Positions 1-64,000 of a stretch of 64,000 nucleotides of DNA are shown here, in pieces (positions within the stretch are counted from its first letter, which is position 1; every line of letters begins with the position of its first letter). Position numbers and translations under genes: made by a program. The notes below the pieces were generated by a model that searched no databases, was not told where the DNA came from, and saw nothing but the letters and a program-made list of their open reading frames with translations. Where the stretch lies: positions 640,001-704,000 of the forward strand of contig CAXXRD010000001.1 of assembly GCA_963663895.2 (NCBI GenBank), in the 5' to 3' direction. Source of the stretch: Dehalococcoidia bacterium. GTDB lineage: Bacteria > Chloroflexota > Dehalococcoidia > Bin125.

Positions 1-540
1 CGTCTCTGGGGAGATGGCGGCGCAGTAGGTCCGGCCCTCGAACGACTTAAAGGGGCGCGGCCGCAGCTCGGTGCGGGGTTGCTTGATGATCTCGCCGTCG
101 TACTCCACCCAGCCGCTCTCCAACGAGCGCACGAAGAGGTCGGCGCTCTCCAGGAAACGCTGTCGGCTCTCGGACATCGGTACCTGGAAGCCTGCGAACT
201 CGCGCCGCGCCGCGCCGCGGCCCATCCCCAAGATCAGGCGGCCGTTGGAGATGACGTCGAGGAGGGCCACCTCCTCGATCGCACGGATCGGCTGGTGCCA
301 CGGAAGCACGATCACCTCGGTCCCCAGCTCGATCTGCTCGCTGCGCGCCGCCACCCACGTGAGGTACTGCGTGGGATCGGGGGTGACCTCGTAATTGCTG
401 AAGTGGTGCTCCGTCGCCCATACGGAATCGAAGCCCAGGGGCTCGGCCAACTCGGAAAGGTAGAGTTGGTCGTCCCAAACTTCCTTATCGGAGACCGTCT
501 TCGAATGGTTCTGGAAGATAAAGAGGACGCCAGCCTTCAT
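1..540 (-). CDS. LLM class (luciferase-like) flavin-dependent oxidoreductase, 3' end truncated by window edge
   Basis: Not in ORF track. Manual translation from ATG at 540: MKAGVLFIFQNH...AEPLGFDSVWATEHHFSNY...IELGTEVIVLPWHQPIRAIEEVALLDVISNGRLILGMGRG, typical LuxA-like motifs. Confidence 0.9.
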   Translation of the reverse strand, partial: MKAGVLFIFQNHSKTVSDKEVWDDQLYLSELAEPLGFDSVWATEHHFSNYEVTPDPTQYLTWVAARSEQIELGTEVIVLPWHQPIRAIEEVALLDVISNGRLILGMGRGAARREFAGFQVPMSESRQRFLESADLFVRSLESGWVEYDGEIIKQPRTELRPRPFKSFEGRTYCAAISPET

Positions 541-549
541 TCGCAACTC

Positions 550-966
550 CTAGCGTGCATCAGCGGGGTGGAATAGGGGCAGGGTGATCGTATCGGACAT
601 CTCACGGAACTCGACCTCGACAGGCAGACCGATCCGCACCGCTTCCGGGTCGCAGCCCACGATGTTGGTCAGCGTGTACCAGCCTTCCTCCATCTCGACG
701 ATCGCCACGACATAGGGCACCGCAAAAGCGGGCTGCTGCGGGCGATGGACGATCGTAAACGAGTAGACCGTACCGCGGCCGCCGCTGGGAACCCAGGCCA
801 GCTTGGGGCTGAAGCAGCGCGTGCAGGTGACCTGCGGGATGAAGACATGCGCTCCGCAGTCGTCGCAGCGCTGCACCACAAGCTCGCCCCGCTTGCAGGC
901 GTCCCAGAAGGGTTGCGAGAGCGCACTCGGCTGCGGCAGCGGGATCGTAGCGCCGGAGTCGGTCAT
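550..966 (-). CDS. Zn-ribbon/OB-fold protein (DUF35, ChsH2 C-terminal-like), thiolase partner
   Basis: PFWDAC..QRCDDCG..CTRC..GRGTVYSFTIVH; overlaps stop of upstream thiolase gene by 4 nt. Confidence 0.9.
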   Translation of the reverse strand: MTDSGATIPLPQPSALSQPFWDACKRGELVVQRCDDCGAHVFIPQVTCTRCFSPKLAWVPSGGRGTVYSFTIVHRPQQPAFAVPYVVAIVEMEEGWYTLTNIVGCDPEAVRIGLPVEVEFREMSDTITLPLFHPADAR

Positions 967-2129
967 GTCGCCGGCGTTCGGCCCAAGAGCAGCACTTCCA
1001 TGAACAGCGCCGCCGCGCCGCCGTTCGTGCACATCGCCACCTTGACATCCGGCACCTGCACCGGCCCCATTCGTCCCCGGATCTGGTCCGTCCCGGCGAT
1101 CACCTTCTGCAGCATTTGCGCGACGCCCGGATGCGCGAAGGACATAGTGCCGCCGTTGGTGCAGAGCGGGAACTGTCCATCAAGGTGAATGCGCCCATTC
1201 ATCACGAAGGGGCCGCCCTCTCCCTCTCCACAGAATTCGAACGCCTCGAATTGGCGGACCAACTCGAAGGAAAACGGATCGTAGAACTCACAGACGTCAA
1301 CGTCGCGGGGAGTGAGGCCAGCCATCGCGAACGCCTTGCGGGCCGACCACCGTCCGACGTATCCGTATTTTCCCCACACCGGCGCCATCACATACGAGGG
1401 ACCCATGCGCTCCATGGCACCGCCCAGGATGTAGACCGGAGGGCCGGGAAGCTCTTGGGCACGCTCGACCGTCGTGAGCACGACCGCAGCCCCGCCTTCA
1501 CTCGTCATCGCGCAGTCGAGCAGGTGGTAAGGGTCGGCGACCATGCGCGAGTCGAGGATGTCGCTCCGCGTGAAGGGGCCTCGGCCGTAATAGACGGCTT
1601 GGGGATTCCTATGCCCGTGATTACGGATCGTCGCCGCGACTTCCGCCAGCTGCTCGGGCGTCGTGCCGTATTCATGCATGTGGCGCCGGGCGATGAGAGC
1701 GAACTCGGCCGCGGTGTAGAGGCCCCAACACTCGACGAACTCATTGGAGGGGCGCGTCCAGGGCGCGGTCTTCTCACGCTCCGCGTAGCGACCGGTCTGT
1801 CCGGCGGCGAGCACGACCGTCTCGCAGAGGCCCGCGCCGATGGCGGTGGCAGCCTCCAAGAGAGCGGGTACGCCCGGCCGCTGGGTGCCGATCCAAGCGG
1901 GGTTGCCGCCCAGGAGGTAGTTCAGATGAGCCGCGGTGGTCTGGAGTCCCATGCCCACGTTGCCGTTGATCCCGTCAACGGCCGAGGGCCCGATCCCCGC
2001 ATCAGCCAGCGCCCCACGAATGGCGTCGATCGTGACGTCCAGCGAGCTCTTATCGGGCAGCACCCGCGCTTGCGGGGTGTTGTAGGCACCGACGATCGCG
2101 ACGCCGTGCATCGGGTTGGCGGCGACCAT
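963..2129 (-). CDS. SCP2/Ltp2-type thiolase family protein
   Basis: VAIVGAY, HLLDCAMTSEGGAAVV, EFYDPFS, TNGGTMSFAHPG; start chosen at MVAANPM. Confidence 0.88.
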   Translation of the reverse strand: MVAANPMHGVAIVGAYNTPQARVLPDKSSLDVTIDAIRGALADAGIGPSAVDGINGNVGMGLQTTAAHLNYLLGGNPAWIGTQRPGVPALLEAATAIGAGLCETVVLAAGQTGRYAEREKTAPWTRPSNEFVECWGLYTAAEFALIARRHMHEYGTTPEQLAEVAATIRNHGHRNPQAVYYGRGPFTRSDILDSRMVADPYHLLDCAMTSEGGAAVVLTTVERAQELPGPPVYILGGAMERMGPSYVMAPVWGKYGYVGRWSARKAFAMAGLTPRDVDVCEFYDPFSFELVRQFEAFEFCGEGEGGPFVMNGRIHLDGQFPLCTNGGTMSFAHPGVAQMLQKVIAGTDQIRGRMGPVQVPDVKVAMCTNGGAAALFMEVLLLGRTPAT

Positions 2130-2393
2130 ACAGACTCCCATCCGGCGGTGAAGGCAAGCGATCCTAGCATGGCCCTGCGCAATGCGGCGGCGGGGCCGCA
2201 GACGAGCCCACACTTCCCTAAGAATTCCGCACATGCGGGCGACGCCGGCCGAACCGGGCAGCGCGATCGTCGTGATCTCGCTCACCGCCTCGTCCAAGCG
2301 TCCGCCGCCTGCGACGAACTCGCTCTGGTACCGGGACAGACCGCGACCCCTGCTCCGGTCAACGGCAGCCGCAAGCGCCAAGCGGCGCGCCGC

Positions 2394-2864
2394 TCAGAGT
2401 GGGGCCGGCGCCCCTTCGGCCAGCGCCTTCCCCAGGCGATCGAGCTCCTGGCGCAGCCGCCGCTGCATCAAGCGGCGGAGCAGTGGAGCTCCCAGCAGAA
2501 AACTCACGCTGGTCGCGCGACTGTCGGAGCCGGCCTTCATCCGGTTCTCAATGCGGCTGCCGCTCTTGGCCGGTTCGATCGTGACCGTTCTCTGGAAAGG
2601 AAAGGGGCCGCCGATCGACCGGATCGTGAAGCAACGCGGCGCGTCGAAGGCAGTCACTTCGTAGCGGATATCGTGGGTACGGCCGCCGTAGGTGTACTTG
2701 CTCACGAAAGTCGACCCGGCGCCGAATTCGCCCTCGGAGACCCGGCGCGGCTCCGACACGCCAATCACCCAACATGGCATGTTCTCGACCGCGGAACTGA
2801 AAGCGAACACTTGATCCGGCGCCTGCCGCACGACGCTGGATGCCGCTGCTTCAAGCCATCGCAC
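2394..2864 (-). CDS. SRPBCC (polyketide cyclase/dehydrase-like) family protein
   Basis: APDQVFAF..ENMPCW..GAGSTF..YEVTAFDAPR..C-terminal helix LRQELDRLGKALAE. Confidence 0.75.
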   Translation of the reverse strand: MRWLEAAASSVVRQAPDQVFAFSSAVENMPCWVIGVSEPRRVSEGEFGAGSTFVSKYTYGGRTHDIRYEVTAFDAPRCFTIRSIGGPFPFQRTVTIEPAKSGSRIENRMKAGSDSRATSVSFLLGAPLLRRLMQRRLRQELDRLGKALAEGAPAPL

Positions 2865-2917
2865 GCCGCCTACCCTTCCGTACGCGGCACGCTACCATCC
2901 CTGCACGGCAGGGAGCG

Positions 2918-3886
2918 ATGCACGACGCGGACAAACCCGGCTTCCTCTTCTCGGTCGCGCCGGGGCAGCGGCGCACCATGATCGCGCTCGCCCAGGAACT
3001 CGACCGGCGGGGCTTCCCCTTCCTCTACTGTCCGCATGGGGCGGGGGGCGCGATCGAGCCCGGGCAACAGCGCATCGCCCGGCCTTACCGCATTCCAGCT
3101 CCTTACGACGCGCTGGGGCAGGCGTTCGCGCTGATCCAGGCAACGAAGCGCATGACCATCGGCAGCGGCGTCGCCGTCACCTACACGCGCCATCCCACCG
3201 AGATGGCGGCAACGGCCAACCTGATCCACGAACTCGGCAACGGCCGGTTCATTCTGGGCCTCGGCGTGGGGCACGGCCCGATCCTGCAGCAGTTCGGCTA
3301 CGTGCCCGAAGCGCCGATCGCGCATCTGCGCCGCTATGTGGAGGCGCTCCGCGCGGCTGCGAGCGATCGGCCGCTGCCAGCCATCGTCTTTGCGGCGCTG
3401 CGCAAACGCATGACCGCGCTCGCGGGCGAACTCGCGGACGGCGTGCTCTTCGCCAATGCCGCCCGCTCGCACATCCCCGTCTCACTGCGCGAGATCCCCG
3501 CCGCCGGGCGAGCGGCCTTTCTCATCGGGAACTTCGCCCCCTGCTACGTCGCGGAGGATCGAAGCGAGGCGCTGACGGCGGTCCGGCGGGCGCTGACCAA
3601 CTACATGACGCTTCCGAACTACCAGCGCTACTTCATCGAAGCCGGCTATGCGGACGCAGTCGCGCAGGGTCGCGCCGCCATTGAGGCCGACGACCAGCCC
3701 CAACTCGAAGCCTCGATCTCAGAGCGCATGGCGGAGGACATCTGCGTCTTCGGCACCCCCGCCGAAATCAGAGCCCAGGTCGCCGCCTTCCGAGAGGCCG
3801 GCGTGAACCAAGTCGGCCTCTCCACGCTCTTCCACACGCAAGACCAGGCCAAGGCGATCGCGCGCGTCGCCGCCGCCTTCGACTAG
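2918..3886 (+). CDS. LLM class flavin/F420-dependent oxidoreductase (tandem paralog 1)
   Basis: ATKRMTIGSGVA..GRFILGLGVGH..LAGELADG; GGGAG SD before ATG 2918. Confidence 0.88.
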   Translation: MHDADKPGFLFSVAPGQRRTMIALAQELDRRGFPFLYCPHGAGGAIEPGQQRIARPYRIPAPYDALGQAFALIQATKRMTIGSGVAVTYTRHPTEMAATANLIHELGNGRFILGLGVGHGPILQQFGYVPEAPIAHLRRYVEALRAAASDRPLPAIVFAALRKRMTALAGELADGVLFANAARSHIPVSLREIPAAGRAAFLIGNFAPCYVAEDRSEALTAVRRALTNYMTLPNYQRYFIEAGYADAVAQGRAAIEADDQPQLEASISERMAEDICVFGTPAEIRAQVAAFREAGVNQVGLSTLFHTQDQAKAIARVAAAFD

Positions 3887-3966
3887 CAGACGGTTGTCCC
3901 GCCAGGCAGGCGATCGCTAGCCTCGCTCGTGACCGCCCCCATTCGTGAATCGAACTGGAGACCCCG

Positions 3967-4941
3967 ATGGAGTCCAAGCCAGGCTTTCTGTTCTACGCCG
4001 TGCCGGGTCAACGCAAGTCGATGATCGCGGCGGCCGAGGAGCTCGACCGGCGCGGCTTTCCCTTCATCTACTGCAACCACGGATCCGCACGCGTTTTGCC
4101 GGCCGGCCAGGAGGCGCAGCAGTCAGGCGTGGTCCGGACCTACATCGGCACGGCGGTGACGGACGGCCTGAGCCACTGCCTGGCGATCGCGATGCGGACG
4201 AAGCGCATCACCGTCGGCACGGGGATCGAGGTGACGTACACCCGGCACCCGGTCGAAATGCTCGGCGTGGCGAACTACATCAACGAGGTCAGTGGCGGCC
4301 GCTTCCTCCTCGGAATCGGACCCGGCCACAACGAGATCCTCCGGCAATGGAACTACCCCATCGAGAAGCCCTTGGCGCACATGCGCCGCTACACGCAGGA
4401 GCTGCGCGCGGTGGCGACGGGCCAGCCGATCCCGCCGCTGATCTTCTCGGTGCTGCGCAACGGCATGCTGCGCTTAGCCGGCGAACTCGCCGACGGCGCG
4501 ATCTGGGCCAACGCCGTCCTCTCCTACCTGCCAACGGCGCTCAAGGAAGTCCCGGCCGAGAAGCGGGATTCCTTCATCGTGGCAAATCTGGCTCCCTGCT
4601 ACGTCTCGGAAGATCGCGCGGAAGCGTTGGAAGCCGTGCGCGTGGCGCTGACCAACTACCTGACGCTAACGAACTATCAGCGCTACTTCACGGAAGCGGG
4701 CTACGGGAAAGAAGTGGAGCAGGCGAAGGCGGCGATAGCCGCGAACGATCACGCCGGAGTCGCGGCGGCCGTGTCGGAGCGCATGGCGGACGATATCTGC
4801 CTCTACGGCAGCGCAGCGGACGTGCGGGAGAGATTCGAGGCCTTCCAGGCGGCCGGGGTGAACCAGATGTGCGTCTCGACGCTGTTCCACAGCGACGATC
4901 AAGCCGAGGCCATCCTGCGAGTCGCGGACGCGTTCGATTAG
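3967..4941 (+). CDS. LLM class flavin/F420-dependent oxidoreductase (tandem paralog 2)
   Basis: TKRITVGTGI..SGGRFLLGIGPGH..LAGELADG. Confidence 0.88.
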   Translation: MESKPGFLFYAVPGQRKSMIAAAEELDRRGFPFIYCNHGSARVLPAGQEAQQSGVVRTYIGTAVTDGLSHCLAIAMRTKRITVGTGIEVTYTRHPVEMLGVANYINEVSGGRFLLGIGPGHNEILRQWNYPIEKPLAHMRRYTQELRAVATGQPIPPLIFSVLRNGMLRLAGELADGAIWANAVLSYLPTALKEVPAEKRDSFIVANLAPCYVSEDRAEALEAVRVALTNYLTLTNYQRYFTEAGYGKEVEQAKAAIAANDHAGVAAAVSERMADDICLYGSAADVRERFEAFQAAGVNQMCVSTLFHSDDQAEAILRVADAFD

Positions 4942-4945
4942 CCCC

Positions 4946-5869
4946 GTGCAGAAGCCGGGCTTCGTCCTCAGCGCACCGCCGGGACAGCGCAAGGCGATCA
5001 TCGAAGCCGCCCGGGAACTGGAACGGCGCGGATTCCCGCACGTGCTGTGCCCGCACGAATACGCGCGGCCGCACGACGCGCAAGCGCCGTACGACTGCCT
5101 GAGTCTCTGCACCGCGCTGGCCCAGGCGACGCAGGCGATCCGGATCGTGAGCGGCGTCGCGGTGACCTACACCCGTCCCCCTGCCGACATGGCCGCGGCC
5201 GCCTCCTTCAATTACGAAATCAGCGACGGGCGCTTCATGCTGGGCCTGGGTTCGGGCTACAAGATCGTGCTCGATCGCTTCGGCATCAAGACGGAGCCAC
5301 CCATCCCGCACATGCGGCGCTACCTAGAAGAGCTGCGATCCGCGGCAACCGAGCAACCGCTGCCCCCCATTCTCATCGCCGCGCTGCGGCGGAGAATGGC
5401 CGCACTGGCGGGAGAGCTCGCGGACGGACTGATCGGCGGCAACTGGGCGCTTTCCCATGTCCCGGCAACCCTCGCCAGCATCCCGGCCGACCAGCGTGAC
5501 CGGCTCATCGTTGCCAACGTCACCCCCGTGTATCTCTGCGATGATCGAGCAGAAGGACTGGCGTTCATGCGCCGGCTCTGCGCAGCCTTCAGCCGCATCC
5601 CCACCTACGCCGCCTACTTCAGCGAAGCCGGCTACCAGGAAGAGGTCGAGCGGGCGCAGGCGGCCTTCGCAGCGGGCACGAGCCAAGCGGCGGACGCCAT
5701 TTCGGAACGCATGGCGGACGATATCGGCATCTTCGGTTCCCCCCACGACATCCGGGAGCGCGTCGAGGCGTGGCAAGCGGCCGGCGTGAACTGGCTTACG
5801 CTTTCGACGCTGTACCCAATCCGCGACCGCGCCGCAGCGGCGCTCCGCGTGGCTGCAGTCTTCGACTAA
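4946..5869 (+). CDS. LLM class flavin/F420-dependent oxidoreductase (tandem paralog 3)
   Basis: SDGRFMLGLGSG..LAGELADG; clear similarity to the two upstream paralogs. Confidence 0.88.
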   Translation: MQKPGFVLSAPPGQRKAIIEAARELERRGFPHVLCPHEYARPHDAQAPYDCLSLCTALAQATQAIRIVSGVAVTYTRPPADMAAAASFNYEISDGRFMLGLGSGYKIVLDRFGIKTEPPIPHMRRYLEELRSAATEQPLPPILIAALRRRMAALAGELADGLIGGNWALSHVPATLASIPADQRDRLIVANVTPVYLCDDRAEGLAFMRRLCAAFSRIPTYAAYFSEAGYQEEVERAQAAFAAGTSQAADAISERMADDIGIFGSPHDIRERVEAWQAAGVNWLTLSTLYPIRDRAAAALRVAAVFD

Positions 5870-5947
5870 ATCGACCGCCCCTCGACCGCATTGCCCCCTC
5901 TGGCGCCCAATAGTTGTTTATGTCTCTTGATCATGGGCAGGTTTTCC

Positions 5948-5977
5948 TTGACAGCCCTCTTGGCCCACTGAAAAAAT
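5948..5977 (+). promoter_or_regulatory. Putative sigma70 promoter of the solute-binding protein gene
   Basis: Consensus TTGACA at 5948-5953 followed about 18 nt later by TG-A-AAAAAT, in a locally AT-rich patch. Confidence 0.5.
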
Positions 5978-6133
5978 TCGCGGATAGGGTGTACCGCTTG
6001 CCCGATGATCTGTCGGGCTGCGGTAGCATTGGCAAGCCTTGGCCGGTCACCCGCCGGGCGGGGTTTCTATCCGTTGTCCCCAAGCATGCTGGGGCGAAGA
6101 CTGCGCAGTTGGATTAGCTGAAGGAGGAGCGGA

Positions 6134-8008
6134 TTGAGCGAAAGCTTCATCGACAAAACGAACAGGAAGGTGATGCGACGCCGGGTAAGCCGGCGCAGCA
6201 TCCTCGCCGCGTCGGGAGCGGCTGGCCTCGGGGCCGCAGGGTTAGCTCTCGTAGGCTGCGGCGACGATGACGACGATGCGCCGGCGGTCGCTCAGGCCCC
6301 GGCCGCTCAGGCCCCGGCTGCTCAGGCCCCGGCTGCTCAGGCCCCGGCCGCTCAGGCCCCGGCCGCTCAGGCCCCGGCAGAGCAAGCTCCCATGGAAGAG
6401 CAGATGCCCATGGAGGAATCCATGGAGTTCGGGCCCGCGACGCATGAGGCGGTGCCGCCGCGGTCCAGCAAGGACATCGCGGTTCTGGCAGTGAGCGCGA
6501 CCCCGATCGCGGTCGACCCCGACTACGGTCACGGCAGCCCGCAGACCTGGGAATCGTGGATGAACGTCTTCGACCAAACGATCAAGTTTGGTTGGCGGGA
6601 CTACCCATTCGACGTCGGCGAAGTCAATCACGTCGGCTATGTCTCGTTCGAGAACGACGACCTGCTGCCCTGGATGCAGGAATCGTGGGAACTCAGCGAG
6701 GATCAGACGAGCCTCGTGATCAACATCCGGCCAGGCGTCCAAAGCTCGACCGGCAACGAGTTGACCGCTGAGGACTTCGCCTACCGGATCGACCGGGCCT
6801 TCGGGTTGGGCGCCATCGGCGCTTTCTTCACCCAGCTCATCAACATCGACCCGGAGAACCCGTACGAGATCCTGGGCCGGCACCAGATCAAGGTGAATTC
6901 GACGAACCCAAACGGCCTCCTGCTCCCCATCTGGGCGAACAGCGCCTGGCAGGTCATCGACCAGGTGGAGGCGCGCGCCGCCGCCACCGCCGACGACGAG
7001 TGGTCCGTGGAATGGATGGCGCAGAATGGGGTCGGCTTCGGGAGCATCGCGGTCGACACCTTCGGAACCGGTGAGCGCGTCGTCTTCACTGCGAACCAGA
7101 ACTACTTCCGCGGTGAGCAGCCGATCACGAACATCGTCTACGAAGAGGTTCCGCAGGCCTCCAACCGCCTGGCGGCGGTGGCGGCCGGCGAGGCCGACGC
7201 GGCCTACGGGCTTCCCGGAGAGCTGTGGATCCAGGCCCGCGACGAGGCGATCCAGAACCCGATCGCCATCAAGGGCAACCTGATCATCTTCGGGTTCATG
7301 AACGCGCTGCGGGAGCCGTGGCAGGACCCGCGGACGCGGCAAGCGATGAACTGGGCGACCCCTCGCCAGGAGATCCTGGACATCGCCTACGGAGGCTTGG
7401 GCGTACCGTGGACCACGGTCATGACCTCGATCTTCCCGGGCGTCAACGAGAGTGTCGTACCCTGGGGCGCGGATCCCAACGTTGGCGAGGCCCGCGCGCT
7501 ACTCGACGCGGCCGGTCAAAGCGACGGCTTCGATGTCACGCTCGACTACGACACCTCCGTGGCGCAGTACGAGCGCATCGGCGTGCTGCTGCAAGACGCG
7601 TACTCCAACATCGGCGTGAACGTCACGTTGAACCCGCAGCCGAATGGGCCCTACGCGGCCGAGGCCACTGGCAAGCAGAAGACTTTCGGACTCTGGCAGG
7701 ACGCCTACATCCAGCCGGACCCGATCTACTTCCTGAACCTTGGCTACGACGCCGGGCTGGGCGGCATCAACAACTACGGACAGGTCGACGACCCGGAGTT
7801 GAACGACATGCTGGAGCGGGGCAGTCTCTTCACGGACCTCCAGGACCGTGTGGATATCGCAACGCCGATCCAGGAGCGGGTCGTGGATCTCGCGCCGTAC
7901 ATCTGGTTGGTGGAGCCGTTCTACACCAACGTGCTCAACGAGAACCTGCGCGGGTTCCGCTGGCACACCACCCAAGAGACCTACTGGTCGGATATGTACT
8001 TCGTCTAG
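6134..8008 (+). CDS. ABC transporter family-5 (peptide/nickel-type) substrate-binding Tat-lipoprotein
   Basis: AAGGAGGAG SD plus TTG start; SRRSIL twin-arginine motif, lipobox LVGC; SBP_bac_5 features (WELSED, GNELTAEDF, DPRTRQAMNWA). Confidence 0.9.
   Translation: MSESFIDKTNRKVMRRRVSRRSILAASGAAGLGAAGLALVGCGDDDDDAPAVAQAPAAQAPAAQAPAAQAPAAQAPAAQAPAEQAPMEEQMPMEESMEFGPATHEAVPPRSSKDIAVLAVSATPIAVDPDYGHGSPQTWESWMNVFDQTIKFGWRDYPFDVGEVNHVGYVSFENDDLLPWMQESWELSEDQTSLVINIRPGVQSSTGNELTAEDFAYRIDRAFGLGAIGAFFTQLINIDPENPYEILGRHQIKVNSTNPNGLLLPIWANSAWQVIDQVEARAAATADDEWSVEWMAQNGVGFGSIAVDTFGTGERVVFTANQNYFRGEQPITNIVYEEVPQASNRLAAVAAGEADAAYGLPGELWIQARDEAIQNPIAIKGNLIIFGFMNALREPWQDPRTRQAMNWATPRQEILDIAYGGLGVPWTTVMTSIFPGVNESVVPWGADPNVGEARALLDAAGQSDGFDVTLDYDTSVAQYERIGVLLQDAYSNIGVNVTLNPQPNGPYAAEATGKQKTFGLWQDAYIQPDPIYFLNLGYDAGLGGINNYGQVDDPELNDMLERGSLFTDLQDRVDIATPIQERVVDLAPYIWLVEPFYTNVLNENLRGFRWHTTQETYWSDMYFV
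6290..6379 (+). repeat. Six tandem 15-bp repeats GCTCAGGCCCCGGCn encoding (AQAPA)6 linker
   Basis: Seen directly; in frame within the SBP N-terminal linker. Confidence 0.95.
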
Positions 8009-8033
8009 TCGGTCCTCGCAGGGAAGCGAGAAC

Positions 8034-8065
8034 AGGGGCCGCCCTCCGGGCGGCCCCTCTCTTTG
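8034..8065 (+). terminator. Intrinsic terminator after SBP gene
   Basis: AGGGGCCGCCC-TCC-GGGCGGCCCCT perfect 11-bp stem followed by CTCTTTG. Confidence 0.8.
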
Positions 8066-8321
8066 CGCTCACATCGCCACCCCCGTATGGCCCCGGGTTC
8101 ACTCTTCGGACGAAGCCGGCCCAATTCTCTCCCCTCACCCTCCCCCCAAGCGTCGAGCCTTTTCTGCACTCTTTCTCAGCGTCTCCCAGCATCGGAAGGC
8201 CAATCGCCGAAACCGTGTCCTCGCCTCGCCTGCGCTGGATAAGGTCCGACCGAGAACGAGCGGCCGGTAAGCCGGGGCTCACCCCCGTCCGTCCAGCGGG
8301 ATCACGGACGGATCGCGGGGC

Positions 8322-8356
8322 ACAAAGAAGGGGCCCGGCATCTCTGCCGGGCCCCT
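8322..8356 (-). terminator. Intrinsic terminator after second SBP gene
   Basis: AGGGGCCCGGCA-TCTC-TGCCGGGCCCCT 12-bp stem; TCTTTGT tail on minus strand. Confidence 0.8.
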
Positions 8357-8390
8357 CAACCGTCGCGCTACGGAATCGTCTTCATGCCTC

Positions 8391-10274
8391 CTAGGAGGTG
8401 AAGAAGACCTCCCCGTAATCGATCTGGTTGTCCGTGCGGTGGTAGTAACCACTCAGGTTGTCGCGCCAGATCCAGGACGGGTCGGTCCAACACATCCAGG
8501 CCATCGGCGCGTCCTCGGCAACGATGCGCTGCGCCTCCGCGAAGTGGCCGAAGGCCTCCTCGGAGAGATCGTCGCCCACGTTGACGCCGGCCTCCAGCGC
8601 CTGCCAGAACTCCGCCGACTGGGCGCGGCCCTTGTGCCATCCGGCCCAGTTGAGGATGGAGTCCGGGGTGAAGAAGAGACCGAGGTAGTACGGAATCGTC
8701 TGCACGATCGCGTAGTCCCTGGTCATGAACCCCGGCAGCCCCTCGTCACCGATGGAGCGGTTCTCGTTGGACTCGGAGGGCGTCAGGCCCTTGAGCTGCA
8801 CGTCGATGCCCGCCGCCGCGGCGGACTCCTTCATGAGGATGACCGCCTCCTCCTGGTCGGGGAAGGCGAGCTCGAAGCCCATCTCGAAGCTGAAACCATC
8901 CGCAAGGCCGGCCTCGGCCAGCAGCGCGCGGGCCCCGTCGATGTCCGTCTTGACGTATGGCTCGAACAGGTCGGGGCGCGACCCGGGGATCGGGTCCCAA
9001 ACCATCCCGAACTGCCGGCGAGCGCGGCCTTGGTAGACCGTGTTGATGACCTCGTCGTAGGGGATCGTCTGCAGGAAGGCCTGCCGGACGCGAACGTCGT
9101 CGAACGGCTGCACGCCGAAGTTCATCGTCGCCCACAGGCTGAGGTCCGTGAAGGCGTCCGGCACGAAGATGCCCTCACTGGCCGCCGCGTCGACCTGCTC
9201 GCGAGCGAGCATCTGACGCGCGATGTGCACGTCGCCGCGCTTCACCAGCGAGAGACGCGTCGAGGTTTCCGGCACTACGCGCCAGATCATGCGCTCCGGC
9301 CGGTTGGGGTTACCGCCCACCCAGTGCTCGTTGCGCAGCCACAGGGCCTGCTGGCCCTGGGTGAAGCTGTCCACGTAGTAGGGGCCGTGGCCATGGGCGT
9401 TATTAACGGCCCACTCAGCGGCCCACGGGTCGGCCTCCGTCGAGTTCTCCATCAGCCGCCTGGAGTCGACGATGGAGCCGCCGTGGTTGTTGGCGATCGC
9501 GTGCTCGAACGTCGTGAACGGCTGCGGCAGTTGGAACTGGACCGTGTAGTCATCGATCCGCCGAACCTGACTATCGATGTCGAAATCATCCCGATTCCGG
9601 TAGAGACCGAGGGCGAAGTCCTGGACGAAGGCTCCGATCAGATTCAGATGGAACTTGCGATCCTGCGTGTAGACCACATCGTCCGCCGTGAGCTCGTTGC
9701 CCCAGGGACTCATGACCCCTTCCCGCAGCTTGAAGGTATAGGTCATGCGGTCGTCGCTGCGTTCCCAATCCTCAGCGAGCATCATCTGGAAGTCGTCGCG
9801 CTGGCCGCCCACCGACTGCTGCAGGTAATCGCCGTCAAAGACCGTGGGCTTGATGGCGTAGCGCATCAGCTGGGCATGCTCGTTGACCGAGGCTTCCTGG
9901 CTCTCGTTCACCGAGGCCAGTTCCTGGTCCAAGGTGGTCCAGAGGGTCGCCTGCGCGACGATCAGGTCCCGCTCGACATCTGCTGGCTCCGGGGCAGGAG
10001 CCGGCGCCTCGTCCGGCATCTGCTCCGCCGGCATCTGTTCGTCCGGCATCTGCTCCGCCGGGGCTTGAGCAGCTGGCGCCTGAGCGGCCGGGGCCTGCGC
10101 GGCCGGGGCTTGCGCGGCGGCTGGCGCATCATCGTCGTCGTCGCCACAGCCCACGATTCCGATGGCGACCGCGCCGAGCCCGGCGCCTCCCATGCTGGCC
10201 ATAACTTTGCGACGAGAGACGCGGCGGTCGGCCCACCACCTCTTCGTCGTCTTCGGACTCTTCTTGATGTACAT
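8391..10274 (-). CDS. ABC transporter family-5 substrate-binding Tat-lipoprotein
   Basis: SRRKVM twin-arginine motif, lipobox IVGC, AAQAP linker, YTFKLREGV..GNELTADDV, DVRVRQAF; AGGAGG upstream of ATG 10274. Confidence 0.9.
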   Translation of the reverse strand: MYIKKSPKTTKRWWADRRVSRRKVMASMGGAGLGAVAIGIVGCGDDDDDAPAAAQAPAAQAPAAQAPAAQAPAEQMPDEQMPAEQMPDEAPAPAPEPADVERDLIVAQATLWTTLDQELASVNESQEASVNEHAQLMRYAIKPTVFDGDYLQQSVGGQRDDFQMMLAEDWERSDDRMTYTFKLREGVMSPWGNELTADDVVYTQDRKFHLNLIGAFVQDFALGLYRNRDDFDIDSQVRRIDDYTVQFQLPQPFTTFEHAIANNHGGSIVDSRRLMENSTEADPWAAEWAVNNAHGHGPYYVDSFTQGQQALWLRNEHWVGGNPNRPERMIWRVVPETSTRLSLVKRGDVHIARQMLAREQVDAAASEGIFVPDAFTDLSLWATMNFGVQPFDDVRVRQAFLQTIPYDEVINTVYQGRARRQFGMVWDPIPGSRPDLFEPYVKTDIDGARALLAEAGLADGFSFEMGFELAFPDQEEAVILMKESAAAAGIDVQLKGLTPSESNENRSIGDEGLPGFMTRDYAIVQTIPYYLGLFFTPDSILNWAGWHKGRAQSAEFWQALEAGVNVGDDLSEEAFGHFAEAQRIVAEDAPMAWMCWTDPSWIWRDNLSGYYHRTDNQIDYGEVFFTS

Positions 10275-10564
10275 GCTCTTTCGCTTCCTCCTACTTGCTA
10301 GACGACCTGCGTCGCGTCGCTCCACCGGGAACGAAGTCCCGGCCCTAGCTTGTGTGGAGCGTACATTACTCGATACAGCCTTAGATCAAGTGACTCGCAC
10401 CGCACCTCCTTGGCATCTTTCAGAATTATGTCCCTAAGGCGCGCTGCCGCGCCCTGGAAAGGTCGCAGTGTCGCCGATCGAGGCGCGTCAGTCCAGCCCG
10501 CGCACCGCGCGCGGATTTAGTGACACAATGGGCCCAAAGCTGCCTAGCGTGAGAGGAAGGTGCC

Positions 10565-11125
10565 ATGCCCCTGACCCGTGTCCCGCACGAAGCGTTGGCC
10601 GAGGACTATCGCGCCATGGTCGAGGAATGCATCGATCAGGCCGGCGACGCCCGTTTCCTGGAGATCGGCGCCAATGCGCCGCACATGATGCAATTCTACT
10701 TCGGCGAGTTCTACGAGAAGATCTTCTTCGCGGGCGTCGCTCCCGTCCCGATCAAGGAGCTCGCGCGGCTTCGCCTTTCCACCCTGCACGGCTGTGCGTT
10801 GTGAAACAAGGTCAATACCGTCTCGGCGAGACGGCACGGTATCACCGACGCGCAGATCGCGAGCTTGGACGACTTTGAGAACGGGCCCTTCGATGAGCGG
10901 GAGAAGGCTGCCCTGCGACTGGCGACGGTCATGGCATGGACCGCGCCGCGCGGCTACGTGGACGATATCCTGGAAGCGCAGTTGCGCGAGTATTTCTCGG
11001 ACGCCCAGATCGTCGAGCTGGGAATGGTCTGCGCCCAACTGGTCGGGATGGCGAAGCTTCTGTTCGTTTTCGACTGGGCGGATAAGGAAGATTACTGCCC
11101 ACTGGCGCCGCTCCCAGAAGCATAG
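10565..11125 (+). CDS. AhpD/carboxymuconolactone-decarboxylase family protein, probable selenoprotein (CxxU; TGA at 10802-10804)
   Basis: ORFs 10565-10804 and 10865-11125 are in the same frame, separated only by one TGA. Read-through gives KELARLRLSTLHGCAL-U-NKVN...FDEREKAAL...YFSDAQIVELG, a complete 186-aa AhpD-like protein. Confidence 0.85.
10810..10846 (+). promoter_or_regulatory. Putative bacterial SECIS element
   Basis: CCGTCTC-GGC-GAGACGG perfect stem (10818-10834), G-containing loop about 21 nt after the UGA; alternative lower stem ATACCG/CGGTAT. Confidence 0.65.
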
Positions 11126-11222
11126 GCCCCGCGCTGTCGGCATCCACCGCATCAGCGGCGATTCGCTGGCAGGCGGCTGCCTTCCGGCCGACATGATCCG
11201 TCCGTCTATATACTGAGTCCCC

Positions 11223-13010
11223 ATGCCACACGCACCTGCCGACGACACTGCGGGCATCGATCCCGTCACGTTCGAAGTGGTCCGCAACGCCTTCGTCTCG
11301 ATCTGCAACGAGATGGCGCTGGTGGTCGCCAAGACCGCCTACTCCACCCCCGTCAACGAGGGCCGCGACTTCGCCAGCGGCATCTACGATCACGAGGGCA
11401 AGCTGATCTCCCAAGGCGAGTTCGACTTGCCCGCTTTCGTGGGGCTCACGCATCTCACGGTGCCGGAAGTGATCCGAGCGATCGGGCGGGAAAACATGCG
11501 GCTCGACGACATCTACATGATCAACGACCCCTACGTGGCCAGTACGCATTGCAACGACATTCACTTCGTGAAGCCGGTGTTCATCGACGGGAAGCTGGTG
11601 GCGTTCGTCTCGGCCACCGCGCACTGGTCGGACGTGGGAGGCATCGCTCCCGGATCGCTGATCTGCGCGGCGCGGACGCACTTCGAGGAAGGCGTGCGCA
11701 TTCCGGCGGTCACGATTTATGAGCAGGGGGTCCTAAACGAGGACATCCTCTCCCTGCTCCTCTCCAATATGCGCCAGTCCTGGGAGCGTCTGGGCGACTT
11801 CAACGCGCAAGTGGCGGCCGTGCGGGCGGGCGAGGCGCGCTTCCACGCGCTGGTGGACCGGCACGGGTTGGACGTCGTGCGCGGGACGATGGCGGAGGTG
11901 CAGGACTATTCCGAACGGATGGTCCGGGCCGCCTTCGCCAGCCTTCCGGACGGCAGCTATTACGGAGAGGACCGCTGCGATCAGGACATTTTCACCGGAG
12001 AGCCCAAAGCGATGCGGCTCACGCTCACGATCCGCGGCGACCAGGCGGTCTTCGACCTGACCGAGAGCGACGGCCCAGCGGAGTGCAGCATCAACTGCAC
12101 GATCGCGGCGACCACGTCGGCGCTCTTCATCGCCTTGGCGTCCATCCTGCCGCCCATGCCGATCAACAGCGGCGTGATGCGCGCGATCGAGATCAAGGCC
12201 ACGCGCGGATCGCTCGCCTGGGCAGAGCCCCCGTCGGGAATCTCGGGGCTGCCCGCCACCACCATGGACACGGTGACGAGCTGCGTGACGCAGGCGCTCA
12301 GCCAAGCGTTGCCCGAGCGCGGCGTCGGCGCCGCCTACAGCATCCTGAATTGCGTCTTCTCCGGTTTCGACGAACGGCCCGAGTTCCTGTCGCCTTTCAT
12401 CAACTACGTATGGGGCTTTGGCGGCATGGGAGCGACTGCGAGCAAGGATGGGACCGCGGCAGCGGCCGCCCCCTACGGCGGCAGTATTCAGACCATCCCC
12501 TGCGAGCTGCAGGAGCGCCGCTATCCCGTCCTCTGGCGCCGCCATCAGCTCCTCCCCAGCTCGGGTGGACCCGGCGCCACCCGCGGCGGCTTGGCGCTCG
12601 ACGAGCTGGTGGAGTTTCCCTTCCAGTCCGGCGTCGTCTCGTGCATCGGGGCGCGCGAGCGCTTTGGCGCACCCGGCCTCTTTGGCGCGGGCGACGGCGC
12701 GACGGCGGGTTTGATCATCAACCGGGGGACCGAGTCGGAACGCAACCTGGGGGTGATGGCGCTTCACCAACCCGTCAGCGCCAACGAGGTCATGTCGTTG
12801 TGGTCGGGCGGGGGAGGCGGCTACGGCGACCCGCTGGACCGGCCGCTGGAACGGGTCCTGGACGACGTCAAGGACGAGTACATCTCGATCGAGGGCGCAC
12901 GCGCCCAGTACGGCGCGGTCATCCGTGAGGTCGACCGCCGCACACTCGCCTTCGAGATCGATGTGGCAGCGAGCGAGCGGCTGCGGTCCGAGCGACGCGC
13001 CGCCCGTTAG
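11223..13010 (+). CDS. Hydantoinase B/5-oxoprolinase family protein
   Basis: DPVTFEVVRN, NDPY..THCND, HWSDVGG, GGGGGYGDPLDR. Confidence 0.92.
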   Translation: MPHAPADDTAGIDPVTFEVVRNAFVSICNEMALVVAKTAYSTPVNEGRDFASGIYDHEGKLISQGEFDLPAFVGLTHLTVPEVIRAIGRENMRLDDIYMINDPYVASTHCNDIHFVKPVFIDGKLVAFVSATAHWSDVGGIAPGSLICAARTHFEEGVRIPAVTIYEQGVLNEDILSLLLSNMRQSWERLGDFNAQVAAVRAGEARFHALVDRHGLDVVRGTMAEVQDYSERMVRAAFASLPDGSYYGEDRCDQDIFTGEPKAMRLTLTIRGDQAVFDLTESDGPAECSINCTIAATTSALFIALASILPPMPINSGVMRAIEIKATRGSLAWAEPPSGISGLPATTMDTVTSCVTQALSQALPERGVGAAYSILNCVFSGFDERPEFLSPFINYVWGFGGMGATASKDGTAAAAAPYGGSIQTIPCELQERRYPVLWRRHQLLPSSGGPGATRGGLALDELVEFPFQSGVVSCIGARERFGAPGLFGAGDGATAGLIINRGTESERNLGVMALHQPVSANEVMSLWSGGGGGYGDPLDRPLERVLDDVKDEYISIEGARAQYGAVIREVDRRTLAFEIDVAASERLRSERRAAR

Positions 13011-13023
13011 CGGGGCTGCGGCC

Positions 13024-13929
13024 CTAGCGCGCCTGGACCCACTCGCCGATACGCTCGATCGCTTGCTGTCCCTCCGGCAGCATCCCCGCGAACTGCTGCC
13101 ACACATGCACCATCTCCGGCCACTCCTCCAGCGTCACATTGACGCCGGCCGCTCGAGCACGCTCAGCGACGCGGGTCGTGTCCGCGAGGATGATCTCATG
13201 ATCGCCGACCTGCATCAGCAGCGGCGGCAGTCCCGCCAGCTCCGCATACACCGGTGAAGCGAGGGGGGTTTGGGCGGGAGCGCCGCCAAGGTACAGCCCG
13301 GCCATTCGCTTGAGGCCGGCCTCCCCGATCATCGGATCGACATCTTTCCGCGTTTGGAGGGTCTCCCCGCTGACCGCCATGTCGCTCCAGGCGGAGAGGG
13401 TGACCGCGGCGTCGGGAAGAGGAATCCCAGTGTCGCGGGCTTGCACGAGCGCGGCGAGGGTGAGACCCCCTCCGGCCGAATCGCCCGCCACCAACGTCTT
13501 GCCGGCAGGTTTGGGGCCGTCAGGCCCGTTGTCGTGCATCCAGCGGAGAGCAGCGACCGCATCGTCGACGGCAGCCGGGTAGGGATGCTCGGGCGCGAGG
13601 CGATAGTCCAGGAAGAGCGCTGCGTAGCCGGTCGCGGCAGCGATCCGCGCAACGAGATCGCGGTGCGTGTCCAGCGATCCAATGACGTAGCCCCCCCCGT
13701 GCAGGTAGAGCAGCCGCTTGTCGGGATCGGAGTTCGGCGCCTGGACCCATTCCGCCGGAATTCCCTCTGCCTTGGTCGCAGCGGTCCGCGTTCCTTCGGG
13801 CGGGGGCATCCCGTTACTGTTCAGGAGCAAGCGCAAGGCATCGTACGTCTTCGCCTCCATGTGCTCGTCGATGATGCTGGCGAGCTTACCCGCCATCCCA
13901 CGGACCTTCTCAAGCTGTTCGGATGCCAC
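13024..13929 (-). CDS. Alpha/beta hydrolase, HSL/Aes-family esterase
   Basis: HGGGY, DYRLAPEHPYPAA, GDSAGG, MVHVW. Confidence 0.93.
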   Translation of the reverse strand: MASEQLEKVRGMAGKLASIIDEHMEAKTYDALRLLLNSNGMPPPEGTRTAATKAEGIPAEWVQAPNSDPDKRLLYLHGGGYVIGSLDTHRDLVARIAAATGYAALFLDYRLAPEHPYPAAVDDAVAALRWMHDNGPDGPKPAGKTLVAGDSAGGGLTLAALVQARDTGIPLPDAAVTLSAWSDMAVSGETLQTRKDVDPMIGEAGLKRMAGLYLGGAPAQTPLASPVYAELAGLPPLLMQVGDHEIILADTTRVAERARAAGVNVTLEEWPEMVHVWQQFAGMLPEGQQAIERIGEWVQAR

Positions 13930-14135
13930 CGGTGCTCCTCCTCATTAGCTATCACTGCTCTTAGTGCCACTTGAACCAGCGCTTGCCGAAAAATCGCTAC
14001 GCAGCGTTCTGTCGCAGGTTCTACCACGGCAGCGGCCCTCGCGCGAAGGCTCGAAGCCAACAGCCCCTGTATCATCCTGCAGCAGAAGGACGCGCCGGGT
14101 GGGTCGGCGCGCACGGTACGGTGACAGGAGACGGG

Positions 14136-15743
14136 ATGGGAACGACGGCGCGGCGCAGCATTTGGGCCTGGGGGTTGGAATCCGAAGAGCCGAGCGAGGC
14201 CGACCGGAAGGCGGAAGCCAAACGGATGGCGGAGGAGTATGGCACCGTGGTCGACCCGCCCCCGCTGCCCACCATCGATCGCGTGGACATTGGGGCGCCC
14301 CGGATCCAGGCGCCGGACGCCCTCGCCACGATCTGCGCCAACGACAAGCACGACCGCGCCGCCCATGCCTACGGACGCTCCTATCCCGACAAGCTGCGCG
14401 CTTTCCAGGGCGACTTTCGCAACGCCCCGGACCTCGTCGCCTACCCGAGCAGCGAGGAGGAGGTCAGCGCCGTTCTCGAATGGTGCTCCGACAACGGGTA
14501 CGCGGCGATCCCCTACGGCGGAGGATCGTCCGTGGTCGACGGCGTGAATCCGCCCGAGGGCTACGACGGCATCGTGACGATCGATCTGACGAGGTTGGAC
14601 CAGGTACTGGAGATCGATGAATCGTCGCGCGCGGCGCGCATCCAGGCGGGCGTTTTGGGCCCGGCCCTGGAGGCGCAGTTGAAGCCGCACGGGTACACGC
14701 TGCGCCATTTCCCGCAGTCGTTCGAGTTCTCCTCCCTGGGTGGCTGGATCGTGACCCGTTCCGGAGGGCATTACGCCACCAACCACACGCACATCGACGA
14801 GTTCGTGGAGTCGGTACGGATGGTCACACCGCGGGGCATCTGGGAATCCAGGCGGCTCCCCGGGAGCGGAGCCGGCCCGAGTCCGGACCGCCTCGTCATC
14901 GGCAGCGAGGGCATTCTCGGGATCGTGACGGAAGCGTGGATGCGGATTCAGAAGCGGCCCCGCTTTCGGGCATCCGCCGGCGTCCGCTTCCCCGACTGGG
15001 CTTCGGGCTTCGAAGGAACCCGCCAGGTCGTCCAAGCGAAGCTCTGGCCAGCCAATCTGCGGCTCTTGGACCCAGCCGAAGCGCAGAAGGGCTCCGGGTT
15101 GGATGGGAAGCAGTCGCTGCTGATCATCGGTTTCGAATCAGCGGAGGTGCCGCAGGGCGCCTTCATCCAGGAAGCCGTCCAGATCGCCCGCGCGGCCGGC
15201 GGGCAGATCGACGACGAAGCGATCGTCGTCGACGACGGCACGGGGAACCCCACGGGGCGCGGCGGGAACGTCGGCGCCTGGCGGGATTGGTTCATCCGCG
15301 CCCCCTATGCCAAGAACACCCAGGTTGGGCTGGGGCTGATCGCCGACACCTTCGAAACCGCGATCACGTGGGACCGCTTCCCCGAGTTCGATGCGGCGGT
15401 GCGGACCGCCATGACGGACATCTTGCAGCGGGTCTGCGGCGGGGGAGAGATCGCGTGCCGCTTCACCCACGTCTACCCGGACGGACCCGCGCCGTATTAC
15501 ACCTACGCCGGGTTTGGCACGCCGGGGGCGGAGTTGGAGCAGTGGAACATGATCAAGGCGGCCGGCTCGGACGCCGTCATGAACGCCGGCGGGACCATTA
15601 CGCACCATCACGCCGTTGGCCGGATGCACCGTCCTTGGTACGACGGTCAGCGACCGGATCTCTTCGCGGGAGCGCTGCGCGAAGCCAAGCGCTCCCTGGA
15701 TCCCAACGGCGTCCTAAATCCAGGCGTTCTGATCGACCCGTAG
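14136..15743 (+). CDS. FAD-binding oxidoreductase, alkyl-DHAP synthase-like
   Basis: PYGGGSSVV, LRHFPQSFEFSSLGGW, GSEGILG, THHHAVG, LDPNGVLNPG. Confidence 0.9.
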   Translation: MGTTARRSIWAWGLESEEPSEADRKAEAKRMAEEYGTVVDPPPLPTIDRVDIGAPRIQAPDALATICANDKHDRAAHAYGRSYPDKLRAFQGDFRNAPDLVAYPSSEEEVSAVLEWCSDNGYAAIPYGGGSSVVDGVNPPEGYDGIVTIDLTRLDQVLEIDESSRAARIQAGVLGPALEAQLKPHGYTLRHFPQSFEFSSLGGWIVTRSGGHYATNHTHIDEFVESVRMVTPRGIWESRRLPGSGAGPSPDRLVIGSEGILGIVTEAWMRIQKRPRFRASAGVRFPDWASGFEGTRQVVQAKLWPANLRLLDPAEAQKGSGLDGKQSLLIIGFESAEVPQGAFIQEAVQIARAAGGQIDDEAIVVDDGTGNPTGRGGNVGAWRDWFIRAPYAKNTQVGLGLIADTFETAITWDRFPEFDAAVRTAMTDILQRVCGGGEIACRFTHVYPDGPAPYYTYAGFGTPGAELEQWNMIKAAGSDAVMNAGGTITHHHAVGRMHRPWYDGQRPDLFAGALREAKRSLDPNGVLNPGVLIDP

Positions 15744-15876
15744 CGCAACGGTGTCGGCCTGGAGTGAAAGATGTTGCGCGCGCCCTAGTGCGGGCTGGGC
15801 TTGAATGCTACGGTGAGCCGGGAATCGCGAGGCCGTACGCCGCTCCGCTGAGCGTTACGCCTACTACGACAAGCTT

Positions 15877-17283
15877 TTGGGTCTGTTTCACCGCTTCTTC
15901 AGTCACCCGACCGAACCCGTAGCGACCGTTGCTCCGGCCGCCGCGCCGCGCCGTGCATCCACGGCGGACGTCCCCCCGCCCGCGGGCGAGCAGCGCTCGG
16001 GCAACGGCGCCTCCCGATCACGACGGCGACGGCGGCGCAGCGGTAGACGGTCCCATTCACAGCGCGAGCCCGATCGCTCGCGTGCCGCGGCCGTCCAGGC
16101 GCTCAGCTCGGGCGGGTACCGCCTGCCCGCACTCGAGGAGCTCGACCGCATCGACCGCGCGCAATATCCACCCGACTTCGAAGCGCTGGGCCTCGGCGAT
16201 CGTTCGTTGGCAACCGTGACCGCTCTCGGCTTCAACGTGCCCACGCCGATCCAGCGCGAGACCATTCCGGTGCTCCTCTCCGGCGCGGATGTCGTCGGGC
16301 AGGCGCAGACCGGTACGGGGAAGACGCTGGCCTTCGGATTGCCCCTCGTCGAGCGGCTCGACCGGGACTCGGCCAAAGTGCAGGGCATCGTGCTCGTCCC
16401 GACGCGCGAACTCGCGGATCAGGTCTTCAGCGTCCTGGACTTCCTGGCGACAGCCGCCGGCTTGCAGGCGATCGCCCTCATGGGCGGGCGCCGGCTGGAC
16501 CAAGACTTTGCCAAGCTCGCCGCGCAGCCGCAGATCGTCGTCGGGACGCCAGGCCGCGTGATCGACCATCTCGAGCGCCGCACGCTGGACCTGAGCGGCG
16601 TGCGCGTCGCCGTCCTGGACGAAGCCGACCGCATGCTCGACATCGGCTTCGAGCCGGATATCCGCCGGATCCTCAATCGCTCTCCCCGCAACCGTCAGAC
16701 GGCACTGTATTCCGCCACCATCCCCACCACGATCAAGACGCTGATCTGGAGATACATGCGCGACCCCCAGCACGTCCACACGGAGACAGAGCGCACCATC
16801 CCCCTCATCCGCCAGCGGTACTACGAAGTCGCCGAGCGGGACAAGCTCGACGCGCTCATGGAGCTGTTCCCCGAGATGCGCGGGCGGACGCTGATCTTCT
16901 GCAATATGAAGGTCACCGTTGATCGGCTGGTGCGCCGACTCCAGAGCGAGGGCGTCCCCGCCGAAGCGATTCACGGGGACATGGACCAGCGCAAGCGCGA
17001 CCGGGTCATGCGGCGCTTCCGCGCTGGCGAATTGCAGATTCTCGTCGCGACGAACGTCGCTGCGCGCGGCCTGGACATCGAAGACGTCAAGCACGTCGTG
17101 AATTTCGACGCCCCGCACACCGCGGAAGACTATATCCACCGCGTCGGGCGCACAGGCCGCGCGGGGCGCGACGGCAGCGCCACCATCTTCGTGGCAGAGT
17201 GGGATTTGGAAACGTTCGAGTCGATTCGGAAGGCAGCGGGTCCCGCGCTCGAGCGGGGGCAGCTCGCCCTCTACGCCAACTGA
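15877..17283 (+). CDS. DEAD-box RNA helicase with Arg-rich N-terminal extension
   Basis: PTPIQ, AQTGTGKT, PTREL, TPGR, DEADRM, SAT, ARGLD, HRVGRTGRAG; start position uncertain. Confidence 0.93.
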   Translation: MGLFHRFFSHPTEPVATVAPAAAPRRASTADVPPPAGEQRSGNGASRSRRRRRRSGRRSHSQREPDRSRAAAVQALSSGGYRLPALEELDRIDRAQYPPDFEALGLGDRSLATVTALGFNVPTPIQRETIPVLLSGADVVGQAQTGTGKTLAFGLPLVERLDRDSAKVQGIVLVPTRELADQVFSVLDFLATAAGLQAIALMGGRRLDQDFAKLAAQPQIVVGTPGRVIDHLERRTLDLSGVRVAVLDEADRMLDIGFEPDIRRILNRSPRNRQTALYSATIPTTIKTLIWRYMRDPQHVHTETERTIPLIRQRYYEVAERDKLDALMELFPEMRGRTLIFCNMKVTVDRLVRRLQSEGVPAEAIHGDMDQRKRDRVMRRFRAGELQILVATNVAARGLDIEDVKHVVNFDAPHTAEDYIHRVGRTGRAGRDGSATIFVAEWDLETFESIRKAAGPALERGQLALYAN

Positions 17284-17419
17284 GTGGAACGTATCGTGAT
17301 CAAGGAGGGGATCGCCCGAGAAGCAGGTTTAGCAACAAGATGAGCTACGATGATTTGGCACGAGAGCCCCGATCGGGCTAGCAGCCGGTAGCCCGGCTCG
17401 GAGGATTACGCAGTAACCC

Positions 17420-17704
17420 ATGAGAATTTACGTCGGCAATTTGCCGTTTTCCTCAGGCGAGGAAGACGTGCGTCAACTCTTCGCTACCTACGGCAACGTG
17501 GTTTCGGTGGGGCTTCCCACGGACCGCGAAACAGGACGGCCGCGCGGCTTCGGCTTCGTCGAAATGTCGAATGAGGATGCCCAGAAGGCGATCGAGGCCT
17601 TGGACGGGCAGACCTTCGGCGGACGCACCCTGCGGGTCAACGAAGCCCGGCCCCGCGGGGACCGCGGCGATCGCGGCGACCGTGGCGGCGGCGGGCGCTG
17701 GTAG
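17420..17704 (+). CDS. RRM-domain RNA-binding protein with Gly/Arg-rich tail
   Basis: RNP2 IYVGNL, RNP1 RGFGFVEM, GGRTLRVNEARPR. Confidence 0.95.
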   Translation: MRIYVGNLPFSSGEEDVRQLFATYGNVVSVGLPTDRETGRPRGFGFVEMSNEDAQKAIEALDGQTFGGRTLRVNEARPRGDRGDRGDRGGGGRW

Positions 17705-17861
17705 GCGTCTCGAACACACACGACGAAGCCCGGCGCCGTCCGGGATCGTTCGCCGGCGACGGGGTCCGCCGATAGCGGCCGCCGCCGCCGTGTGACCGGA
17801 TCCAAATCCGCGCCCGTGGAATCGGGCGACCGCCAAGCGAGATTCCACGATCGCGCCGCGG

Positions 17862-19172
17862 TTGGGAGATGCCGTGCCCGAGGATGCGCCGCCGTCGATC
17901 AGCCTCCCGTCCGTCGCTGACGAGCGCCCGCCAGCGGGTCTCTCGCCGTGGCAAGCGGCGTTGCATTTCTTCGAGGATGGCGCCCGCCGCGTCCAGCTGG
18001 ACGAAGGCTGCGCCGATTTGCTGCGCCGCCCTTGGCGCGAACTGCACGTATCGGTTCCGATCCGCCGGGACAACGGCACCCTTGAAGTGCTGGCGGGATT
18101 CCGCGTGCAACACAACGGCGCCCGCGGACCGTATAAAGGAGGCGTCCGCTTCCACCCCAAGGCGGATCTGGACGAAGTGCGCGCGCTCGCAGCGCTGATG
18201 ACGTGGAAGACCGCCGTACTGGACCTGCCGTTCGGCGGCGCCAAGGGCGGGGTGCAGTGCGACGCCACCACGATGTCGGAGAACGAACTGCGACAGATCA
18301 CGCGCACCTATACCCAAAACATCGCCCACCTCCTCGGCGTCAGCCGCGACATCCCAGCACCCGACCTCGGCACCAACGCCCAAACGATGGCTTGGATGAT
18401 GGACGCCTACGGCGCTCGCTATGGCTATTCCCCGGGGATCGTGACGGGCAAGCCGCCCGCACTGGGCGGCTCGGAAGGACGCGCGGAAGCAACGGGGCTA
18501 GGCGTCGCGTTGATCACGCGCGACACCGTGCAGGCGATGGGTCGTGGATTGGAAGGGCTCCGCGTCGCCATCCAAGGCTATGGCAACGTCGGTGCCAACG
18601 CCGCGCGCTATCTGGACGCACTAGGGGCCACGATCGTCGCCGTTTCGGACATCCACGGGGGCGTGCATGATCCGGACGGGCTTGATGTCGCCGGGCTCCA
18701 GGCCCACTACGCGCGGACCGGCAGCGTCGCCGCCATGCCGGGCATCCAAGACTGTAGCGGCGAGGCGCTGCTCCACACCGAATGCGACGTCCTCATCCCC
18801 GCCGCGATCAACGGCGTCATCAATCGGGAGACGGTGGGCGGCGTGCAGGCGCCACTCATCGTGGAAGGGGCGAACGGACCGGTCACGCCCTACGCCGACC
18901 ACGAACTCACCAAACGCGGCGTCGTGATCGTGCCGGACATCATCGCCAACGGGGGCGGCGTCACCGTGTCGTATTTCGAGTGGACGCAGAACGTCCAGCG
19001 CTACCACTGGGGGCAGGAGCGCGTCGCGGAAGAGTTGGAGCGCGCGCTCTGCAGCGCTTATCGCGATCTATTGGTACGCGCCGCCAGCGACGGCGTCACG
19101 CTCCGGGCAGCAGCGTTCATGACCGGAATCGAGCGGGTGGCGGAGGCGATCCGTCTGCGCGGCTTCCTCTAG
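17862..19172 (+). CDS. gdhA: Glutamate dehydrogenase (Glu/Leu/Phe/Val DH family)
   Basis: GPYKGGVRFHP, GGAKGG, DIPAPD, ATGLGV, QGYGNVG, EGANGP, NGGGVTVSYFEW. Confidence 0.9.
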   Translation: MGDAVPEDAPPSISLPSVADERPPAGLSPWQAALHFFEDGARRVQLDEGCADLLRRPWRELHVSVPIRRDNGTLEVLAGFRVQHNGARGPYKGGVRFHPKADLDEVRALAALMTWKTAVLDLPFGGAKGGVQCDATTMSENELRQITRTYTQNIAHLLGVSRDIPAPDLGTNAQTMAWMMDAYGARYGYSPGIVTGKPPALGGSEGRAEATGLGVALITRDTVQAMGRGLEGLRVAIQGYGNVGANAARYLDALGATIVAVSDIHGGVHDPDGLDVAGLQAHYARTGSVAAMPGIQDCSGEALLHTECDVLIPAAINGVINRETVGGVQAPLIVEGANGPVTPYADHELTKRGVVIVPDIIANGGGVTVSYFEWTQNVQRYHWGQERVAEELERALCSAYRDLLVRAASDGVTLRAAAFMTGIERVAEAIRLRGFL

Positions 19173-19174
19173 CG

Positions 19175-20263
19175 CTACTCAAGTGCCGCGAGCACGGCGG
19201 GGAGATCGGCCGCCGCGCCCGCCACGCCACGGACTATCGCGTCCCCGTCGATCACGACGGCACGAAATTCGCCGTCCACCTCGAACGCGGCACCGACATC
19301 ACCGCGCCATCTCAAGGCGACGTGCTCCGCCGGCACGGTGGCATCCTCCTCGATCAAGATGGCCGTCGGATACCCTCCAGCTCGCGCCACGGCAGCGGCT
19401 TCCGCCGAACAGGCCAAGCATCCCGGCGGGCTGAACAGCAGAATCAACGGCGCTGCGAGATTATCCGACAAACGCCACGCCTCCCCACCATCGAGCCGCT
19501 GCGCCAAGAAGTCGGGCGTGGGCGCCCCGACCGTCGGAGCCTCGGGAATCCCGTCGGGATTGAACCGCAGCGGCAGCGCCTTCGGACCGGGCAGTGGCTC
19601 CGCCCCGACTACCTCGTCCAGCGTGGTCATGAGCGCGGCGACCTGTTCCTCGAAGGTGTCGTCCGGCGCCTGGCCGACGAAAATGGTGTCGATGACGCCA
19701 TCCGGCCGGACGAAGATGGAATTCGGCGGCCCCACTACCCCGTATCGCCGTGTCACGCCGCCGCCGAAATCCATCGGGAGGATGAAATCAATGCTGAACT
19801 CATCGCGAAAGGCGGCAGCCGATCGCCGCGCCTCTTCAATATTCACGCCCGCGACCACCAGCCCAGCCTCACGGTACTGGCGCTGAAGCCGCACGAGGAC
19901 GGGGATCTCACGTCGACACGGGGGACACCAAGACGCCCAAAAGTTCAGCACGACCGGATGGCCGCGCCAATCCGAGAGCCGGAACCGCCCCCCGTCGAGC
20001 GTTTCGAGCTCAAAATCGGGCGCCAGCGCTCCGGCCGCCACGGCCACCGGCCGCTGGCCCGGATTGAGATAGCGCGGGAGATCGGCCGGTCCGAACGCGT
20101 CGCCCGTGCTCAAGCCCTCCCCTCGTAGCGCAAGCCAGAGCGCCAGCGCCACCGCCCCCATCACCAGCACGCCCACGGCCAGCGTGCGCCGACCGTGGTA
20201 CTCGCGCGGGCGGTTGGGATTCTCGTCCGGAAATACGCCCTCGTCCGTCTGTGGAGCGTCCAT
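19175..20263 (-). CDS. Membrane-anchored TlpA/ResA-like redoxin with two thioredoxin-like domains
   Basis: N-terminal TM segment; APDFEL..NFWASWCPPC; second GAPTPDF..CLAC. Confidence 0.8.
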   Translation of the reverse strand: MDAPQTDEGVFPDENPNRPREYHGRRTLAVGVLVMGAVALALWLALRGEGLSTGDAFGPADLPRYLNPGQRPVAVAAGALAPDFELETLDGGRFRLSDWRGHPVVLNFWASWCPPCRREIPVLVRLQRQYREAGLVVAGVNIEEARRSAAAFRDEFSIDFILPMDFGGGVTRRYGVVGPPNSIFVRPDGVIDTIFVGQAPDDTFEEQVAALMTTLDEVVGAEPLPGPKALPLRFNPDGIPEAPTVGAPTPDFLAQRLDGGEAWRLSDNLAAPLILLFSPPGCLACSAEAAAVARAGGYPTAILIEEDATVPAEHVALRWRGDVGAAFEVDGEFRAVVIDGDAIVRGVAGAAADLPAVLAALE

Positions 20264-20352
20264 CCCGCCGTGCCCTCCGTGCTAGCTTGCTGCTAGCCTA
20301 CCGTTCACCCTGGGAGGCGGACGACGGCGCCGTGCAGTGATTGAGAAACGCT

Positions 20353-20862
20353 ATGACCGATCGCCAGCTCCAAGACCTGCTCGACAAGCAAGCGATCTAC
20401 GAGGTCCTCGCGCGCTATACGCGCGGCGTCGATCGCCTCGACCGCGAGATGATCCTGTCCTGCTATCACCCCGATGCGTTCGACGATCACGGCGGCTATC
20501 AAGGGACGGCCGAGGGGCACGTCGATTGGTCGTTCGAGGTCCTCGCCCCGTTCAAGCTCTCGAATCATCGCCTCGGCAACCTGCTGATCGACATCCAGGG
20601 CGACACGGCCTACAGCGAGTGCTATGTCTTACCCTATCTCGCCGGGAGCGACGCGGACGGCGCCAGCAAGCATCAATACTTCATCCTGCGCTTCATCGAC
20701 CGCTTCGAACGGCGCAGCGGCGGCCCTTGGCTGATCGCGCATCGCGTCCTCAGCTTCGACTGGAACCGCATTGACCCAGTGGAGGTCGGGCGTGCGCTCA
20801 CCGACGACTACATCGTGGGGCGCCGGGACAAACAGGACCCCGTCTACCAGCGCCCTTCCTAG
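20353..20862 (+). CDS. NTF2/SnoaL-like family protein
   Basis: LLDKQAIYEVLARYTRGVDRLD..YHPDA..HRLGN..DRFERR..W. Confidence 0.85.
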   Translation: MTDRQLQDLLDKQAIYEVLARYTRGVDRLDREMILSCYHPDAFDDHGGYQGTAEGHVDWSFEVLAPFKLSNHRLGNLLIDIQGDTAYSECYVLPYLAGSDADGASKHQYFILRFIDRFERRSGGPWLIAHRVLSFDWNRIDPVEVGRALTDDYIVGRRDKQDPVYQRPS

Positions 20863-20883
20863 CGTCCAGGGAGAGGTCCGTCC

Positions 20884-22677
20884 GTGACCGCATCTCAGCC
20901 ACCCGCCCATTCCGGATCACTCGTCGACCCCGTCACCTACGAGCTCGTGCGCAACACTTTGCTCGCCATCTCCAACGAGATGGCGCTGGTGGTCGCCAAG
21001 AGCGCCTATTCAACGGCGATCAACGAAGGGTTGGATTTCGCCAACGCCACCTACGACGGACAGGGACGGCTGTTGTCCCAAGGTGAGTACGATCTGCCCG
21101 CCTTCGTCGGGATCACCATGCTCGCGATCCCGGAGGTCGTGCGCGCCATCGGCCGGGAAACCATGGCCGAAGGCGACATCTACATGATCAACGACCCCTA
21201 CGTCGCCAGCACGCACTGCAACGACATTCACTTCGTCAAGCCGATCTTTGTCGAAGACGAGATCGTCGCCTTCCTCTCCTCGACAGCGCACTGGAGCGAC
21301 ATCGGCGGGGTCGTACCGGGCACGTTGAATCTCAGCGCGAAAACGCACTACGAGGAAGGTCTGCGGATCCCAGCGGTGACGATCGTCAAGCAGGGTGAAC
21401 TACAGGAGGATCTGCTCCGTCTCATCTTGGCCAACGTGCGTGAGGCCTGGGAGCGCGTCGGCGACCTGAACGCACAAACCGCCGCGTTGCGGACGGGCGA
21501 GCAGCGGATGCACGCGCTGTTCCGCAAACACGGAAAGGCCAAAACGCTGGCCACCTTCGCGGAGATGCAAAACCACGCCGAACGGATGGTCCGGGCGGCG
21601 TTACGCGAGATCCCGAACGGTGTCTACGCATCCACCGATCTGATCGACCAGGACCTCTCGACGGGGGAGCCCGTTGCGATCCGCCTCAAGATCACGATCG
21701 AGGACGACCATGCCATCTACGATCTGACCGAGAGCGACGACGCCGCCGGATCCGGCATCAACGGGACACTCGCCGCAACGACCTCGTCGATCTACAACTC
21801 CACGGCGGCGCTGCTCCCGCCCATGCCGATGAACTCCGGGATCATGCGGGCGATCGAGATCCGCGTGCGCCCCGGATCGATCTGCTACGCGCAGCCGCCC
21901 GTCGCGATTTCGGGCACGGCGGCAACCAGCTTGGAGTGCACCTTCGCGGCGGTGGTGAAGGCGCTCAGTCAAGCCTGGCCGGAGCGTGGCTGCGGCGTGT
22001 CATCCACGATCCACAACACCTGCTACAGCGGCGTGGACGGGCGCGCGGGGTTTGGCGCCCCCTTCATCGAGTACGTCTGGTCCGTGGGCGGGATGGGCGG
22101 CACCCAGAAGAAAGACGGCGCCAACGTCGTCGGATCGCCCTACGCCGCCAGCATCACCAACATCCCGGTAGAGCTGCAGGAGCGCCGCTATCCGCTGCTC
22201 TGGAACCGCTATCAGGTCATGCGGGATTCGGGCGGCCCCGGCCGCTCGCGCGGAGGCCTCGCCCTCACCCAGCACTGCTCGTTCCCGTACCAGCCGGGGC
22301 TACTCAACAGTTTCGGCAACCGCGAGCGCTTTGGTCCGCCCGGAGTTTTCGGCGGTGGCGCCGGCAAGACCGCCGGACTAGTGCTCAACCTGGGGACCGA
22401 GAACGAGCAGCGGATGAGCTCGTTCTCTACACAGGTGCCGGTCGATGTGGGAGACACTCTGACGCTCTGGTCGAACGGCGGGGGCGGCTACGGCGATCCA
22501 CTCCAGCGACCGGTCGAGCGCGTCCTGGAAGACGTGAAGGACGACTACCTCTCCGTCGCGGCGGCCCGGGAGCAGTACGGTGTCGTCATCCACGAGCGCG
22601 ATCGGCGCCAGCTGTGGTTCGAGATCGACGAGGCCGCGACGGCTGCTCTCCGCCGCGAGCGGAGCGCTGCCCGCTAA
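20884..22677 (+). CDS. Hydantoinase B/5-oxoprolinase family protein
   Basis: Same motif set as 11223 paralog. Confidence 0.92.
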   Translation: MTASQPPAHSGSLVDPVTYELVRNTLLAISNEMALVVAKSAYSTAINEGLDFANATYDGQGRLLSQGEYDLPAFVGITMLAIPEVVRAIGRETMAEGDIYMINDPYVASTHCNDIHFVKPIFVEDEIVAFLSSTAHWSDIGGVVPGTLNLSAKTHYEEGLRIPAVTIVKQGELQEDLLRLILANVREAWERVGDLNAQTAALRTGEQRMHALFRKHGKAKTLATFAEMQNHAERMVRAALREIPNGVYASTDLIDQDLSTGEPVAIRLKITIEDDHAIYDLTESDDAAGSGINGTLAATTSSIYNSTAALLPPMPMNSGIMRAIEIRVRPGSICYAQPPVAISGTAATSLECTFAAVVKALSQAWPERGCGVSSTIHNTCYSGVDGRAGFGAPFIEYVWSVGGMGGTQKKDGANVVGSPYAASITNIPVELQERRYPLLWNRYQVMRDSGGPGRSRGGLALTQHCSFPYQPGLLNSFGNRERFGPPGVFGGGAGKTAGLVLNLGTENEQRMSSFSTQVPVDVGDTLTLWSNGGGGYGDPLQRPVERVLEDVKDDYLSVAAAREQYGVVIHERDRRQLWFEIDEAATAALRRERSAAR

Positions 22678-22703
22678 GGCCGAGCGGGCAGGGGCGAGGC
22701 GCG

Positions 22704-24482
22704 ATGAGTAGCGGCGGACCCGGAACCGTTGATTCGATCACCTTCGAGATCGTGCGAAACTCGTTCATGGCCGTCTGCGCCGAGATGGCGCTGGTCGTAT
22801 CCAAGACCGCCTACTCACCGCCCATCAACGAAGGCAAGGACTTCGCCGGCACCGTCTCCGACGCGGACGGCAATCTGGTAGCGCAAAGCGAGTTCGACCT
22901 GCCCGCCTTCGTGGGACTCGGGATGTTCACCGTCAAAGAGGTGATCAGCCAGGTCGGGCTGGCGGCAATGGAGCCGGACGACATCTTCATGATCAACGAC
23001 CCCTACGTCGCCAGCACCCACTGCAACGACGTGCACTTCATCAAGCCCGTGTTTTACGGCGCGGAGCGCGTCGCCTTCGTCGAGTCGACGGCACACTGGA
23101 CCGATGTCGGCGGTCCCATCCCAAGCTCGCTCAACTCCCGCGCCACGTCGCACTTCGAGGAGGGCCTGCGCATCCCAGCGGTCAAGATCTACGAGCGGGG
23201 CGAGATCCGCCAGGACGTCCTGGACCTGATCCTGGCCAATATGCGCGAGCCCTGGGAACGGATGGGCGACCTCAATGCCCAGTGCTCGGCGCTGCGAACC
23301 GGCGACGCGCGTATCCAGCGGATGTGCCAGAAACACGGCACCACCGTGGTGCGCACGGTCCAAGCCGAGATGCAGAACCACTCCGAGCAGCTGATCCGGG
23401 CGACGCTGCGGGACCTGCCCGACGGGACCTACGAGGCCGAGGACCAGAACGACCAGGATTTCTCGACCGGCCTGCCCGTCACCTTCCGCGTCAAGCTCAG
23501 CATCGACGGCGATCACATGACCTTCGACCTTACCGAGAGCGACGACGCGGCCGGCTCCGCCATCAATACCAGCATCGTCGCGACCACATCCTCCATCTTC
23601 AACGCCATCGGGTCCGTGCTGCCTCCCATCCCAATGAACGCGGGCGTCCTACGGGCCGTTGAGATCAAGGCGCGCCCCGGATCGATCTGCCATGCACAGC
23701 CGCCACGCGCCGTGTCGACGCAGGGGACCAGCATGGAGATCATCATCGCCGCGGCGACGGCGGCGCTGAGTCAAGCGCTGCCCGAGCGCGGATCGGGGAC
23801 GTGCTCCACCGTGTTGAACACCGCCTACGCCGGTTACGACGAACGGCCGGGCTTCGAGACTTTTTTCTTGGAGTACGTCTGGGCAGTGGGCGGCATGGGC
23901 GGCACCAAATACAAAGACGGCTCCAACGTGGTCGGCTCCGCCTGGGCCGCGACTATCCAGAACATCCCCGTCGAGCTGCAGGAGCGCCGCTTCCCCCTCT
24001 TCTGGCGGCGCAACATGCTGTTGCCAGACTCCGCCGGCCCCGGCCGGCGCCGCGGCGGTCTGGCGCTCGAGCAGATCTGCGAGTTCGTCTTTCAAGGCGG
24101 CACCCTCACGAATTTCGGCAACCGTGAGCGCGTGGGGCCACCCGGTGTTTTCGACGGCGGACGCGGCGCCACGGCCGGCTTAGTCCTCAATCAGGGAACC
24201 GAGCGTGAGCGCGCGGTTGGCCTGGTCGCCTCCAACGTCCCGGTCAGCAGGAGCGAGACATTGCGCTATTGGTCGGCGGGCGGCGGCGGCTACGGCGATC
24301 CACTGGAGCGGGACCCCCGCCGCGTGCTCGACGACATCCGGGACGACTACCTCTCGATCGGCGCCGCGCGCGAGCAGTACGGTGTAGTGGTGCAAGAGAT
24401 CGATCGCCGGACCCTGCGATACGCCGTCGATGAGCGCGCCACCGAGCAGCTGCGCGCCCGGCTGCGCGCGGAGCGGCTGTAG
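22704..24482 (+). CDS. Hydantoinase B/5-oxoprolinase family protein
   Basis: Start re-assigned to MSSGGPGTVDSITFEIVRN; same motif set. Confidence 0.92.
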   Translation: MSSGGPGTVDSITFEIVRNSFMAVCAEMALVVSKTAYSPPINEGKDFAGTVSDADGNLVAQSEFDLPAFVGLGMFTVKEVISQVGLAAMEPDDIFMINDPYVASTHCNDVHFIKPVFYGAERVAFVESTAHWTDVGGPIPSSLNSRATSHFEEGLRIPAVKIYERGEIRQDVLDLILANMREPWERMGDLNAQCSALRTGDARIQRMCQKHGTTVVRTVQAEMQNHSEQLIRATLRDLPDGTYEAEDQNDQDFSTGLPVTFRVKLSIDGDHMTFDLTESDDAAGSAINTSIVATTSSIFNAIGSVLPPIPMNAGVLRAVEIKARPGSICHAQPPRAVSTQGTSMEIIIAAATAALSQALPERGSGTCSTVLNTAYAGYDERPGFETFFLEYVWAVGGMGGTKYKDGSNVVGSAWAATIQNIPVELQERRFPLFWRRNMLLPDSAGPGRRRGGLALEQICEFVFQGGTLTNFGNRERVGPPGVFDGGRGATAGLVLNQGTERERAVGLVASNVPVSRSETLRYWSAGGGGYGDPLERDPRRVLDDIRDDYLSIGAAREQYGVVVQEIDRRTLRYAVDERATEQLRARLRAERL

Positions 24483-24484
24483 CG

Positions 24485-25783
24485 ATGCCCGGCGATCCCA
24501 CCGATTTCACGCCGTATCTCGCCCCATCCCGGGGCGCGCGCGCGGGCCGGCGGGTCGAGGTCAGTGAAGCACTGGGGGCGATCGAGAGCGGACAGCGCGT
24601 TCTCGTCGGCCAAGCGTGCGGGGCGCCGCTGCTATTCTTCGAAGCCATGGTGGCGGAGCGCGGCCGCTGGGACGCGCTGGAGATCATCTTCGGCATCCAA
24701 CTGGCGCGCCTGCCCATCGTCGACTATCCCGGCGAGCCGTTCCGTTTCACCACGCTGCAACCCAACCCCTACCTCAAGCCGGCGGCCGAGGTCGTGACGC
24801 CGCTCCCCTCCCGGATCTCGGACGTGCCGGCGCTCTTCACGCCCAACGGCAGCCAGCCTGTTGACGCCGTCCTGATCCACGTCAGCCCTCCAGGGCCGGA
24901 GGGACGACTCAGCATGGGGACTTCCGTGGGCGTCATGATCGACGCCGTCCGCAGCGCGCCACTGGTGATCGCCCAGGTCAACCGCTTCATGCCGTACACG
25001 TTCGGCGCCGGCGAGCTGCGCCGCGACGAGATCGACATGCTCGTGGAGTTGGACGGCCCCTTGGTCGAGCTGGCGCGCGGGCCGGCCGGCCAGGTGGAGG
25101 AGCAGGTCGCGGAACAGGTCACGGCGATCGTCCCGGATGGGGCGACGCTGCAGTTCGGCATCGGCGCCGTGCCGGAGGCGATCAGCGCGCGCCTATCGGC
25201 ACGGCGCGACCTTGGCGTACATTCGGGCATGATCAGCGACGGCATCATCGAGCTGGTCGAGTCCGGCGCCCTCAACGGGGCAGCCAAAACGCTCGATCGC
25301 GGCACGATCATCACCGGCGAATTGATGGGGACCCGCCGACTGTTCGACTGGGCAGACCGCAACCCGCTCGTGCGGATGGCGCCACCGGCCTACACGCACG
25401 GCGTGTCGGTGCTGGAGCGCGGCCATCGTTTCACGGCGATCAACTCGGCGATCGAAGTCGGCCTCGACGGCAGCGTCAACGGAGAGGCGATCGGCGGCCG
25501 CCTCGTCTCGGGACCAGGAGGACAGCCCGACTTCGCCGAGGGGGCGCTGCGCTGTCCCGGTGGAATGAGCGTGGTGGCGCTCCCCTCCACCGCCGCCAAA
25601 GGCAAACGCTCGCGGATCGTCCGCCGGATTAGCGGCGAGACACCCGTCACGGTGCCCCGCCATCAAGTCGATCGCATCGTCACGGAATACGGGGGCGCCT
25701 CGCTCTACGGCCGCACGCTGCCTGAGCGAGCGCAAGCCCTGCGAGCGATCGCCCATCCGGAATTCCGAGAAGAGTTGGCCTGA
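24485..25783 (+). CDS. Acetyl-CoA hydrolase / 4-hydroxybutyrate CoA-transferase family protein
   Basis: DGATLQFGIGAVP, AINSAIEV, SGPGGQPDF, IVTEYG, IAHPEFRE. Confidence 0.88.
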   Translation: MPGDPTDFTPYLAPSRGARAGRRVEVSEALGAIESGQRVLVGQACGAPLLFFEAMVAERGRWDALEIIFGIQLARLPIVDYPGEPFRFTTLQPNPYLKPAAEVVTPLPSRISDVPALFTPNGSQPVDAVLIHVSPPGPEGRLSMGTSVGVMIDAVRSAPLVIAQVNRFMPYTFGAGELRRDEIDMLVELDGPLVELARGPAGQVEEQVAEQVTAIVPDGATLQFGIGAVPEAISARLSARRDLGVHSGMISDGIIELVESGALNGAAKTLDRGTIITGELMGTRRLFDWADRNPLVRMAPPAYTHGVSVLERGHRFTAINSAIEVGLDGSVNGEAIGGRLVSGPGGQPDFAEGALRCPGGMSVVALPSTAAKGKRSRIVRRISGETPVTVPRHQVDRIVTEYGGASLYGRTLPERAQALRAIAHPEFREELA

Positions 25784-25843
25784 GCCGTTGACTCGCAAGC
25801 GTCACAGCCCGATCCTGTCGCACCAAAGCTAGAGGAGGAACAG

Positions 25844-26788
25844 ATGCCGAACGCCCCGAGCCTGGACGAGGTCTTGTCGTACTTCGAAACACTGTCGAAT
25901 TGGGGGCGCTGGGGCGCGGACGACCAACTCGGCGCGATCAACATGATCAGCCCGGCCAAGCGCCGGGAAGCGGCGGCGCTGGTCACGGAGGGGATCACGG
26001 TCTCCTGCGCCTGGGATATCAACTCCGTAATGGCACACGATCCCTCCTACCGCCGGCCGCAGCGGATCATGCTGGGCACCGGCGAGGACCTCCAGGACCC
26101 AGCCACGGGCGACCGCTGGGGCTTCGCGTGGGAATTCCTCGGCCTGATCTACCACGGCTTCGCGGTCACCCACCTCGATAGCCTGGCCCACGTCTTCTGG
26201 GACAAGAAGATGTACAACGGCGTCCCGGCCGAGCGTGTGGCGTCCGAGAAGGGCGCGCAGGATTATGCGATCAGCGTCCTGGGGCAAGGCGTCAACTCAC
26301 GCGGCGTCCTGCTGGATGTCGCGGCGACAAAGGGCAAGGACTGGCTGGACGCGGACGAGACGGTCTTTCCCGAGGACTTGGAGGCGGCCGAGCGGCGCCA
26401 AGGCGTGCAAGTGAGCGAGGGCGATATCCTGCTCCTGCGCACCGGCCACGCGCGCAAGCGGCGCGTGCCCAAGGACCAGCGTGGCGACGAGAGCGGCATC
26501 CCTAGTTGGCAGGCGGCCTGCCTGCCTTGGCTGCGCGCGCGCGGCGTGGCCATGATCGGCTCCGACACCGCCAACGACGTCGCCCCGCAGCAGTACGAGG
26601 GCATGGAAAATCCCGTCCATCTCGTGGGCGTCACGGCGATGGGGCTGTGGCTGATCGATAACTGCGACCTCGAAGCCCTGCACGCAACCTGCGAGGCCCA
26701 ACAGCGCTGGGCCTTCCAACTGACGATCGCGCCGCTGCGCTGGCTGGGCGCGACCGGCTGTCCGGTTAATCCCATCGCCGTGTTCTAG
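25844..26788 (+). CDS. Cyclase (kynurenine formamidase-like) family metal hydrolase
   Basis: NWGRWG.DDQLG, THLDSLAH, RGVLLDV, GDILLLRTG, GCPVNPIA. Confidence 0.9.
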   Translation: MPNAPSLDEVLSYFETLSNWGRWGADDQLGAINMISPAKRREAAALVTEGITVSCAWDINSVMAHDPSYRRPQRIMLGTGEDLQDPATGDRWGFAWEFLGLIYHGFAVTHLDSLAHVFWDKKMYNGVPAERVASEKGAQDYAISVLGQGVNSRGVLLDVAATKGKDWLDADETVFPEDLEAAERRQGVQVSEGDILLLRTGHARKRRVPKDQRGDESGIPSWQAACLPWLRARGVAMIGSDTANDVAPQQYEGMENPVHLVGVTAMGLWLIDNCDLEALHATCEAQQRWAFQLTIAPLRWLGATGCPVNPIAVF

Positions 26789-26798
26789 CGAAACCCCC

Positions 26799-27746
26799 AT
26801 GCCGACTCCACCCGCCGAAAGCGCAGTGCTCGCCTACTTCGAGCAGCTCTCGAACTGGGGCCGCTGGGGCGACGATGATCAACTGGGAACGCTCAACCTC
26901 GTCACCAGCGACAAGCGCCGGGCCGCCGCCGCCTTGATCCATGAAGGCGTCGCCGTCTCATGCGCTTGGGATATCGTCTCGGACTCGCAACCCGATCCGA
27001 GCTTCCGCCACCCGCAGCGGATCATGCTGCTTACGGGGGACAACCTGGAAGCGCTGCATTGGGGCGGCGAGGCGGCCTTCTCGCTCGACTTCCTCGGCGC
27101 GGCCTATCACGGCTTCACCATCACCCACCTCGACGGTCTCTGCCACGCCTTCTGGGCGGGCAAGATGTACAACGGCTACCCGGCCGCCGCGGTGACGGCG
27201 CGCGAAGGGGCGACGCAGCTCGGGATCGAAGCGCTGCAAAGCGGCGTTGTGACGCGGGGCGTCCTGCTGGACATCGCCGCTCTGAAGGGCAAGGACTGGC
27301 TCGAACCGGGTGAGCCCGTGTATCCGGAGGACCTCGAGGCAGCGGAGGAGCGTCAATCCGTGCGCGTGGAGGAGGGCGACGCGCTCTTCCTACGCACGGG
27401 CTGGGGCAAACGCAAGCGCCTCCCCAAAAGCCAGCGCCCATCGACCGACGGCGCCTATCCCGGTTGGCACGCAGCTTGTCTGCCCTGGTTCCACGAACGG
27501 GGCATCGCCATGATCGGCGCGGACACCGGCAACGACGCCTATCCCTCGGGCTACCAGAAGCTCCAGCATCCCATCCATTCGATCGGGATGGTGGCGATGG
27601 GGCTGTGGCACATCGACAACTGCGACCTCGAAGAGCTCGGCGCGACCGTTGAGCGCCTCGGACGCTCCGCTTTCCATCTCTCGCTGGCGCCCCTTCGCTG
27701 GATCGGCGCGACCGGCTGCCCGGTCAATCCGATCGCGCTGTTCTAA
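26799..27746 (+). CDS. Cyclase family metal hydrolase (tandem paralog)
   Basis: Same motifs (THLDGLCH). Confidence 0.9.
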   Translation: MPTPPAESAVLAYFEQLSNWGRWGDDDQLGTLNLVTSDKRRAAAALIHEGVAVSCAWDIVSDSQPDPSFRHPQRIMLLTGDNLEALHWGGEAAFSLDFLGAAYHGFTITHLDGLCHAFWAGKMYNGYPAAAVTAREGATQLGIEALQSGVVTRGVLLDIAALKGKDWLEPGEPVYPEDLEAAEERQSVRVEEGDALFLRTGWGKRKRLPKSQRPSTDGAYPGWHAACLPWFHERGIAMIGADTGNDAYPSGYQKLQHPIHSIGMVAMGLWHIDNCDLEELGATVERLGRSAFHLSLAPLRWIGATGCPVNPIALF

Positions 27747-28594
27747 CGGCCTTCCAGCATTCCGTAGGCTTCCGCCAACTCCGTCGCCTCCATCATGCCG
27801 ATGAACTCCGCAAACTCGCGCGGACGAGGCGTGCGATCACGATAGTCGGTGATGACGCCCTGCTCTCGCAGGGTGCGCCACGCCTCGCGCACGGCACGGT
27901 ACGCCACCATGATCGACGTGGCCGGATAAAGCACAACCTTGACGCCGCTCTGCTCCACGGCTGCGCGAGACTCCTGCGTCGCCAGGATGAGGAGCGGGAC
28001 CGGCAACGCCGCGGCCACGGCGGGAGCGTCCTCCAGTTTGAGAAAGGGAAGCATCACCAGGTCCGCGCCGGCCTCGGCGTAGGCGCGCGCCCGGTCGACG
28101 GCGTCGTCGAGCGTCGTGACGGTGATAGCGTCGCTGCGCGCGATGATGACAAAGTCCGGATCGGTCCGCGCGCCGACCGCCGCACGAACACGCGCGACCC
28201 CTTCCTTCTTGCTCACCAACACGTCCTTACGGCGGATGAAGTGCTTGCCCGCTAAGAGGTCCTCGATATGCACACCCGCCAGCCCCGCCCGCTCGCACTC
28301 GCGCACGGTCCGCCGCACGTTGAGCGGCGTGCCTCCCGCATCGTCCATATCGGCGATGATCGGAATATCCACCGCCGCGACGGCGTTTCGCACCTGCGCC
28401 AACAGCTCGGTCATCGTGACCAACGAATGATCGGGGATCCCGTAGGCGCTGGCCGCACAGGCATAGCCACCGAGGTAAACCGCCTCAAACCCCTCGGCTT
28501 CGACGATGCGCGCCGTCATGGCGCTGTGAGCCCCGGGAACGATGAGTGTGCCCGGTTGCGCCAGGATCTGTCGCAGGCGGGTGGTCCCTTTCAT
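27743..28594 (-). CDS. Isocitrate lyase/PEP mutase family protein (PrpB-like)
   Basis: GFEAVYLGG, IADMDDAGG, GVHIED, IIARSD, AYAEAGAD. Confidence 0.85.
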   Translation of the reverse strand: MKGTTRLRQILAQPGTLIVPGAHSAMTARIVEAEGFEAVYLGGYACAASAYGIPDHSLVTMTELLAQVRNAVAAVDIPIIADMDDAGGTPLNVRRTVRECERAGLAGVHIEDLLAGKHFIRRKDVLVSKKEGVARVRAAVGARTDPDFVIIARSDAITVTTLDDAVDRARAYAEAGADLVMLPFLKLEDAPAVAAALPVPLLILATQESRAAVEQSGVKVVLYPATSIMVAYRAVREAWRTLREQGVITDYRDRTPRPREFAEFIGMMEATELAEAYGMLEGR

Positions 28595-28885
28595 TCTCTC
28601 TCCTCCTCACCATTCGGTGCCTCGCTAAGCGCCACCGACGCTATCACGCCCGAACCGCACGTATGGTGCGACCATCGATGCGGGCGCGCGCGAAGACGGA
28701 CAGCACAGTCCGTTGGACGCAAGCCCGCCGAGCACTCATTGAGGAGCGGGTCCGCCGGCGCCGCCCATCGCGGCGGGCAAGGCCCTGCCGTCCTCGTAGG
28801 AGCGCCGCCCATTCATCGGCTATCCTGCCGCGGTCAAGCGACCGGGAAACGAGCCGCGGAAACCCGCGGCATGCGGAGGTAACCT

Positions 28886-29974
28886 ATGAAGGCCGCCGTT
28901 CTTCGAGAGACCAAGCAGCCGCTGACGCTGGAAGAGGTCACCATCGACGACCCGAAGCCGGGCGAAGTGCTGGTGCGCACCGGCGCGACCGGCGTCTGTC
29001 ACAGCGACCTGCACTACATGCTCGGTGCCTATCCCCACCCGCTGCCGACCATCCTCGGGCACGAGTCCGCGGGGACAGTGGAGCAGGTAGGCGAGGGCGT
29101 GACGACCGTCAAAGCGGACGACCGCGTCGTGCTGTCGTTCGTGCCGTCTTGCGGCAACTGCGAGCGCTGCGTGGAAGGCAGGCCAGTGCTCTGCCTGCGC
29201 ACGCGACGGGGCGAACGGCCGGACAAACTGACGCAGGGCGAGGCGTCGATCAACCAGTTCGCGGGCATGTCGGCGTTCGCGGAGATGCAACTCGTCCAGG
29301 AGAGCGCCTGCATTCCATTGCCCGACAGCGTGCCGATGGAATCCGCCTGCCTCGTAGGCTGCTCAGTGATGACGGGCTTCGGCGCAGTCGCCAACACAGC
29401 GCAGATGGAGCCCGGCTCAACCGTCGCGGTCATCGGGCTCGGCGGCGTCGGGCTCAACATCGTGCAGAGCGCGGCGCTGGCCGGCGCGAGCCGGATTTTC
29501 GCGGTCGACATCGCCGAGGACAAGCTGCAAGCGGCGCGGCAGTTCGGTGCGACCGACACGATCGACGCCTCCCAAGACGATCCGGTCGATTCGCTCAAGA
29601 AATCGACCAAGCGAATCACCGGCGGCGGCGTCGACTACGCCTTCGAGGCGATCGGGCTGGCCAAGACCGCCGAACAGGCCTTCGCCATGGCGCGGCGCGG
29701 CGGCGCGGCCGTGATCGTCGGCATGGTGCCCGTCGGTGAGCGGATCAGCGTCCCCGCCGCGCAGTTCCTGACCGAGAAACGCATCCTCGGGAGCTTCTAC
29801 GGCAGCGCGCGGCAGGCGAAGGATATGCCCAAGCTGCTGCAGCTTTACCAGCAGGGCAAGATCAAGATCGACGAGATGATCACGAACCGCTACGCCCTCG
29901 ACCAGATCAACGAAGCCTACGACGACCTCCAGAAAGGCGCGATGCTGCGCGGCGTCCTGACTTTCGATAGCTGA
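28886..29974 (+). CDS. Zn-dependent alcohol dehydrogenase (class III-like MDR)
   Basis: CHSDLH, GHE, CGNCERC..C, GLGGVG. Confidence 0.92.
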   Translation: MKAAVLRETKQPLTLEEVTIDDPKPGEVLVRTGATGVCHSDLHYMLGAYPHPLPTILGHESAGTVEQVGEGVTTVKADDRVVLSFVPSCGNCERCVEGRPVLCLRTRRGERPDKLTQGEASINQFAGMSAFAEMQLVQESACIPLPDSVPMESACLVGCSVMTGFGAVANTAQMEPGSTVAVIGLGGVGLNIVQSAALAGASRIFAVDIAEDKLQAARQFGATDTIDASQDDPVDSLKKSTKRITGGGVDYAFEAIGLAKTAEQAFAMARRGGAAVIVGMVPVGERISVPAAQFLTEKRILGSFYGSARQAKDMPKLLQLYQQGKIKIDEMITNRYALDQINEAYDDLQKGAMLRGVLTFDS

Positions 29975-29990
29975 CGAGGGCGGGCACGGG

Positions 29991-31415
29991 CTAAAGCGCC
30001 ATCTCCGGTACCTGGGCGGGTACGTTCAAGGGACAGCCCGTGGCGGCGATGACCTCTCCGGCATCGATACCGGGCGCCAACTCCCGCAGGAGCAGGCCGC
30101 CGGGCGTCACATCGATCACCGCTAGGTTGGTGACGACAGTGTCCACGCAGCGGCGCGCCGTAATGGGCAGCTCGCAAGCGGAGACCAAACGCGGGCGGCC
30201 GCTTCTGGTGGTGTGCTCCATGATCACGATCAACTCGGAGCCGCCGGCGATGAGGTCCATCGCCCCGCCCATCGCCGGCGCGGTCTTGCCCGGCCGGTAC
30301 CAGTTAGCGAGGTCTCCGGCCTCCGACACCTCGTAGCCGCCCAAAACGACGGCATCGAGGTGGCCGCCGCGCGCCATCGCGAAGGAGCTGACGCTGTCAA
30401 AGATGCTGCTGCCCGGGACAAGCTCTAAGGGCAAGCTGCCTGCATCGAAAAGGTGCGGCTGCCAGCGATCCCGATCCGTAAGGCCCTGGTATCCAAGAAT
30501 GCCGTTTTCGCCCTGCAACATGACCGGCGCCTTGAGCTCATCGAGCCAGCGCGCCACAAGCGTCGGCAACCCCACGCCGAGATTCACATAGTCGTAATCG
30601 GCGACCATCCGCGCAACGCGCAGCCCCATCTGCTCCCTCGTGAGGCCTCGCGCCTCACCTTCCATGGCCGGCGCCGCGGTCGGGTCCTTGCGATAGCCCC
30701 ACGCCTCACGGAGCAACTCGTCCCGTGCGATCCCGTGACGCACAACGCTGTCGACGAAGATGCCGGGCAGGTGCACTCCTTCCGGCGCGATCGCGCCCGC
30801 GGGCACGATGGTATCCGCCTCCACGACAACCGTTCGTGCGGCCGTGGCCATGGCCGTCTGGAAATTGCGCGTCGTGCCCTGGAAGCGGCAGTTCCCGGAT
30901 TCATCGGCGACCTGGACGCGCAGCAGGGCATAGTCGGCGGGAAGCGCACGTTCGAACAGATGGGGGCGGCCGTCAAAGTCACGCTGCTCCTTGCCTCTGG
31001 CAACCTCGGTGCCGACTCCCGTCGGCGTGAAGAACCCGGCCACGCCCGCGCCGGCTGCACGGATTCGCTCGACGAAGGTCCCCTGGGGCACGATCTCGAG
31101 CTCGACCGCGCCGCGCAGGATCGCCTCTTCAAACGGCGTGCGCGCGTGCGGCTGGCCGGCGCCGGAGCCGATGAACTTCTTGACCAAGCCACGTTCGGCA
31201 AGCTGCTGGGGCGTGAAAGCCCCTTTGCTCACGGAGTTGCAGATGATGGTGAGGTCGCCCGCTCCGTGATCAGCCAGCGCGCCCAGCAGCGTGCCGGGCC
31301 AAGAAACCGTGGTCGAGAAGCCGCCGACCATGATCGCCATGCCCGGCCGCACGCCGGCGATCGCCTCCGCCGCGGAGGCCACGACCTTGGTCGCATCAGC
31401 CTTCCCGGCAGCCAA
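29991..31415 (-). CDS. Family I CoA-transferase, fused alpha+beta subunits (3-oxoacid CoA-transferase-like)
   Basis: PQGTFVERIRAAGAG, YVNLGVGLPT, GENG, MGGAMDL. Confidence 0.9.
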   Translation of the reverse strand: MAAGKADATKVVASAAEAIAGVRPGMAIMVGGFSTTVSWPGTLLGALADHGAGDLTIICNSVSKGAFTPQQLAERGLVKKFIGSGAGQPHARTPFEEAILRGAVELEIVPQGTFVERIRAAGAGVAGFFTPTGVGTEVARGKEQRDFDGRPHLFERALPADYALLRVQVADESGNCRFQGTTRNFQTAMATAARTVVVEADTIVPAGAIAPEGVHLPGIFVDSVVRHGIARDELLREAWGYRKDPTAAPAMEGEARGLTREQMGLRVARMVADYDYVNLGVGLPTLVARWLDELKAPVMLQGENGILGYQGLTDRDRWQPHLFDAGSLPLELVPGSSIFDSVSSFAMARGGHLDAVVLGGYEVSEAGDLANWYRPGKTAPAMGGAMDLIAGGSELIVIMEHTTRSGRPRLVSACELPITARRCVDTVVTNLAVIDVTPGGLLLRELAPGIDAGEVIAATGCPLNVPAQVPEMAL

Positions 31416-32813
31416 CTAGAGTCCCATCGTCGGCACATCGGCGGGCACGGTGAGCGGGCAACCCGTCGCCGCCACGACCTGCTCCACGCTGACTCCCGGC
31501 GCCAGCTCGCGCAGATGCAGCCCGTCCGCCTCGACGGCGATCAGGGCGAGGTTCGTGACGATGGTGTTGACACAGCCGCGTCCCGTCACCGGGAGGGTGC
31601 ACTCCTCGACGATGCGCGGGACGCCCTTGCGGGTCGTGTGCTCCAGGACCGCGATCAGCTCCGCATCGCCGGCGATCAGGTCCATCGCCCCGCCGATCAG
31701 CGGCCCGCCGACGCCGGGCCGGACCCAGTTGGCGATGTCGCCGCCACCGGACACCTCGTAGGCGCCCAGCACGACCGCATCCAAGTGGCCGCCGCGCGCC
31801 ATGGTGAAGGCCCCCGCGCTATCGATCACGGCGCTTCCCGGCAAGAGCTCGGCCGGCTGGCTGCCGGCGTCGAAGACGTTGGGGTCCCAGCGCGCCTTAT
31901 CGGCCAGGGCCCGGTAGCCCATCACTCCGTTTTCCCCGTGCAAGACCACCTCCGCCCCGAGCCGCTCGAGCCAGCGCCCGGCGAGCACCGGGAGACCGAT
32001 ACCGAGGTTCACGTAGTCGTAGCCCGCGATCAGCTTGGCAGTGCGCAATCCCATCTGATCGCGGTCCAGCCCCACGCCGGAGCCGGTCTTGCCCGCGACG
32101 TCCCGGGGCTGGATGCGCGCCACCTCAAGACGCTCCTCGTAAGGTACTTCCACCGCCACGACGCGATCGATGAAGATGCCGGGCAGATGCACGTCCTCCG
32201 GGTCGATCGCGCCCACCGGAACGATCTTTTCGGCCTCCACCACCACGATCTCCGCCGCCGTCGCCATCGCGGTCTGAAAATTGCGCGTCGTTCCCTCGAA
32301 ACGGCAGTTCCCGGCTTCGTCGACTTCGCTGGCCCAGAGGAGCGCGAAGTCGGCCCGCAGCGCCGGCTCCAACAGATACGTGCGGCCGTCGAACTCGCGG
32401 ACTTCGCGGTTCTCCTCAAGAGCGGTGCCCGCGCCCGTGAGGGTGTAAAACGCCGCCAGCCCCGCGCCGGCCGCCCGCATACGCTCCGCCAGCGTGCCCT
32501 GCGGTACTATCTCGACCTCGATCGCACCCGCAAGGATCTTGTCCTCGAACACCGTGGGCCGCGCGACCTGGGTGGCAGCCGAGCCGATGAATTTCTTGAC
32601 CAAGCCGGCTTCGGCCAGCATCTGCGGACCCAGCCGGCCGTAGCCGATCGTGCAGCCGATAACGGTCAGGTCGCCCGCCCCGTGCTCCACCATGGCGGAG
32701 AGCAGACTGATCGGCAGCGACATCGTCGGCGCGAAGCCGCCGAACATCACGTGCATCCCCGGCTGAAGCTCCGCGATCGCTTCGAGGGCGCTGGGGACAA
32801 CCTTGTTTCGCAT
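31416..32813 (-). CDS. Family I CoA-transferase, fused alpha+beta subunits (tandem paralog)
   Basis: MRNKVV.., PQGTLAERMRAAGAG, GENG, GGAMDL. Confidence 0.9.
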   Translation of the reverse strand: MRNKVVPSALEAIAELQPGMHVMFGGFAPTMSLPISLLSAMVEHGAGDLTVIGCTIGYGRLGPQMLAEAGLVKKFIGSAATQVARPTVFEDKILAGAIEVEIVPQGTLAERMRAAGAGLAAFYTLTGAGTALEENREVREFDGRTYLLEPALRADFALLWASEVDEAGNCRFEGTTRNFQTAMATAAEIVVVEAEKIVPVGAIDPEDVHLPGIFIDRVVAVEVPYEERLEVARIQPRDVAGKTGSGVGLDRDQMGLRTAKLIAGYDYVNLGIGLPVLAGRWLERLGAEVVLHGENGVMGYRALADKARWDPNVFDAGSQPAELLPGSAVIDSAGAFTMARGGHLDAVVLGAYEVSGGGDIANWVRPGVGGPLIGGAMDLIAGDAELIAVLEHTTRKGVPRIVEECTLPVTGRGCVNTIVTNLALIAVEADGLHLRELAPGVSVEQVVAATGCPLTVPADVPTMGL

Positions 32814-32954
32814 ACACACCCCATCGGACCGTGGCGGCAGGGCCACGAACCGTGAAAATATCGCACGCGCGGCGGCAGGCGGCCAGATCCCGGCGCCGGC
32901 TCTTGGTGCCGGTCCGAGGGTCACCAGCGCATTCGCGACGGATTAGTATGGCGT

Positions 32955-33692
32955 ATGCATCTCGAAATCGCTGCCGCGACCGACGTGGGCCTGCTGCGCA
33001 AGCGCAACGAAGACTGCGTGCGCGTCCGCTCCGACGGCGGACTCGGTGTGACGATCCTGGCCGTCGCCGACGGAATGGGCGGCGCTCCCGCCGGCGACGT
33101 GGCCAGCGCGCGGGCGGTCGAGATCTTTCAGCAGCGCGCCCTCGATCTGCTCGCTCAAGAGCCCGGCGATGTCGAGCAGGCCCTGCGCACCGCGATGCTG
33201 GAGGCCAACGCCGAAGTCCTGGCGCAAGCGCGGAAGCATGCGTGCTGGCAGGGAATGGGAACCACCCTCGTCGCGGCCTGTCTGCGGGGGACCAGCGCTT
33301 GGGTGATCAATCTAGGCGACAGCCGCGCCTACCATTGCCGCGGCGGGGACGCGACCGCCATCACGCAGGACCATGCCTATGTCGAGGAGCAGGTGCGCGC
33401 GGGCCGGATGACGCCGGAGGAGGCAGCGAGGAGCCCGCACCGCCACGTGCTCACCCAAGCGCTCGGCGGCGACGGCCCGATCCGGCCGGACCTCTTCGGA
33501 CCGCTGTCGCTTGAGGCAGGCGAAGCGCTGTTGCTCTGCTCGGACGGACTCCACAGCGTGCTGAGCGAAGCCGAGATCGCCGCGCAGGCGACGGGCATGC
33601 CCAGCGAGGCCGTGAGGCGGCTCATCGCCGCCGCCAACGATCGCGGCGGACCGGACAACATCACCGTCGCTCTCACGCGCCTGCGTCCCTAG
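32955..33692 (+). CDS. PP2C-type Ser/Thr protein phosphatase (Stp1/PrpC-like)
   Basis: TDVG..R..NED, ADGMGG, GMGTT, GDSRAY, CSDGL, GGPDNIT. Confidence 0.93.
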   Translation: MHLEIAAATDVGLLRKRNEDCVRVRSDGGLGVTILAVADGMGGAPAGDVASARAVEIFQQRALDLLAQEPGDVEQALRTAMLEANAEVLAQARKHACWQGMGTTLVAACLRGTSAWVINLGDSRAYHCRGGDATAITQDHAYVEEQVRAGRMTPEEAARSPHRHVLTQALGGDGPIRPDLFGPLSLEAGEALLLCSDGLHSVLSEAEIAAQATGMPSEAVRRLIAAANDRGGPDNITVALTRLRP

Positions 33693-33818
33693 CGCCCGCG
33701 CACGCAAACGCCGCGCCGGCGCGGCGCCGCCAGGCACTGCGAGCGAACGTTTGACGCGCCCCGGACGCCCTCGTAGGCTCGCGCCGCGCGGACCGTAGTG
33801 CCGCGGATGGAGCGTCCC

Positions 33819-34979
33819 ATGCAGCGCAGCGACGACCGAATCCTCACCACCCACGTGGGCAGCCTGCCCCGCAGCCCCGCCTTCACCGATCTGATCCTGC
33901 AGCGCGAGCGTGGCGAGCACTTCGACGCGGCGGAGTTCGAGCGCGCAGCGGGCCAGGCGATCGCGCATGTGGTGCGCGAGCAGATCGCCGCCGGCATCGA
34001 CGTGATCAACGACGGCGAGCAGCCGCGTCCCGGCTTCTCCACCTACGTCTATCAGCGCATGCAGGGCTTCGGCGGCGTGAGCGAGCGGCCGGTCCTGCGC
34101 GATATGGACGAGTACCCCGACTACGCGGAGATGGTAGTGGCGCGGCTCAAGAACACCGCCAAGATGATGGACGCGCCCCAAGCGATCGCCGCGGTCTCCT
34201 ACGAGGACCTCAGCGAGGCGCGGCGGGAGTGCGATCTCTTCCGGGAGGCGAGCGAGGCGCACGCCGGCCGCTTCGTCGAGCGGTTCATGTCCGCCGCCTC
34301 GCCGGGGATCATCTCCACCACCCTACTCAACGCGCACTACCCGACGCACGAGGACTACGTCTTCGCGCTGGCGCGGGAGATGAAGAAAGAGTACGCGTTC
34401 GTCACCTCGCAGGGCTACCTGCTGCAGATCGACTGCCCCGATCTGGCGATGGAGTGGTCGTTCGCGCTGAAGGGCATCAACCTGGACGACTTCAAGCAGA
34501 CCGTGGCGACGCACATCGAGGCGATCAACGTCGCAACGGAAGGGATCGCGCCGGATCGCATTCGTCTCCACGTCTGCTGGGGGAACTACGACGGCCCGCA
34601 CGTACACGACATCGCCCTGGAGGAGATCCTGCCCATCCTCTACGAGGCCAAGGTGGGCGCGCTTTCCCTGGGCTTCGCCAACCCGCGCCACCAGCACGAG
34701 CTCGCGGTGATCAAGGCGAACCCGCCCCCCGGTGAGATGCTCTTCCTGCCCGGCGTGATCGACTCGACGACGAACTACGTGGAGCACCCGGAAGTGGTGG
34801 CGCAGCGCATCGAGGCCGCCGCGGACGCGGTCGGGGATCCGAGGCGCGTCATCGCCTCCACGGATTGCGGCTTCGGCACCTTCGCCGGCTGGCAGATGGT
34901 CGCCGAGAGCGTCGTCTGGGAGAAACTCCGCGCGCTGCGGGAGGGCGCCGCCATCGCCTCGCAGCGTCTCTGGGGCTGA
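33819..34979 (+). CDS. Cobalamin-independent methionine synthase II family protein
   Basis: ILTTHVGSLPR, DGEQ, LHVCWGN, STDCGF. Confidence 0.9.
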   Translation: MQRSDDRILTTHVGSLPRSPAFTDLILQRERGEHFDAAEFERAAGQAIAHVVREQIAAGIDVINDGEQPRPGFSTYVYQRMQGFGGVSERPVLRDMDEYPDYAEMVVARLKNTAKMMDAPQAIAAVSYEDLSEARRECDLFREASEAHAGRFVERFMSAASPGIISTTLLNAHYPTHEDYVFALAREMKKEYAFVTSQGYLLQIDCPDLAMEWSFALKGINLDDFKQTVATHIEAINVATEGIAPDRIRLHVCWGNYDGPHVHDIALEEILPILYEAKVGALSLGFANPRHQHELAVIKANPPPGEMLFLPGVIDSTTNYVEHPEVVAQRIEAAADAVGDPRRVIASTDCGFGTFAGWQMVAESVVWEKLRALREGAAIASQRLWG

Positions 34980-35022
34980 GCACCGAAGACGAAGCTCCGG
35001 GCCTTCCCGGATTCGGCCGGAG

Positions 35023-35949
35023 CTAGCCGAAGATCGCCTTGGGCAGATAGGCCGCGACGACCCAATTCGGCTGGTCGACGATCTCGCTGATCCGCAGATC
35101 AACCGCGACGCTGCAAAGCATGTAGGCCAGCGCCGGCTCCAGCCCGTACTCCCGGCCGATGTGCTCGATCATGTCGCGCAGGGAGTCCTTGGCGGCCTCC
35201 ATGAGGTCGGGGCCGATCCCCGTCGTCGCGTAGTAGCCGCGCTCGTCGACGTGCCGCGTGGGGCTGCCGTCCATCTCGAACTGCGGGCGCTTGATCCCCG
35301 CGTCCTTGCGGAGAGTGATGCGCAGCCGCACGTTCATGGCCGTCTCGATGGCGGTGCCGCAGACCTCGCCGTCGCCCTGGGCTGCGTGGGTGTCGCCGAC
35401 GGAGAGCAGGCCGCCCGCGACCTGCACGGGCAGCCAGAGGCGCGCGCCGATCGTGAGGTCGCGGATGTCGACGTTGCCGCCCACCGCGCGGGGCGGCACG
35501 ATCGAATGCAAGCCGGGCTCCGCGGGCGCGAGCCCCACCGTCCCGGCGAACGGCCGGAAGGGCAGCGTGATCCCGGGCTCGAAGTACACCGACTGCCGGT
35601 CGTACTCCGAGATATGAAAAGCGGGTTCGGGAAAGTCCTCGGCCAACAGGCCGAACCCCGGAATCGAGGCGGTCCAGCCCCAGCCGCTCTCCTGCAGATC
35701 CAGCACCTCGACCCCGACCGCGTCCCCCGGCTCGGCCCCTTCCACGAAGACCGGGCCCGCGACCGGGTTGACCCGCGTGAAGTCGAGCGCCGGCACGTCG
35801 GCCGGTGTCGTCGCGCGCGTGTACTGGCCGGTGCTGGCGTCCATGCACTCGAACTCCACCTCGTCGCCGGGCACGACCCGCAGCGCGGGCGCGAAGCTGT
35901 TGTCCCAACCGAAATTGTGCTCGTGCCGATGAATGGTCTTGAACGCCAT
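35023..35949 (-). CDS. Acetamidase/formamidase family protein
   Basis: GPVFVEGAEPGD, GGNVD, GDTHAAQGDGEVCGTAIE. Confidence 0.92.
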   Translation of the reverse strand: MAFKTIHRHEHNFGWDNSFAPALRVVPGDEVEFECMDASTGQYTRATTPADVPALDFTRVNPVAGPVFVEGAEPGDAVGVEVLDLQESGWGWTASIPGFGLLAEDFPEPAFHISEYDRQSVYFEPGITLPFRPFAGTVGLAPAEPGLHSIVPPRAVGGNVDIRDLTIGARLWLPVQVAGGLLSVGDTHAAQGDGEVCGTAIETAMNVRLRITLRKDAGIKRPQFEMDGSPTRHVDERGYYATTGIGPDLMEAAKDSLRDMIEHIGREYGLEPALAYMLCSVAVDLRISEIVDQPNWVVAAYLPKAIFG

Positions 35950-36103
35950 GACGGTCTCCTCTTGCGGCGCTTCGCCCGGCGCCGCGGCCCGAGTCTAGCC
36001 GCTCCGGCCGCCCCATCTCCGGCGGCCGGGAGTCTGCAGAGGCCCGGCGTTGGAATGTGACGGCGTAGGCAGGGCGGGTTGCAGCGGGTTACCATCGAGT
36101 CGC

Positions 36104-38650
36104 ATGGCAAACCCCGCTGCGTCAACTGCCAACCCAAGAAGCCGGGTTACGCCGCTCGCCCTGGACTCAGGCGAATTCGTTAGCGACATCCCAGTCCGGA
36201 TGAGCTACGAGATCATCAAGCTCTTCTCGGAAGGGCTCTACCAGAGTCCACACAAGGCAGTAGAGGAACTCGTCGCGAACGCCTACGACGCAGGTGCCGA
36301 GAACGCCTGGGTATTCACCGCGAGAGATGAGTACCCCGAGGACTCGCTCTGGGTGATTGACGATGGTTCCGGCATGGACAGCCACGGATTCGAAGTCTTA
36401 TGGCACGTCGCAGACCCACACAAGTCCATCGATTCAGGAACTGGCGTCGCGGGTCGGGTCGCGATCGGGCAGTTCGGGATTGGCAAACTCGCAGCGTACG
36501 TCCTCGCAGAGCGACTAACGCACCTCTCGAAGCGCGACGACCGCTACCTCCTCACCTCAATGGACTTCACGCGTGTCACCGAGCACCATCAGTGGGAGAA
36601 CCCAGAGGACATCAAGATCCAACTGAGAAAACTCACCGAAGAAGAGGCGATGGGGTTGCTCCGCGAGATCGCTGACCGAGACGACGAGCAAGTCTGCTGG
36701 TCCCGGCTCTTCGGTCCCACCGCCTGCACGTCCTGGACCGCGGCCGCGCTAAGCGAGTTCAAGCCCCTAATGGACGACTTCCAGGTGGGCACCCTCAGCT
36801 GGGTCCTCCGGACCGGTCTGCCCATCCTGTCGAACTTTCACATCGTCCTGAATGGCTCGATTCTCGAAAGTCCGAAGGTCGAGCTCGATCCGCTCGATAT
36901 ATTCCCATTTGGCGGTGACGACGAGGAGGTCGAGAAGCTCAAGAAGGAGGGAACCTCCATCAAGGCGACGGCAGAAGGAGTGATCATCGAAGGAATTCCG
37001 GGCGTCATAAACGGATCCGCCACTGTTTACGCAAGCGCGCTCGAAGGGGGGAAGTCAGACCGTTACTCGCGTAGCTACGGAATCTTCGTGAAAGTCAAGC
37101 AGCGAATCGTCAATCTAGAGAATGAGACCTTCGGTCTGCCGGCGCAGAACCACGCTGCCTGGAACCGAAGCGTTATCCGCGTCGAGGCGGACGGCCTTAG
37201 CGAGTTCCTTCAGTCTTCCCGCGAGGGTGTGAGAGAGACGAGAGAAACGCGTGCACTGCAGCAGTACCTCCACGAGAAGTTCCTGAGATGTAGACGCACC
37301 TACGAGGCATACCTCGACCAGCAGTTGGTCGGCGACGAAATTCACCGATTGGTGGCTGAGGGTCCGTCTCCATTCATGACTGATCCGCTGATTGACGCAG
37401 TGCGTCGTGGCATAGCCAATCCAGGGTCCCAGATGTTCTATTTGCGACGTCCGGCCGAAGGGGAAGCCACCGACCTTGAAGAATGGGTTGCGGAGTTCGA
37501 GACCGCCGCGGCAGACGAACCGATCAGCGATATCGCTCTGACAGAGGCCGGCCGTTACGCACCGGTTGCATCGTACGAGCCGACAACGCGAATCCTCCAC
37601 GTGAATCGAGACCATCCGTTCGTCGCCCATCTGGTTCAGCAAAGTCGAGGGGCGACGCCGTGGAAGCTGTTCGCAACCTCGGAGCTTCTCCTAGAAGCGA
37701 TCGTCCGTGCGATTGGGGTCCCCAATCAGGAAATAGAGCAGTTGCTCCGTTACCGTGATCGGATTCTGAGAATCCTCCTGAAGGATAAGCCGGCGGTTAT
37801 CGGCGATGTACTCGGTCTCCTCGCTGTGGCGGGCACTGATAAGACTGCTATGGAGCGGGCAACCGGAGCTGCGTTCGAGACACTCGGCTTCGACTATGAG
37901 AAGCGGGGCGGGAGCGGCGGAGGAACCGACGGTGTGCTCGAAGCCAAGCTCGGCGTACTGCCGGGGTCCAACAAGCGAACGAGCTTCAAGCTGGTCTTCG
38001 ACTCAAAGACGAGCAGCGGAGCGGTTCCGAACGAGAGGGTACGGTTCGCCGCCCTTCATCGATTCCAGAACGCTGAGAAGGCTGACTTCGCATTCACCGT
38101 CGCCGATAGGTTCCAAGGAGAAGATAACATTCAATCGGCACTGAACACCGAGGCCGAGAACGAAAAGGTGACAGTTCTCACAACCTCCGATTTGGAGCGC
38201 TTGCTCCGGCTACACGCGTCCTTCGGCATCCCACTGTCAACGATGCGCGAGCTCTTTGCAGGGCCGTACAGGGGCTCCGCGCCGCGCGGTGACGAAGATC
38301 CGAAGGGACACTTCAGTCGGCAGGACGTGCTCCAGTGGCTTGACTGGCTCAAGTCTGAACTCGAAAGCACTGAGAACCGAATTCCGGTGCGCCAGCTTCT
38401 TGAGAGGCTCGATGCTCAGAAAGTGGATCCCTATGATCCGCCACGGATCTCCCGAGTCCGTCTCCTTGACTCAGAGTTCCTAAACTTCAACCCGGATCGG
38501 CTTGAAGCAGCCCTAGAAGGCATCCAAGCTGTGATAGGCGGAAATTACCTTCTGGTTGAAGATGACAGGGTTTACCTCTATCAGACTGTGGACGAGATTC
38601 TGAACAGCTACGACAAGGCTGTTGAGTCAGAGTTGCAGAGTCGCCCGTGA
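36104..38650 (+). CDS. MORC/HSP90-like GHKL ATPase fused to C-terminal PD-(D/E)xK restriction-endonuclease-like domain
   Basis: EELVANAYDA, DDGSGMD, GQFGIGK; S5-like ADGL..SSRE; LHVNRDHPF; C-terminal E..FETLGF..GGTDG..FDSK. Confidence 0.8.
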   Translation: MANPAASTANPRSRVTPLALDSGEFVSDIPVRMSYEIIKLFSEGLYQSPHKAVEELVANAYDAGAENAWVFTARDEYPEDSLWVIDDGSGMDSHGFEVLWHVADPHKSIDSGTGVAGRVAIGQFGIGKLAAYVLAERLTHLSKRDDRYLLTSMDFTRVTEHHQWENPEDIKIQLRKLTEEEAMGLLREIADRDDEQVCWSRLFGPTACTSWTAAALSEFKPLMDDFQVGTLSWVLRTGLPILSNFHIVLNGSILESPKVELDPLDIFPFGGDDEEVEKLKKEGTSIKATAEGVIIEGIPGVINGSATVYASALEGGKSDRYSRSYGIFVKVKQRIVNLENETFGLPAQNHAAWNRSVIRVEADGLSEFLQSSREGVRETRETRALQQYLHEKFLRCRRTYEAYLDQQLVGDEIHRLVAEGPSPFMTDPLIDAVRRGIANPGSQMFYLRRPAEGEATDLEEWVAEFETAAADEPISDIALTEAGRYAPVASYEPTTRILHVNRDHPFVAHLVQQSRGATPWKLFATSELLLEAIVRAIGVPNQEIEQLLRYRDRILRILLKDKPAVIGDVLGLLAVAGTDKTAMERATGAAFETLGFDYEKRGGSGGGTDGVLEAKLGVLPGSNKRTSFKLVFDSKTSSGAVPNERVRFAALHRFQNAEKADFAFTVADRFQGEDNIQSALNTEAENEKVTVLTTSDLERLLRLHASFGIPLSTMRELFAGPYRGSAPRGDEDPKGHFSRQDVLQWLDWLKSELESTENRIPVRQLLERLDAQKVDPYDPPRISRVRLLDSEFLNFNPDRLEAALEGIQAVIGGNYLLVEDDRVYLYQTVDEILNSYDKAVESELQSRP

Positions 38651-39810
38651 AGCCCGTCCACCCATTTCCTGCTCGTATGGCCCCCGATGTTGCTCTCGCA
38701 GCCTTGAATAACCTCCTGCCCGGAGCATCTGTACTAGATCCGCTTGCCGGGTCCGGTACTGTGCTCCGCGCCGCGAGCGACCGAGGTCTGGAGGCGCTTG
38801 GTGCCGACCTCGATCCGTTGGCAGTGCTAATGAGCCGTGTCTGGACTACGCCGCTCGATCCGAACGCACTCGTGGAAGCGGCTGAAAGCGCAGTTGTTCA
38901 CGCGCAACGCTTGAAAGAGCCCGAACTGTCGTGGATCGACACTGATCCCATGACTATCGCGTTTATTGAGTACTGGTTTGCTGAGCGCCAGCGAGCCGAG
39001 CTCCGTCGCCTCGCGCGGGTGCTTGCCTGCGCCGAGGCCGGACCAACAACTGATGCACTGATGTTGGCTCTGAGCAAAATCATCGTCACGAAGGACCGCG
39101 GTGCGAGCCTCGCGCGAGATGTCTCCCACAGTCGGCCTCATCGAGTAGCGCTGAGCAACGACTACCCAACCTACGAAGGTTTCTTGCGCGCCACTCGACA
39201 GATAGCAGCCGCGCTTGCTGCGGAGCCTCCAACCGGGAACGTCGATATTCGACTAGGCGACGCTCGATCGCTCAGTTGGATAGATGACGATTCTATCGAT
39301 GTGGTCGTCACATCCCCTCCATATCTCAACGCGATTGACTACATACGGGGCCATCGACTGGCGCTCGTGTGGCTCGGATTCTCAGTAGCTGCTTTACGGG
39401 AGATCAGAAGCGCCAGCATCGGTGCTGAGCGAGCCGAACGCGAACGCCGCGACCGCACGCTTTCGATGCTAACCGCAGAGCTTCCGGACCTTGCGAGCCT
39501 ACCCAAGAGGACTCAGCGGATCATGCTCCGCTACCGAAATGACCTCGAAGTGACGATGTCGGAGTTGGCGCGTGTGCTGCGTAGCAGCGGGCGCGCAGTG
39601 ATCGTCGTAGGAAACTCGACTCTCAAAGGTGTCTTCGTCGATAACGCTCAGGCTGTGGCTCTTGCCGCCGCAGAGTCAGGTCTCAGGCTCATCGCCCGTA
39701 AGACTCGTGAATTGCCAGCGTCGCACAGATACTTGCCACCCCCCGCAGCTACGGGAGCGCTGAGCAAGCGCATGCGAGAAGAGGTGATCCTGACCTTCCA
39801 ACATGCTTGA
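38647..39810 (+). CDS. DNA amino-methyltransferase (probable N4-cytosine; motif I before motif IV)
   Basis: HPFPARM, VLDPLAGSGT (SAM-binding), GDAR, VTSPPY (catalytic); GTGA overlap with upstream gene. Confidence 0.88.
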   Translation: MKPVHPFPARMAPDVALAALNNLLPGASVLDPLAGSGTVLRAASDRGLEALGADLDPLAVLMSRVWTTPLDPNALVEAAESAVVHAQRLKEPELSWIDTDPMTIAFIEYWFAERQRAELRRLARVLACAEAGPTTDALMLALSKIIVTKDRGASLARDVSHSRPHRVALSNDYPTYEGFLRATRQIAAALAAEPPTGNVDIRLGDARSLSWIDDDSIDVVVTSPPYLNAIDYIRGHRLALVWLGFSVAALREIRSASIGAERAERERRDRTLSMLTAELPDLASLPKRTQRIMLRYRNDLEVTMSELARVLRSSGRAVIVVGNSTLKGVFVDNAQAVALAAAESGLRLIARKTRELPASHRYLPPPAATGALSKRMREEVILTFQHA

Positions 39811-40039
39811 TCCGTGGCCTATGCACCGAGGGATAGCGTGCAACTCGCACAGGTGGACCACTAGCTCTGGAAAGGAACGTGCCGCGAGTGCGTCGCTCGG
39901 CGAATCAGACTGCGTCGCACCGAGTCTGGACTGACCTTAAGTCACACTGCTCCGAACAGGAGACCTGTTCACTCTAGAACGCGAGTCGGACGTGAAAAGG
40001 GACGGCGCATCCCATTTCGCACGAGCACGTTAGACGCCC

Positions 40040-40801
40040 ATGGCTGAGCTGCCGATCCTGCTATCGATTCCGCACGCGGGCACGCGCATCCCGCCCGAGA
40101 TCGAGGGCCGCGTGAGCCTGAGCCCGCTCCAACTCCTCTACGCCAGCGACGCCTTCGCCGACCGTATCTACGATCTCGGCGCCGATGCGGCGGCGGTCGT
40201 CAAAACCGACGTCGCCCGCGCCTGCGTCGATGTGAACCGGTCGCCGCTGGCGCGCCCCCCGGCCGTCGTGGACGGGATCGTAAAGCGCATGACCGCGAAC
40301 GACCGCCCCGTCTATCACCCGGGGCGCGAGCCGGGCGAGGCGCTGACCGACGCCCTGATCGCGCGCTACGCGGAGCCGTATCACGTCGGCATCATGCGGG
40401 CACTGCGCCGGCCGGGCCTCCAGCTCGCCCTCGACTGCCACTCGATGGCCCGCAGCGGCCTCGCCCGCCAGCGCGACCACGGGCAGTCCCGCCCCTCTTT
40501 CTGCCTCAGCTCGCGCTTCGGGGCCAGCGCGCCCGACGAGCTGCTGCACGCTCTGGGCGACGCGCTGCGCGACGCCTTCGGGTTGCCGGAAACGGAGATC
40601 GGCTACCACCGTCCCTTCGCCGGCGGCTACATCACATCCCGTTACGGGCGCGGGACCTTACCCTGGATCCAGGTGGAGATAAACCGCCAGCTCTACGTGC
40701 GGCCGCCCTGGTTCGACAAGGCGTCGCGTACGATGGATCCGCGGCGGCTGGCGGAGCTGCGCGGCGCCTTCCGCGCGGCCCTGCGGTCGCTCCGCCTCTA
40801 G
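40040..40801 (+). CDS. N-formylglutamate amidohydrolase
   Basis: SIPHAG, RACVDVNR, PYH, DCHSM, PFAGGYIT, IQVEINR. Confidence 0.88.
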   Translation: MAELPILLSIPHAGTRIPPEIEGRVSLSPLQLLYASDAFADRIYDLGADAAAVVKTDVARACVDVNRSPLARPPAVVDGIVKRMTANDRPVYHPGREPGEALTDALIARYAEPYHVGIMRALRRPGLQLALDCHSMARSGLARQRDHGQSRPSFCLSSRFGASAPDELLHALGDALRDAFGLPETEIGYHRPFAGGYITSRYGRGTLPWIQVEINRQLYVRPPWFDKASRTMDPRRLAELRGAFRAALRSLRL

Positions 40802-40864
40802 CGCCGGCCTCCCGGCGAGCAGCAAGCACTACGGCGCCAGACCGAAACCTGAGAAGAGGAGCCA

Positions 40865-41278
40865 ATGCCCGACATCCAGTCCCTCCCGTCCGTTCCCGAG
40901 AGCCACGCCGGCCTGCTGGGCGCGCCGCACTTCGCGCACGTCTGCACGATCAACGCCGACGGCAGCCCGCAAACCTCGCCGGTCTGGCTCAACCGCGAGG
41001 GCGCCGTGATCTGCCTCAACAGCGCCGAAGGCCGCCGCAAGATCGCCAACATGCGGCGCGACCCGCGCGTCGCCATCTCGATCATCGACGCGGCCAACCC
41101 CTACCGCTACGTCGAGCTGCGCGGGCGCGTGATCGAGATGGCGCACGAGGGCGCCGACGCCCACATCGACCAGCTCGCCAAGGACTACCTGGGCGTGGAC
41201 GAATACCCCTACCGATCCCCCGGGGAGCAGCGGGTCCTGATCCGGATCGCGGTCGAGCACGTCGTGGCGCTGAACTGA
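40865..41278 (+). CDS. PPOX class probable F420-dependent oxidoreductase
   Basis: DGSPQTSPVW, RKIANMRRDPRV, PYRYVELRG, HIDQLAKDYLG. Confidence 0.9.
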   Translation: MPDIQSLPSVPESHAGLLGAPHFAHVCTINADGSPQTSPVWLNREGAVICLNSAEGRRKIANMRRDPRVAISIIDAANPYRYVELRGRVIEMAHEGADAHIDQLAKDYLGVDEYPYRSPGEQRVLIRIAVEHVVALN

Positions 41279-41309
41279 GCCGTTGCCGCCCGGCCCGCGC
41301 CGGCCGAGG

Positions 41310-43892
41310 TCATACACGCATCCCGGCGGATCCGCTCTCGACGTTCTCCGTGTACCGGCAAGGGGGGTCGGACCAGTACTCCGTGCATCCTCGAAAGGAG
41401 CCAGTCTTGCCATTCCTCAAGAGGAGGACGCCCATGCCGCACGAGGGACAGGCAGGCGGCGGACGATCGCACGTCGGGTTCGTACACGTGGATAGCCCCT
41501 TCGCGACCACCCCATAGCCAGCTTCGCAGTTGGGACAGCAGGGCGCGAGGTGCTCACAGCGCGGATAGTTCGAGCAGCGCAAGTTCTTGCGGCTCTGCGA
41601 GGGAAGCAAGCGACCGTTGGTACAGCGCGGGCACTCCCGAGCGATCTCGTCGCCGATCCGCCGCAGATCGTCGCCGGACTCCCGGATCAGCTCCACGACA
41701 AACGGCGATGGCCGCACCGGGTCCGCGACGAGATAGGCACCGATCCGGGCGCGCGTCATCGCGACATAGAAGAGACGGCGCTCCTCCGCGAACGGAAACG
41801 CTTTCCCAGAGACGGGAGGGAGCACGAGGTCCAAGAGTGGGTCATCCTCGATCCGAGAGGGGAACCCTCGCCGGGCATCGTCGAGGTCGAGCACGACGAC
41901 GTAGTCCGCTTCCCGGCCCTTCGCTTGATGAACGGTGCTGAACTCTACCCGCAACGATCGGCTCCACGAGGACTCCCGGAGCGCGGCTTGGCTATCGCGA
42001 TAGCGTCCCAGCACCAGCACCGAGTGAGGCTCGTCTCCCGTAATCTCCTCGATCTCCTGCAGCGCGCTCCGCAGCCCCCCGGCGGGATCAGGGTCGAAAA
42101 CGAGGGTGATTCCCTGATCCTCGATATCGCGCGCCGCGCGCAGCGGCCGTCGCGTCTGCTCCGGGTTGCGCTGCACGAACGCGGTTGAGGGACCGAGGAT
42201 GCCGTCCGCGAAGCGGAAGGTCTGGCTCAGCGTCCGCTCCCGCGTGCGCCCGAGGTAGGTAGAGCAGTTTCGTACAAGCCCGACATCGCTCCCAGCGAAG
42301 CGGTAGATCGACTGCCAGTCGTCGCCGACGAGGAAGTAGGCCACGTCTTGGGGCCCGCGAGCAAGGGCCTGCAGCAGCGCCATCCGCCCCTTGGAGATGT
42401 CCTGAAACTCGTCGACCAGCACGTACCGGTACGGCGTTTGCCACTTGCCTTCGCGAATGTGAAGTGCGGCGCGATTGATCAGATCATGAAAATCCAACGC
42501 CTCCTCGTCCGCCTCCCCCTCGTCCGCGAGCAAGCGATCGTAACGCGCCCGTACCTGCTCGAAGAGGACGAGGAAGGTCTCGTTACGCAAGCGGTCGCCG
42601 TGCGCACGAGCGCGGGCGCGCAACTCTTCGGGCGTCAGGCCGCTGCTCTTGGCGTGATCTAGAAAGGTCGCCACTAGCATGGCCAGCCAGGAGATCAGCC
42701 GCCGCGCCAGCGCCCGAATCAAGGAGAGCCGCTTTTCGTGTGAGATGGGCTCGAACCCGGCTCCCGCCTCCTCAAGCTGCGCGCGCAGCCCGGGGAGCAG
42801 AACGCCTCGCCGGTGCTGCCAGCTATAGGTCTCGATCAGCTTCGAGCCGTTTCGCGCATGGATGCCTCGCTTCCACTCGACGCCCTCGGCGTACCTCTCC
42901 CAACCCGGCGGCGGGCGGCCCTGCTCGTTCAGCGCGAAATGCTCAATGTAGATGCCGTGGTCGGGGAGGAAGAAGTCCGGCTGATACTGCCTGTGCTGCC
43001 GCGTCGCAGTCGGCGCCTCGTACGGGGCTTCATACTCAAACCTGACGCCGTGCTCCGTCAGATAGTTCGCGATCCGTAGCTCCTCAAAGCTCTTGACCAG
43101 ATCTCCGCTCAGCGTCCGCAGCTCGACGCTGCGGATGTATTCGTCGTACTCGGCGGGCGTCTTGAAATCGAAGGCCGAGCGGTAGGAGGCGCTGTGATCA
43201 ACGATGAAGCTCTTCACAGCGTCCGATTGCCGGGGGTCCTCCAGAAGCTCGTTGAGAATCTCGTCAAGGACGCGGACAAGCTCGGCCCTATCCTCGGCGA
43301 GCTTCGACACGGTCGGCGCGGCCTTGGAAACATCCGCGATGACGCGCCGGCCGAAGGCATGAAAGGTGGAGACATCCGCCGCGAGGCCGCCCGGAAGCCG
43401 CTCGCGGATCTCCCCGGCTGCTTTGCGGTTGAACGCCAGCACGAGGATCTCGCCCGGCGCGGCGTCCAAGTTACGAACGAGGTGGGCCACCTTGCCGGTG
43501 GTGACCGTGGTCTTGCCCGTGCCCGCGCCCGCCAGCACCAGGGTCACGTCCCCGTCGCTGGCGATGGCCTCGGCTTGCTCGTTCGTGGGAAGGCACCGGA
43601 GCGCCGTGAGTGCGGCGATCCGGACGGCGGCGCGCTCGCCCAGTCCCCCGATCGTATGCGCCGTCCCGCCGGTGACGCCGATCGTCAACCGGCTTCGGAG
43701 CCAGGAGCGGTGGACTGTGATCGCGCCGACCGCATCAAGGGGGATCTCCGCCAGCGTGCCGCCGTCGCGCCCCTCAATGCGCAGCGTCTCCGCCGCCAGC
43801 GCTATACGCACGGGACCCCGCGTAAAGAAGCGATGGTGCCAAGGGCTCTGGGCAACGACCTGCCCGGCCGGCCGCGCGGCGATTCCCGTCAT
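41310..43892 (-). CDS. helD: UvrD-family DNA helicase IV-like protein with inserted nuclease-like domain and C-terminal C4 zinc ribbons
   Basis: AGAGTGKT, VDEFQD, VGDDWQSIYRFAG, STVHQAKGRE, EERRLFYVAMTRA; multiple C-terminal CxxC. Confidence 0.8.
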   Translation of the reverse strand: MTGIAARPAGQVVAQSPWHHRFFTRGPVRIALAAETLRIEGRDGGTLAEIPLDAVGAITVHRSWLRSRLTIGVTGGTAHTIGGLGERAAVRIAALTALRCLPTNEQAEAIASDGDVTLVLAGAGTGKTTVTTGKVAHLVRNLDAAPGEILVLAFNRKAAGEIRERLPGGLAADVSTFHAFGRRVIADVSKAAPTVSKLAEDRAELVRVLDEILNELLEDPRQSDAVKSFIVDHSASYRSAFDFKTPAEYDEYIRSVELRTLSGDLVKSFEELRIANYLTEHGVRFEYEAPYEAPTATRQHRQYQPDFFLPDHGIYIEHFALNEQGRPPPGWERYAEGVEWKRGIHARNGSKLIETYSWQHRRGVLLPGLRAQLEEAGAGFEPISHEKRLSLIRALARRLISWLAMLVATFLDHAKSSGLTPEELRARARAHGDRLRNETFLVLFEQVRARYDRLLADEGEADEEALDFHDLINRAALHIREGKWQTPYRYVLVDEFQDISKGRMALLQALARGPQDVAYFLVGDDWQSIYRFAGSDVGLVRNCSTYLGRTRERTLSQTFRFADGILGPSTAFVQRNPEQTRRPLRAARDIEDQGITLVFDPDPAGGLRSALQEIEEITGDEPHSVLVLGRYRDSQAALRESSWSRSLRVEFSTVHQAKGREADYVVVLDLDDARRGFPSRIEDDPLLDLVLPPVSGKAFPFAEERRLFYVAMTRARIGAYLVADPVRPSPFVVELIRESGDDLRRIGDEIARECPRCTNGRLLPSQSRKNLRCSNYPRCEHLAPCCPNCEAGYGVVAKGLSTCTNPTCDRPPPACPSCGMGVLLLRNGKTGSFRGCTEYWSDPPCRYTENVESGSAGMRV

Positions 43893-44299
43893 GATCAGCG
43901 CGGTGCCGAACGCAACGCGGTCCGCTGGCGGAGGGAGGACGGCTGATCGCGGCCGCTCGGCATAGGTGCCCCCTCGCGGCGGTAGACGGTGGCTACGTGC
44001 TACGGTCGCCGAGGTCTAGGCAAGCCAACAAGGGGGCGTGAGCGCCCCGCCTTCACCGAAGGCTTGCCGATTCCCCGGACCGTAGCGGGCGGGAGAGTAC
44101 CACCACCGGCGATTGCGCGCCAGCGCGTACGTAAGGCTCTCCTACGCATCGGGAACCGATTCCTGCGTCACGAGCAGCGGTCGCCCGCACTCTTCATGCC
44201 CTTCAAGGTCAGGCTAGACCCCTCCTTGTCTCTACTCATATAGATTCGCAACAGCCGGGAGAGCGCGAAACGCGCGGTAGCACAGCGATCGCAGCACCG

Positions 44300-45712
44300 C
44301 TAATCGAAGGCCATCGGCGGCGGGTCGTCGGGGATGGCGATCGGGCAGCCCGTGGCCGCCGCGACCTCGGCGGGGGAGACGCCGGATGCGATCTCGCGCA
44401 AGACGAGACCGTCCGCCGTCACGCCGATCAGGGCGAGATTGGTGACGATGGTGGAGACGCAGCGGCGGCCCGTGAGCGGCAGGGAACACTCCTCCACGAT
44501 GCGCGGCCGGCCATCGCGGGTGGTGTGCTCGAGCAGGGCGATCACCTCGCCGCCGCCCGCCAGCAGGTCCATGGCGCCGCCAATGCGGCCCGCGCCCACG
44601 CCCGGCCGCGACCAGTTGGCCAGGTCACCGTTCCGGGAGATCTCGTAAGCCCCCAGGACCACGGCGTCCAGGTGGCCGCCGCGGGCCATGGCGAAAGCGG
44701 CGACGCTATCGAAGAGAGCAGCCCCCGGCAGGGGAGCGATGGGAAGGCTGCTGGCGTCGAAGTAGCTGGGGTTCCAGCCCTCGACGTCCTCCAGGCCGCG
44801 GAAACCGAGGATGCCGTTCTGGGCGTGCAGGGCGGCCTGCGCGCCGATCTCCTGCAGATGCCGCCCGACCAGCGTGGGCGCGCCCACGCCGAGGTTGACG
44901 TAGCGGTAGTCCGCGACCATGCGGGCGACGCGCAGCGCCATGAGATCGCGCGGGATGCCGCGCACCACGGCGCCGCGGCCCGCGTCCTTCAAAGGGTCGC
45001 GGCCGCGCGCCAGCTCTTCCGCGACGATCTCCGAACGGGGGATCTCCGCCCGGACCACGGCGTCGACGAAGATGCCGGGCAGGTGCACCTCCTCCGGATC
45101 CAGCTCGCCGGCCGCGACGAGGCGCTCCGCCTGCACGATCACGGTGGCGGCGGCGCTCGCCATGGCGGGCTGGAAGTTGCGCGTGGTGCCGTCGAAGCGG
45201 CAGTTGCCGGCCGCGTCCGCCACGTCGGCCCGCAGCAGGGCCGCGTCCGCGGGCAGCGCCCGCTCGAACAGATGGGGGCGGCCGTCGAACTCCCGCACCT
45301 CCTTGTCATCGGATTGAATCACCGTCCCCACGCCGGTGGGCGTGTAGAAGCCCGCGATGCCGGCCCCGGCGGCGCGGATACGCTCGACCAAGGTGCCCTG
45401 GGGCACGATCTCGTAGGCCACTTCGCCCGCTAGGATCTGCTGCTCCATGGCCGTGGAGATGCCGGTGTGCCCGCCGAAGGAGCCGATGAAGCGGGTCACC
45501 AGCCCGCGCTCCGCCAGCACCTGCGGCGAGTAGGGGCCGTAGCCCACGGCGTTGGCGATGATGGTGAGGCCGCCGGCGCCGTGCTCGGCCAGGGCGCGCA
45601 GCAGCGTGCTGGGCCAGGCGGCCATGGGCGCGAAGCCCCCGACCATGACGGCGGCGCCCGGCTGCACGGCGGCCACCGCCTCGCGCGCGCTCTCGACAAC
45701 CTTGCTCTTCAC
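44300..45712 (-). CDS. Family I CoA-transferase fold, fused alpha+beta, with AQNG in place of catalytic GENG
   Basis: Full-length homolog of the 29991 and 31416 paralogs; GTG start at 45712. Confidence 0.85.
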   Translation of the reverse strand: MKSKVVESAREAVAAVQPGAAVMVGGFAPMAAWPSTLLRALAEHGAGGLTIIANAVGYGPYSPQVLAERGLVTRFIGSFGGHTGISTAMEQQILAGEVAYEIVPQGTLVERIRAAGAGIAGFYTPTGVGTVIQSDDKEVREFDGRPHLFERALPADAALLRADVADAAGNCRFDGTTRNFQPAMASAAATVIVQAERLVAAGELDPEEVHLPGIFVDAVVRAEIPRSEIVAEELARGRDPLKDAGRGAVVRGIPRDLMALRVARMVADYRYVNLGVGAPTLVGRHLQEIGAQAALHAQNGILGFRGLEDVEGWNPSYFDASSLPIAPLPGAALFDSVAAFAMARGGHLDAVVLGAYEISRNGDLANWSRPGVGAGRIGGAMDLLAGGGEVIALLEHTTRDGRPRIVEECSLPLTGRRCVSTIVTNLALIGVTADGLVLREIASGVSPAEVAAATGCPIAIPDDPPPMAFD

Positions 45713-45841
45713 GCCCGCGATGATAGCCGCCCGCGCCCGGCCGTCCCCGTCCCTCGCCTTTTCGCTCTGGCAAGATGTAGCGCGCGGCACCAAAGGGACG
45801 GCTGCCGCGATGTGCCGGAGTATTCTGAAAGAGGGAGCGTC

Positions 45842-46900
45842 ATGGGCCTGTTTGCAGCGATGGAGAACCTCGACCACGAAGAGGTCGTCTTTCACCGCGA
45901 CGCGGCGGCGGGGCTGTCGGTCATCGTGGCGATTCATTCGAGCGTTCTGGGGCCGGCGCTGGGCGGCACCCGCTGGCATCCGTACGCCTCCGAGGAGGAG
46001 GCGCTGGAGGACGTGCTGCGGCTCTCCTCCGCCATGACCTACAAGTCGGCGGCGGCCAACCTGCCCTTCGGCGGCGGCAAGGCGGCCGTGATCGGCGACC
46101 CGGGCGGCAAGACGCCCGCGCAGCTGCGGGCCTACGGCCGCTTCATCGACTCGCTCAACGGGCGCTACATCACCACCACCGACGTGGGCACCACCACGGC
46201 CGAGATAGACATCGTCGCCGGCGAGACCCGCTTCGTGGTCGGCACGTCGCCCGAGCGCGGCGGCAGCGGCGATACCTCCGTGCTGACGGCGGCCACGGTC
46301 GTGCAGGGGATGCGCGCGGCGCTGCGGGTCGCCTTCGACGACGAATCCTTCGCGGGCAGGCGCGTCGTCGTCGTGGGCGTGGGCAAGGTGGGCGGGCGGG
46401 TCGCCCGGCACCTCGCCGAGCAGGGCGCGGATCTCGTCCTCAGCGACATCCGCGCCGAGGCCGCCGCACGGCTGGCGGCGGAGATCGGCGCCGCCACGGT
46501 CGGGCTGAACCAGGCCTACACGACTGCATGCGACATCCTCTCGCCCAACGCCCTCGGCCGGGTCCTCACCCCCGCGTCGATCCCGGCGCTCCGCTGCCGC
46601 GTCATCTGCGGCGGAGCCAACAACCAGCTCGCCAACGACCCAGCCGACGCGGCGCTGCTCAAGGAGCGCGGCATCCTCTACGCGCCCGACTACGTGATCA
46701 ACTCGGGCGGGGTCATCAACGTGGCGATGGAGATCGAGGGGTACGACGCCGCCCGCGCCCGCCGGCTCGCCGACGGCGTGTACGAGACCACGCTCCGCAT
46801 CCTACGCGCGGCCAAGCGCGAAGAGACCTCCACCGCGGAGGCCGCCGCCCGGCTCGTCCGGGAGCGATTGGCCGGGGTAGGCGCCGAACGCGCCAGCTAG
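45842..46900 (+). CDS. Leu/Phe/Val dehydrogenase
   Basis: HEEVVF, GPALGGTR, MTYKSA, GGGKA, GVGKVG, GGANNQL, PDYVINSGG. Confidence 0.9.
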   Translation: MGLFAAMENLDHEEVVFHRDAAAGLSVIVAIHSSVLGPALGGTRWHPYASEEEALEDVLRLSSAMTYKSAAANLPFGGGKAAVIGDPGGKTPAQLRAYGRFIDSLNGRYITTTDVGTTTAEIDIVAGETRFVVGTSPERGGSGDTSVLTAATVVQGMRAALRVAFDDESFAGRRVVVVGVGKVGGRVARHLAEQGADLVLSDIRAEAAARLAAEIGAATVGLNQAYTTACDILSPNALGRVLTPASIPALRCRVICGGANNQLANDPADAALLKERGILYAPDYVINSGGVINVAMEIEGYDAARARRLADGVYETTLRILRAAKREETSTAEAAARLVRERLAGVGAERAS

Positions 46901-46946
46901 ACGGGAACGCCTCCACGAAATCCGCGGCGAAGCGCGCAGCGCCGCC

Positions 46947-48110
46947 CTAGGGCGCCGCCGCGCGAAACTCCCCGCACTCCCCGACCGCGCCCGAGCGGTA
47001 GCGGGCGAGCTGATCGCGATCGAGCTGAACGCCCAACCCCGGTGCCGCGGGCAGGCGCATCATGCCGGCCTCGATAGGCAGGGAGCGCCGCACCAGATCC
47101 GCCGCCAGCAGCGACGCCGTCGCGAGTCCGCAGGCCGGGGCCGGAGCCGGCAACATCGCCGCCAGCTGCAGGGCGGCGGCCGTGCCGATAGCGGTATCGA
47201 TCGTCGTCGTGACGACGGCGGCCGCACCCGCGTTTCGGGCGAGCCGCGCGATCTCGGCGGCCGGCCGCAGTCCGCCCAGCGACATCGGCTTGAGCACCAG
47301 TAGGTCGGCCGCGCCCGCCTGGAGCAGCACCCGCGCCGCAGCGGCGTCGCCGACGCTCTCGTCCGCGGCGATCCGGAGGCGCGTTTCCCGGCGCACCGCC
47401 GCGAGTCCGGCGACATCCGCGACCGGTTGCTCCACCCATTCGAGATCGTACCTCGCCAGCGCGGAGAGCATCGCGATCGCTTCAGCGACCGTCCAGGCGC
47501 CGTTGGCGTCCAGGCGCAAGCGCACCGCCGGCCCGAGCGCCTCGCGGGCCGCCGCGACCCGCAGCCGTTCGGCTTCGAACGTGTCCGCCACTCCGACCTT
47601 CAGCTTCACGGCGGGGTAGCCGGCGGCCCGCGCACGCGCGCCGGCGGCCCGGACATCCTCGGGCGCGCCCGCGCCGATGATGGCGTTGACCGGAACGGCA
47701 GCCGCGGTCCGACCGCCGTACTCCCGCACGAGTTGCGCGGCCACCGGCAGGCCCGCCGCCCGGCTCGTTAGGTCGAGCTGGGCGACATCGAGCGCGCAGC
47801 GGACCGCTTGCCTCCCCGGCCGCTCGGGCAGGGCATCGAGCCGTTCCCGTGCGGAGATCCAGTCCGCGCCCACCAGGAGCGGCCCGATCTCGCGCAGCAG
47901 GTCGGCGGCAGCCGGGGCGCCGCCTTCCGCCCGCTCCGGCAACGGCGAGGCCTCTCCCAGGCCGCAGGCGCTGCGGTCGCTCTGGAGCTCAACGATGAGA
48001 CCCTCGCGCGCCTTCAAGGGCGCGCCGGGCGCCGACCCGATCGAAAACTCCTGGGCGAAGGGAACCCGAAAGGGCGTCCAGCGAATGCCAGCGATGCGCT
48101 CGGGCACCAC
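46947..48110 (-). CDS. menC: o-succinylbenzoate synthase
   Basis: Enolase superfamily: GEASPLP, KLKVG, LDANG, EQP, ADES, LKPM; directly downstream of menD. Confidence 0.85.
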   Translation of the reverse strand: MVPERIAGIRWTPFRVPFAQEFSIGSAPGAPLKAREGLIVELQSDRSACGLGEASPLPERAEGGAPAAADLLREIGPLLVGADWISARERLDALPERPGRQAVRCALDVAQLDLTSRAAGLPVAAQLVREYGGRTAAAVPVNAIIGAGAPEDVRAAGARARAAGYPAVKLKVGVADTFEAERLRVAAAREALGPAVRLRLDANGAWTVAEAIAMLSALARYDLEWVEQPVADVAGLAAVRRETRLRIAADESVGDAAAARVLLQAGAADLLVLKPMSLGGLRPAAEIARLARNAGAAAVVTTTIDTAIGTAAALQLAAMLPAPAPACGLATASLLAADLVRRSLPIEAGMMRLPAAPGLGVQLDRDQLARYRSGAVGECGEFRAAAP

Positions 48111-48125
48111 GCCTCCTCGGCGGCG

Positions 48126-49904
48126 CTAGAGGCTGCCCTTCGCCGCCAGCGCCGCGCGCGCGCGCGCGCCGGCGGCCGACCACAGGCGGCGATGGAGTGC
48201 GACGTTCGCCTCACGGTCGCTTGGCACCTCGATCAGCTGCACGCCCGGGCTTCGCAGGGAGTCGGCGAGGGCCGCGTCGAAGGACGCGACATCGTGCGCG
48301 CGCGTGTGGGCGAGTCCGTACAGCGCCGCCACCCGGGCGAAGTCGAGCCCGTGCGGCGTGCCGAACAGCTCTTCGAAGTGCTCGACGGCGGTTGCCTGGG
48401 GCAAGAAGGAGAAGATGCCGCCGCCGCCGTTGTTGAGAAGCACGACGGTAGCGCCGACCTCGCGCTCGCGCGCGGCCAGCAAACCGTTCATGTCGTGGTA
48501 GAGCGAGAGGTCGCCGATCAGCAACACCAGCGGCCCTTCGCCCACGGCGGCCGCCCCCAGCGCCGCCGAGACCACGCCGTCGATGCCACTCACGCCACGC
48601 TGCCCAAGGAAGCGCACGGCGGCGCGGCGGCATGGGAAGAAAGTGTCGATGTCGCGCACCGGCAGGCTGTTGCCGGCGAAGAGCGTGGTCCCGTCCGGGA
48701 GAGCGGCGGCGACGCGCGTCACCGCCTGCGGCTCGGAGAGCACGCGCTCCTCGCTCAGGGTCTCGGCGACGGCCTCTCGTCCGGCGGCGGCGGCGATCCG
48801 CCAGCGCTCAACCCACTCCGGCGAGCCGCCGCGACCGCCCCCCGCCGCGGCGGCGGCCAGCAGCGCCTCGCAGAGGCTGCGCGCGTCGGTGTGCAGGGCG
48901 GCGGCAGCGGACAGCGTGGGATCGTTCCAGCCGTCCTCGTCCGTCACAACGATCTGCTCGATCGAGGTGTCGCCGAGGAAGTCGAGCAGCGGCCGCGAGG
49001 TGGGGGTCGCCCCGAAGCGCAGAACCACACGCGGCCGCAGCGCCTCGGCGACCGCGGGATCGCGCAGGAAGGCATCGTAGCCATCGATCACGTGCTCCAG
49101 CGAGTGGGGCCCGCACCGCGCCTGCGACAGCGAATCCGCGAGCACCGGCATCACCAGCGCCGCCGCCAGCTCAGCGACCACGGCGGGAAAGTCCGGATCC
49201 CCTTGCGGGCCGCACACGATCAACCCCCGCTCCGATCGCAGGCGGTCCAGCAGCGCCAGCGTCTGATCCGGCGTGGGGCGGCGCTCGGTGTGCGTGATCG
49301 CCAGATCGGGCAGCGCGCCGGCTTCGGCGCCCGCGCGCGCCGCGGGGACAAGCGGCTCCCGGAACGGCATGTTGATATGGACGGGCCCGGCCGGCGTCGC
49401 GGCAGCCAGCGCCGCCGCGCGGGCGGCCGTCGCGCCGGCGTAGCGGCGCAGATGAGCCCCGCCCTCTGGAAGGGCAAGCTCGATGAACCGCTTGACCGTT
49501 GATCCGTACAGGCCGATCTGGTCCATCGTCTGATTCGCGCCCACGCTCCGCAGCTCGTGCGGCCGGTCGGCCGTGAGCACCAGCAGCGGCACGCGCCCCT
49601 GGCGCGCCTCCGCGACCGCGGGAGCGAAGTTCAGCGCGGCCGTTCCCGATGTCGAAACCACCGCGACCGGTTCGCGGCCCGCTTTGGCGATCCCGAGGGC
49701 GAAGAACGCTGCGGACCGCTCATCGAGATGCATCCATAAGCGGACGGCGGGATGGCGGCGCAGAGCGAGCAGCAGCGGCGTCGAGCGGGAGCCGGGACAG
49801 GCGCAAGCATGGCGCACGCCGGCCTGCACCAGCCCGTTCACGAACGCCTCGACGTAGCCGGCGAGAACGGTTCCCGGGTCGTCCCCTTGTGCCGCTAGGG
49901 ACAT
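48126..49904 (-). CDS. menD: SEPHCHC synthase
   Basis: CPGSRSTPL, DERSAAFFALG, TSGTA, GPVHIN, RGVSGIDG, GDLSLYHD, NNGGGGIF. Confidence 0.95.
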   Translation of the reverse strand: MSLAAQGDDPGTVLAGYVEAFVNGLVQAGVRHACACPGSRSTPLLLALRRHPAVRLWMHLDERSAAFFALGIAKAGREPVAVVSTSGTAALNFAPAVAEARQGRVPLLVLTADRPHELRSVGANQTMDQIGLYGSTVKRFIELALPEGGAHLRRYAGATAARAAALAAATPAGPVHINMPFREPLVPAARAGAEAGALPDLAITHTERRPTPDQTLALLDRLRSERGLIVCGPQGDPDFPAVVAELAAALVMPVLADSLSQARCGPHSLEHVIDGYDAFLRDPAVAEALRPRVVLRFGATPTSRPLLDFLGDTSIEQIVVTDEDGWNDPTLSAAAALHTDARSLCEALLAAAAAGGGRGGSPEWVERWRIAAAAGREAVAETLSEERVLSEPQAVTRVAAALPDGTTLFAGNSLPVRDIDTFFPCRRAAVRFLGQRGVSGIDGVVSAALGAAAVGEGPLVLLIGDLSLYHDMNGLLAAREREVGATVVLLNNGGGGIFSFLPQATAVEHFEELFGTPHGLDFARVAALYGLAHTRAHDVASFDAALADSLRSPGVQLIEVPSDREANVALHRRLWSAAGARARAALAAKGSL

Positions 49905-51298
49905 CCCAGCGCCCAGCGCATCGACTGCATTTTGAGGCGGGATTCCTCGTACTCGCGTGCGGGTTCCGACCCCGCCACGATTCCGCAGCCCGCATACAGG
50001 CGGGCACGGGTTCCGTTGATCAGCGCCGACCGAATCGCGACGACGAACTCCCCGTCTCCGCGGGCGTCCATCCAGCCCAGTGGTCCGCCGAACCAGCCAC
50101 GGTCGAAGGGCTCCGCGCGCCGCAACAACCGCTGCGCCCGCTCGCGGGGGACCCCGCCGACCGCCGGCGTGGGGTGCAGACGCAGCGCCACATCAAGCGC
50201 GGTCGCCGGGCCGTCGAGCGCGCCCCTGATCTCCGTGTACAGGTGCTGCACATTCGCCAGGCGCAAGAGCGACGGCGCGCTATCGGCGCGCAGTTCGCTG
50301 CAGAGCGGCCGCAGTCCGTCTTCCAGAGCACGCACCACGAGCGCATGCTCATGCTGCTCCTTGGAGTCCGCCAGCAGCTCCGCGCTCAAGGCCGCATCGC
50401 GGGCGGGATCGGCGGCGCGCGGCGCGGACCCCGCGACAGCCGCCGTTCGCACGATCCCCTCTCGCTGGGTGACCAGCAGCTCCGGCGTGGCGCCGATGAA
50501 ACAGCCAGCGCCGCGATCGATCGCGAACACGGTGCAGTCCCCGTAGCGCGACCTGAGCCGCCGAAGGGCAGCAGGCAAGTCGAACGGGCGCTCCGCCTCC
50601 AACTGTTGGCAGCGCGCGAGCACGAGCTTGTCGACCTCGCCGGCATCGATCGCGCCGACCATGCCCCCTGCCAGCTCACGCCAACGCGGGGGCGTCGGCT
50701 CCTCCATCGTGCGGAGAATGGCCGCCGTGGACGGAGCACCGGCCTCCAGGCAGGCCTGGTCTGCACCAAGACACTCATCAAGACGATCGAGGAGACGCAA
50801 GAGATTCGGCGCCGCGGCGCCCGCCGCGTCGGGAAGGAACTGCAGTTGCAGGAAGCGTGCAGATCCCCGCTGCACGGCGACCAGACGCGGAACGAAGGCG
50901 GCCCGCCGGGGCCATCCCTCCCAAGCACCATCGGGCGCCCGCTCCGGGTCGAAGGCGGCGCCGGTGAAAGAGAGCGGCCCCGGCTTCACTGGAGCAGCCC
51001 GAGCGTCCTTCGTCAGATCGAGCCAGAGGTCGGATGGGGACACGCCCCTTCGCTCGGGCAGAGTCTCGAGCCCGACGCCGGCGATCGCGATTGCGCCGCC
51101 GGGGCTGCGCCAATAGAGACGCTCCAGACCGGCCGCCTGCTCGAACAAGGCCAAGGGCTCGAACTCCGGCGCGGGCGCGGCCAGCGTGACGAGCGCATCC
51201 CGAGAGGCGGCCCGAGCACAATCGCTCGCCTCCCAAGCGGCGAGCCGCTCGCGAAGGGCCCTCAATCCGGTGCTGGCGGTGAGCATTGTGGCTGGCAT
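49895..51298 (-). CDS. menF: Isochorismate synthase
   Basis: KLVLAR, GATPELL, KEQHEH, VQHL, LHPTPAVGG, AGCGIV. Confidence 0.9.
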   Translation of the reverse strand: MPATMLTASTGLRALRERLAAWEASDCARAASRDALVTLAAPAPEFEPLALFEQAAGLERLYWRSPGGAIAIAGVGLETLPERRGVSPSDLWLDLTKDARAAPVKPGPLSFTGAAFDPERAPDGAWEGWPRRAAFVPRLVAVQRGSARFLQLQFLPDAAGAAAPNLLRLLDRLDECLGADQACLEAGAPSTAAILRTMEEPTPPRWRELAGGMVGAIDAGEVDKLVLARCQQLEAERPFDLPAALRRLRSRYGDCTVFAIDRGAGCFIGATPELLVTQREGIVRTAAVAGSAPRAADPARDAALSAELLADSKEQHEHALVVRALEDGLRPLCSELRADSAPSLLRLANVQHLYTEIRGALDGPATALDVALRLHPTPAVGGVPRERAQRLLRRAEPFDRGWFGGPLGWMDARGDGEFVVAIRSALINGTRARLYAGCGIVAGSEPAREYEESRLKMQSMRWALGCP

Positions 51299-51299
51299 C

Positions 51300-51335
51300 T
51301 CAAAACCGACTGAACCGTCGGTTTTGACGCTAGCA
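51300..51335 (-). promoter_or_regulatory. menF promoter (extended -10 TGCTAGCGT) and palindromic operator
   Basis: TCAAAACCGAC-TGAACC-GTCGGTTTTGA 11-bp inverted repeat at 51300-51327; a second copy lies at 63676-63697. Confidence 0.75.
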
Positions 51336-51469
51336 AACCGCTCCGGGGGCAACAAGACGCGGCCCGCCGCCGCACGAGAGCGGGCGCGGCGCCCTCGTAT
51401 ACTGATGCGCGTTCGGCATGTCTAGAGGCCGTCCGCAAGCCGGACGGGCCTTTCCCGAAAGGAGCGGCC

Positions 51470-52240
51470 ATGGCCGCCGTCCCCGGCGAGGTGCAAGACC
51501 TCAGCCAGATCGAAACCAGCTCCACTACCTATGAGAGCGACGGGGCCTCGATCGAGGCCTATCTCGCACGGCCACGGGGCGGGGGCTCCGGCGGCGGCAT
51601 CATCGTGATTCATGAGGCGTTCGGGCCCGTCGAGCACATCCACGACATCGCGCGGCGCTTCGCCAACATCGGCTACACGGCGATCGCGCCGAACCTCTAC
51701 AGCCGCATGGGGGCGCCGGACGTGGACGACATGCAGTCCGTGTTCACGAAGATGTTCGGCCTCCCCGACCCGCAGGTGGTGCGCGACTTGGAGGGCGCGG
51801 CGGCGCTGCTGCGCGGCCAGCCGGGAAGTAACGGCAAGGTGGGCTGCATCGGCTTCTGCTCGGGCGGGCGGCAGACGCTGCTCTACGCCTGCTCCAGCGA
51901 CACCGTCGACGCAGCGGTGGATTGCTGGGGCGGTTTCATCCGCCGCGCCAACCAGGACGCCGTCACCACTCCCGAGCGCCCGACCCCCATCCTCGACCTC
52001 GTCGACCAGCTCCACTGCCCCCTCTACGCCGTCTTCGGCGGCCATGATCAGAACCCCACGCCCACCGACGCGCGTGAGATAGAGGCGCGGCTACAGCGGG
52101 CGCGGAAAACCTCCACCGTGGAAGTGTTCGAAGAGGCCGGGCATGCGTTCCTCGCGGACTACCGTCCCAGCTACCACGAGAGCGCCGCCTTCGCGCTTTG
52201 GCCGAAGATCGTGGCCTTCTTCGAGACGCATCTCCGCTAG
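51470..52240 (+). CDS. Dienelactone hydrolase family protein
   Basis: IHEAFG, GFCSGG, GGHD, AGHAF. Confidence 0.92.
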   Translation: MAAVPGEVQDLSQIETSSTTYESDGASIEAYLARPRGGGSGGGIIVIHEAFGPVEHIHDIARRFANIGYTAIAPNLYSRMGAPDVDDMQSVFTKMFGLPDPQVVRDLEGAAALLRGQPGSNGKVGCIGFCSGGRQTLLYACSSDTVDAAVDCWGGFIRRANQDAVTTPERPTPILDLVDQLHCPLYAVFGGHDQNPTPTDAREIEARLQRARKTSTVEVFEEAGHAFLADYRPSYHESAAFALWPKIVAFFETHLR

Positions 52241-52647
52241 CGATCGAGCGGGCGGGCGAAGCTGAGCTCGTGGCCGTCGGGATCGGTGACGTGAAAATAG
52301 CGCTCGCCCCAGCTCGCGTCGCGCGGCTCGGTATCGGTCTGCACGCCGGCAGCGGCGGCCCGGCGATAGAAGGCGTCGACATCGGAGACGTAGAACACGA
52401 TCCGCCCCCACCAGCTCCAGCGGCGCTCCGCCGGCTGAGCCGTCAGGTTGAGATAGCCGCTCTCCAGCGCGAAGCTCGTGAAGCGCTCCGCCTCGCCGCC
52501 GTACAGCAAGGTGAAGCCCAAGGCGCGATAGAAGCGCACCGCGCCGACCATGTCGTGCGTCGCCAGCGTCACGGCGCTCACGCACGTGACCGTGGGCCGC
52601 GCTTCGCCGGCAGCGGATTCAGTCGGGTCGGACGCTTCCATAGCCAC
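52237..52647 (-). CDS. VOC/glyoxalase family protein
   Basis: AVTLATHDM..FYRALGF, PRDASWGERYFHVTDPDGHELSF; start GTG 52647 or ATG 52641. Confidence 0.88.
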   Translation of the reverse strand: MAMEASDPTESAAGEARPTVTCVSAVTLATHDMVGAVRFYRALGFTLLYGGEAERFTSFALESGYLNLTAQPAERRWSWWGRIVFYVSDVDAFYRRAAAAGVQTDTEPRDASWGERYFHVTDPDGHELSFARPLDR

Positions 52648-52672
52648 GATGCGATCATAGGACAGCATCCGC

Positions 52673-53863
52673 GTGCCGTCTGACGGGCTCCCGGCGCGGG
52701 CCGAGATCGTCATCGCCGGCGGCGGCGTGATCGGACTGGCGACCGCGCTCGAACTCCTGAAAAGAGAGCGGGAGGTGTTGATCGTCGAGCGATCGCGGCC
52801 CGGCGCCGGCGCCAGCACGGTGGCGGCGGGCCTGCTGGCTCCCACAGCCGCGGCCGACCTGGCCGAGCCGCGGCTCATCGACTTCGCCCTGGACAGCCTG
52901 CGGCGCTACCCCGCCTTCGTCGCGGAGATCGAACGGATCAGCGGCCAGCGCTGCGAGCTGCGCGACCAGGGATCGCTCTGGCCCGCCTTCACATCGCACG
53001 ACGAAGCCAAGCTGGACGAGCTGGCGGCGCAGCATCGCCGGCGCGGGATCACATCGATGCGGCTGACGGCGGAGGAGCTGCGCGCGTACGCGCCGCAGCT
53101 CGCGGCAGCGACGCGCAGCGGCCTGCACGTCAAGGACGACCTCCGCCTCGATCCGCGACGGCTCGTGCAAAGTCTGGCCGGGGCGGTCCGGGAGCGCGGC
53201 GGGAAAATCCGCAGCGGCTACGCGGTCCGCGAGATCGTCCTTGCAGGCGGCGCGGTGCAGGCCGTCCGCACGACCGACGACGCCGGCCGGGACCACACGG
53301 TTCCCTGCGATGTCGCGGTGCTGGCCGCGGGCGCCTGGGCCACGGCCTCCCTCCGCTCGCCGTTGACGGCGGCGCCCGTGCGCCCGGTCAAGGGTCAGAT
53401 CGTGCGCCTGCGCGGCGCCACCTTGATTCAGCACGCCCTGCGCACGCCCGGGATATACCTCGTGCCGCGGGACGACGGGGAGCTGATCATCGGCGGCACG
53501 ATCGAGGAGCAGGGATTCGACCAGGCGCCCACCGCGGGCGCCGTGGCCGGCCTCCTCGATCGCGCCAGGGCGGTCGTGCCGGCGATCGACGATCTCGTGA
53601 TCAGCGAGCTCTCCGTGGGCCTGCGCCCGGCGCTGCCCGACTACCTGCCCGCCGTCGGACCCACCGGCGCCGCCGGCTTCTACGCGGCGGTCGGCCACTT
53701 CCGCAGTGGCATCCTCCTCGCCCCGGCGACGGCGCACTACCTCGCGGAGGCGATCGTCTCTGGCACCGTGCCCTCCGCGCTGGACTCGCTCAGCCCCGAT
53801 CGCCTGGGCGGGGAGAGCACGCCGGCGCCCCTGCCCGGAGCGACCGGCGAAGCGGTGCGCTAG
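52673..53863 (+). CDS. thiO: Glycine oxidase ThiO-like FAD-dependent oxidoreductase
   Basis: GGGVIG, ASTVAAGLLAP, PVKGQ, YLVPR, GLRP, GHFRSGILLAP. Confidence 0.8.
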   Translation: MPSDGLPARAEIVIAGGGVIGLATALELLKREREVLIVERSRPGAGASTVAAGLLAPTAAADLAEPRLIDFALDSLRRYPAFVAEIERISGQRCELRDQGSLWPAFTSHDEAKLDELAAQHRRRGITSMRLTAEELRAYAPQLAAATRSGLHVKDDLRLDPRRLVQSLAGAVRERGGKIRSGYAVREIVLAGGAVQAVRTTDDAGRDHTVPCDVAVLAAGAWATASLRSPLTAAPVRPVKGQIVRLRGATLIQHALRTPGIYLVPRDDGELIIGGTIEEQGFDQAPTAGAVAGLLDRARAVVPAIDDLVISELSVGLRPALPDYLPAVGPTGAAGFYAAVGHFRSGILLAPATAHYLAEAIVSGTVPSALDSLSPDRLGGESTPAPLPGATGEAVR

Positions 53864-54552
53864 TCCGGCGCTCCCTCGGCGGCGGCCTCGAAGCGGCGCA
53901 TAATGGCGACGCAGCGCTCGTCCGCAACCGGGCGAAAGTCCTCGTAGAACGCGCCCACCGCGACGAAGGGATCGGGCGTTACCACCGCCAGCACCCGCGC
54001 GTCCAGCCCTTCCAGCCGCGCCACCGCCTCCCGGGCCGCCACTGGGACCCCCACCACGACGGCCGCCGCGCCGGCCCGCCGCGCCGCCTCCACGGCCGCC
54101 GCCATCGTCGCGCCGGTGGCCAGCCCGTCGTCGACCAGCACGATGCGGCGGTCCGCAACCGGCGGCGCCGGGCGGGCGCCGCGATAGACCCGCTCGCGGC
54201 GCTCCACTTCGGCGAGCTCGTCCTGCCTCGCCCGCCGCAGGTCCTCCTCCGAGAGGCGGTGCGCGGCGAGCAGGGCACGGTTCCACGCAGATCCGAGACG
54301 CGTAACGGAGCCCAGCGCCAGCTCCGGCTGCCCCGGCGCGCCCACTTTGCGCGACACCAGCACGTCCAGCGGCAGAGCGAGCCGCTCGGCGACCGGCTCC
54401 GCCACCTCTAGCCCGCCGCGCGGGATCGCCAGCACGATCCCCGCCCCAACGCTGCGCTCCTGCAGCAGCGACGCCAGCGCCTCGCCCGCCGCGCGGCGAT
54501 CGCGGAAGATCGGGGGGCCGTCCGCCTCCCCTCCCAGCCATCGGCGCCACAT
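53860..54552 (-). CDS. Phosphoribosyltransferase family protein
   Basis: FRDRRAAG, LAIPRGG, RKVGAP..PELA, LVDDGLATGAT. Confidence 0.88.
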   Translation of the reverse strand: MWRRWLGGEADGPPIFRDRRAAGEALASLLQERSVGAGIVLAIPRGGLEVAEPVAERLALPLDVLVSRKVGAPGQPELALGSVTRLGSAWNRALLAAHRLSEEDLRRARQDELAEVERRERVYRGARPAPPVADRRIVLVDDGLATGATMAAAVEAARRAGAAAVVVGVPVAAREAVARLEGLDARVLAVVTPDPFVAVGAFYEDFRPVADERCVAIMRRFEAAAEGAPD

Positions 54553-54746
54553 ACGCGTCTCCTTGGCGCATAGCATCGCACGGCCGGGAGGCGTATCGAG
54601 GAGCGCGCTTCCCCTCGGCCGCCCAGGCTACGGTGACAGACTCTGCCTCCGGTCCGCTGGAGCAGCATCGCGCGACGGGGTCAGGTGGCACCCGTCTTAC
54701 CGTGCCCGGCCGGGCGAAGCAGCGACCACGCAGGCGGATGACTGCT

Positions 54747-55946
54747 TCAGTCGGTTGCGGTGGTCAACAGAGCGATGCTGGCCGTGAAGCCGTGGACGAA
54801 ATTGGCGCCGCCCACGGGGCCGATCTCGCCGTTACAGAAGAGACCGGCGGTGGGGATGGGACCGAGCGCGGCGGCGAGGGCTCCGGCGTCGTGGTGCGGC
54901 TCCCCGAACAGCCCCTGTCCGCGCCCGTTGCAGGCGCACAGCATCGCGCCCACCACTTGCTCTTCCTCCGCGAGCGCATCCTTCAGCGTAGCGAGCTGCG
55001 ACTGCAGGTCCGCATCGGCGGCCGCGGCGTCGCGGTACTGAAACTGGAAGGTCTGGCCCACGCGGGGGATCGCATTGATTGCGATGGCGCCGCTCTCCTG
55101 GTCGGCGCCCATGAGATTGCGAATCAGGAAATCCCCTTGGGCGTGCTCGTCGCGGTACTCGTCCATCGCTAGCCCCACCAAGAGGTTGCGCTGGGCGCGC
55201 TCCTGGGTCTCCGGGTCCAAGGCGCCGAGCGTCTCCCGCAGAACGTCCAGCGCCGGCCGCGATCCGACCGTCTGGATCACGTTCCGCTCGCAATCGGTGA
55301 TCGTCCAGGCCTGTCCGATCGGCGTCGCCCCCTGGGCGACGAGCGCGCGAAAGCCCACGGCGCCGCTCAACCCGAGCAGCACGGCGCCGGTTGCGTGGAC
55401 TTCGCCGTCCAGGAAGACGGCCGTGCCCTCGCGCTGGTTGTGCGCCGACGCCAGCCCACCCAAGACCGGCGTGCGCGGCCAGCGCCGCTCGATCGCGCCC
55501 ACCAGCGCGTCGGCATGCGTGCTGAAGGGGTCCGCGAGCGCCAGCCAGGCCGACATTTCCCCGTGGTCCCGGGCCCCGTCGAGCAGCGCCTCGACGCGGC
55601 TGTTCTCGGTCAGCGCCAGCGGCGTCAAGGTCGCGCCCGGCAACCGCAACGTCATCACCGCGACGGCGACCCCGTCCTCGGCCTCCAAGCCAGGCCCGAT
55701 CACGCTCTGCCCAGAGCAGCCGAGGAGATGCGAGGCCCCGGTGCCGCCGCGGACGCGCTCGACGACCGCGGCGTAGTCGTCGCCAAAGTGGGAATCGACG
55801 AAGAGGAGGGCGAGGTCGGGCGGGGCGCCGGGCCGGGGCAGCCCCGCGAGCGCGGCCTCCGTCGCTTCGTCCCAGGTCTCTCCCGTCCCCAGCGCTGCGG
55901 CCGCTCGATCGTTGGCAGCTCGCGCGACCGCGCCCGCCTGCTCCAT
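54747..55946 (-). CDS. FIST domain (N+C) sensory protein
   Basis: LLGCSG, LADPF, GGLAS, AQGATPIG, CNGRG, FCNGEIGP. Confidence 0.88.
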   Translation of the reverse strand: MEQAGAVARAANDRAAAALGTGETWDEATEAALAGLPRPGAPPDLALLFVDSHFGDDYAAVVERVRGGTGASHLLGCSGQSVIGPGLEAEDGVAVAVMTLRLPGATLTPLALTENSRVEALLDGARDHGEMSAWLALADPFSTHADALVGAIERRWPRTPVLGGLASAHNQREGTAVFLDGEVHATGAVLLGLSGAVGFRALVAQGATPIGQAWTITDCERNVIQTVGSRPALDVLRETLGALDPETQERAQRNLLVGLAMDEYRDEHAQGDFLIRNLMGADQESGAIAINAIPRVGQTFQFQYRDAAAADADLQSQLATLKDALAEEEQVVGAMLCACNGRGQGLFGEPHHDAGALAAALGPIPTAGLFCNGEIGPVGGANFVHGFTASIALLTTATD

Positions 55947-56049
55947 GGCTCCCCCTTGGATCGAATCCGCTGCTCGTCTGAGTGTAACCCTCGCCGGAGT
56001 GGCGGTGCATGCGCGTCGCACGGCTACGATGGTCTGGAGGGGAGAACGG

Positions 56050-56952
56050 ATGGCAACCGAGACGCCGCCCGAGCTTGGGGCGATCGAGCAAGCCGCAGCG
56101 GAGTTCGCCAGGCGCGCCGGGGCGCTGCTCAGCGAACGTTTCCACGACGGCACCGCAGTCCGCTTCAAGGACCGCCGCCGCTTGGATCCCGTCACGGACG
56201 TGGACCACGCCGCGGAAGCGATACTGCGCGAGGCGGTGCACGCGCGCTTCCCGAGCCACGCGCTGCTCGGCGAGGAGGAGGACAGTTCGGGCCCGCCCGA
56301 GGCCGACTACGTCTGGGTGGTGGACCCCCTGGACGGGACCGCCAACTTCGTCAACGGCTTGCCGTTCTTCACAAGCTCGATCGGCGTGCTCTACCGCGGC
56401 GAGCCGCTCGCCGGCGCCATCTGGGTCAGCAGCGGCCCACAGCTCCAGGCGGGGGTGTATCACGCCGCGCGCGGAGCGGGCCTACAGTTCGACGGCTTGC
56501 CCCTGCTCCGCGCGCCGCAGACCCTCGACCAAGCCAATCGGTTGATCGCGGTACCGGGCGGGTGGCGCGGCGGCAGCGGCCCGCGCGGCCGCCGCCTCGG
56601 CATCGCTCGCACGCTCGGCAGCATCGCCTTGGAGCTGGCGCTCACAGCGGACGGCAGCCTGGGCTGCTGTGTGATCAACGACGCCAAGATCTGGGACGTC
56701 GCGGGCGGCATCGCGCTTTGCTCGGCGGCCGGCCTGCAGGTGTCCGCCAAGAGGAAGAACGGGGACTGGCGTCCCTTCGAGCGCTTCGCCGGCAGCGATC
56801 AAGGAGCGCCGAGCGTCGACGGCCTGCGCGCTTGGCGCGAGAGGATCGTGGCGGGCGATCCCAAAGCAGTGCAGGAACTGACGCGCGGCTCCGCCCGCCG
56901 GCAAGGCCGGGTCGCCCGGCTGCGCCGGTCCCTGCTCGGCGCGCGCGCCTAA
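56050..56952 (+). CDS. Inositol monophosphatase family protein
   Basis: LGEE, WVVDPLDGTANF, WDVAGG. Confidence 0.88.
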   Translation: MATETPPELGAIEQAAAEFARRAGALLSERFHDGTAVRFKDRRRLDPVTDVDHAAEAILREAVHARFPSHALLGEEEDSSGPPEADYVWVVDPLDGTANFVNGLPFFTSSIGVLYRGEPLAGAIWVSSGPQLQAGVYHAARGAGLQFDGLPLLRAPQTLDQANRLIAVPGGWRGGSGPRGRRLGIARTLGSIALELALTADGSLGCCVINDAKIWDVAGGIALCSAAGLQVSAKRKNGDWRPFERFAGSDQGAPSVDGLRAWRERIVAGDPKAVQELTRGSARRQGRVARLRRSLLGARA

Positions 56953-56972
56953 GCCGGCGCCGCGACGCGCGC

Positions 56973-57767
56973 TTAGTGGTTGGTCTTGAACTGCCCCCCG
57001 TCGACGAGGATGTTCTCCGCCGTCACCCAGCTCGCGGCGGGGCTGGCGATGAAGGCGACGACCCGCGCCACTTCCTCCACGGTGCCGTAGCGGCCGCTGG
57101 GAATCGTGTCGAGCACGCCGTCGTACACCGGTCTGGCTCCCTGCGCCATCTGCTGCCAAAAGCCGCCCTCGAAATCAATGGAGCCGGGGGAGATGACGTT
57201 CACGCGGATTCCCTTGGGCGCCAGCGCTTGCGCCAGCTCGTTGCCGTAGGCGATCAGCGCCGCCTTCATGGGTCCGTAGGAAAAGGGGCCGCCCATTCCC
57301 TCCCGCACGTTGCGATCGCCGACGAACCCAAACGCCTCCATCCCGGAGATGCTGGCGATCAAGACGATGCTGCCGGCAGCGCTCGCCTCCAGGGCGGGCA
57401 TCGCCTCGTCGACGCCGCGCACGGCGGCCATCACGTCGATCGCGTAGTTCACGTCCCAGCCCTCTTCGCCGGGGACGCCCATACCGCTAGCGTTGTGGAT
57501 GAAAATGTCGAGCCCGCCCAGCGCCTCGACCGTGGACTGCACGAAGCCGCAGATGCCGTCCGCTTCTCCGATATCGGCCTGATGCGCGACGACCCGGCCC
57601 GGCGCCTCCGCTTGCAGGGCGGCCCGGGCCTGTTCCAGCCCCTCCGCCCCCCGCGCGCAGATTCCGACGGATGCCCCTTCCGCCAAGAGCGCCGCCGCGA
57701 TCGCGCGGCCGATGCCGCGACTGCCGCCCGTCACGAGCGCCTTCTTGCCAGTCAGCCCGAGGTCCAT
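56973..57767 (-). CDS. SDR family oxidoreductase
   Basis: TGGSRGIG, YGPMK (YxxxK), IRVNVISPG. Confidence 0.93.
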   Translation of the reverse strand: MDLGLTGKKALVTGGSRGIGRAIAAALLAEGASVGICARGAEGLEQARAALQAEAPGRVVAHQADIGEADGICGFVQSTVEALGGLDIFIHNASGMGVPGEEGWDVNYAIDVMAAVRGVDEAMPALEASAAGSIVLIASISGMEAFGFVGDRNVREGMGGPFSYGPMKAALIAYGNELAQALAPKGIRVNVISPGSIDFEGGFWQQMAQGARPVYDGVLDTIPSGRYGTVEEVARVVAFIASPAASWVTAENILVDGGQFKTNH

Positions 57768-57857
57768 AACGCGCTCCTTACATTGCCGATATCGCCGCTG
57801 GCTGCACTGCCGCGTGGCGGGCGAGCGGAGGCTACATCAGCCGCGATCCCCACTGCC

Positions 57858-58295
57858 TCAACGGTAATTCCAGCTGACGACGCGCTCACGGGTGACCTGC
57901 ACGTAGACGCCGTCTTCGCTCACGGAATCGGGCAACTCCGTCTCCGGCGCGCCGCGCTGGCGCGCCAAGCCGCGCGCCAGCTCCAGCCGTCTTCCGGGAT
58001 CCCGAATCAGCGTGCCGCTGCCCTGCACCAGCACGCCGGTAATGTCCCCCGTCGCTTTGGCGGAGGTGACCAACACCGACACGTGCGGGTTGCGCTCAAT
58101 GTTCTTGATCTTCTGCGAGCCTTCACGCATCCCCAAATACAAGTGGCCGCCCAGACGGAAGTAGCCGAGGGGCACGCTATGGGGCCTGCCATCCCTTCCA
58201 ACGGTCGTGAGCACGGCCCACTCGGCGCGCCGATCGAGATAGGCGTTGACCTCGTCTTCGCTCAGCTCGCGGCGCTGCTTACGCTTGCGTGCCAC
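57858..58295 (-). CDS. Pyridoxamine 5'-phosphate oxidase-like (split beta-barrel) protein
   Basis: DGRPHSVPL, SQKIKNIERNPHVSVLV, VVSWNY; GTG start inferred. Confidence 0.82.
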   Translation of the reverse strand: MARKRKQRRELSEDEVNAYLDRRAEWAVLTTVGRDGRPHSVPLGYFRLGGHLYLGMREGSQKIKNIERNPHVSVLVTSAKATGDITGVLVQGSGTLIRDPGRRLELARGLARQRGAPETELPDSVSEDGVYVQVTRERVVSWNYR

Positions 58296-58359
58296 TGTCG
58301 CTCCCGGCCGCCGATCGTCCGCCGCTACGATACCGGACGCGGCGAAGGGAGACGTATTC

Positions 58360-59028
58360 GTGCGGATCGTGCTGGGACGCAAGACAGGGGACCTCAGTGC
58401 CGACGGATTCCGCTTGCGGGCGGCGCCGTACCGCTTGACCCTGCTCGACATCGGAACCGGCGACGGCGCCTTCCCCTACCGCGTCGCAGGCGCCTATCCC
58501 GAGGTGCTCTGCATGGGGCTGGATCCAAACCGCGAAGCGCCGGCAGCGTACGCCGGCAGGGCGCGGCGCAAGCCCGCGCGCGGCGGACGCGCCAACGTGC
58601 TCTACGTGGCGGCGGCGGTTGAGGCGCCGCCGGACGCTCTCGACGCGAGCGCGGATCTCGTCACGATGAACTTCCCCTGGGCCGGCTTGCTCGCACGGAT
58701 CCTCGCCGGCGACCCCGCCCTGACCGCCGCCCTGACCAAGATGGCACGCGAGCCTTGGGCCCTGCAGATCCTGCTGAACGCGGCAGCGCCGCCCCCACCC
58801 TTGGAGCGCGCGCTCGGCGTCCTGACGCCCGCGACCGTGCGTGAGCGCCTCGATCCCGCGCTGGGGTCCGTCCGGGTGACAGAGCTACCCGAGACGGCCC
58901 GCGTCGCCAGTCGTTGGGGAGGGCGGCTGATCCGCGGGAGCAGACGCCCGATCATCCGCGTTCGGGCTGACTTCGGCGCCGTCCCGCCGCAGTACGACGC
59001 CCTGCTCAATGCCGCGATCGGGCTCTAG
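58360..59028 (+). CDS. kamB: 16S rRNA (adenine(1408)-N1)-methyltransferase, KamB/NpmA family
   Basis: MRIVLGRK.., DIGTGDG, KPARGGRANVLYV, NFPWAGLL, SRWGGRL are collinear with recalled KamB/NpmA motifs. Confidence 0.78.
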   Translation: MRIVLGRKTGDLSADGFRLRAAPYRLTLLDIGTGDGAFPYRVAGAYPEVLCMGLDPNREAPAAYAGRARRKPARGGRANVLYVAAAVEAPPDALDASADLVTMNFPWAGLLARILAGDPALTAALTKMAREPWALQILLNAAAPPPPLERALGVLTPATVRERLDPALGSVRVTELPETARVASRWGGRLIRGSRRPIIRVRADFGAVPPQYDALLNAAIGL

Positions 59029-59066
59029 AGAGCCGCTCCAGAGAAACGCTCCAGCGGGGAAAGCGC

Positions 59067-59915
59067 CTAGCGATCCGCGACGATCTTGGCGAGGTCATCC
59101 AAGATCGGGATGACCTTGTCAGCGTAGGCGCTGGGAAGGTCGAACAGGCAGCGATCGACGCCCATCTCCTCGTAGGCGTCCAGCCAGGCAGCGTCGGGAC
59201 GAGTGCCGTAGAGCGTCACGCTCACGCTGCCGGGATCGCGACCAACCCTCTCGGCGCGCTCCCGCAGATCGGCGATCTCGGCCGCCAGCTCCTGAGGGGC
59301 CTTGAACAACGGCAGCCAGCCGTCCGCCCACTCCACCACCCGCTGCCGCGACCACTTGGTCCCTGCGCCGATGTAGATCGGCGGATGCGGCTGCTGCACC
59401 GGCGCCGGGCGCACCGATGTGCGTTCGACGTTCACATGCGCGCCGTGGTATTCGGCCTCCTCGCTCGCCCAGAGCGCTTTCATCGCCTCCACTCGCTCGC
59501 GGGCCACGGCCCAGCGCTGCTTGAACGGCGTCCCCAGCGCCTCCATCTCCTCCGCCAGCCAGCCGGCGCCCACCCCGAACAAGAAGCGCCCTCCGGAGAG
59601 CCGATCGATGCTGGCCACTTGCTTCGCCATCACGATCGGCTCTCGCTCAATCACGAGACAGATCGCCGTACCCACCTGGAGGGTCGTCGTCGCGGCGGCG
59701 GCCATGCTGAGGCAGACGAAGGGGTCGTAGGAGCGGAAGTACCACTCCGGCATGTCGATGCTGTTGGTGCCCGGAAAGGGCGTGACCCGTTCGGAGGGGA
59801 TATGCGGATGCTCGGGCATCCAGAGCGAGTCAAAGCCCCGCTCCTCGACCGCCCGTGCCAATTCGTCCGGTGCAATCGTATGGTCCGTGATGAACATCGA
59901 ACAGCCGAACTGCAC
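59067..59915 (-). CDS. LLM class F420-dependent oxidoreductase
   Basis: GFDSLWMPEH, DPFVCL, SGGRFLFGVGAGW, WADGWLP. Confidence 0.9.
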   Translation of the reverse strand: MQFGCSMFITDHTIAPDELARAVEERGFDSLWMPEHPHIPSERVTPFPGTNSIDMPEWYFRSYDPFVCLSMAAAATTTLQVGTAICLVIEREPIVMAKQVASIDRLSGGRFLFGVGAGWLAEEMEALGTPFKQRWAVARERVEAMKALWASEEAEYHGAHVNVERTSVRPAPVQQPHPPIYIGAGTKWSRQRVVEWADGWLPLFKAPQELAAEIADLRERAERVGRDPGSVSVTLYGTRPDAAWLDAYEEMGVDRCLFDLPSAYADKVIPILDDLAKIVADR

Positions 59916-60045
59916 GCGGGCCTCCTTTACTCCAGTCGAGTCTCCAGCCGCACTGCCCGATCATCACGACCGGGCAAGCGCGTCCTCGCTTGTACGCCAC
60001 CGTATGATAGCCGCCGCGGATGCGGCGTCACGGGCAACCAAGCCG

Positions 60046-60954
60046 TTAGGTAAGCTTCGTCTTGAGAGCCTCGAACCGCTCTCTGGAAACGGACAGCTCG
60101 CGCAGGGCGACGGGCCGCTCGGGCTCCATCTGAATCGCGGTGGTTTGCGCATCCAAGGTGTCGCGCTCCTCGCGATAGAAGAGGCCCAGGGGGATGCGGT
60201 CGCCCCATTCGAGGCTCCGCCGGAACGCCTCGGTCCTATCGGTCGGGTCGTGCTCTTCCGCTAAGTCGTAGACGCGCTGCTTGAACCATTTGTAGGTGTA
60301 TTCGACGCGGTTCCAGGTTACGCAGGGCTGGAGAATGTCGATGATGGCGTAGCCGGGATGCTCGATCGCCATGGCGATCAGGTCGCGCAACGGCTTCACG
60401 CTGCCGGAGAACCCGCGCGCGACGAAGGTCGCGCCCGCCGCCAGCGCGACGGAGATCGGATTGATCGCAAACTCCACGTTGCCCTCCGGCGTGGTGGAGG
60501 AGATGTAGCCGGGATCGGAGGTGGGGGAAGTCTGGCCCTTGGTCAGGCCGTAGGTCTGATTATTCTCGACCAGGTGTGTGAGATTGACGTTGCGCCGCAT
60601 GGCGTGGAGCCAATGATTGCCCCCTTCACCCAAGCCGTCCCCGTCGCCGGTCACGGCCAGAACGGTCATCTGATGCTGCACGAGGCGGAAGCCCTGTGCG
60701 ACCGGCAGCGCCCGGCCGTGGAGCGTCTGCCAACCGTTGCAGCGAATGTAATCGGGCAGCTTGGAGCCGCAGCCAATCCCCGACACCACCATCACACGAT
60801 GCGGCGCGATCTCCAGCCGGACCAGCGCCTGCTGCAGCGCGGCCAGGATGCCGAAGTCACCGCAACCGGCGCACCAGGTGTTCTCTTCGGTGAAGAGCGG
60901 CTTGTAGTCGTTCAAGGTTACGGACGATGGCGCAGGCGTTACGGTGGTCATCAC
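60046..60954 (-). CDS. korB: 2-oxoacid:ferredoxin oxidoreductase beta subunit
   Basis: WCAGCGDFGIL, SGIGC, LHGR, GDGD, YGLTKGQTSPT, LQPCVT. Confidence 0.92.
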   Translation of the reverse strand: MMTTVTPAPSSVTLNDYKPLFTEENTWCAGCGDFGILAALQQALVRLEIAPHRVMVVSGIGCGSKLPDYIRCNGWQTLHGRALPVAQGFRLVQHQMTVLAVTGDGDGLGEGGNHWLHAMRRNVNLTHLVENNQTYGLTKGQTSPTSDPGYISSTTPEGNVEFAINPISVALAAGATFVARGFSGSVKPLRDLIAMAIEHPGYAIIDILQPCVTWNRVEYTYKWFKQRVYDLAEEHDPTDRTEAFRRSLEWGDRIPLGLFYREERDTLDAQTTAIQMEPERPVALRELSVSRERFEALKTKLT

Positions 60955-62693
60955 GCGATCTCCTCCAGCTGCTCCATGACCCAGCCGGGCGTCATGTGGC
61001 GGCCGTCGTACTTGAGGATCCTGTTCGGGATCTCGATGCCGGTCTGCGCGCGCAAGTGCCGGGCAAGCTGACCGGTGAAATTCTGCTCTACGGCGACGAG
61101 CGCCTTCGCTCGTTCCAGCGGCTCCGCTCCTCCCGCAGGGAACGGCTGTAGGTCAGTGTAGTGGATCAGATTGAAGCGGCCCTCCGAGCGGTCGACGACT
61201 TCGGTCAACACGCCCCAGGTCCCGCCCCAAGCGACCAACGAGACCGGCGCCTCGGCCGGTCCGTAGACGGTCGGGGGTTCCATCTGGGTGTGCGCGCCTT
61301 CCAGCTTGCGCATACGCTTCCGCATCATGGCGATGCGGTTCGTGGCCTCTTCGGTGATGCCGCCGAACTCGTCGTGCTCGTCGGACATGCCGTGTACCAA
61401 CGCGTTCGGATGGCCGGGCACCGCGCGGGGACTGACCCCGTCTTCGCTGAAGGCATAGCGACCGTAGGGCTCGGCCAGCTCCTCAATCGCATCGTAGGTC
61501 AGCGTCTTGCCGCGATCGATCTCCGCCGCCACCGTCTCCAAATCGAGCGCGCTGGTGGGAACGGAGACGAGCGAGTTCGAGGTAAAGAGGTCGCTGAGCA
61601 GAATCACGGGACACTGGTACTGCTCGGCGAGGTTGAAACAGCGGGCCGTCCGGTAGAACCCATCGACCGCGTCCTTGAGCGCCGTAACGATCATCGGGAA
61701 CTCGCCGTGGCCTGCGTGCATGGCGAAGTGAAGGTCCGGCTGCTCCGTGCGCGTGGCGAGGCCAGTGGCGGGCCCCCCGCGTTGAACCTCGACGATCACC
61801 ACCGGGACCTCGTTCATTCCCGCCAGCGAGAGGTGCTCCACCATGAGTGCGAAGCCGCCGCCCGAGGATCCGGTGAGCGCGCGCACCCCACCCCAGGACG
61901 CTCCCAGCGCGAAGGCGATCGCCGCGATCTCGTCTTCCGTCTGCTGGACCACGATGCCGAGATCACGCGCGCCCGTCAGCTCTTCGAGAATGGTCGACCA
62001 CGGAGTCATGGGGTAGCCGCTAACGGCCTTGCAGCCCGCCGCGATCGCTCCCAGGGCGACTGCCTGGTTGCCGTGGATCAGCATTGAGGGGCCGGCGCCG
62101 TTCCCCGCTGGAGGAGGAGGCAGCCGGTGGGGGAAGCCGTCCACCCGCTCGGCGCCCCACTCGTAACCGGCGCGCGCCACCGCCAGGTTCTCCTCGACGG
62201 CCGCCTCGCCCTTGCGGGAGAAGTTCTCGCGGATAATCTGCGCGACGGCATCGAAATCGAAGTTGGTCAGCGCCGAGGCGATGCTGAGCGCCACGGTATT
62301 GGCCATCACCTTGTCGTTGCCGACCGTCGTCGCGATCTCGATCAGAGGCGCTGGGACCGCACGAGCGCCGGCATCCGCGATCGCGCCGGCGTCGACATCG
62401 TCGCGGCCCGTGTCGTAGATGACGGCGCCGCCCGCCCGCATCTCCGGCACGTGCTGGGGCACGGAGACATCGTCGAGGGCGATAAGGATCGAGTGCTGCC
62501 GGGCATGCGCGCGGACCGGCTCGTCGGAGGCGCGCAGTTGGTAGAAGTTATGTCCTCCACGAATGCGCGATTCGTAATCCTGCGCCGCGAAAACATGGTA
62601 CCCGGCACGGACATGGGCCTTGGCTAATCCCGCCCCCGACGACTCCACGCCCTGCCCGGCAGCACCTCCAATTGTGTAGGTCACTTCAGGCAT
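60951..62693 (-). CDS. korA: 2-oxoacid:acceptor oxidoreductase alpha subunit
   Basis: GGAAGQG, YESRIRGGH, GYPMTP, EDEIAA, QRGGPATG, EQNFTGQL. Confidence 0.92.
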   Translation of the reverse strand: MPEVTYTIGGAAGQGVESSGAGLAKAHVRAGYHVFAAQDYESRIRGGHNFYQLRASDEPVRAHARQHSILIALDDVSVPQHVPEMRAGGAVIYDTGRDDVDAGAIADAGARAVPAPLIEIATTVGNDKVMANTVALSIASALTNFDFDAVAQIIRENFSRKGEAAVEENLAVARAGYEWGAERVDGFPHRLPPPPAGNGAGPSMLIHGNQAVALGAIAAGCKAVSGYPMTPWSTILEELTGARDLGIVVQQTEDEIAAIAFALGASWGGVRALTGSSGGGFALMVEHLSLAGMNEVPVVIVEVQRGGPATGLATRTEQPDLHFAMHAGHGEFPMIVTALKDAVDGFYRTARCFNLAEQYQCPVILLSDLFTSNSLVSVPTSALDLETVAAEIDRGKTLTYDAIEELAEPYGRYAFSEDGVSPRAVPGHPNALVHGMSDEHDEFGGITEEATNRIAMMRKRMRKLEGAHTQMEPPTVYGPAEAPVSLVAWGGTWGVLTEVVDRSEGRFNLIHYTDLQPFPAGGAEPLERAKALVAVEQNFTGQLARHLRAQTGIEIPNRILKYDGRHMTPGWVMEQLEEIA

Positions 62694-62842
62694 AGCAACG
62701 TCCTTACGAGATTCGACAACTCACGCCCTGTCGAAAGATGGCATTGAGTGAGCCGCCCGCTGGACAGGAGCAGTATACCCATTACGGACCCGTGCCAAGG
62801 CCCCATCTTCCAACCCAAGCCGACCCAAGGCCGATCGCACCC

Positions 62843-63592
62843 CTACGAAGGGCTCTCTACATCAGGCAGCGGGCGGCGGGCGCTGTGCAGAGTGACGGTT
62901 CCGGCCCCCATGCGCCGAAACCGTACGTGCACCGCTCCCGCATCCGTCAGCATGCGCGCCAGCGCTTCGGCGTCGGGATAGCCATCAAGCGAACGCGACA
63001 AGTAACGATAGGCCTCATGGTCACCGCTCAGCCGGGCCGCGACTCCCGTCGCCAATTGATGGAAGAGGAAGCGGCGGGGCAGCGCGAGCGGGCCCGACGG
63101 TACATGGGTGATATCCAACGCCACCAGCCGCCCGCCCGGCCGCAGGACCCGCAACATCTCCCGTAAGCCCTGGGACAGGTCGACGAGGTTCCGCAGCAGG
63201 AAGCCACTGGTGACGGCGTCGAAGCTGGCGTCGGGGAAGGGGATCTGCAGTGCGTCGGCCTGCAAGGCCGAGGGCGGTGCTTCCCCGCGCGCCGCCGCCT
63301 TGCGACGGTCCGCTACCAACATCGGCCGCGTGAAGTCGACGCGGACCACTCGCGCCGCGCCCGCGTGTTCCAGCGCCTGTGCGAGGTCGCCCGTACCGGA
63401 GCCGAGATCCAGCACGTAGGCGCCTTCGGGCTCGGCCGCCGCTGCCGCGGCATGCCGCCAGCGTCCGTCCAGCCCGATGGTCATGCAGCGGTTCATGCGG
63501 TCGTACCACGGGACGAGACGCCCGAACATCGCTTGGATCGCGACTGCCCGCTCGCGATCGGGTTCGGGAAGCGTCGGATGTCGAGTGGTCAT
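62843..63592 (-). CDS. menG: Demethylmenaquinone methyltransferase (UbiE/MenG family)
   Basis: MFGRLV..YDRMN, LDLGSGTGD, ADAL..PF, LRN, RVLRPGG, AYRYL. Confidence 0.85.
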   Translation of the reverse strand: MTTRHPTLPEPDRERAVAIQAMFGRLVPWYDRMNRCMTIGLDGRWRHAAAAAAEPEGAYVLDLGSGTGDLAQALEHAGAARVVRVDFTRPMLVADRRKAAARGEAPPSALQADALQIPFPDASFDAVTSGFLLRNLVDLSQGLREMLRVLRPGGRLVALDITHVPSGPLALPRRFLFHQLATGVAARLSGDHEAYRYLSRSLDGYPDAEALARMLTDAGAVHVRFRRMGAGTVTLHSARRPLPDVESPS

Positions 63593-63661
63593 CGCACCGC
63601 CCACGCGCTCCAGCGGTCGCGCGCCCTCTCTCGCACACGCTTGTGAGCCGTTGCCGCGCTT

Positions 63662-63698
63662 TGCTAGCGTAGCCGAAACCGACCACCGAGTCGGTTTT
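63662..63698 (+). promoter_or_regulatory. TetR gene promoter (extended -10 TGCTAGCGT) and palindromic operator
   Basis: AAACCGAC-CACCGA-GTCGGTTT at 63676-63697, same half-sites and spacing as upstream of menF. Confidence 0.75.
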
Positions 63699-63714
63699 CG
63701 CTCCGCGAGGCGCC

Positions 63715-64000
63715 ATGGTCGGGAAACAAGCGCGAGCACGCGACCGCAAGCAACGCATCCTCGAAGCCGCCGCCGATGTTTTCGCGCAGCGCGGCTACGG
63801 CGACGCAGGGGTCGACGAGATCGCGACGGCGGCGGGCACCTCGAAGGGCGGGCTCTATTTCCACTTCTCCGGGAAGGAAGCGCTACTGATCGCACTCCTT
63901 GATCATACGAGCCGGCTGCTGATGAGCCGCGTTCGCGCGGCGCTCGACGAACAGGAGGAACCGGTGGACAGAGCGGCGGCGGCGCTGCTGACGCTGCTGC
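63715..64000 (+). CDS. TetR/AcrR family transcriptional regulator (truncated by window end)
   Basis: Not in ORF track. Manual translation: MVGKQARARDRKQRILEAAADVFAQRGYGDAGVDEIATAAGTSKGGLYFHFSGKEAL. Confidence 0.92.
   Translation, partial: MVGKQARARDRKQRILEAAADVFAQRGYGDAGVDEIATAAGTSKGGLYFHFSGKEALLIALLDHTSRLLMSRVRAALDEQEEPVDRAAAALLTLL

Follow-up and report, generated by a model that had tools for sequence, protein, structure and literature searches.

We analysed a 64,000-nucleotide stretch of DNA from a Dehalococcoidia bacterium (hereafter, the window), taken from a metagenome-assembled genome of 5 contigs with 66% GC. Positions 10565-11125(+) of the window read as a single frame of 186 codons followed by a stop, beginning with an ATG at 10565 and ending with a TAG at 11123-11125, with one in-frame TGA at 10802-10804 and no further stop or frameshift among the 186 codons. 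When TGA is translated as selenocysteine (Sec, U), the read-through product is 186 residues long, and the UGA codon supplies residue 80. It lies in the context H75-G-C77-A-L-[TGA]80-N, where it replaces the second Cys of the CxxC motif of CMD/AhpD proteins and yields the redox motif Cys77-Ala-Leu-Sec80 (TGT GCG TTG TGA, 10793..10804(+)). A perfect 7-bp hairpin follows at 10818..10834(+), made of the arms CCGTCTC (10818-10824) and GAGACGG (10828-10834) around a GGC apical loop (10825-10827). An earlier note on this DNA, written from the letters alone, had described the TGA in its HGCAL-TGA-N setting, the frame open to 11125, the 186-residue product and the hairpin; each was found as described, the hairpin beginning at the 14th nucleotide after the TGA, so that 13 nucleotides lie between the two. 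Under translation table 11, the same frame is listed as two open reading frames, a 79-residue N-terminal piece (10565..10804(+)) and an 86-residue C-terminal piece that starts at an internal TTG at 10865 (10865..11125(+)).

Four nucleotides before the ATG, the purine-rich stretch GAGAGGAAGG (10551..10560(+)) resembles a Shine-Dalgarno sequence and may serve as one. We set the remaining upstream intergenic stretch aside as unremarkable (fold z = -0.32, and no promoter-like or terminator-like site found within it); two relatives of the same genus match it at 91% and 83% identity. The lone run from an RNA library (X20) contributed one 174-nt contig, which covers 10400-10547 and lies outside the gene.

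The Pfam CMD model (PF02627) matches residues 45-100 with 34 bits against a cut-off of 23, and this match spans the TGA, in agreement with the AhpD-like identity that had been assigned from the sequence. An AF2 model of the read-through product is one compact all-helical domain of 10 helices with a pLDDT of 96 (96-99 across the junction). Foldseek matched this model with probability 1.00 to more than 20 AhpD/CMD chains at TM-scores of 0.60-0.73, and the matches to 2prr, 3c1l, 6k40 and Bmp8 (AhpD-core or peroxidase-related proteins) reached 0.69-0.73. The curated NCBIfam models TIGR01926 (peroxidase-related enzyme), NF041047 and NF041238 gave no match to the protein at E <= 0.01; against the TIGR01926 cut-off of 81.8 bits, an in-genome paralogue scored 22.5 bits and distant Sec-containing homologues (Sec-forms) 23-50 bits. 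The ahpD_dom model TIGR00778 scored 18.3 bits against a cut-off of 27.8. For the protein, its paralogue, the distant Sec-forms and the homologues with Cys in place of Sec (Cys-forms), the best NCBIfam match was NF053654, with 47.2 bits for the protein and 68 bits for the paralogue against a cut-off of 310, which was not reached. We class the gene as a new member of the AhpD-like/CMD CxxU selenoproteins, within a subfamily that has no curated NCBIfam model.

The earlier note had proposed looking for homologues with Cys or TGA at the position of residue 80, and such a search gave a clear pattern. The search of 61 related genomes gave 53 homologue matches; 25 of these have exactly one TGA, in every case at the column of residue 80. 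Among the 43 of these homologues that could be aligned, this column holds TGA in 25, Cys in 12 and Asp, Glu or Phe in 6. The TGA-bearing sequences range from 94% to about 27% identity and include the paralogue, a TGA-form that is 52% identical to the protein (G000:C3:81905-82453(-)). The related genomes are kin, and these counts across genomes overstate the number of independent observations. A related-locus search with the single protein as query returned 8 loci only. In a library of 1.84 billion proteins, all 20 full-length homologues carry Cys at the Sec column; the Cys-forms are single chains of 182-194 residues. All 46 rows of alignment A2 have C77, and 45 of them have Cys or Sec at position 80. 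Both halves of the gene are under purifying selection: against orthologues from the genus, dN/dS was 0.11-0.20 in codons 1-79 and 0.03-0.10 in codons 101-186. Synonymous change is suppressed in codons 81-100.

These data bear on the proposal that the locus is a CMD/AhpD gene killed by a Cys-to-stop mutation (TGC or TGT to TGA) and now decaying. One transversion is enough to turn a Cys codon into TGA, and table 11 does divide the frame into 79- and 86-residue pieces. We nevertheless consider a pseudogene highly improbable, given that the same TGA recurs in 25 homologues at 27-94% identity and in two paralogous lineages, that dN/dS is 0.03-0.20 on both sides of it, that the TGA is the only interruption in 186 codons, and that the TGA-forms alone carry a covarying hairpin after the codon (see below).

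A sequencing or assembly error, with TGC or TGT as the true codon, is a possibility that the earlier note had itself named as fatal to its reading. The source is a metagenome-assembled genome in 5 contigs, and our check for variants used contigs, which drop rare variants. Contigs from runs X3, X4 and X5, belonging to three studies, cover 10802-10804 and list no other letter there, and the TGA recurs at this place in two more members of the genus and in more distant genomes. The error was not borne out, and we regard it as next to impossible.

As a feature of this one sequence, the hairpin is weak evidence, because stems of this kind are not rare by chance and the local fold at the hairpin reaches a z of only -2.3. 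Genome-wide, stems of 7 bp or more at such a distance follow 75 of 8390 TGAs that have at least 40 open codons on both sides (0.89%), and they follow 207 of 25644 comparable Cys codons (0.81%). A genome scan for more selenoproteins by hairpin alone was abandoned as non-discriminating for this reason (0.89% versus 0.81%); of eight matches from it that we inspected, seven were Arg/Pro/Ala-rich nonsense frames and one looks real. An Rfam scan of 10200-11300 at E <= 1, with the bacterial SECIS models included, gave no match, which we do not count against a SECIS element since such elements are short and diverse.

What lifts the hairpin far beyond chance is its behaviour across homologues: the TGA at the same column in 25 of 25 sequences, the covariation of the stem and its absence from the Cys-forms. 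In 25 Sec-forms, an 8-pair helix at columns 16-23/27-34 after the UGA is paired in 91.5% of cells, compared with 66.4% in shuffled controls and 36-55% in slid helices. Double changes occupy 56 cells of the SECIS helix where 15.8 are expected, all 8 helix pairs include a compensatory change, and the resulting score was matched by 0 of 500 shuffles. At least 7 of the 8 pairs form in 24 of 26 Sec-form rows as against 0 of 18 Cys-form rows, with means of 7.31 and 2.56 pairs, respectively. A divergent homologue in runs X3 and X4 shares with the gene only a 33-nt match, which extends from the UGA to the end of the hairpin. Inspection of the selD gene of the same genome, which has a UGA of its own, revealed no obviously similar GGC-loop hairpin 3' of that codon, and we accordingly do not claim a SECIS consensus for the whole lineage.

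The same evidence weighs on the view that the UGA terminates translation, with the 79-residue piece and the 86-residue piece (from the TTG at 10865) made separately, or the N-terminal piece made alone. An in-frame TTG is indeed present at 10865, and both pieces occur as separate predicted proteins in public data. Three 79-residue library proteins (P0046, P0055 and P0080) stop one residue short of the Sec column, and an 86-residue one (P0003) is 95% identical to residues 101-186. These fragments agree with the expectation that gene callers would split the gene, a statement that rests on library fragments from relatives, and the public predictions appear to contain just such truncated pieces. 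Fragments of this kind are also the plain output of a gene caller that uses table 11. Separate products sit poorly with the Cys-forms, which are single chains of 182-194 residues, and with the model, in which the junction lies inside one compact domain at a pLDDT of 96-99. They likewise leave unexplained why the 20-codon stretch that separates the TGA from the TTG stays in frame and conserved in paralogues at 52% identity, and why a SECIS helix covaries in the Sec-forms and is absent from the Cys-forms. We judge termination at the UGA to be very unlikely.

The Sec machinery that the selenoprotein reading implies is encoded elsewhere in the same genome, where selA (497.9 bits), selB (327.5 and 349.3 bits, summed), selD (359.4 bits) and a tRNA-Sec with anticodon UCA (71 bits with Rfam, also found by ARAGORN) all exceed their curated cut-offs. 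The selD gene has a TGA at residue 17 and is thus Sec-containing in its own right. Among 16 genomes with a TGA-form of the gene, selA is present in 15; the one without detected selA (G038) has a completeness of 54%. Otherwise TGA serves as an ordinary stop in the genome studied here, terminating 41-44% of long ORFs.

Downstream hairpins can stimulate stop-codon read-through, and the UGA might then be recoded as something other than Sec, either through a genome-wide sense code or through hairpin-driven read-through with Trp, Cys or Gly. A genome-wide sense code is at odds with the share of long ORFs that end in TGA. ARAGORN found no tRNA with a UCA anticodon apart from tRNA-Sec, and the TGA replaces a redox Cys in the manner of a classical Sec/Cys exchange. 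The genome has the full selABD set, its selD itself requires Sec decoding, and a TGA-form without detected selA was seen in only the one incomplete genome. We hold the chance of non-Sec recoding to be slight in the extreme.

We conclude, with a probability of about 0.92, that 10565-11125(+) is a single, functional gene encoding a 186-residue selenoprotein from the CMD/AhpD superfamily. The UGA at 10802-10804 would be decoded as selenocysteine, so that selenium is probably incorporated at residue 80 of the product. We propose that the hairpin at 10818-10834 acts as a bacterial SECIS element bound by SelB carrying Sec-tRNA(Sec), and that SelB would deliver Sec-tRNA(Sec) to the ribosome as the UGA enters the A site. 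The product is predicted to be an all-helical thiol/selenol oxidoreductase of AhpD fold, with the C77-x-x-U80 pair at the start of a helix. Its chemistry may proceed through a selenenylsulfide with C77 and reduce a peroxide, sulfenate, disulfide or similar electrophile.

M. tuberculosis AhpD (alkylhydroperoxidase D) is the reductant of AhpC, and the second Cys of its CxxC motif is the attacking nucleophile. The classical AhpD catalytic signature is E-x11-C-x-x-C-x3-H, in which the His at +4 is a proton relay. In our protein, Glu65 occupies the position of the Glu in E-x11-C, and the +4 position after Sec80 is Asn84; in 46 relatives this position holds Asn in 17, Arg in 12, Asp in 10 and His in 3. 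The neighbours examined at 3967-20128 encode luciferase-like monooxygenases, SBP_bac_5, hydantoinase B, an alpha/beta hydrolase, an FAD oxidase and a DEAD helicase, with no AhpC/Prx gene among them. As the protein has no +4 His and the gene has no AhpC/Prx gene among these neighbours, a classical AhpC-reducing role is unsupported. The adjoining hydantoinase B and SBP_bac_5 genes are conserved within the genus only, and the paralogue sits in a different context; with synteny confined to the genus, gene context gives no clue to function.

We also considered a more speculative role, in which the protein, its paralogue and their orthologues form a distinct unmodelled clade of selenol-based reductive dehalogenases or detoxifiers of electrophilic (for example, brominated) metabolites and are not peroxidase partners. 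Bmp8 is a thiol-dependent dehalogenase of CMD fold. The idea is compatible with our data because Bmp8 is the best TM-score match and its CxxC motif aligns with the CxxU motif here, but we think it improbable, its positive support being limited to the fold and to how the runs with this sequence are labelled. Such a clade would be marked by HGCxxU-N, by the lack of the AhpD His and by a C-terminal Cys178-Pro that is often conserved. It would be duplicated in Chloroflexota whose DNA occurs in runs labelled as sponge or marine metagenomes. If a dehalogenase clade of this kind exists, it would parallel in mechanism both Bmp8 and the iodothyronine deiodinases, which are Sec-dependent.

Returning to the selenoprotein reading, its consequence is a correction of annotation in this genome and in at least 15 related genomes, as standard gene calling cuts a selenoprotein gene such as this one into two 'hypothetical' fragments. 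NCBIfam models are used to name NCBI proteins and yet miss this gene, so that profile-based annotation is unlikely to call it a selenoprotein. The Chloroflexota family holds several CxxU CMD subfamilies beyond the reach of the curated NCBIfam models, and the 25 covarying SECIS hairpins could be used directly to train a SECIS model specific to the lineage. The gene opens no new biological question, for AhpD-like selenoproteins of the CxxU type were described as early as 2005; the earlier note was correct that such proteins had been reported from environmental sequences, and the finding is on that account far less novel than the note implied.

Those reports came from marine metagenomes, first from the Sargasso Sea in 2005 (PMC1088965) and then from the GOS data in 2008 (PMC2398784), where 'AhpD-like 1' corresponds to COG2128 and 'AhpD-like 2' to pfam02627. 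AhpD-like CxxU proteins belong to the most abundant families of marine selenoproteins, and the literature places Dehalococcoidia among the Sec-rich groups. A 2026 review lists AhpD-like selenoproteins again and names TIGR01926, NF041047 and NF041238 for the AhpD type (PMC13188914). Our gene shares with the marine proteins the PF02627 domain, a CxxU motif in which Sec takes the place of the second Cys, Cys-containing homologues, a SECIS directly downstream and a marine or host-associated setting. The likeness to the Sargasso and GOS families is one of description, not of sequence alignment, and the protein misses the NCBIfam models that the review names. NF053654, the 'YciW-related (seleno)protein' family, is alike in length (~180 residues) and named with Sec-forms among its members, but at 47.2 of 310 bits our protein is a relative of that family and not a member.

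Three further proteins serve for comparison. M. tuberculosis AhpD has the same fold and the same Glu-x11-Cys-x-x-Cys arrangement (E65, C77 and U80 here), with the reactive residue at the second motif position as we expect for U80, and it differs in the +4 His and in its partner ahpC, which is not found at 3967-20128. Our protein is by comparison a single domain of 186 residues with low sequence similarity to it. The tetrabromopyrrole debrominase Bmp8 (6ohi, 6ohj) is of similar length (195 residues) and gave the top TM-score of all fold matches listed (0.73, across 179 columns), with its GCMYC aligned to GCAL-U; the sequence match is marginal (E = 0.02), and bmp-type neighbours were not seen beside our gene. 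The closest solved structure by sequence is Pseudomonas aeruginosa PA0269 (2ijc, 2o4d, 7xw1; E = 1.9e-9 over residues 57-157). PA0269, an AhpD-like protein of the CxxC type, is 145 residues long, with Cys in place of Sec and a His at +4 where our protein has Asn84, yet its fold matches and its GCAYC aligns on GCAL-U, with the second Cys falling on the Sec column.

The gene at window positions 10565-11125 (+ strand) has its ATG at 10565, downstream of a purine-rich GAGAGGAAGG (10551-10560), and its frame remains open to a TAG stop at 11123-11125, giving a product of 186 residues when a single in-frame TGA (10802-10804, residue 80) is read through. This TGA has the context His75-Gly-Cys77-Ala-Leu-TGA80-Asn and is followed, with a UGA-to-stem spacing of 13 nt, by a hairpin (10818-10834) whose perfect 7-bp stem joins CCGTCTC (10818-10824) to GAGACGG (10828-10834) across GGC (10825-10827). 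Both the interrupted frame and the hairpin, as described in an earlier note, are present in the sequence. Translation table 11 instead breaks the gene in two: an N-terminal ORF of 79 aa (10565-10804) and a C-terminal one of 86 aa that begins with the TTG at 10865. The Pfam CMD (PF02627) match to the read-through product (34 bits; cut-off 23) covers residues 45-100 and thus crosses the TGA. We conclude, with a probability of roughly 92%, that the gene genuinely encodes a SECIS-dependent AhpD/CMD-superfamily selenoprotein, its UGA being decoded as selenocysteine (Sec). Table-11 gene calling mis-splits it.

Using the read-through protein in a six-frame search of 61 genomes (the source and 60 relatives), we obtained 53 matches in 33 genomes, 25 of them with exactly one TGA. 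The homologue alignment holds 43 of these rows, leaving out eight TGA-less rows that were not fetched and two more that failed phmmer at E 1e-3. As the earlier note proposed, homologues carry TGA or Cys at the residue-80 column: TGA in all 25 TGA rows and, among the other 18, Cys in 12, with Asp, Phe or Glu in 6. Two congeneric genomes carry TGA-form orthologues (92-94% identity), and more TGA-forms are found at 63%, 56% and 52-55% identity and in distant groups (23-34%) whose motifs include NDCSY-U-L and NQCSV-U-L. The source genome also contains a second CxxU CMD selenoprotein gene outside the window (G000:C3:81905-82453, - strand; L071:5864-6454), a paralogue that is 52% identical, has the motif HGCHF-U-N and its own covarying stem (CCGCUUC-GGC-GAAGCGG), and has orthologues in both genus relatives. 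No fewer than three other CxxU CMD subfamilies (NDCSY-U-L, N(Q/E)CSV-U-L and NDCAV-U-Q) are present in this Chloroflexota family (G005, G006, G009, G012, G015, G017, G018, G022, G030, G031 and G038; loci L026-L062), with up to three TGA-forms in one genome (G006); these subfamilies missed every curated NCBIfam cut-off.

A library of 1.84 billion protein cluster representatives yielded 990 matches at E <= 1e-3, and all 20 aligned full-length matches (182-201 aa, at most 47% identical) have Cys at the residue-80 column. Among related genomic loci, the closest Cys-forms (42-44% identity) come from Proteobacteria MAGs. Three 79-aa library proteins stop one residue short of this column and another, of 86 aa, shares 95% identity with residues 101-186, so public gene calls include members of this family cut at the UGA, in agreement with the predicted splitting by gene callers.

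The hairpin of a single sequence carries little weight by itself. Local folding of 10790-10860 gives z = -2.3, and a scan of this 66% GC genome for stems of at least 7 bp, located 10-16 nt downstream with G among the loop bases, found one after 75 of 8390 TGAs with at least 40 open codons on both sides (0.89%) and after 207 of 25644 comparable Cys codons (0.81%). Comparison with relatives therefore has to carry the argument. In an ungapped alignment of 48 nt beginning at the UGA from all 25 Sec-forms, the hairpin lies at an equal distance from the UGA, and its stem sequences vary among clades (for example CCGUCUC/GAGACGG, CCGCUUC/GAAGCGG, CUUCUC/GAGAAG, UCCCUCU/AGAGGGA and CUGCAUC/GAUGCAG). 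Across a helix of eight pairs (columns 16-23 with 27-34), 91.5% of 200 cells are paired, compared to 66.4 ± 2.1% in shuffled alignments and 36.5-55.5% after shifting the partner by 1-3 columns. All eight pairs show two-sided changes, with 56 double-change cells (shuffles: 15.8 ± 4.4) and a covariation score of 0.732 (shuffles: 0.274), and none of 500 shuffles attained the observed helix values. As a negative control, the same register was scored in Cys-forms: at least 7 of 8 pairs form in 24 of 26 Sec-form rows (mean 7.31; these rows include two named-record copies of counted genus loci and omit the in-genome paralogue) and in 0 of 18 Cys-form rows (mean 2.56). The exceptions among Sec-forms are G038_b, with 6 of 8 pairs, and G006_b, whose hairpin is one base off register.

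Two further observations fit constraint at the RNA level. Codons 81-100 show reduced synonymous change; for G011_b it amounts to 2.0/14 sites there, compared to 27.5/52 and 33.3/58 in the flanks. In addition, a divergent homologue's contig in public sequencing runs X3 and X4 matches the gene only over 10802-10834, the UGA plus hairpin, and is unlike it on either side. An Rfam scan of 10200-11300 matched no family.

A decaying pseudogene is excluded because dN/dS is below 1 in six of six comparisons; with the two genus orthologues, codons 1-79 give 0.20 and 0.11, and codons 101-186 give 0.10 and 0.03. Two unrelated ORFs are likewise excluded, since Cys-forms consist of one chain each and the structural model forms one domain. 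Nor is the TGA a sequencing error, a point the earlier note had raised: contigs of three studies (X3 record 2, X4 record 6 and X5 record 11) cover 10802-10804 with no variant listed, contigs being unable to reveal rare variants. The stretch was found in sequencing runs of 11 studies, with marine, sponge and coral metagenomes among the organism labels. An RNA-seq library (X20) contains a 174-nt contig (10374-10547, depth 40) confined to the intergenic stretch upstream and ending 18 nt before the ATG. Rfam gives no match to it, its folding is not significant (z -0.32), and it may represent either carried-over DNA or a 5' leader.

The Sec machinery predicted to lie elsewhere in the genome was detected in the 2.37-Mb source assembly (5 contigs, 91% complete): selA (497.9 bits), selB (one 634-aa frame; 327.5 bits for the N-terminal part, 349.3 with the C-terminal part added), selD (359.4 bits; G000:C2:564477-565526; L009:1483-2532, outside the window) and a single tRNA-Sec (anticodon UCA). 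The selD gene also encodes a selenoprotein, having a TGA at residue 17 (ALCGG-U-ASK), and the fold downstream of its UGA has no obvious likeness to the GGC-loop hairpin of the CMD genes. TGA terminates 41-44% of ORFs of at least 300, 500 or 700 codons and is thus an ordinary stop codon in this genome. selA was detected in 52 of 61 genomes and in 15 of the 16 with a TGA-form (the exception is 54% complete); as these genomes are kin, this co-occurrence is a consistency check and no statistical test. Outside the window, G000:C3:101557 (- strand) has an in-frame TGA (TTY-U-QGGIR) with 238 open codons before it, 47 after it and a hairpin (UCCGUGC-GGC-GCACGGA) 10 nt downstream. Its context resembles a rhodanese active-site loop with Sec replacing Cys, and this is probably another selenoprotein.

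The gene's neighbours encode two luciferase-like monooxygenases, two SBP_bac_5 solute-binding proteins, an alpha/beta hydrolase, an FAD-linked oxidase, a DEAD-box helicase and, 98 nt downstream, a hydantoinase-B/oxoprolinase homologue (11223-13010, + strand; 482.5 bits). Hydantoinases A and B are usually paired; no hydantoinase-A gene was found among the neighbours examined, and no peroxiredoxin or thioredoxin partner is adjacent. The hydantoinase-B and solute-binding neighbours are conserved in the two genus relatives only, and the paralogue has a different setting, adjoining an acyl-CoA dehydrogenase, an SBP_bac_5 protein and a short-chain dehydrogenase. Around the gene (3967-17283), six of eight confident genes end in TAG, which terminates 39-43% of long ORFs genome-wide, nearly as many as TGA (TAA 16-17%), a share that gives the impression of being high for this GC content.

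The AlphaFold2 model (46-row alignment; pLDDT 96.0, pTM 0.91) has ten helices, with Cys77 and Sec80 at the start of helix 78-90. Foldseek matched it to AhpD-core and peroxidase-related structures (2prr, 3c1l, 6k40, 2oyo and 2pfx), to the debrominase Bmp8 (6ohj, TM 0.73), whose GCMYC aligns on GCAL-U, and to PA0269, the nearest solved structure by sequence (E 1.9e-9), whose GCAYC aligns likewise. Among 46 relatives, C77 is conserved in all, Cys or Sec at position 80 in 45, E151 in 45, G92 in 44, R68 in 43, E65 in 41 and the C-terminal C178 in 27. E65 lies 12 residues ahead of C77, as in the Glu-x11-Cys arrangement of AhpD. The residue at +4 from the second Cys, His in AhpD, is Asn84 in this protein (relatives: N 17, R 12, D 10, H 3). 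In M. tuberculosis AhpD the second Cys acts as nucleophile. Here Sec80 would be the attacking residue and C77 would resolve the selenenylsulfide formed with it. We infer that the product is a thiol/selenol oxidoreductase, a role assigned solely at the level of a CxxU redox enzyme.

Specific to this gene and its kin is that the protein and its paralogue, along with five distant Sec-forms and two Cys-forms, all fell short of every curated NCBIfam cut-off; NF053654 matched best (45-69 bits; cut-off 310), and TIGR01926 scored at most 50 bits (cut-off 81.8). The published families were compared by description. As the earlier note stated, AhpD-like selenoproteins are known from environmental sequences: the 2005 Sargasso Sea selenoproteome lists an 'AhpD-like protein' (27 sequences, CxxU, COG2128) and a 'CMD domain-containing protein' (CxxU) as new families (PMC1088965), and the GOS analysis lists 'AhpD-like 1' (299 selenoproteins in 37 samples, CxxU) and 'AhpD-like 2' (pfam02627; 70 selenoproteins, CxxU) (PMC2398784). 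A 2026 review gives TIGR01926, PF02627, NF041047, NF041238 and NF041537 as AhpD-type selenoprotein models (PMC13188914), and BSepDB counts two Dehalococcoidia (49 and 46 selenoproteins) among the bacteria that have the most (PMC13326102). Published work has thus already described proteins of this kind and reported the phylum to be rich in Sec.

Follow-up and report, generated by a model that had tools for sequence, protein, structure and literature searches.

A two-gene insert that is probably a restriction system, with a nuclease borne by a chaperone-like ATPase and a partner methyltransferase

The locus

The window (the whole 64-kb stretch of DNA that was analysed) carries a low-GC insert with two genes, termed here gene 1 (R) and gene 2 (M), whose features are as follows.

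36050..40030, no strand: insert holding gene 1 and gene 2, 58-60% GC versus about 65-72% in the flanks; ends approximate
36104..38650, + strand: gene 1 (R), 848 aa, ATG start, a GHKL-ATPase / S5 / HtpG-C-like / FokI-like nuclease / winged-helix fusion
36200..36868, + strand: GHKL ATPase domain, residues ~33-255 (E55, N59, D86, G88, G122/G125/G127, T212)
37004..37333, + strand: S5-like transducer, residues ~301-410 (G326...R334; S-x-R373-E374, candidate arginine finger)
37499..37777, + strand: middle alpha/beta domain (N501-x-x-H504-P505), perhaps serving dimerisation, with a weak likeness to the HtpG C-terminal domain or to a minimal metalloprotease
37793..38368, + strand: PD-(D/E)xK nuclease domain, residues ~564-755 (E584, D609, D633-x-K635)
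38378..38635, + strand: C-terminal winged-helix-like domain, residues ~759-844, candidate DNA-binding element with middling scores
38647..39810, + strand: gene 2 (M), 387 aa, GTG start, alpha-order amino-methyltransferase
38737..38760, + strand: SAM-binding motif I, DPLAGSGT, residues 31-38 (D31, G35 and G37 invariant, 68/68)
39091..39141, + strand: candidate target-recognition loop (K149...SHSRPH), its role suggested by its place between motifs I and IV
39313..39324, + strand: catalytic motif IV, SPPY, residues 223-226 (S-P-P-Y in 68/68)

The start of gene 1 is backed by a relative of 80% identity, whose alignment begins at residue 1, and the two ORFs overlap as GTGA, bearing out the coupled genes described in an earlier note made from the sequence alone. 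The excess of A/T-ending codons reported there is evident from the GC3 values of 0.69 (gene 1) and 0.62 (gene 2), against 0.82-0.96 for nine neighbouring genes, and when the 64 kb are cut into 1-kb windows, the seven with the lowest GC all fall within the insert. The flanking genes encode an acetamidase (left) and an N-formylglutamate amidohydrolase (right), and no tRNA is found in the window, in agreement with the metabolic surroundings without tRNA noted earlier. Rfam produced no match across 30-46 kb of the window, the repeats listed include no convincing pair at the insert ends, no sigma-70 promoter was found, and two terminator-like matches are at chance level.

Domain structure of the gene 1 protein

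The N-terminal part of the protein possesses a Bergerat fold, matching Pfam HATPase_c_3 at 48-169 (E 5.6e-16), with E55/N59 (ExxxN), D86-x-G88-x-G90 (DxGxG) and G122/G125/G127 (GxxGxG) representing GHKL motifs I-III, as the earlier note had read them. The modelled ATPase domain resembles SMCHD1, Hsp90 and GyrB/ParE (VIA Z 12-15), and the best match of the gene 1 model is MORC2 (Z 15.5, rmsd 7.6, 258 aligned, model 34-411). Structural matches to MORC2, MORC3, GRP94 and MutL run on to residues ~400-411, substantiating the S5-like region previously proposed, and S-x-R373-E374 is presumably analogous to the Hsp90 catalytic loop. A PDB sequence search with R recovered Hsp90 only, at E values of at least 0.07. 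As to the atypical SWT assigned to motif IV, W211-T212 is unchanged in 72/72 aligned proteins and is a putative motif IV. The segment formerly described as HSP90-like (VNRDHPF) is indeed present, with N501-x-x-H504-P505 conserved across the aligned homologues, while the HtpG-C likeness of the middle domain is weak: E. coli HtpG 1-624 superposes on model 23-558 with Z 13.7 at an rmsd of 21, weakly for the middle part, and the matches to 2ioq (Foldseek E 0.2) and 2ejq (Z 6.5) are both weak.

The C-terminal part has a restriction-nuclease fold by both Foldseek (E 3e-5 to 9e-4) and VIA, in favour of the nuclease reading of the earlier note. The top match is HindIII (Z 14.2, rmsd 3.5, 167 aligned), along with FokI (Z 14.1, rmsd 2.6, 148 aligned) and Nt.BspD6I (Z 13.9, rmsd 2.8, 164 aligned). 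The E/D/DxK signature recognized previously is present, but the label Mrr-like needs refining, as the Mrr-type MspJI/AspBHI score Z 7, against 13-14 for FokI/HindIII/BspD6I. Pfam matches of the C-halves are weak (Mrr_cat 12/72, FokI_cleav_dom 4/72), Atlas features agree with the PD-(D/E)xK assignment, and the R profile aligns FokI 375-451 weakly (E 0.43); its matches to arenavirus nucleoproteins were taken as chance. Beyond it lies a winged helix, missed in the first reading; this C-terminal part (model 295-384 in the C-half) resembles a number of wH proteins, with Z of 5.2-6.1.

Among 224 full-length homologues, E55/N59/D86 are kept in 223, the ATPase domain residues overall in 222-223 and R373 in 223; of the nuclease residues, E584 is kept in 218, D/E609 in 222, D/E633 in 221 (D in 168, E in 53) and K635 in 219. 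With these residues near-invariant, both active sites are maintained family-wide.

The methyltransferase

The product of gene 2 matches Pfam N6_N4_Mtase and PADLOC MTase_II (E 9e-29), and the MTase_II models are matched by all 68 family members analysed, so the earlier call of an amino-methyltransferase holds. Its motifs follow the alpha order (I, TRD, IV), and it is probably an alpha-class enzyme that methylates N4 of cytosine, as suggested by SPPY. The K149...SHSRPH loop is kept in the M1 subfamily, and an unrelated motif takes its place in M2. A tRNA-methylase, as in two JGI labels and UPF0020 matches, was rejected because of the long Type II MTase matches and the context.

Pairing, phylogeny and mobility

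The R family comprises 332 clusters at 50% identity (E <= 1e-30). A methyltransferase lies next to R in 73 of the 77 GTDB loci that could be assessed, representing the gene 2 family in 71 and a small convergent methylase in two, with none in the remaining four; the closest relatives (71-88%), on metagenome or viral contigs, fall outside this gene-context survey. Distances within R and M are correlated (Spearman 0.76, n=63; 0.88, n=35; 0.78, n=21; 0/999 permutations), and the two trees are congruent over many phyla, with phylum-mixing sub-clades recurring in both. The conserved pairing elsewhere that the earlier note proposed to look for is thus found (71/77 loci, congruent trees). No obligatory third gene emerged from all-versus-all clustering of 3613 ORFs, in which R and M alone are widely shared and the clusters ranking next are shadow frames.

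The pairs show a patchy distribution over many bacterial phyla and in archaea, carriers among cultured, named strains being Streptomyces spp., Actinacidiphila alni and Winogradskyella ursingii. GC content of the pair is below that of the flanks in 66/71 loci, supporting, with this spotty spread, the horizontal acquisition previously suggested, and disruption of the loci by transposases is frequent. The pair is probably mobile, and its composition is foreign. In the phage collection M is without a match and R has one weak match, in the ATPase part only, and no plasmid record covers >= 80% of R. Neighbours in relatives include Type I and ISP restriction-modification genes, a Type III-like methylase, AAA_21 ATPases and a reverse transcriptase. 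Relatives often lie in defence islands, but the term is too strong for the window locus, where the two genes form an insert by themselves. A Z1-domain SF2 helicase, matching the motif DThhQXuRhFG of Iyer 2008, lies beside the pair in 4/80 loci; none is present in the 64-kb window.

Variations on the pair are also apparent. Two loci (L056 and L081) encode two gene 2 family methylases each. Seventeen proteins are longer M homologues, and only one of these (P0387) is an R-M fusion, joining the C-half of R in frame to M; it is a single partial sequence, in which an indel where the two genes overlap may have created a spurious fusion. P0003 was rejected as a full fusion, its extension being a short MTase-like fragment, and the apparently broken genes of a Spiroplasma locus (L054) are a genetic-code artefact, intact in table 4.

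Three different methylases, arranged in two gene orders, occupy the slot beside R, the gene 2 family also adjoins a GHKL-histidine-kinase operon, and a distant gene 2 relative (24.5%) adjoins an MvaI/BcnI-family REase, suggesting that the mark, not a particular protein, matters. At four loci (L004, L008, L013 and L024) R is intact and the adjacent M is not intact or is missing, in L004 through an inserted transposase, and a Salarchaeum plasmid encodes a distant full-length R homologue with no alpha methylase beside it. In a syntenic orphan clade (L008/L013/L016), R is under purifying selection, with dN/dS of 0.15-0.19 at dS 0.2-0.6, compared with 0.05-0.26 in paired systems; the L016 gene has one stop codon. 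Partnerless intact R genes are a problem for a simple self/non-self model, as an autonomous toxic REase should rarely outlast the loss of M, though the genomes in question may hold an unlinked methylase elsewhere.

Comparison with known systems

The general class was already predicted in 2008, as paraMORCs and GHKL-REases, and one GHKL-Shedu nuclease has been validated since. Iyer, Abhiman and Aravind predicted that MORCs and paraMORCs act in restriction-modification operons (PMC2292703), so the architecture, presented in the earlier note as non-standard, is less new than implied. Compared with that work by motifs and description, the gene 1 family shares with MORC/paraMORC operons the N-terminal GHKL and S5 modules, a methylase neighbour and a patchy, mobile distribution, and with paraMORC3 a C-terminal RE-fold nuclease with E-D-ExK motifs (here E584, D609, (D/E)633-x-K635). 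It differs in being mostly helicase-free, whereas about 70% of MORC operons possess a helicase (PMC2292703), and in a FokI-like rather than Shedu-type nuclease, an extra winged helix and an alpha SPPY methylase. The strict form of the MORC S5 motif GhXhhpXXRhl occurs in 0/72 members, with G, R and the flanking hydrophobics present in 72/72, position 5 in 24/72 and position 6 in 0/72.

One close parallel is VcSduA (GHKL-Shedu type I-D / paraMORC3), also a fusion of a GHKL clamp with a PD-(D/E)xK nuclease, whose defence activity depends on the residues of both active sites (Adams et al. 2025, PMC12137116). It is a single gene with a DUF4263 nuclease, while gene 1 probably encodes a different nuclease subfamily, with no Pfam match to DUF4263/SduA_C, and has a conserved methylase partner. 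Another is presented by HgiDII/BbrUII and R.VeiORF1182P (Orlowski and Bujnicki 2008, PMC2441816). These Type II REases begin with a GHKL domain and are accompanied by a cognate methylase, R.VeiORF1182P also sharing a PD-(D/E)xK C-terminus. However, M.HgiDII and M.BbrUII are m5C enzymes, the C-terminal sequences given in that study, compared by eye and unaligned, look unlike that of gene 1, and the NF050001 (BbrUII/HgiDII) model matches gene 1 at 42.1 bits against a cut-off of 550, over residues 44-164 only, and 0/72 C-halves.

FokI, HindIII and Nt.BspD6I/R.BspD6I share the fold and the E/D/(D/E)xK layout (Z 13-14) but have no ATPase; in gene 1 the GHKL clamp takes the place of FokI-type N-terminal recognition domains. 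Tiamat (bioRxiv 10.64898/2026.09.30.754977) is likewise a GHL ATPase that ends in a PD-(D/E)xK nuclease, and the inactive metalloprotease-like fold reported there is weakly suggested in gene 1. Unlike gene 1, it lacks the S5 fold (having a DUF3684 core) and possesses TPR-like repeats and DUF3883/NOV_C, and methylases co-occur with it solely alongside helicases; gene 1 has no Pfam match to DUF3684/DUF3883, and the PADLOC TmtA match covers the ATPase part only (E 0.001). Type III and Type ISP systems are also two-gene operons of an ATPase-nuclease subunit and one amino-methylase, but their motor is an SF2 helicase where gene 1 has a GHKL ATPase; Type III enzymes are without GHKL motifs, and their Mod subunit methylates adenine (PMC3064402). 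Separate, linked R and M genes, a trait of Type II systems, are found in the 73/77 loci.

Proposed mechanism and alternatives

The pair looks like a restriction system, probably one in which a chaperone-like ATP clamp bears the nuclease and the methylase marks the cell's own DNA. More specifically, we propose, with a probability of about one half, that the two genes form a mobile restriction-modification system whose clamp nuclease is gated by ATP. M would methylate a short site in host-genome DNA, probably at N4 of cytosine. R would form a homodimeric clamp, as GHL proteins generally do, with ATP binding shutting the N-terminal gate round DNA and the HtpG-C-like domain keeping the dimer together. 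By analogy with VcSduA and MutL, clamp closure would unite or license two FokI-like catalytic domains, leading to a cut of DNA with unmethylated sites, the clamp probably looping or sliding from site to cut, or between two sites. The site would most likely be read by R itself, via its nuclease fold and/or its winged helix, with M a separate enzyme; the self/non-self logic and the defence role are modelled on restriction-modification systems at large. In favour of this reading are the restriction-enzyme fold of the nuclease, the upkeep of both active sites, the methylase next to R in 73/77 loci, the matching R and M phylogenies, the exchanged methylases, the defence genes near relatives, the 2008 prediction and the dependence of VcSduA on both its sites. 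Against it stand the intact R genes that lack an intact neighbouring M, and the finding, detailed below, that no recognition domain of R tracks M. Palindrome depletion within the genes of the pair, judged by synonymous-codon shuffles over sets of 34, 14 and 11 loci, gave no consistent site candidate either: it was mostly of a generic TpA type, apart from a scatter of 6-mers and, in group 2, GATC.

An unlikely alternative is that M doubles as the specificity subunit, in the logic of Type III or Type I systems, R having no reader of its own. M would then load R at an unmethylated, possibly asymmetric site, with the GHKL clamp rather than an SF2 helicase linking two sites. R groups that share M1 are no more alike than groups with different methylases in the nuclease (0.26 vs 0.27) or the winged helix (0.15 vs 0.18), so no recognition domain of R tracks the target loop of M. 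The R catalytic domain resembles Type IIS cleavage domains, which, as in FokI, are non-specific. Translational coupling, tight co-phylogeny, the doubled methylases of L056 and L081, the P0387 fusion and tolerated loss of M (L004, L024) also fit this alternative. However, the partner is swapped among three methylase families, M1 serves an unrelated GHKL-kinase operon, an orphan R rendered useless should not be under purifying selection, and P0387 is a single, partial and perhaps artefactual sequence. A predicted complex of R (250-848) with M gave 'no answer' (score 0.00), no evidence either way.

It is quite unlikely that R is a defence nuclease like VcSduA and other Shedu proteins, either indifferent to sequence or sensing modification, and triggered by the ends or some other trait of phage DNA, with M damping autoimmunity or travelling along, and not strictly required. 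The selection on the orphan clade, the distant full-length homologue with no adjacent alpha methylase, and VcSduA itself, acting alone with the same GHKL and PD-(D/E)xK order, would be explained, but the adjoining methylase kept in 73/77 loci and the congruent trees would not; Shedu SduA comes far down the list of fold matches (Z 5.4 vs 14), and the Pfam families listed for the 72 C-halves (25 of 43) do not include SduA_C.

A near-ordinary Type IIP enzyme, whose HindIII-like domain reads and cuts a palindrome without ATP while the GHKL module regulates or speeds it, an arrangement that may also apply to HgiDII/BbrUII, is improbable. HindIII is the top fold match (167 residues), a single methylase fits a palindrome, and R.HgiDII, with its N-terminal GHKL domain, is listed as subtype P; against this, conservation within R is highest in the ATPase and S5 modules, implying an essential function, and loss of M is tolerated. 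A non-defence MutL/MutH-like repair or epigenetic module nicking DNA by methylation state, suggested by the MutL logic of GHKL, S5 and nuclease and by the recruitment allowed for in Iyer 2008 (PMC2292703), is very improbable given the patchy spread, the low GC in 66/71 loci, the frequent transposase disruption and the defence neighbours.

A bolder reading is possible but doubtful: an ATP-dependent restriction enzyme class outside Types I-IV, in which a MORC/Hsp90-like clamp replaces the helicase motor. The clamp would be placed on DNA at an unmethylated site, perhaps with the methylase as its loader, and the FokI-like domains would cut only once ATP had driven it to loop or slide from one distant site to another. 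Were this true, the class would offer the minimal prokaryotic model for how a MORC reads methylation marks on DNA.

Significance

In all, the observation of the earlier note is confirmed and its interpretation partly supported. PADLOC, NCBIfam and Pfam hold no model specific to the gene 1/gene 2 family, and as PADLOC 2.0 is without a full-length R model, such scans may list an orphan methylase only. The literature search, with most subscription journals outside it, found no study of this family, nor a biochemical test of MORC mark-to-cut looping for a methylase-paired GHKL nuclease. Coupling of a methylation mark to a cut via DNA looping has been proposed for prokaryotic MORC-like ATPases since 2008 (PMC2292703). 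In the gene 1 family clamp and nuclease share one polypeptide, accompanied by a single partner gene; this design, together with the cultured carriers, opens the idea to a direct test.

A Coupled Pair of Foreign Composition

The pair in question is encoded by two overlapping reading frames:

36104-38650, + strand: R gene, a GHKL-ATPase/S5/nuclease fusion, 848 aa
38647-39810, + strand: M gene, an SPPY methyltransferase, 387 aa

The frames share a GTGA overlap, as the earlier note had described, and they are flanked by an acetamidase gene on one side and an N-formylglutamate amidohydrolase gene on the other, confirming an insertion among unrelated metabolic genes, with no tRNA found in the window. 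The deviating codon usage was also real (GC3 of 0.69 for R and 0.62 for M versus 0.82-0.96 in nine neighboring genes), and the region of the pair accounts for all seven lowest-GC 1-kb windows of the 64 kb. We found no Rfam match across 30-46 kb of the window, no sigma-70 consensus promoter, and no convincing repeats marking the ends of an island. A UvrD protein resembling DNA helicase IV (41310-43892, - strand; NF008276, 327 bits, under the cut-off), with a weak endonuclease-like stretch inside (residues 257-324) and C-terminal zinc ribbons, is encoded 1.5 kb off the pair, and it does not cluster with ORFs from related loci. Three similar fused CoA-transferase-like ORFs, two in tandem, are recognizable by eye at 29991-32924 and about 44300-45700.

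Distribution and Co-inheritance

R homologues number 875 among 8000 scored candidates, with 332 family representatives at E <= 1e-30. Relatives from a GTDB scan (the best 80 of 105 confirmed) provided 77 loci for the pairing count, three being cut by contig ends. Co-conservation of R and M had been set beforehand as a test, and an M-family methylase indeed adjoins R in 71 of the 77, downstream in 55 and upstream in 16, the latter representing subfamily M2 (20-26% identical), whose candidate target loop differs. The 71 include broken M copies (L004, L053, L058, L076, L078), some of whose frameshifts may be sequencing errors. A small convergent methylase lies beside R in two loci, both of DPANN archaea, and four have no adjacent methylase. 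The DPANN methylases (L057 10481-11188 and L080 10463-11179, both - strand; 235-238 aa) possess HLPY replacing SPPY, and residue 609 of the respective R nucleases is E, not D.

Hosts come from three archaeal groups and over a dozen bacterial phyla, and GC is below that of the flanks in 66 of the 71 loci having sufficient flank (L008 and L056 left out). Phylum-mixing sub-clades appear in the R and M trees alike (quick IQ-TREE and FastTree), and therefore the pair moves as a unit; R-M distance correlations were 0.76, 0.88, and 0.78, values that kinship by itself can yield. For seven close R and M protein matches the longest contigs are of identical size, as would be expected if the two genes are also paired in the nearest relatives. 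R and M of L064 and L067 are identical, the MAGs being classified as Planctomycetales and Fastidiosipila; either recent transfer or a binning error would account for this.

No third gene general to these loci was found. A Z1-domain SF2 helicase, absent from the window, adjoins the pair in 4 of the 80 loci, which may represent an enlarged form of the system:

L011 11727-14047: Z1-domain SF2 helicase
L063 11908-14186: Z1-domain SF2 helicase
L066 6008-7942: Z1-domain SF2 helicase
L071 6022-7908: Z1-domain SF2 helicase

In L011 and L063 the helicase is followed by a 153-aa gene common to both. The remaining neighbors are assorted defence genes, according to a selection of 36 proteins rather than a systematic count. 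AAA_21-type ATPase genes lie directly downstream in L024, L026, L031, and L036, in L024 in the usual position of M.

Anatomy of the Two Proteins

In M, motif I (31-38) precedes SPPY (223-226), the alpha order. All 68 aligned methylases have SPPY without exception, and all 68 match PADLOC Type II MTase models. The product is probably m4C, as suggested by SPPY and by a relative, 24.5% identical, adjoining an MvaI/BcnI-family REase; SPPY is also recorded in an m4C enzyme (excerpt of PMC5867850). One ENA sequence (P0387, 811 aa) fuses the C-half of R with M in frame, possibly an indel artefact.

In R, Pfam recognizes HATPase_c_3 at 48-169 and nothing else, and PADLOC and NCBIfam match the ATPase part only, far under family level (NF050001, 42 bits against a cut-off of 550). 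With an AlphaFold2 model (106 homologues; pLDDT 82.6, pTM 0.52), the top Foldseek matches were MORC2, and a wide structural search gave MORC2 (Z 15.5 over residues 34-411), SMCHD1 (15.0), MORC3 (14.2), and GRP94 and HtpG (13.7-13.8), scores so close that MORC and Hsp90 are nearly tied. Full-length Escherichia coli HtpG aligns with residues 23-558 at an rmsd of 21, which lends weak support to the NxxHP segment proposed earlier as Hsp90-like; we assume the place of this motif within Hsp90.

A second model (residues 465-848; pLDDT 90.7, pTM 0.82) matched HindIII (Z 14.2, rmsd 3.5, 167 aligned), FokI (14.1, 2.6, 148), Nt.BspD6I (13.9, 2.8, 164), and R.BspD6I2 (Z 13.3), so the C-terminal domain has the nuclease fold whose presence had been set beforehand as a test. 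The Mrr-like character claimed for it fared less well, the Mrr-type AspBHI and MspJI scoring far lower (Z about 7), as did Shedu (5.4). Atlas features (Mrr_cat, AlwI, and FokI clusters) are consistent with a nuclease, and winged-helix proteins match residues 759-848 with intermediate scores (Z 5.2-6.1). In the 224 homologues fetched, all 760-950 aa long, E55, N59, D86, and R373, the last a candidate arginine finger, are each retained in 223, and the nuclease residues E584, D/E609, D/E633, and K635 in 218, 222, 221, and 219, respectively. Plasmids of Bacillales (L086 3693-5756, L087 3693-5744) encode proteins of roughly 685 aa that resemble R in the nuclease part (31-37% along about 100 aa) but lack a counterpart of its ATPase; the annotation shows no methylase close by.

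Mechanism and Alternatives

Computation thus establishes the anatomy of R and M, their intact active sites, and their co-inheritance. Most likely, at roughly even odds, the pair works as a two-gene restriction-modification system with a MORC/Hsp90-type clamp: M would place a probable m4C mark on DNA, and R, an ATP-gated GHL clamp, would deliver FokI-like domains to DNA without the mark and cut it. The dimer, the gating, the mark, the site, and the defence role are what we infer.

Some results speak against the simple reading, that R cuts whatever M has not marked: intact R occurs without an intact adjacent M, and no domain of R tracks M. A DDE transposase splits M in L004 (10415-12656), leaving R intact, and L008, L013, and L024 have an intact R with no M inside 8 kb. 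A syntenic Chloroflexota clade carries orphan R:

L008 7983-10487: orphan R
L013 7950-10451: orphan R
L016 7941-10442: orphan R, stop at codon 90

Their dN/dS (0.15-0.19) is inside the range of the paired systems (0.05-0.26), and orphan R in this clade is, judging by sequence, under purifying selection; L004 versus L005 gave a higher value, 0.32. L008 also has a second, very divergent M-R pair (713-4584, - strand). About six loci present the opposite case, of intact M and broken R (L019, L031, L044, L061, L073, L075), and therefore there is little of the asymmetry that a lethal REase should produce. No alpha methylase adjoins the full-length but distant R homologue (E 4.5e-100) encoded on a haloarchaeal Salarchaeum plasmid (L084, NZ_CP085325, 6001-8646). 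The M1 target loop is common to R groups 1 and 3, yet none of their domains are more alike than between groups with different methylases; either recognition relies on few residues common to all R, or it occurs via M, or R is not sequence-specific.

Recognition via M would suit a Type III-like specificity subunit, an unlikely alternative, and the Type III enzymes lack GHKL motifs (review excerpt, PMC3064402). A slightly slimmer chance goes to R as a stand-alone, Shedu-like sensor nuclease: VcSduA is a validated GHKL-Shedu without a methylase (Adams et al., 2025; excerpt of PMC12137116), and the orphan R speaks for this reading, the low Shedu score and the prevalent pairing against it. It is doubtful that R is an ordinary Type IIP enzyme with a dispensable ATPase; five Type II REase subfamilies bear GHKL, one with a C-terminal PD-(D/E)xK (Orlowski and Bujnicki, 2008; excerpt of PMC2441816), and the near-complete retention of the ATPase residues of R speaks against this reading. 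A role in repair is highly improbable.

As to known relatives of the pair, excerpts of Iyer et al. (2008; PMC2292703) describe MORC/paraMORC restriction-modification operons, a minority without helicase, and paraMORC3, to which an RE-fold nuclease is fused, with a looping model put forward. The R family is similar to paraMORC3 in layout, and the family lists of that paper may already include its members; the strict MORC motif is present in 0 of 72. Tiamat is a relative without S5 (bioRxiv 10.64898/2026.09.30.754977, excerpt). The R family is outside strict MORC, BbrUII/HgiDII, Tiamat, and Type III. No study of it was found in the literature searched, and REBASE may have putative entries; the pair is real and widespread, and apparently an uncharacterised variant of an already predicted kind. 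Only tentatively could it represent an ATP-dependent restriction class outside Types I-IV, with a MORC/Hsp90-like clamp in place of a helicase motor and ATP-driven looping or sliding before the cut. In L081 (NZ_CP049245, 2046-8185), a GHKL-histidine-kinase and receiver-like operon lies between two M-family methylases, without a nuclease-fused R; such GHKL-kinase operons, adjoined by M1 in this locus, are the subject of Bellieny-Rabelo (2021; excerpt of PMC8011034).

Follow-up and report, generated by a model that had tools for sequence, protein, structure and literature searches.

Many bacteria respire with menaquinone (vitamin K2), and to our knowledge the control of menaquinone synthesis has mainly been described for enzymes, through inhibition of MenD by DHNA. 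BioQ-type proteins are actinobacterial TetR repressors of biotin biosynthesis, and their palindromic operators lie before biosynthetic operons and before their own gene. QsrR, YodB and MhqR are thiol-based, quinone-linked repressors that control detoxification and sense through cysteine. FasR, a TetR-type protein, activates fas in mycobacteria. In the available text of the reports on MenD, DHNA is described as feeding back allosterically on this enzyme in Mycobacterium tuberculosis and Staphylococcus aureus (10.1101/841569, PMC9835592), and the regulatory mechanisms that link menaquinone levels to redox and energy status are called unclear (10.1101/841569). According to the accessible part of a study of the Bacillus FadR proteins, FadR of B. 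halodurans binds two inverted repeats with a 4-bp offset as a dimer of dimers, and the residues that anchor CoA in B. subtilis FadR are R116, N120, R150, R153, E162 and Y174 (PMC5397183).

Our analysis covered a window of 64,000 nt from a Dehalococcoidia bacterium (Chloroflexota; Bin125), namely positions 640,001-704,000 of the forward strand of CAXXRD010000001.1 in assembly GCA_963663895.2. It suggests, with a probability of about 0.8, that a 209-aa TetR protein serves the classical menaquinone pathway specifically, as an autoregulated repressor that acts via the palindrome AAACCGAC-N6-GTCGGTTT. An earlier note on this DNA was aware of no described TetR repressor dedicated to men genes. A search of the full-text literature outside subscription journals and RegPrecise likewise turned up no account of one. 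TetR repressors of other pathways are known already, and the new element is probably the putative TetR switch dedicated to menaquinone synthesis.

The men operons and their predicted operators

The palindrome is present in two exact copies in the window, and these are also the only exact copies in the entire genome of 2,374,484 bases. Predicted operator 1 (51303-51324; 33.5 bits) lies 4 nt from the start codon of menF. Predicted operator 2 (63676-63697; 31.7 bits) is 18 nt ahead of the tetR start codon, and that of menG is 83 nt away. These copies, the first of them immediately before menF and no third in the window, had been reported in the earlier note; a scan with up to three mismatches located both and no other, compared with a mean of 0.08 copies in shuffled windows (n = 100), none of which contained two or more. 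Elsewhere in the genome three variants with two mismatches were found, and the reversed control pattern gave no match. A weight matrix trained on 36 distinct sites from relatives was applied genome-wide, and after the two operators the next-best match scored 23.8 bits and the remaining ones 15.8 bits or less. The 23.8-bit match (G000 C2:181153) was rejected as a regulon member as it lies inside a thiamin pyrophosphokinase ORF, and the matches at C1:763952 and C2:610691 were rejected on their scores (at most 15.8 bits).

Downstream of operator 1, three genes lie on the minus strand. menF (49895-51298) encodes an isochorismate synthase of 467 aa (PF00425, E 2e-74; TIGR00543, 320 bits, cut-off 224.75), and its end overlaps by 10 nt with menD (48126-49904), the gene for SEPHCHC synthase (TIGR00173, 461 bits, cut-off 244.2). 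A menC-like gene of the enolase superfamily follows 15 nt past menD (46947-48110; MR_MLE_C, E 3e-52). It scored 127.9 bits with TIGR01927, slightly under the cut-off of 130.55, and is probably o-succinylbenzoate synthase, as assigned by gene position. At operator 2, menG/ubiE for demethylmenaquinone methyltransferase (62843-63592, minus strand; PF01209, E 1e-42; TIGR01934, 177.7 bits, cut-off 158.35) is divergent from tetR. The latter starts at 63715 on the plus strand, occupies the window up to 64000 and ends at 64344 (C1:703715-704344), and heads tetR-menB-menA, which continues beyond the window end. tetR and menB (C1:704341-705180; 484.6 bits, cut-off 380) overlap by 4 nt, and menA (C1:705186-706094; 319.8 bits, cut-off 264) comes next; therefore the two sites front menF-menD-menC and tetR-menB-menA. 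The gene calls menF, menG and tetR of the earlier note agree with the profile matches. Its proposed regulon of menFDC, tetR and perhaps menG is supported, and the predicted regulon extends past the DNA that the note covered, with tetR-menB-menA included.

Products of the classical (o-succinylbenzoate) pathway that exceeded curated equivalog cut-offs were MenD, MenB, MenA, isochorismate synthase and MenG/UbiE, and for menE and menH the genome has no match above the model cut-offs. Neither the best menE candidate nor the hydrolases matching the menH model have an operator nearby in the genome-wide scan; therefore the predicted regulon covers less than the whole pathway. The dienelactone hydrolase gene divergent from menF was rejected as a conserved regulon member, because it neighbours menF only in the genus of the window and lies about 1 kb off in one other genome.

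Promoter-like elements precede both sites. The earlier note had described an identical extended -10 before each of them; the same 11-mer, TTTGCTAGCGT, is indeed found there, and these are its two occurrences in the genome in all, but the gap to the 22-bp site differs, being 5 nt on the tetR side and 2 nt on the menF side. On the menF side the 11-mer (51327-51337, minus strand) contains the -10-like hexamer TAGCGT at 51327-51332 with TG two bases upstream, and TTGTTG, which is -35-like as judged from sequence, lies 17 nt upstream of TAGCGT (51350-51355, minus strand). On the tetR side (63660-63670, plus strand), TAGCGT is at 63665-63670 with TG upstream, and a -35-like TTGTGA is 18 nt upstream of it (63641-63646, plus strand). 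TAGCGT agrees with TATAAT at three of six positions. A simple scan for sigma-70 promoters and terminators at both sites called zero promoters, so that the promoter claim depends on the conserved TAnnnT beside the site. Such a hexamer ends 0-9 nt ahead of the site in 83 of 93 unique tetR loci, compared with 0-6 of 93 when control windows were used. Because the hexamer adjoins the site in so many loci, the palindrome would span the predicted transcription start, and the promoter positions at both operators remain putative. Contigs of a single metatranscriptome run had a word share of 0.05, in fragmentary pieces that were mostly 90-99% alike, with none in the two operator-bearing bins and hence no coverage that could be used.

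Conservation of the site and of its gene neighbourhood

A TetR orthologue was present in 24 of 24 other family genomes searched. All 23 family loci examined keep the order tetR-menB(-menA), and 22 of the 23 also keep the divergent menG, although these genomes are kin rather than independent and locus counts overstate the support. Among loci from other families of the class, menF or menA stands beside tetR in six of seven. In the best 80 Chloroflexota loci the next co-directional gene is menF in 62, menA in 8 and menB in 5 (75/80), and the remaining five have less than 770 nt of DNA downstream. Titles of MAGs among the Chloroflexota matches include Nitrolancea, Thermobaculum, Sphaerobacteraceae and Thermomicrobiaceae. 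Of 30 loci from relatives, 27 have the palindrome ahead of tetR, and CCGAC-N6-GTCGG stands there in 97 of 110 loci across Chloroflexota; in the exceptions the upstream DNA is missing or the same half-site occurs at N2 or N10 spacing. The motif before the TetR orthologue is conserved down to approximately 40% protein identity, and its position is kept across genera whereas the flanking intergenic sequence is not.

With at most one mismatch, 12 of the 25 family genomes contain two copies of the motif, 12 contain one and 1 contains none, and the reversed control pattern was absent from all of them except for 1 match in one genome. Of the 12 genomes with two copies, 11 (this one and 10 others) have the second copy before menF. 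In five one-copy genomes menF was not found at E<=1e-30 and no menD scored above the cut-off. An independent lineage with tetR-menA again has a second site ahead of menF. The phylogenetic footprinting upstream of men genes that the earlier note had called for is therefore positive (tetR, 97/110 loci; menF, 11 genomes and the independent lineage), and the motif is neither abundant nor unconserved, with 0-2 copies a genome in the 25 family genomes; either finding would have spoken against the reading of that note. Control of menG via the site is likely in some genera, because the menG start codon is only 15-16 nt from the site there; in this genome it is 83 nt away.

Several further matches were rejected as regulon members. 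No men gene lies within 2 kb of the second motif match in genome G009. The copy in G028, a genome with no TetR match at E<=1e-10, lies between two solute-binding-protein ORFs. Around five matches to ACCGAC-N6-GTCGGT in other genomes the flanking DNA, about 1.5 kb each way, is free of men genes, and the one match examined is intragenic.

The TetR protein and the proposed switch

The protein has a TetR_N helix-turn-helix at residues 15-61 (PF00440, E 6.7e-18; 64.7 bits against a cut-off of 24), and TetR_C_24 and TetR_C_4 match as well. The AlphaFold model is all helical (pLDDT 90.4). A structure search with this model gave at least 500 PDB matches at E<=0.001, and all those listed belong to the TetR family or have the TetR fold, for example SlmA. 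As modelled, the C-terminal domain is of the all-helical ligand-binding and dimerisation type of the TetR/AcrR family. In the orthologue alignment the recognition-helix residues T42, S43, K44, G45, Y48, F49 and H50 are invariant, as is the half-site CCGAC. The protein contains no cysteine and no alignment column has a conserved one; 22 of 27 orthologues are cysteine-free, which makes it unlikely that quinones are sensed through thiols.

This TetR is probably a dedicated menaquinone switch, because its gene lies inside a men cluster and a conserved site stands on two predicted men promoters. A TetR dimer, or a pair of dimers, is predicted to bind the palindrome, which begins 2-5 nt after the TAGCGT hexamer, and would thereby cover the predicted transcription start. 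The bound protein would repress rather than activate, blocking RNA polymerase at menF-menD-menC and at tetR-menB-menA, and menG would probably be affected as well in those relatives where it adjoins the site. A small molecule held non-covalently in the C-terminal pocket may alter DNA affinity, either by releasing the repressor or by tightening its binding. We infer that this effector is related to the pathway, and our best guess is an intermediate or product, namely OSB-CoA, DHNA-CoA or DHNA. In the usual TetR logic the ligand releases the repressor. That logic alone gives no feedback control on a biosynthetic pathway, which counts against the model, as do the promoter scan that called nothing, the weaker third site within an unrelated gene and the lack of a site close to the menE and menH candidates.

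The protein might instead bind the site and act as an activator or dual regulator of the men operons, like FasR, which is among its nearer relatives (78 bits in NCBIfam; PDB 6o6n). An end product that releases an activator would easily explain feedback on biosynthesis. However, in 83 of 93 loci the site directly follows the -10-like hexamer and lies over the expected start, which is where a repressor would sit. Sites for activators are usually found upstream of the -35 element, and we regard activation as improbable. Doubt may also fall on the partner of the site: another factor could bind it while the TetR controls something else, since the first-look search found five candidate TetR-like stretches elsewhere in the genome and the pairing of this TetR with the site rests on sequence. 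Against this, the site precedes a TetR orthologue in 97 of 110 loci regardless of the neighbouring men gene, the invariant recognition helix accompanies an invariant half-site, and its own genome contains a single match to this TetR at E<=1e-10. Binding by another factor therefore seems somewhat less probable again.

If transcription starts at its left edge the palindrome is itself transcribed, and the RNA could fold into a stem of 8 bp that closes a 6-nt loop, with one further T after it. It might then work as a hairpin in the 5' leader for stability, attenuation or translation, and the link to the TetR would be incidental. The pattern of conservation speaks otherwise, as the arms are kept as sequence and not as pairing: wherever a locus includes upstream DNA, CCGAC and GTCGG are present and the spacer is free to vary, and asymmetric variants (…GTCGGATT, …GTCGGAAG, CGACCGAC…) are uncompensated on the opposite arm. 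Moreover, the N2, N6 and N10 spacings come from repeated half-sites, as in protein operators, and the TetR gene and the site always occur together, so we consider a role as RNA very improbable. The last alternative, a chance or dispersed repeat without function, has nothing in its favour beyond the fact that the palindrome is a repeat. The shuffle mean of 0.08, the presence of two copies a genome and not many, and a position conserved across genera within intergenic sequence that is not conserved make its probability negligible.

A dedicated TetR repressor of the men operons thus remains our preferred reading. Being conserved and having a defined operator of 22 bp, such a regulator would be a directly testable transcriptional switch and a route to the metabolite that reports quinone status. 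The regulator and promoter pair could provide a ready-made sensor for vitamin K2 engineering, and the regulon would be an addition for Chloroflexota, a phylum with few characterised regulators. More tentatively, and with considerable doubt, the protein may be a phylum-wide dedicated men transcription factor in Chloroflexota, a FadR-like dimer-of-dimers repressor that responds to a men CoA thioester or naphthoate (OSB-CoA, DHNA-CoA or DHNA) and gates late-pathway salvage where menF and menD were not found. If so, quinone supply would be tied to pathway flux, and lineages without detected menF and menD would use precursors from neighbouring microbes for late-pathway salvage.

Comparison with known systems

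The best sequence match of the TetR is Bacillus FadR (YsiA; PDB 1vi0, 3whb/3whc, 5gp9/5gpa/5gpc; profile E 1.6e-29 to 5e-29), which is also the best fold match (TM 0.85-0.89, normalised to the target) at 24-26% identity. FadR is a TetR-type, acyl-CoA-responsive and autoregulated repressor with its operator on the promoter, and a similar arrangement is proposed for the men TetR. Many Chloroflexota orthologue loci contain AAACCGACCGAC-GC-GTCGGTCGGTTT, two registers 4 bp apart that resemble the FadR design; at the two sites of this genome the outer repeat pair alone is evident. The two regulators differ in their regulon, which for FadR is fatty-acid degradation and for the men TetR would be menaquinone biosynthesis, its neighbours and second operator being with men genes, and in their half-site, ATGA(A/G)T for FadR and CCGAC here. 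With the NCBIfam FadR model NF053878 the protein scored 77.2 bits, below the cut-off of 200. At the six CoA-anchoring positions the profile of the orthologue family reads r, l, e, a, e, a, of which two (R116 and E162) match as consensus, and neither is kept in the protein of this genome. FadR-type acyl-CoA binding is thus not supported, as the anchoring residues are not conserved, and the acyl-CoA idea is no more than a lead.

QsrR, YodB and MhqR belong to other protein families, and their conserved redox-active cysteine is absent from the men TetR family. Like BioQ, the men TetR would be a repressor of the TetR family that serves a single cofactor pathway. Pathway, phylum and operator are different, and the likeness is known at the level of the shared family. 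The feedback of DHNA on MenD, as far as the available text of those reports describes it, is a control specific to the classical men pathway and exerted by one of its own intermediates. It acts on the enzyme and involves no DNA-binding protein, whereas the control proposed for the men TetR is transcriptional.

Operator copies and the operons they front

The palindrome AAACCGAC-N6-GTCGGTTT, with half-site CCGAC, occurs at 51303-51324 on the menF side and at 63676-63697 on the tetR side, as the earlier note had placed it. Its statement that the window holds no other copy stands even with up to three mismatches allowed, when both matches are the known copies. Dinucleotide-preserving shuffles (n = 100) gave a mean of 0.08 matches, and none gave two. 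The note had also proposed scanning the genome and its relatives for the motif near men genes. Across the genome (five contigs, 2,374,484 bases, 66-67% G+C), of which the window is C1:640001-704000, the two window copies are the only exact ones and both front men operons; the palindrome with two mismatches occurs in three further places, and the reversed control pattern gave no match. A weight matrix built from 36 distinct sites in stored loci of relatives scored the two copies at 33.5 and 31.7 bits, the next-best match genome-wide at 23.8 bits and the remainder at 15.8 bits or less. The 23.8-bit match, third in rank and with two mismatches, lies within a thiamin pyrophosphokinase ORF on contig C2 of the source genome G000 (181153-181174; stored locus L004:1501-1522) and is probably due to chance. 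As a curiosity, MenD requires thiamin diphosphate.

The gene order beside both sites indicates that they front the operons menF-menD-menC and tetR-menB-menA. On the minus strand, menF (49895-51298) has its start codon 4 nt from the first site and overlaps menD (48126-49904) by 10 nt, and the enolase-superfamily gene that follows (46947-48110, minus) scores slightly below the menC cut-off. The second site lies between menG/ubiE (62843-63592, minus) and the TetR gene (63715-64344 in window numbering, plus), which runs past the window end at 64000 and overlaps menB by 4 nt. menB (1,4-dihydroxy-2-naphthoyl-CoA synthase, 485 bits) lies beyond the window end and is directly followed by menA (DHNA polyprenyltransferase) and then by a convergent nhaA. 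No genome match to menE or menH exceeded the model cut-offs, and the genome-wide operator scan placed no site near their best candidates.

The 11-mer TTTGCTAGCGT, reported earlier ahead of both palindromes, is real: it occurs at 63660-63670 (plus), ending 5 nt short of the tetR-side site, and at 51327-51337 (minus), ending 2 nt short of the menF-side site, and nowhere else in the genome. Neither site gave a promoter call in a simple consensus scan. The putative window promoters read TTGTGA (tetR) and TTGTTG (menF), spaced by 18 and 17 nt from TAGCGT with TG ahead. When 93 unique loci were compared with the operator as anchor, a TAnnnT hexamer ended 0-9 nt ahead of it in 83; control windows in the same loci gave 3-6 farther upstream and 0-2 downstream. 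Relatives of lower G+C show TACAAT or TATAAT as the hexamer, downstream of a TTGATT- or TTTACT-like -35. This supports the earlier suggestion that the palindrome covers the predicted transcription start, which is a repressor position. In five loci of other genera the operator is 15-16 nt away from the in-frame menG start codon, so the menG promoter there must overlap the site or lie beyond it; 83 nt separate the two in the source genome.

Several other features of the window were recorded. Divergent from menF is a dienelactone hydrolase gene (51470-52240), with a G+C-rich inverted repeat and then TTT (51428-51452) just ahead of its RBS; this gene adjoins menF in the window's own genus only, and one further genome has it about 1 kb from menF. 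An ORF of the NpmA-type 16S rRNA (adenine1408-N1) methyltransferase family (58246-59028, plus; PF24675, E 1.6e-43, 148.9 bits vs a cut-off of 60) overlaps an oppositely oriented pyridoxamine-phosphate-oxidase-like ORF at the latter's 5' end. Within 44300-46900, a CoA-transferase ORF (44300-46411, minus) overlaps a Glu/Leu/Phe/Val dehydrogenase ORF (45467-46900, plus); both have real Pfam matches, and for at least one the listed start is probably too far upstream. Each of 16 public runs contains at least half of the sampled words of 54001-64000. Several of these runs carry sponge, coral or marine metagenome labels, and the organism is therefore probably a member of the Chloroflexota associated with marine invertebrates.

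Conservation in the family and across the phylum

Of the 41 genomes searched, 34 gave a TetR match at E<=1e-10, among them all 24 other family genomes. Loci around the orthologue were fetched from 23 family genomes and 7 from other families of the class. In all 23 family loci tetR is followed by menB, and by menA wherever the flank is long enough; menG is divergent in 22, the last locus stopping at a contig edge. menF or menA lies beside tetR in six of the seven others. Of the 30 loci, 27 have CCGAC-N6-GTCGG 30-61 nt ahead of the start chosen for tetR; the exceptions are one without upstream DNA and two with variant sites.

With one mismatch allowed, the motif occurs at most twice per family genome (two copies in 12 genomes, one in 12 and none in 1; n = 25), and the reversed control is absent from 40 of the 41 genomes searched. 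Of the 12 genomes with two copies, 11 have the second one 5' of menF; that of the twelfth is a one-mismatch match with no men gene nearby. In five genomes picked for having at most one copy (four with one, one with none), no MenF was found at E<=1e-30 and MenD stayed below its cut-off. Copy number therefore follows whether a separate menF operon is present, in groups that were picked after the counts were known and among kin genomes that are not independent. The family genomes G004, G007, G008, G009 and G018 (loci L148-L155), with MenF likewise absent at E<=1e-30 and MenD at best 72-82 bits, below the TIGR00173 cut-off, retain menG and tetR-menB-menA with the operator, and may run only the late pathway on imported precursors. 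A perfect copy within a longer AT-rich palindrome was also seen in another genome, G028 (L060:710-731), between two SBP_bac_5 (solute-binding-protein) ORFs on a 2.2-kb contig; no TetR orthologue was found in G028 at E<=1e-10.

A profile scan with one genome per species found 560 stretches encoding a relative. The best 80 of these are nearly all titled Chloroflexota, Dehalococcoidia, Chloroflexia, Thermomicrobiales, Nitrolancea, Sphaerobacteraceae, Thermobaculum, Limnocylindrales or Anaerolineae, and five carry other labels. The next co-directional gene in 75 of the 80 is menF (62), menA (8) or menB (5); the remaining five have <770 nt of downstream DNA. Overall, 97 of 110 loci carry CCGAC-N6-GTCGG within 130 nt upstream of the regulator, and the others lack upstream DNA or have the same half-site with N2 or N10 spacing. 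In one complete genome with tetR beside menA, a second site again lies ahead of menF.

The regulator, its effector and known systems

Pfam finds TetR_N and weak TetR_C_24 and TetR_C_4 matches in the protein, and no NCBIfam model matched it at its cut-off. The recognition-helix residues T42, S43, K44, G45, Y48, F49 and H50 do not vary among 27 orthologues, and the AlphaFold model has high confidence (pLDDT 90.4). Among solved structures the acyl-CoA-responsive Bacillus FadR repressors are closest in both sequence (E ~1e-29) and fold (target-normalised TM 0.85-0.89); Thermus FadR, AibR and others come next.

We consider it likely (probability about 0.8) that TetR acts as an autoregulated repressor, occluding both men promoters and sensing a metabolite that binds it non-covalently. 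This metabolite would either release it or serve as a co-repressor. That TetR is instead an activator or dual regulator is improbable, binding of the site by some other factor rather more so, and action of the palindrome as an RNA hairpin slightly less likely again, while a chance repeat is barely credible. Against these as a group count the position of the site, its arms conserved as sequence and not as pairing, asymmetric variants without compensation, and the strict co-occurrence of site and TetR gene.

For the effector of the repressor, our leading guess, somewhat short of even odds, is a men CoA thioester or DHNA. We give less weight to a lipophilic quinone or polyprenyl diphosphate, on a par with something else altogether, and slightly less still to chorismate or isochorismate. 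Lack of cysteine in 22 of 27 orthologues argues against thiol-based quinone sensing. According to PMC5397183, B. subtilis FadR holds the CoA moiety by R116, N120, R150, R153, E162 and Y174. The profile alignment has r, l, e, a, e and a at these positions; two (R116 and E162) match the family consensus and neither is kept in the source genome's protein. The alignment thus lends no support to CoA binding in the manner of FadR.

In full-text searches of the open literature we came across neither a TetR nor any other transcription factor dedicated to men genes. The known dedicated control is allosteric inhibition of MenD by DHNA (abstracts of 10.1101/841569 and PMC9835592). Many of the Chloroflexota sites have the 26-bp form AAACCGACCGAC-GC-GTCGGTCGGTTT, that is, two inverted repeats with a 4-bp offset. 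This is the layout of the B. halodurans FadR operator, which FadR occupies as a dimer of dimers (PMC5397183); in the two sites of the source genome just the outer repeat pair can be made out. Mechanistically, the proposed switch would be an ordinary TetR repressor, and its novelty lies in the regulon and the phylum-wide spread.
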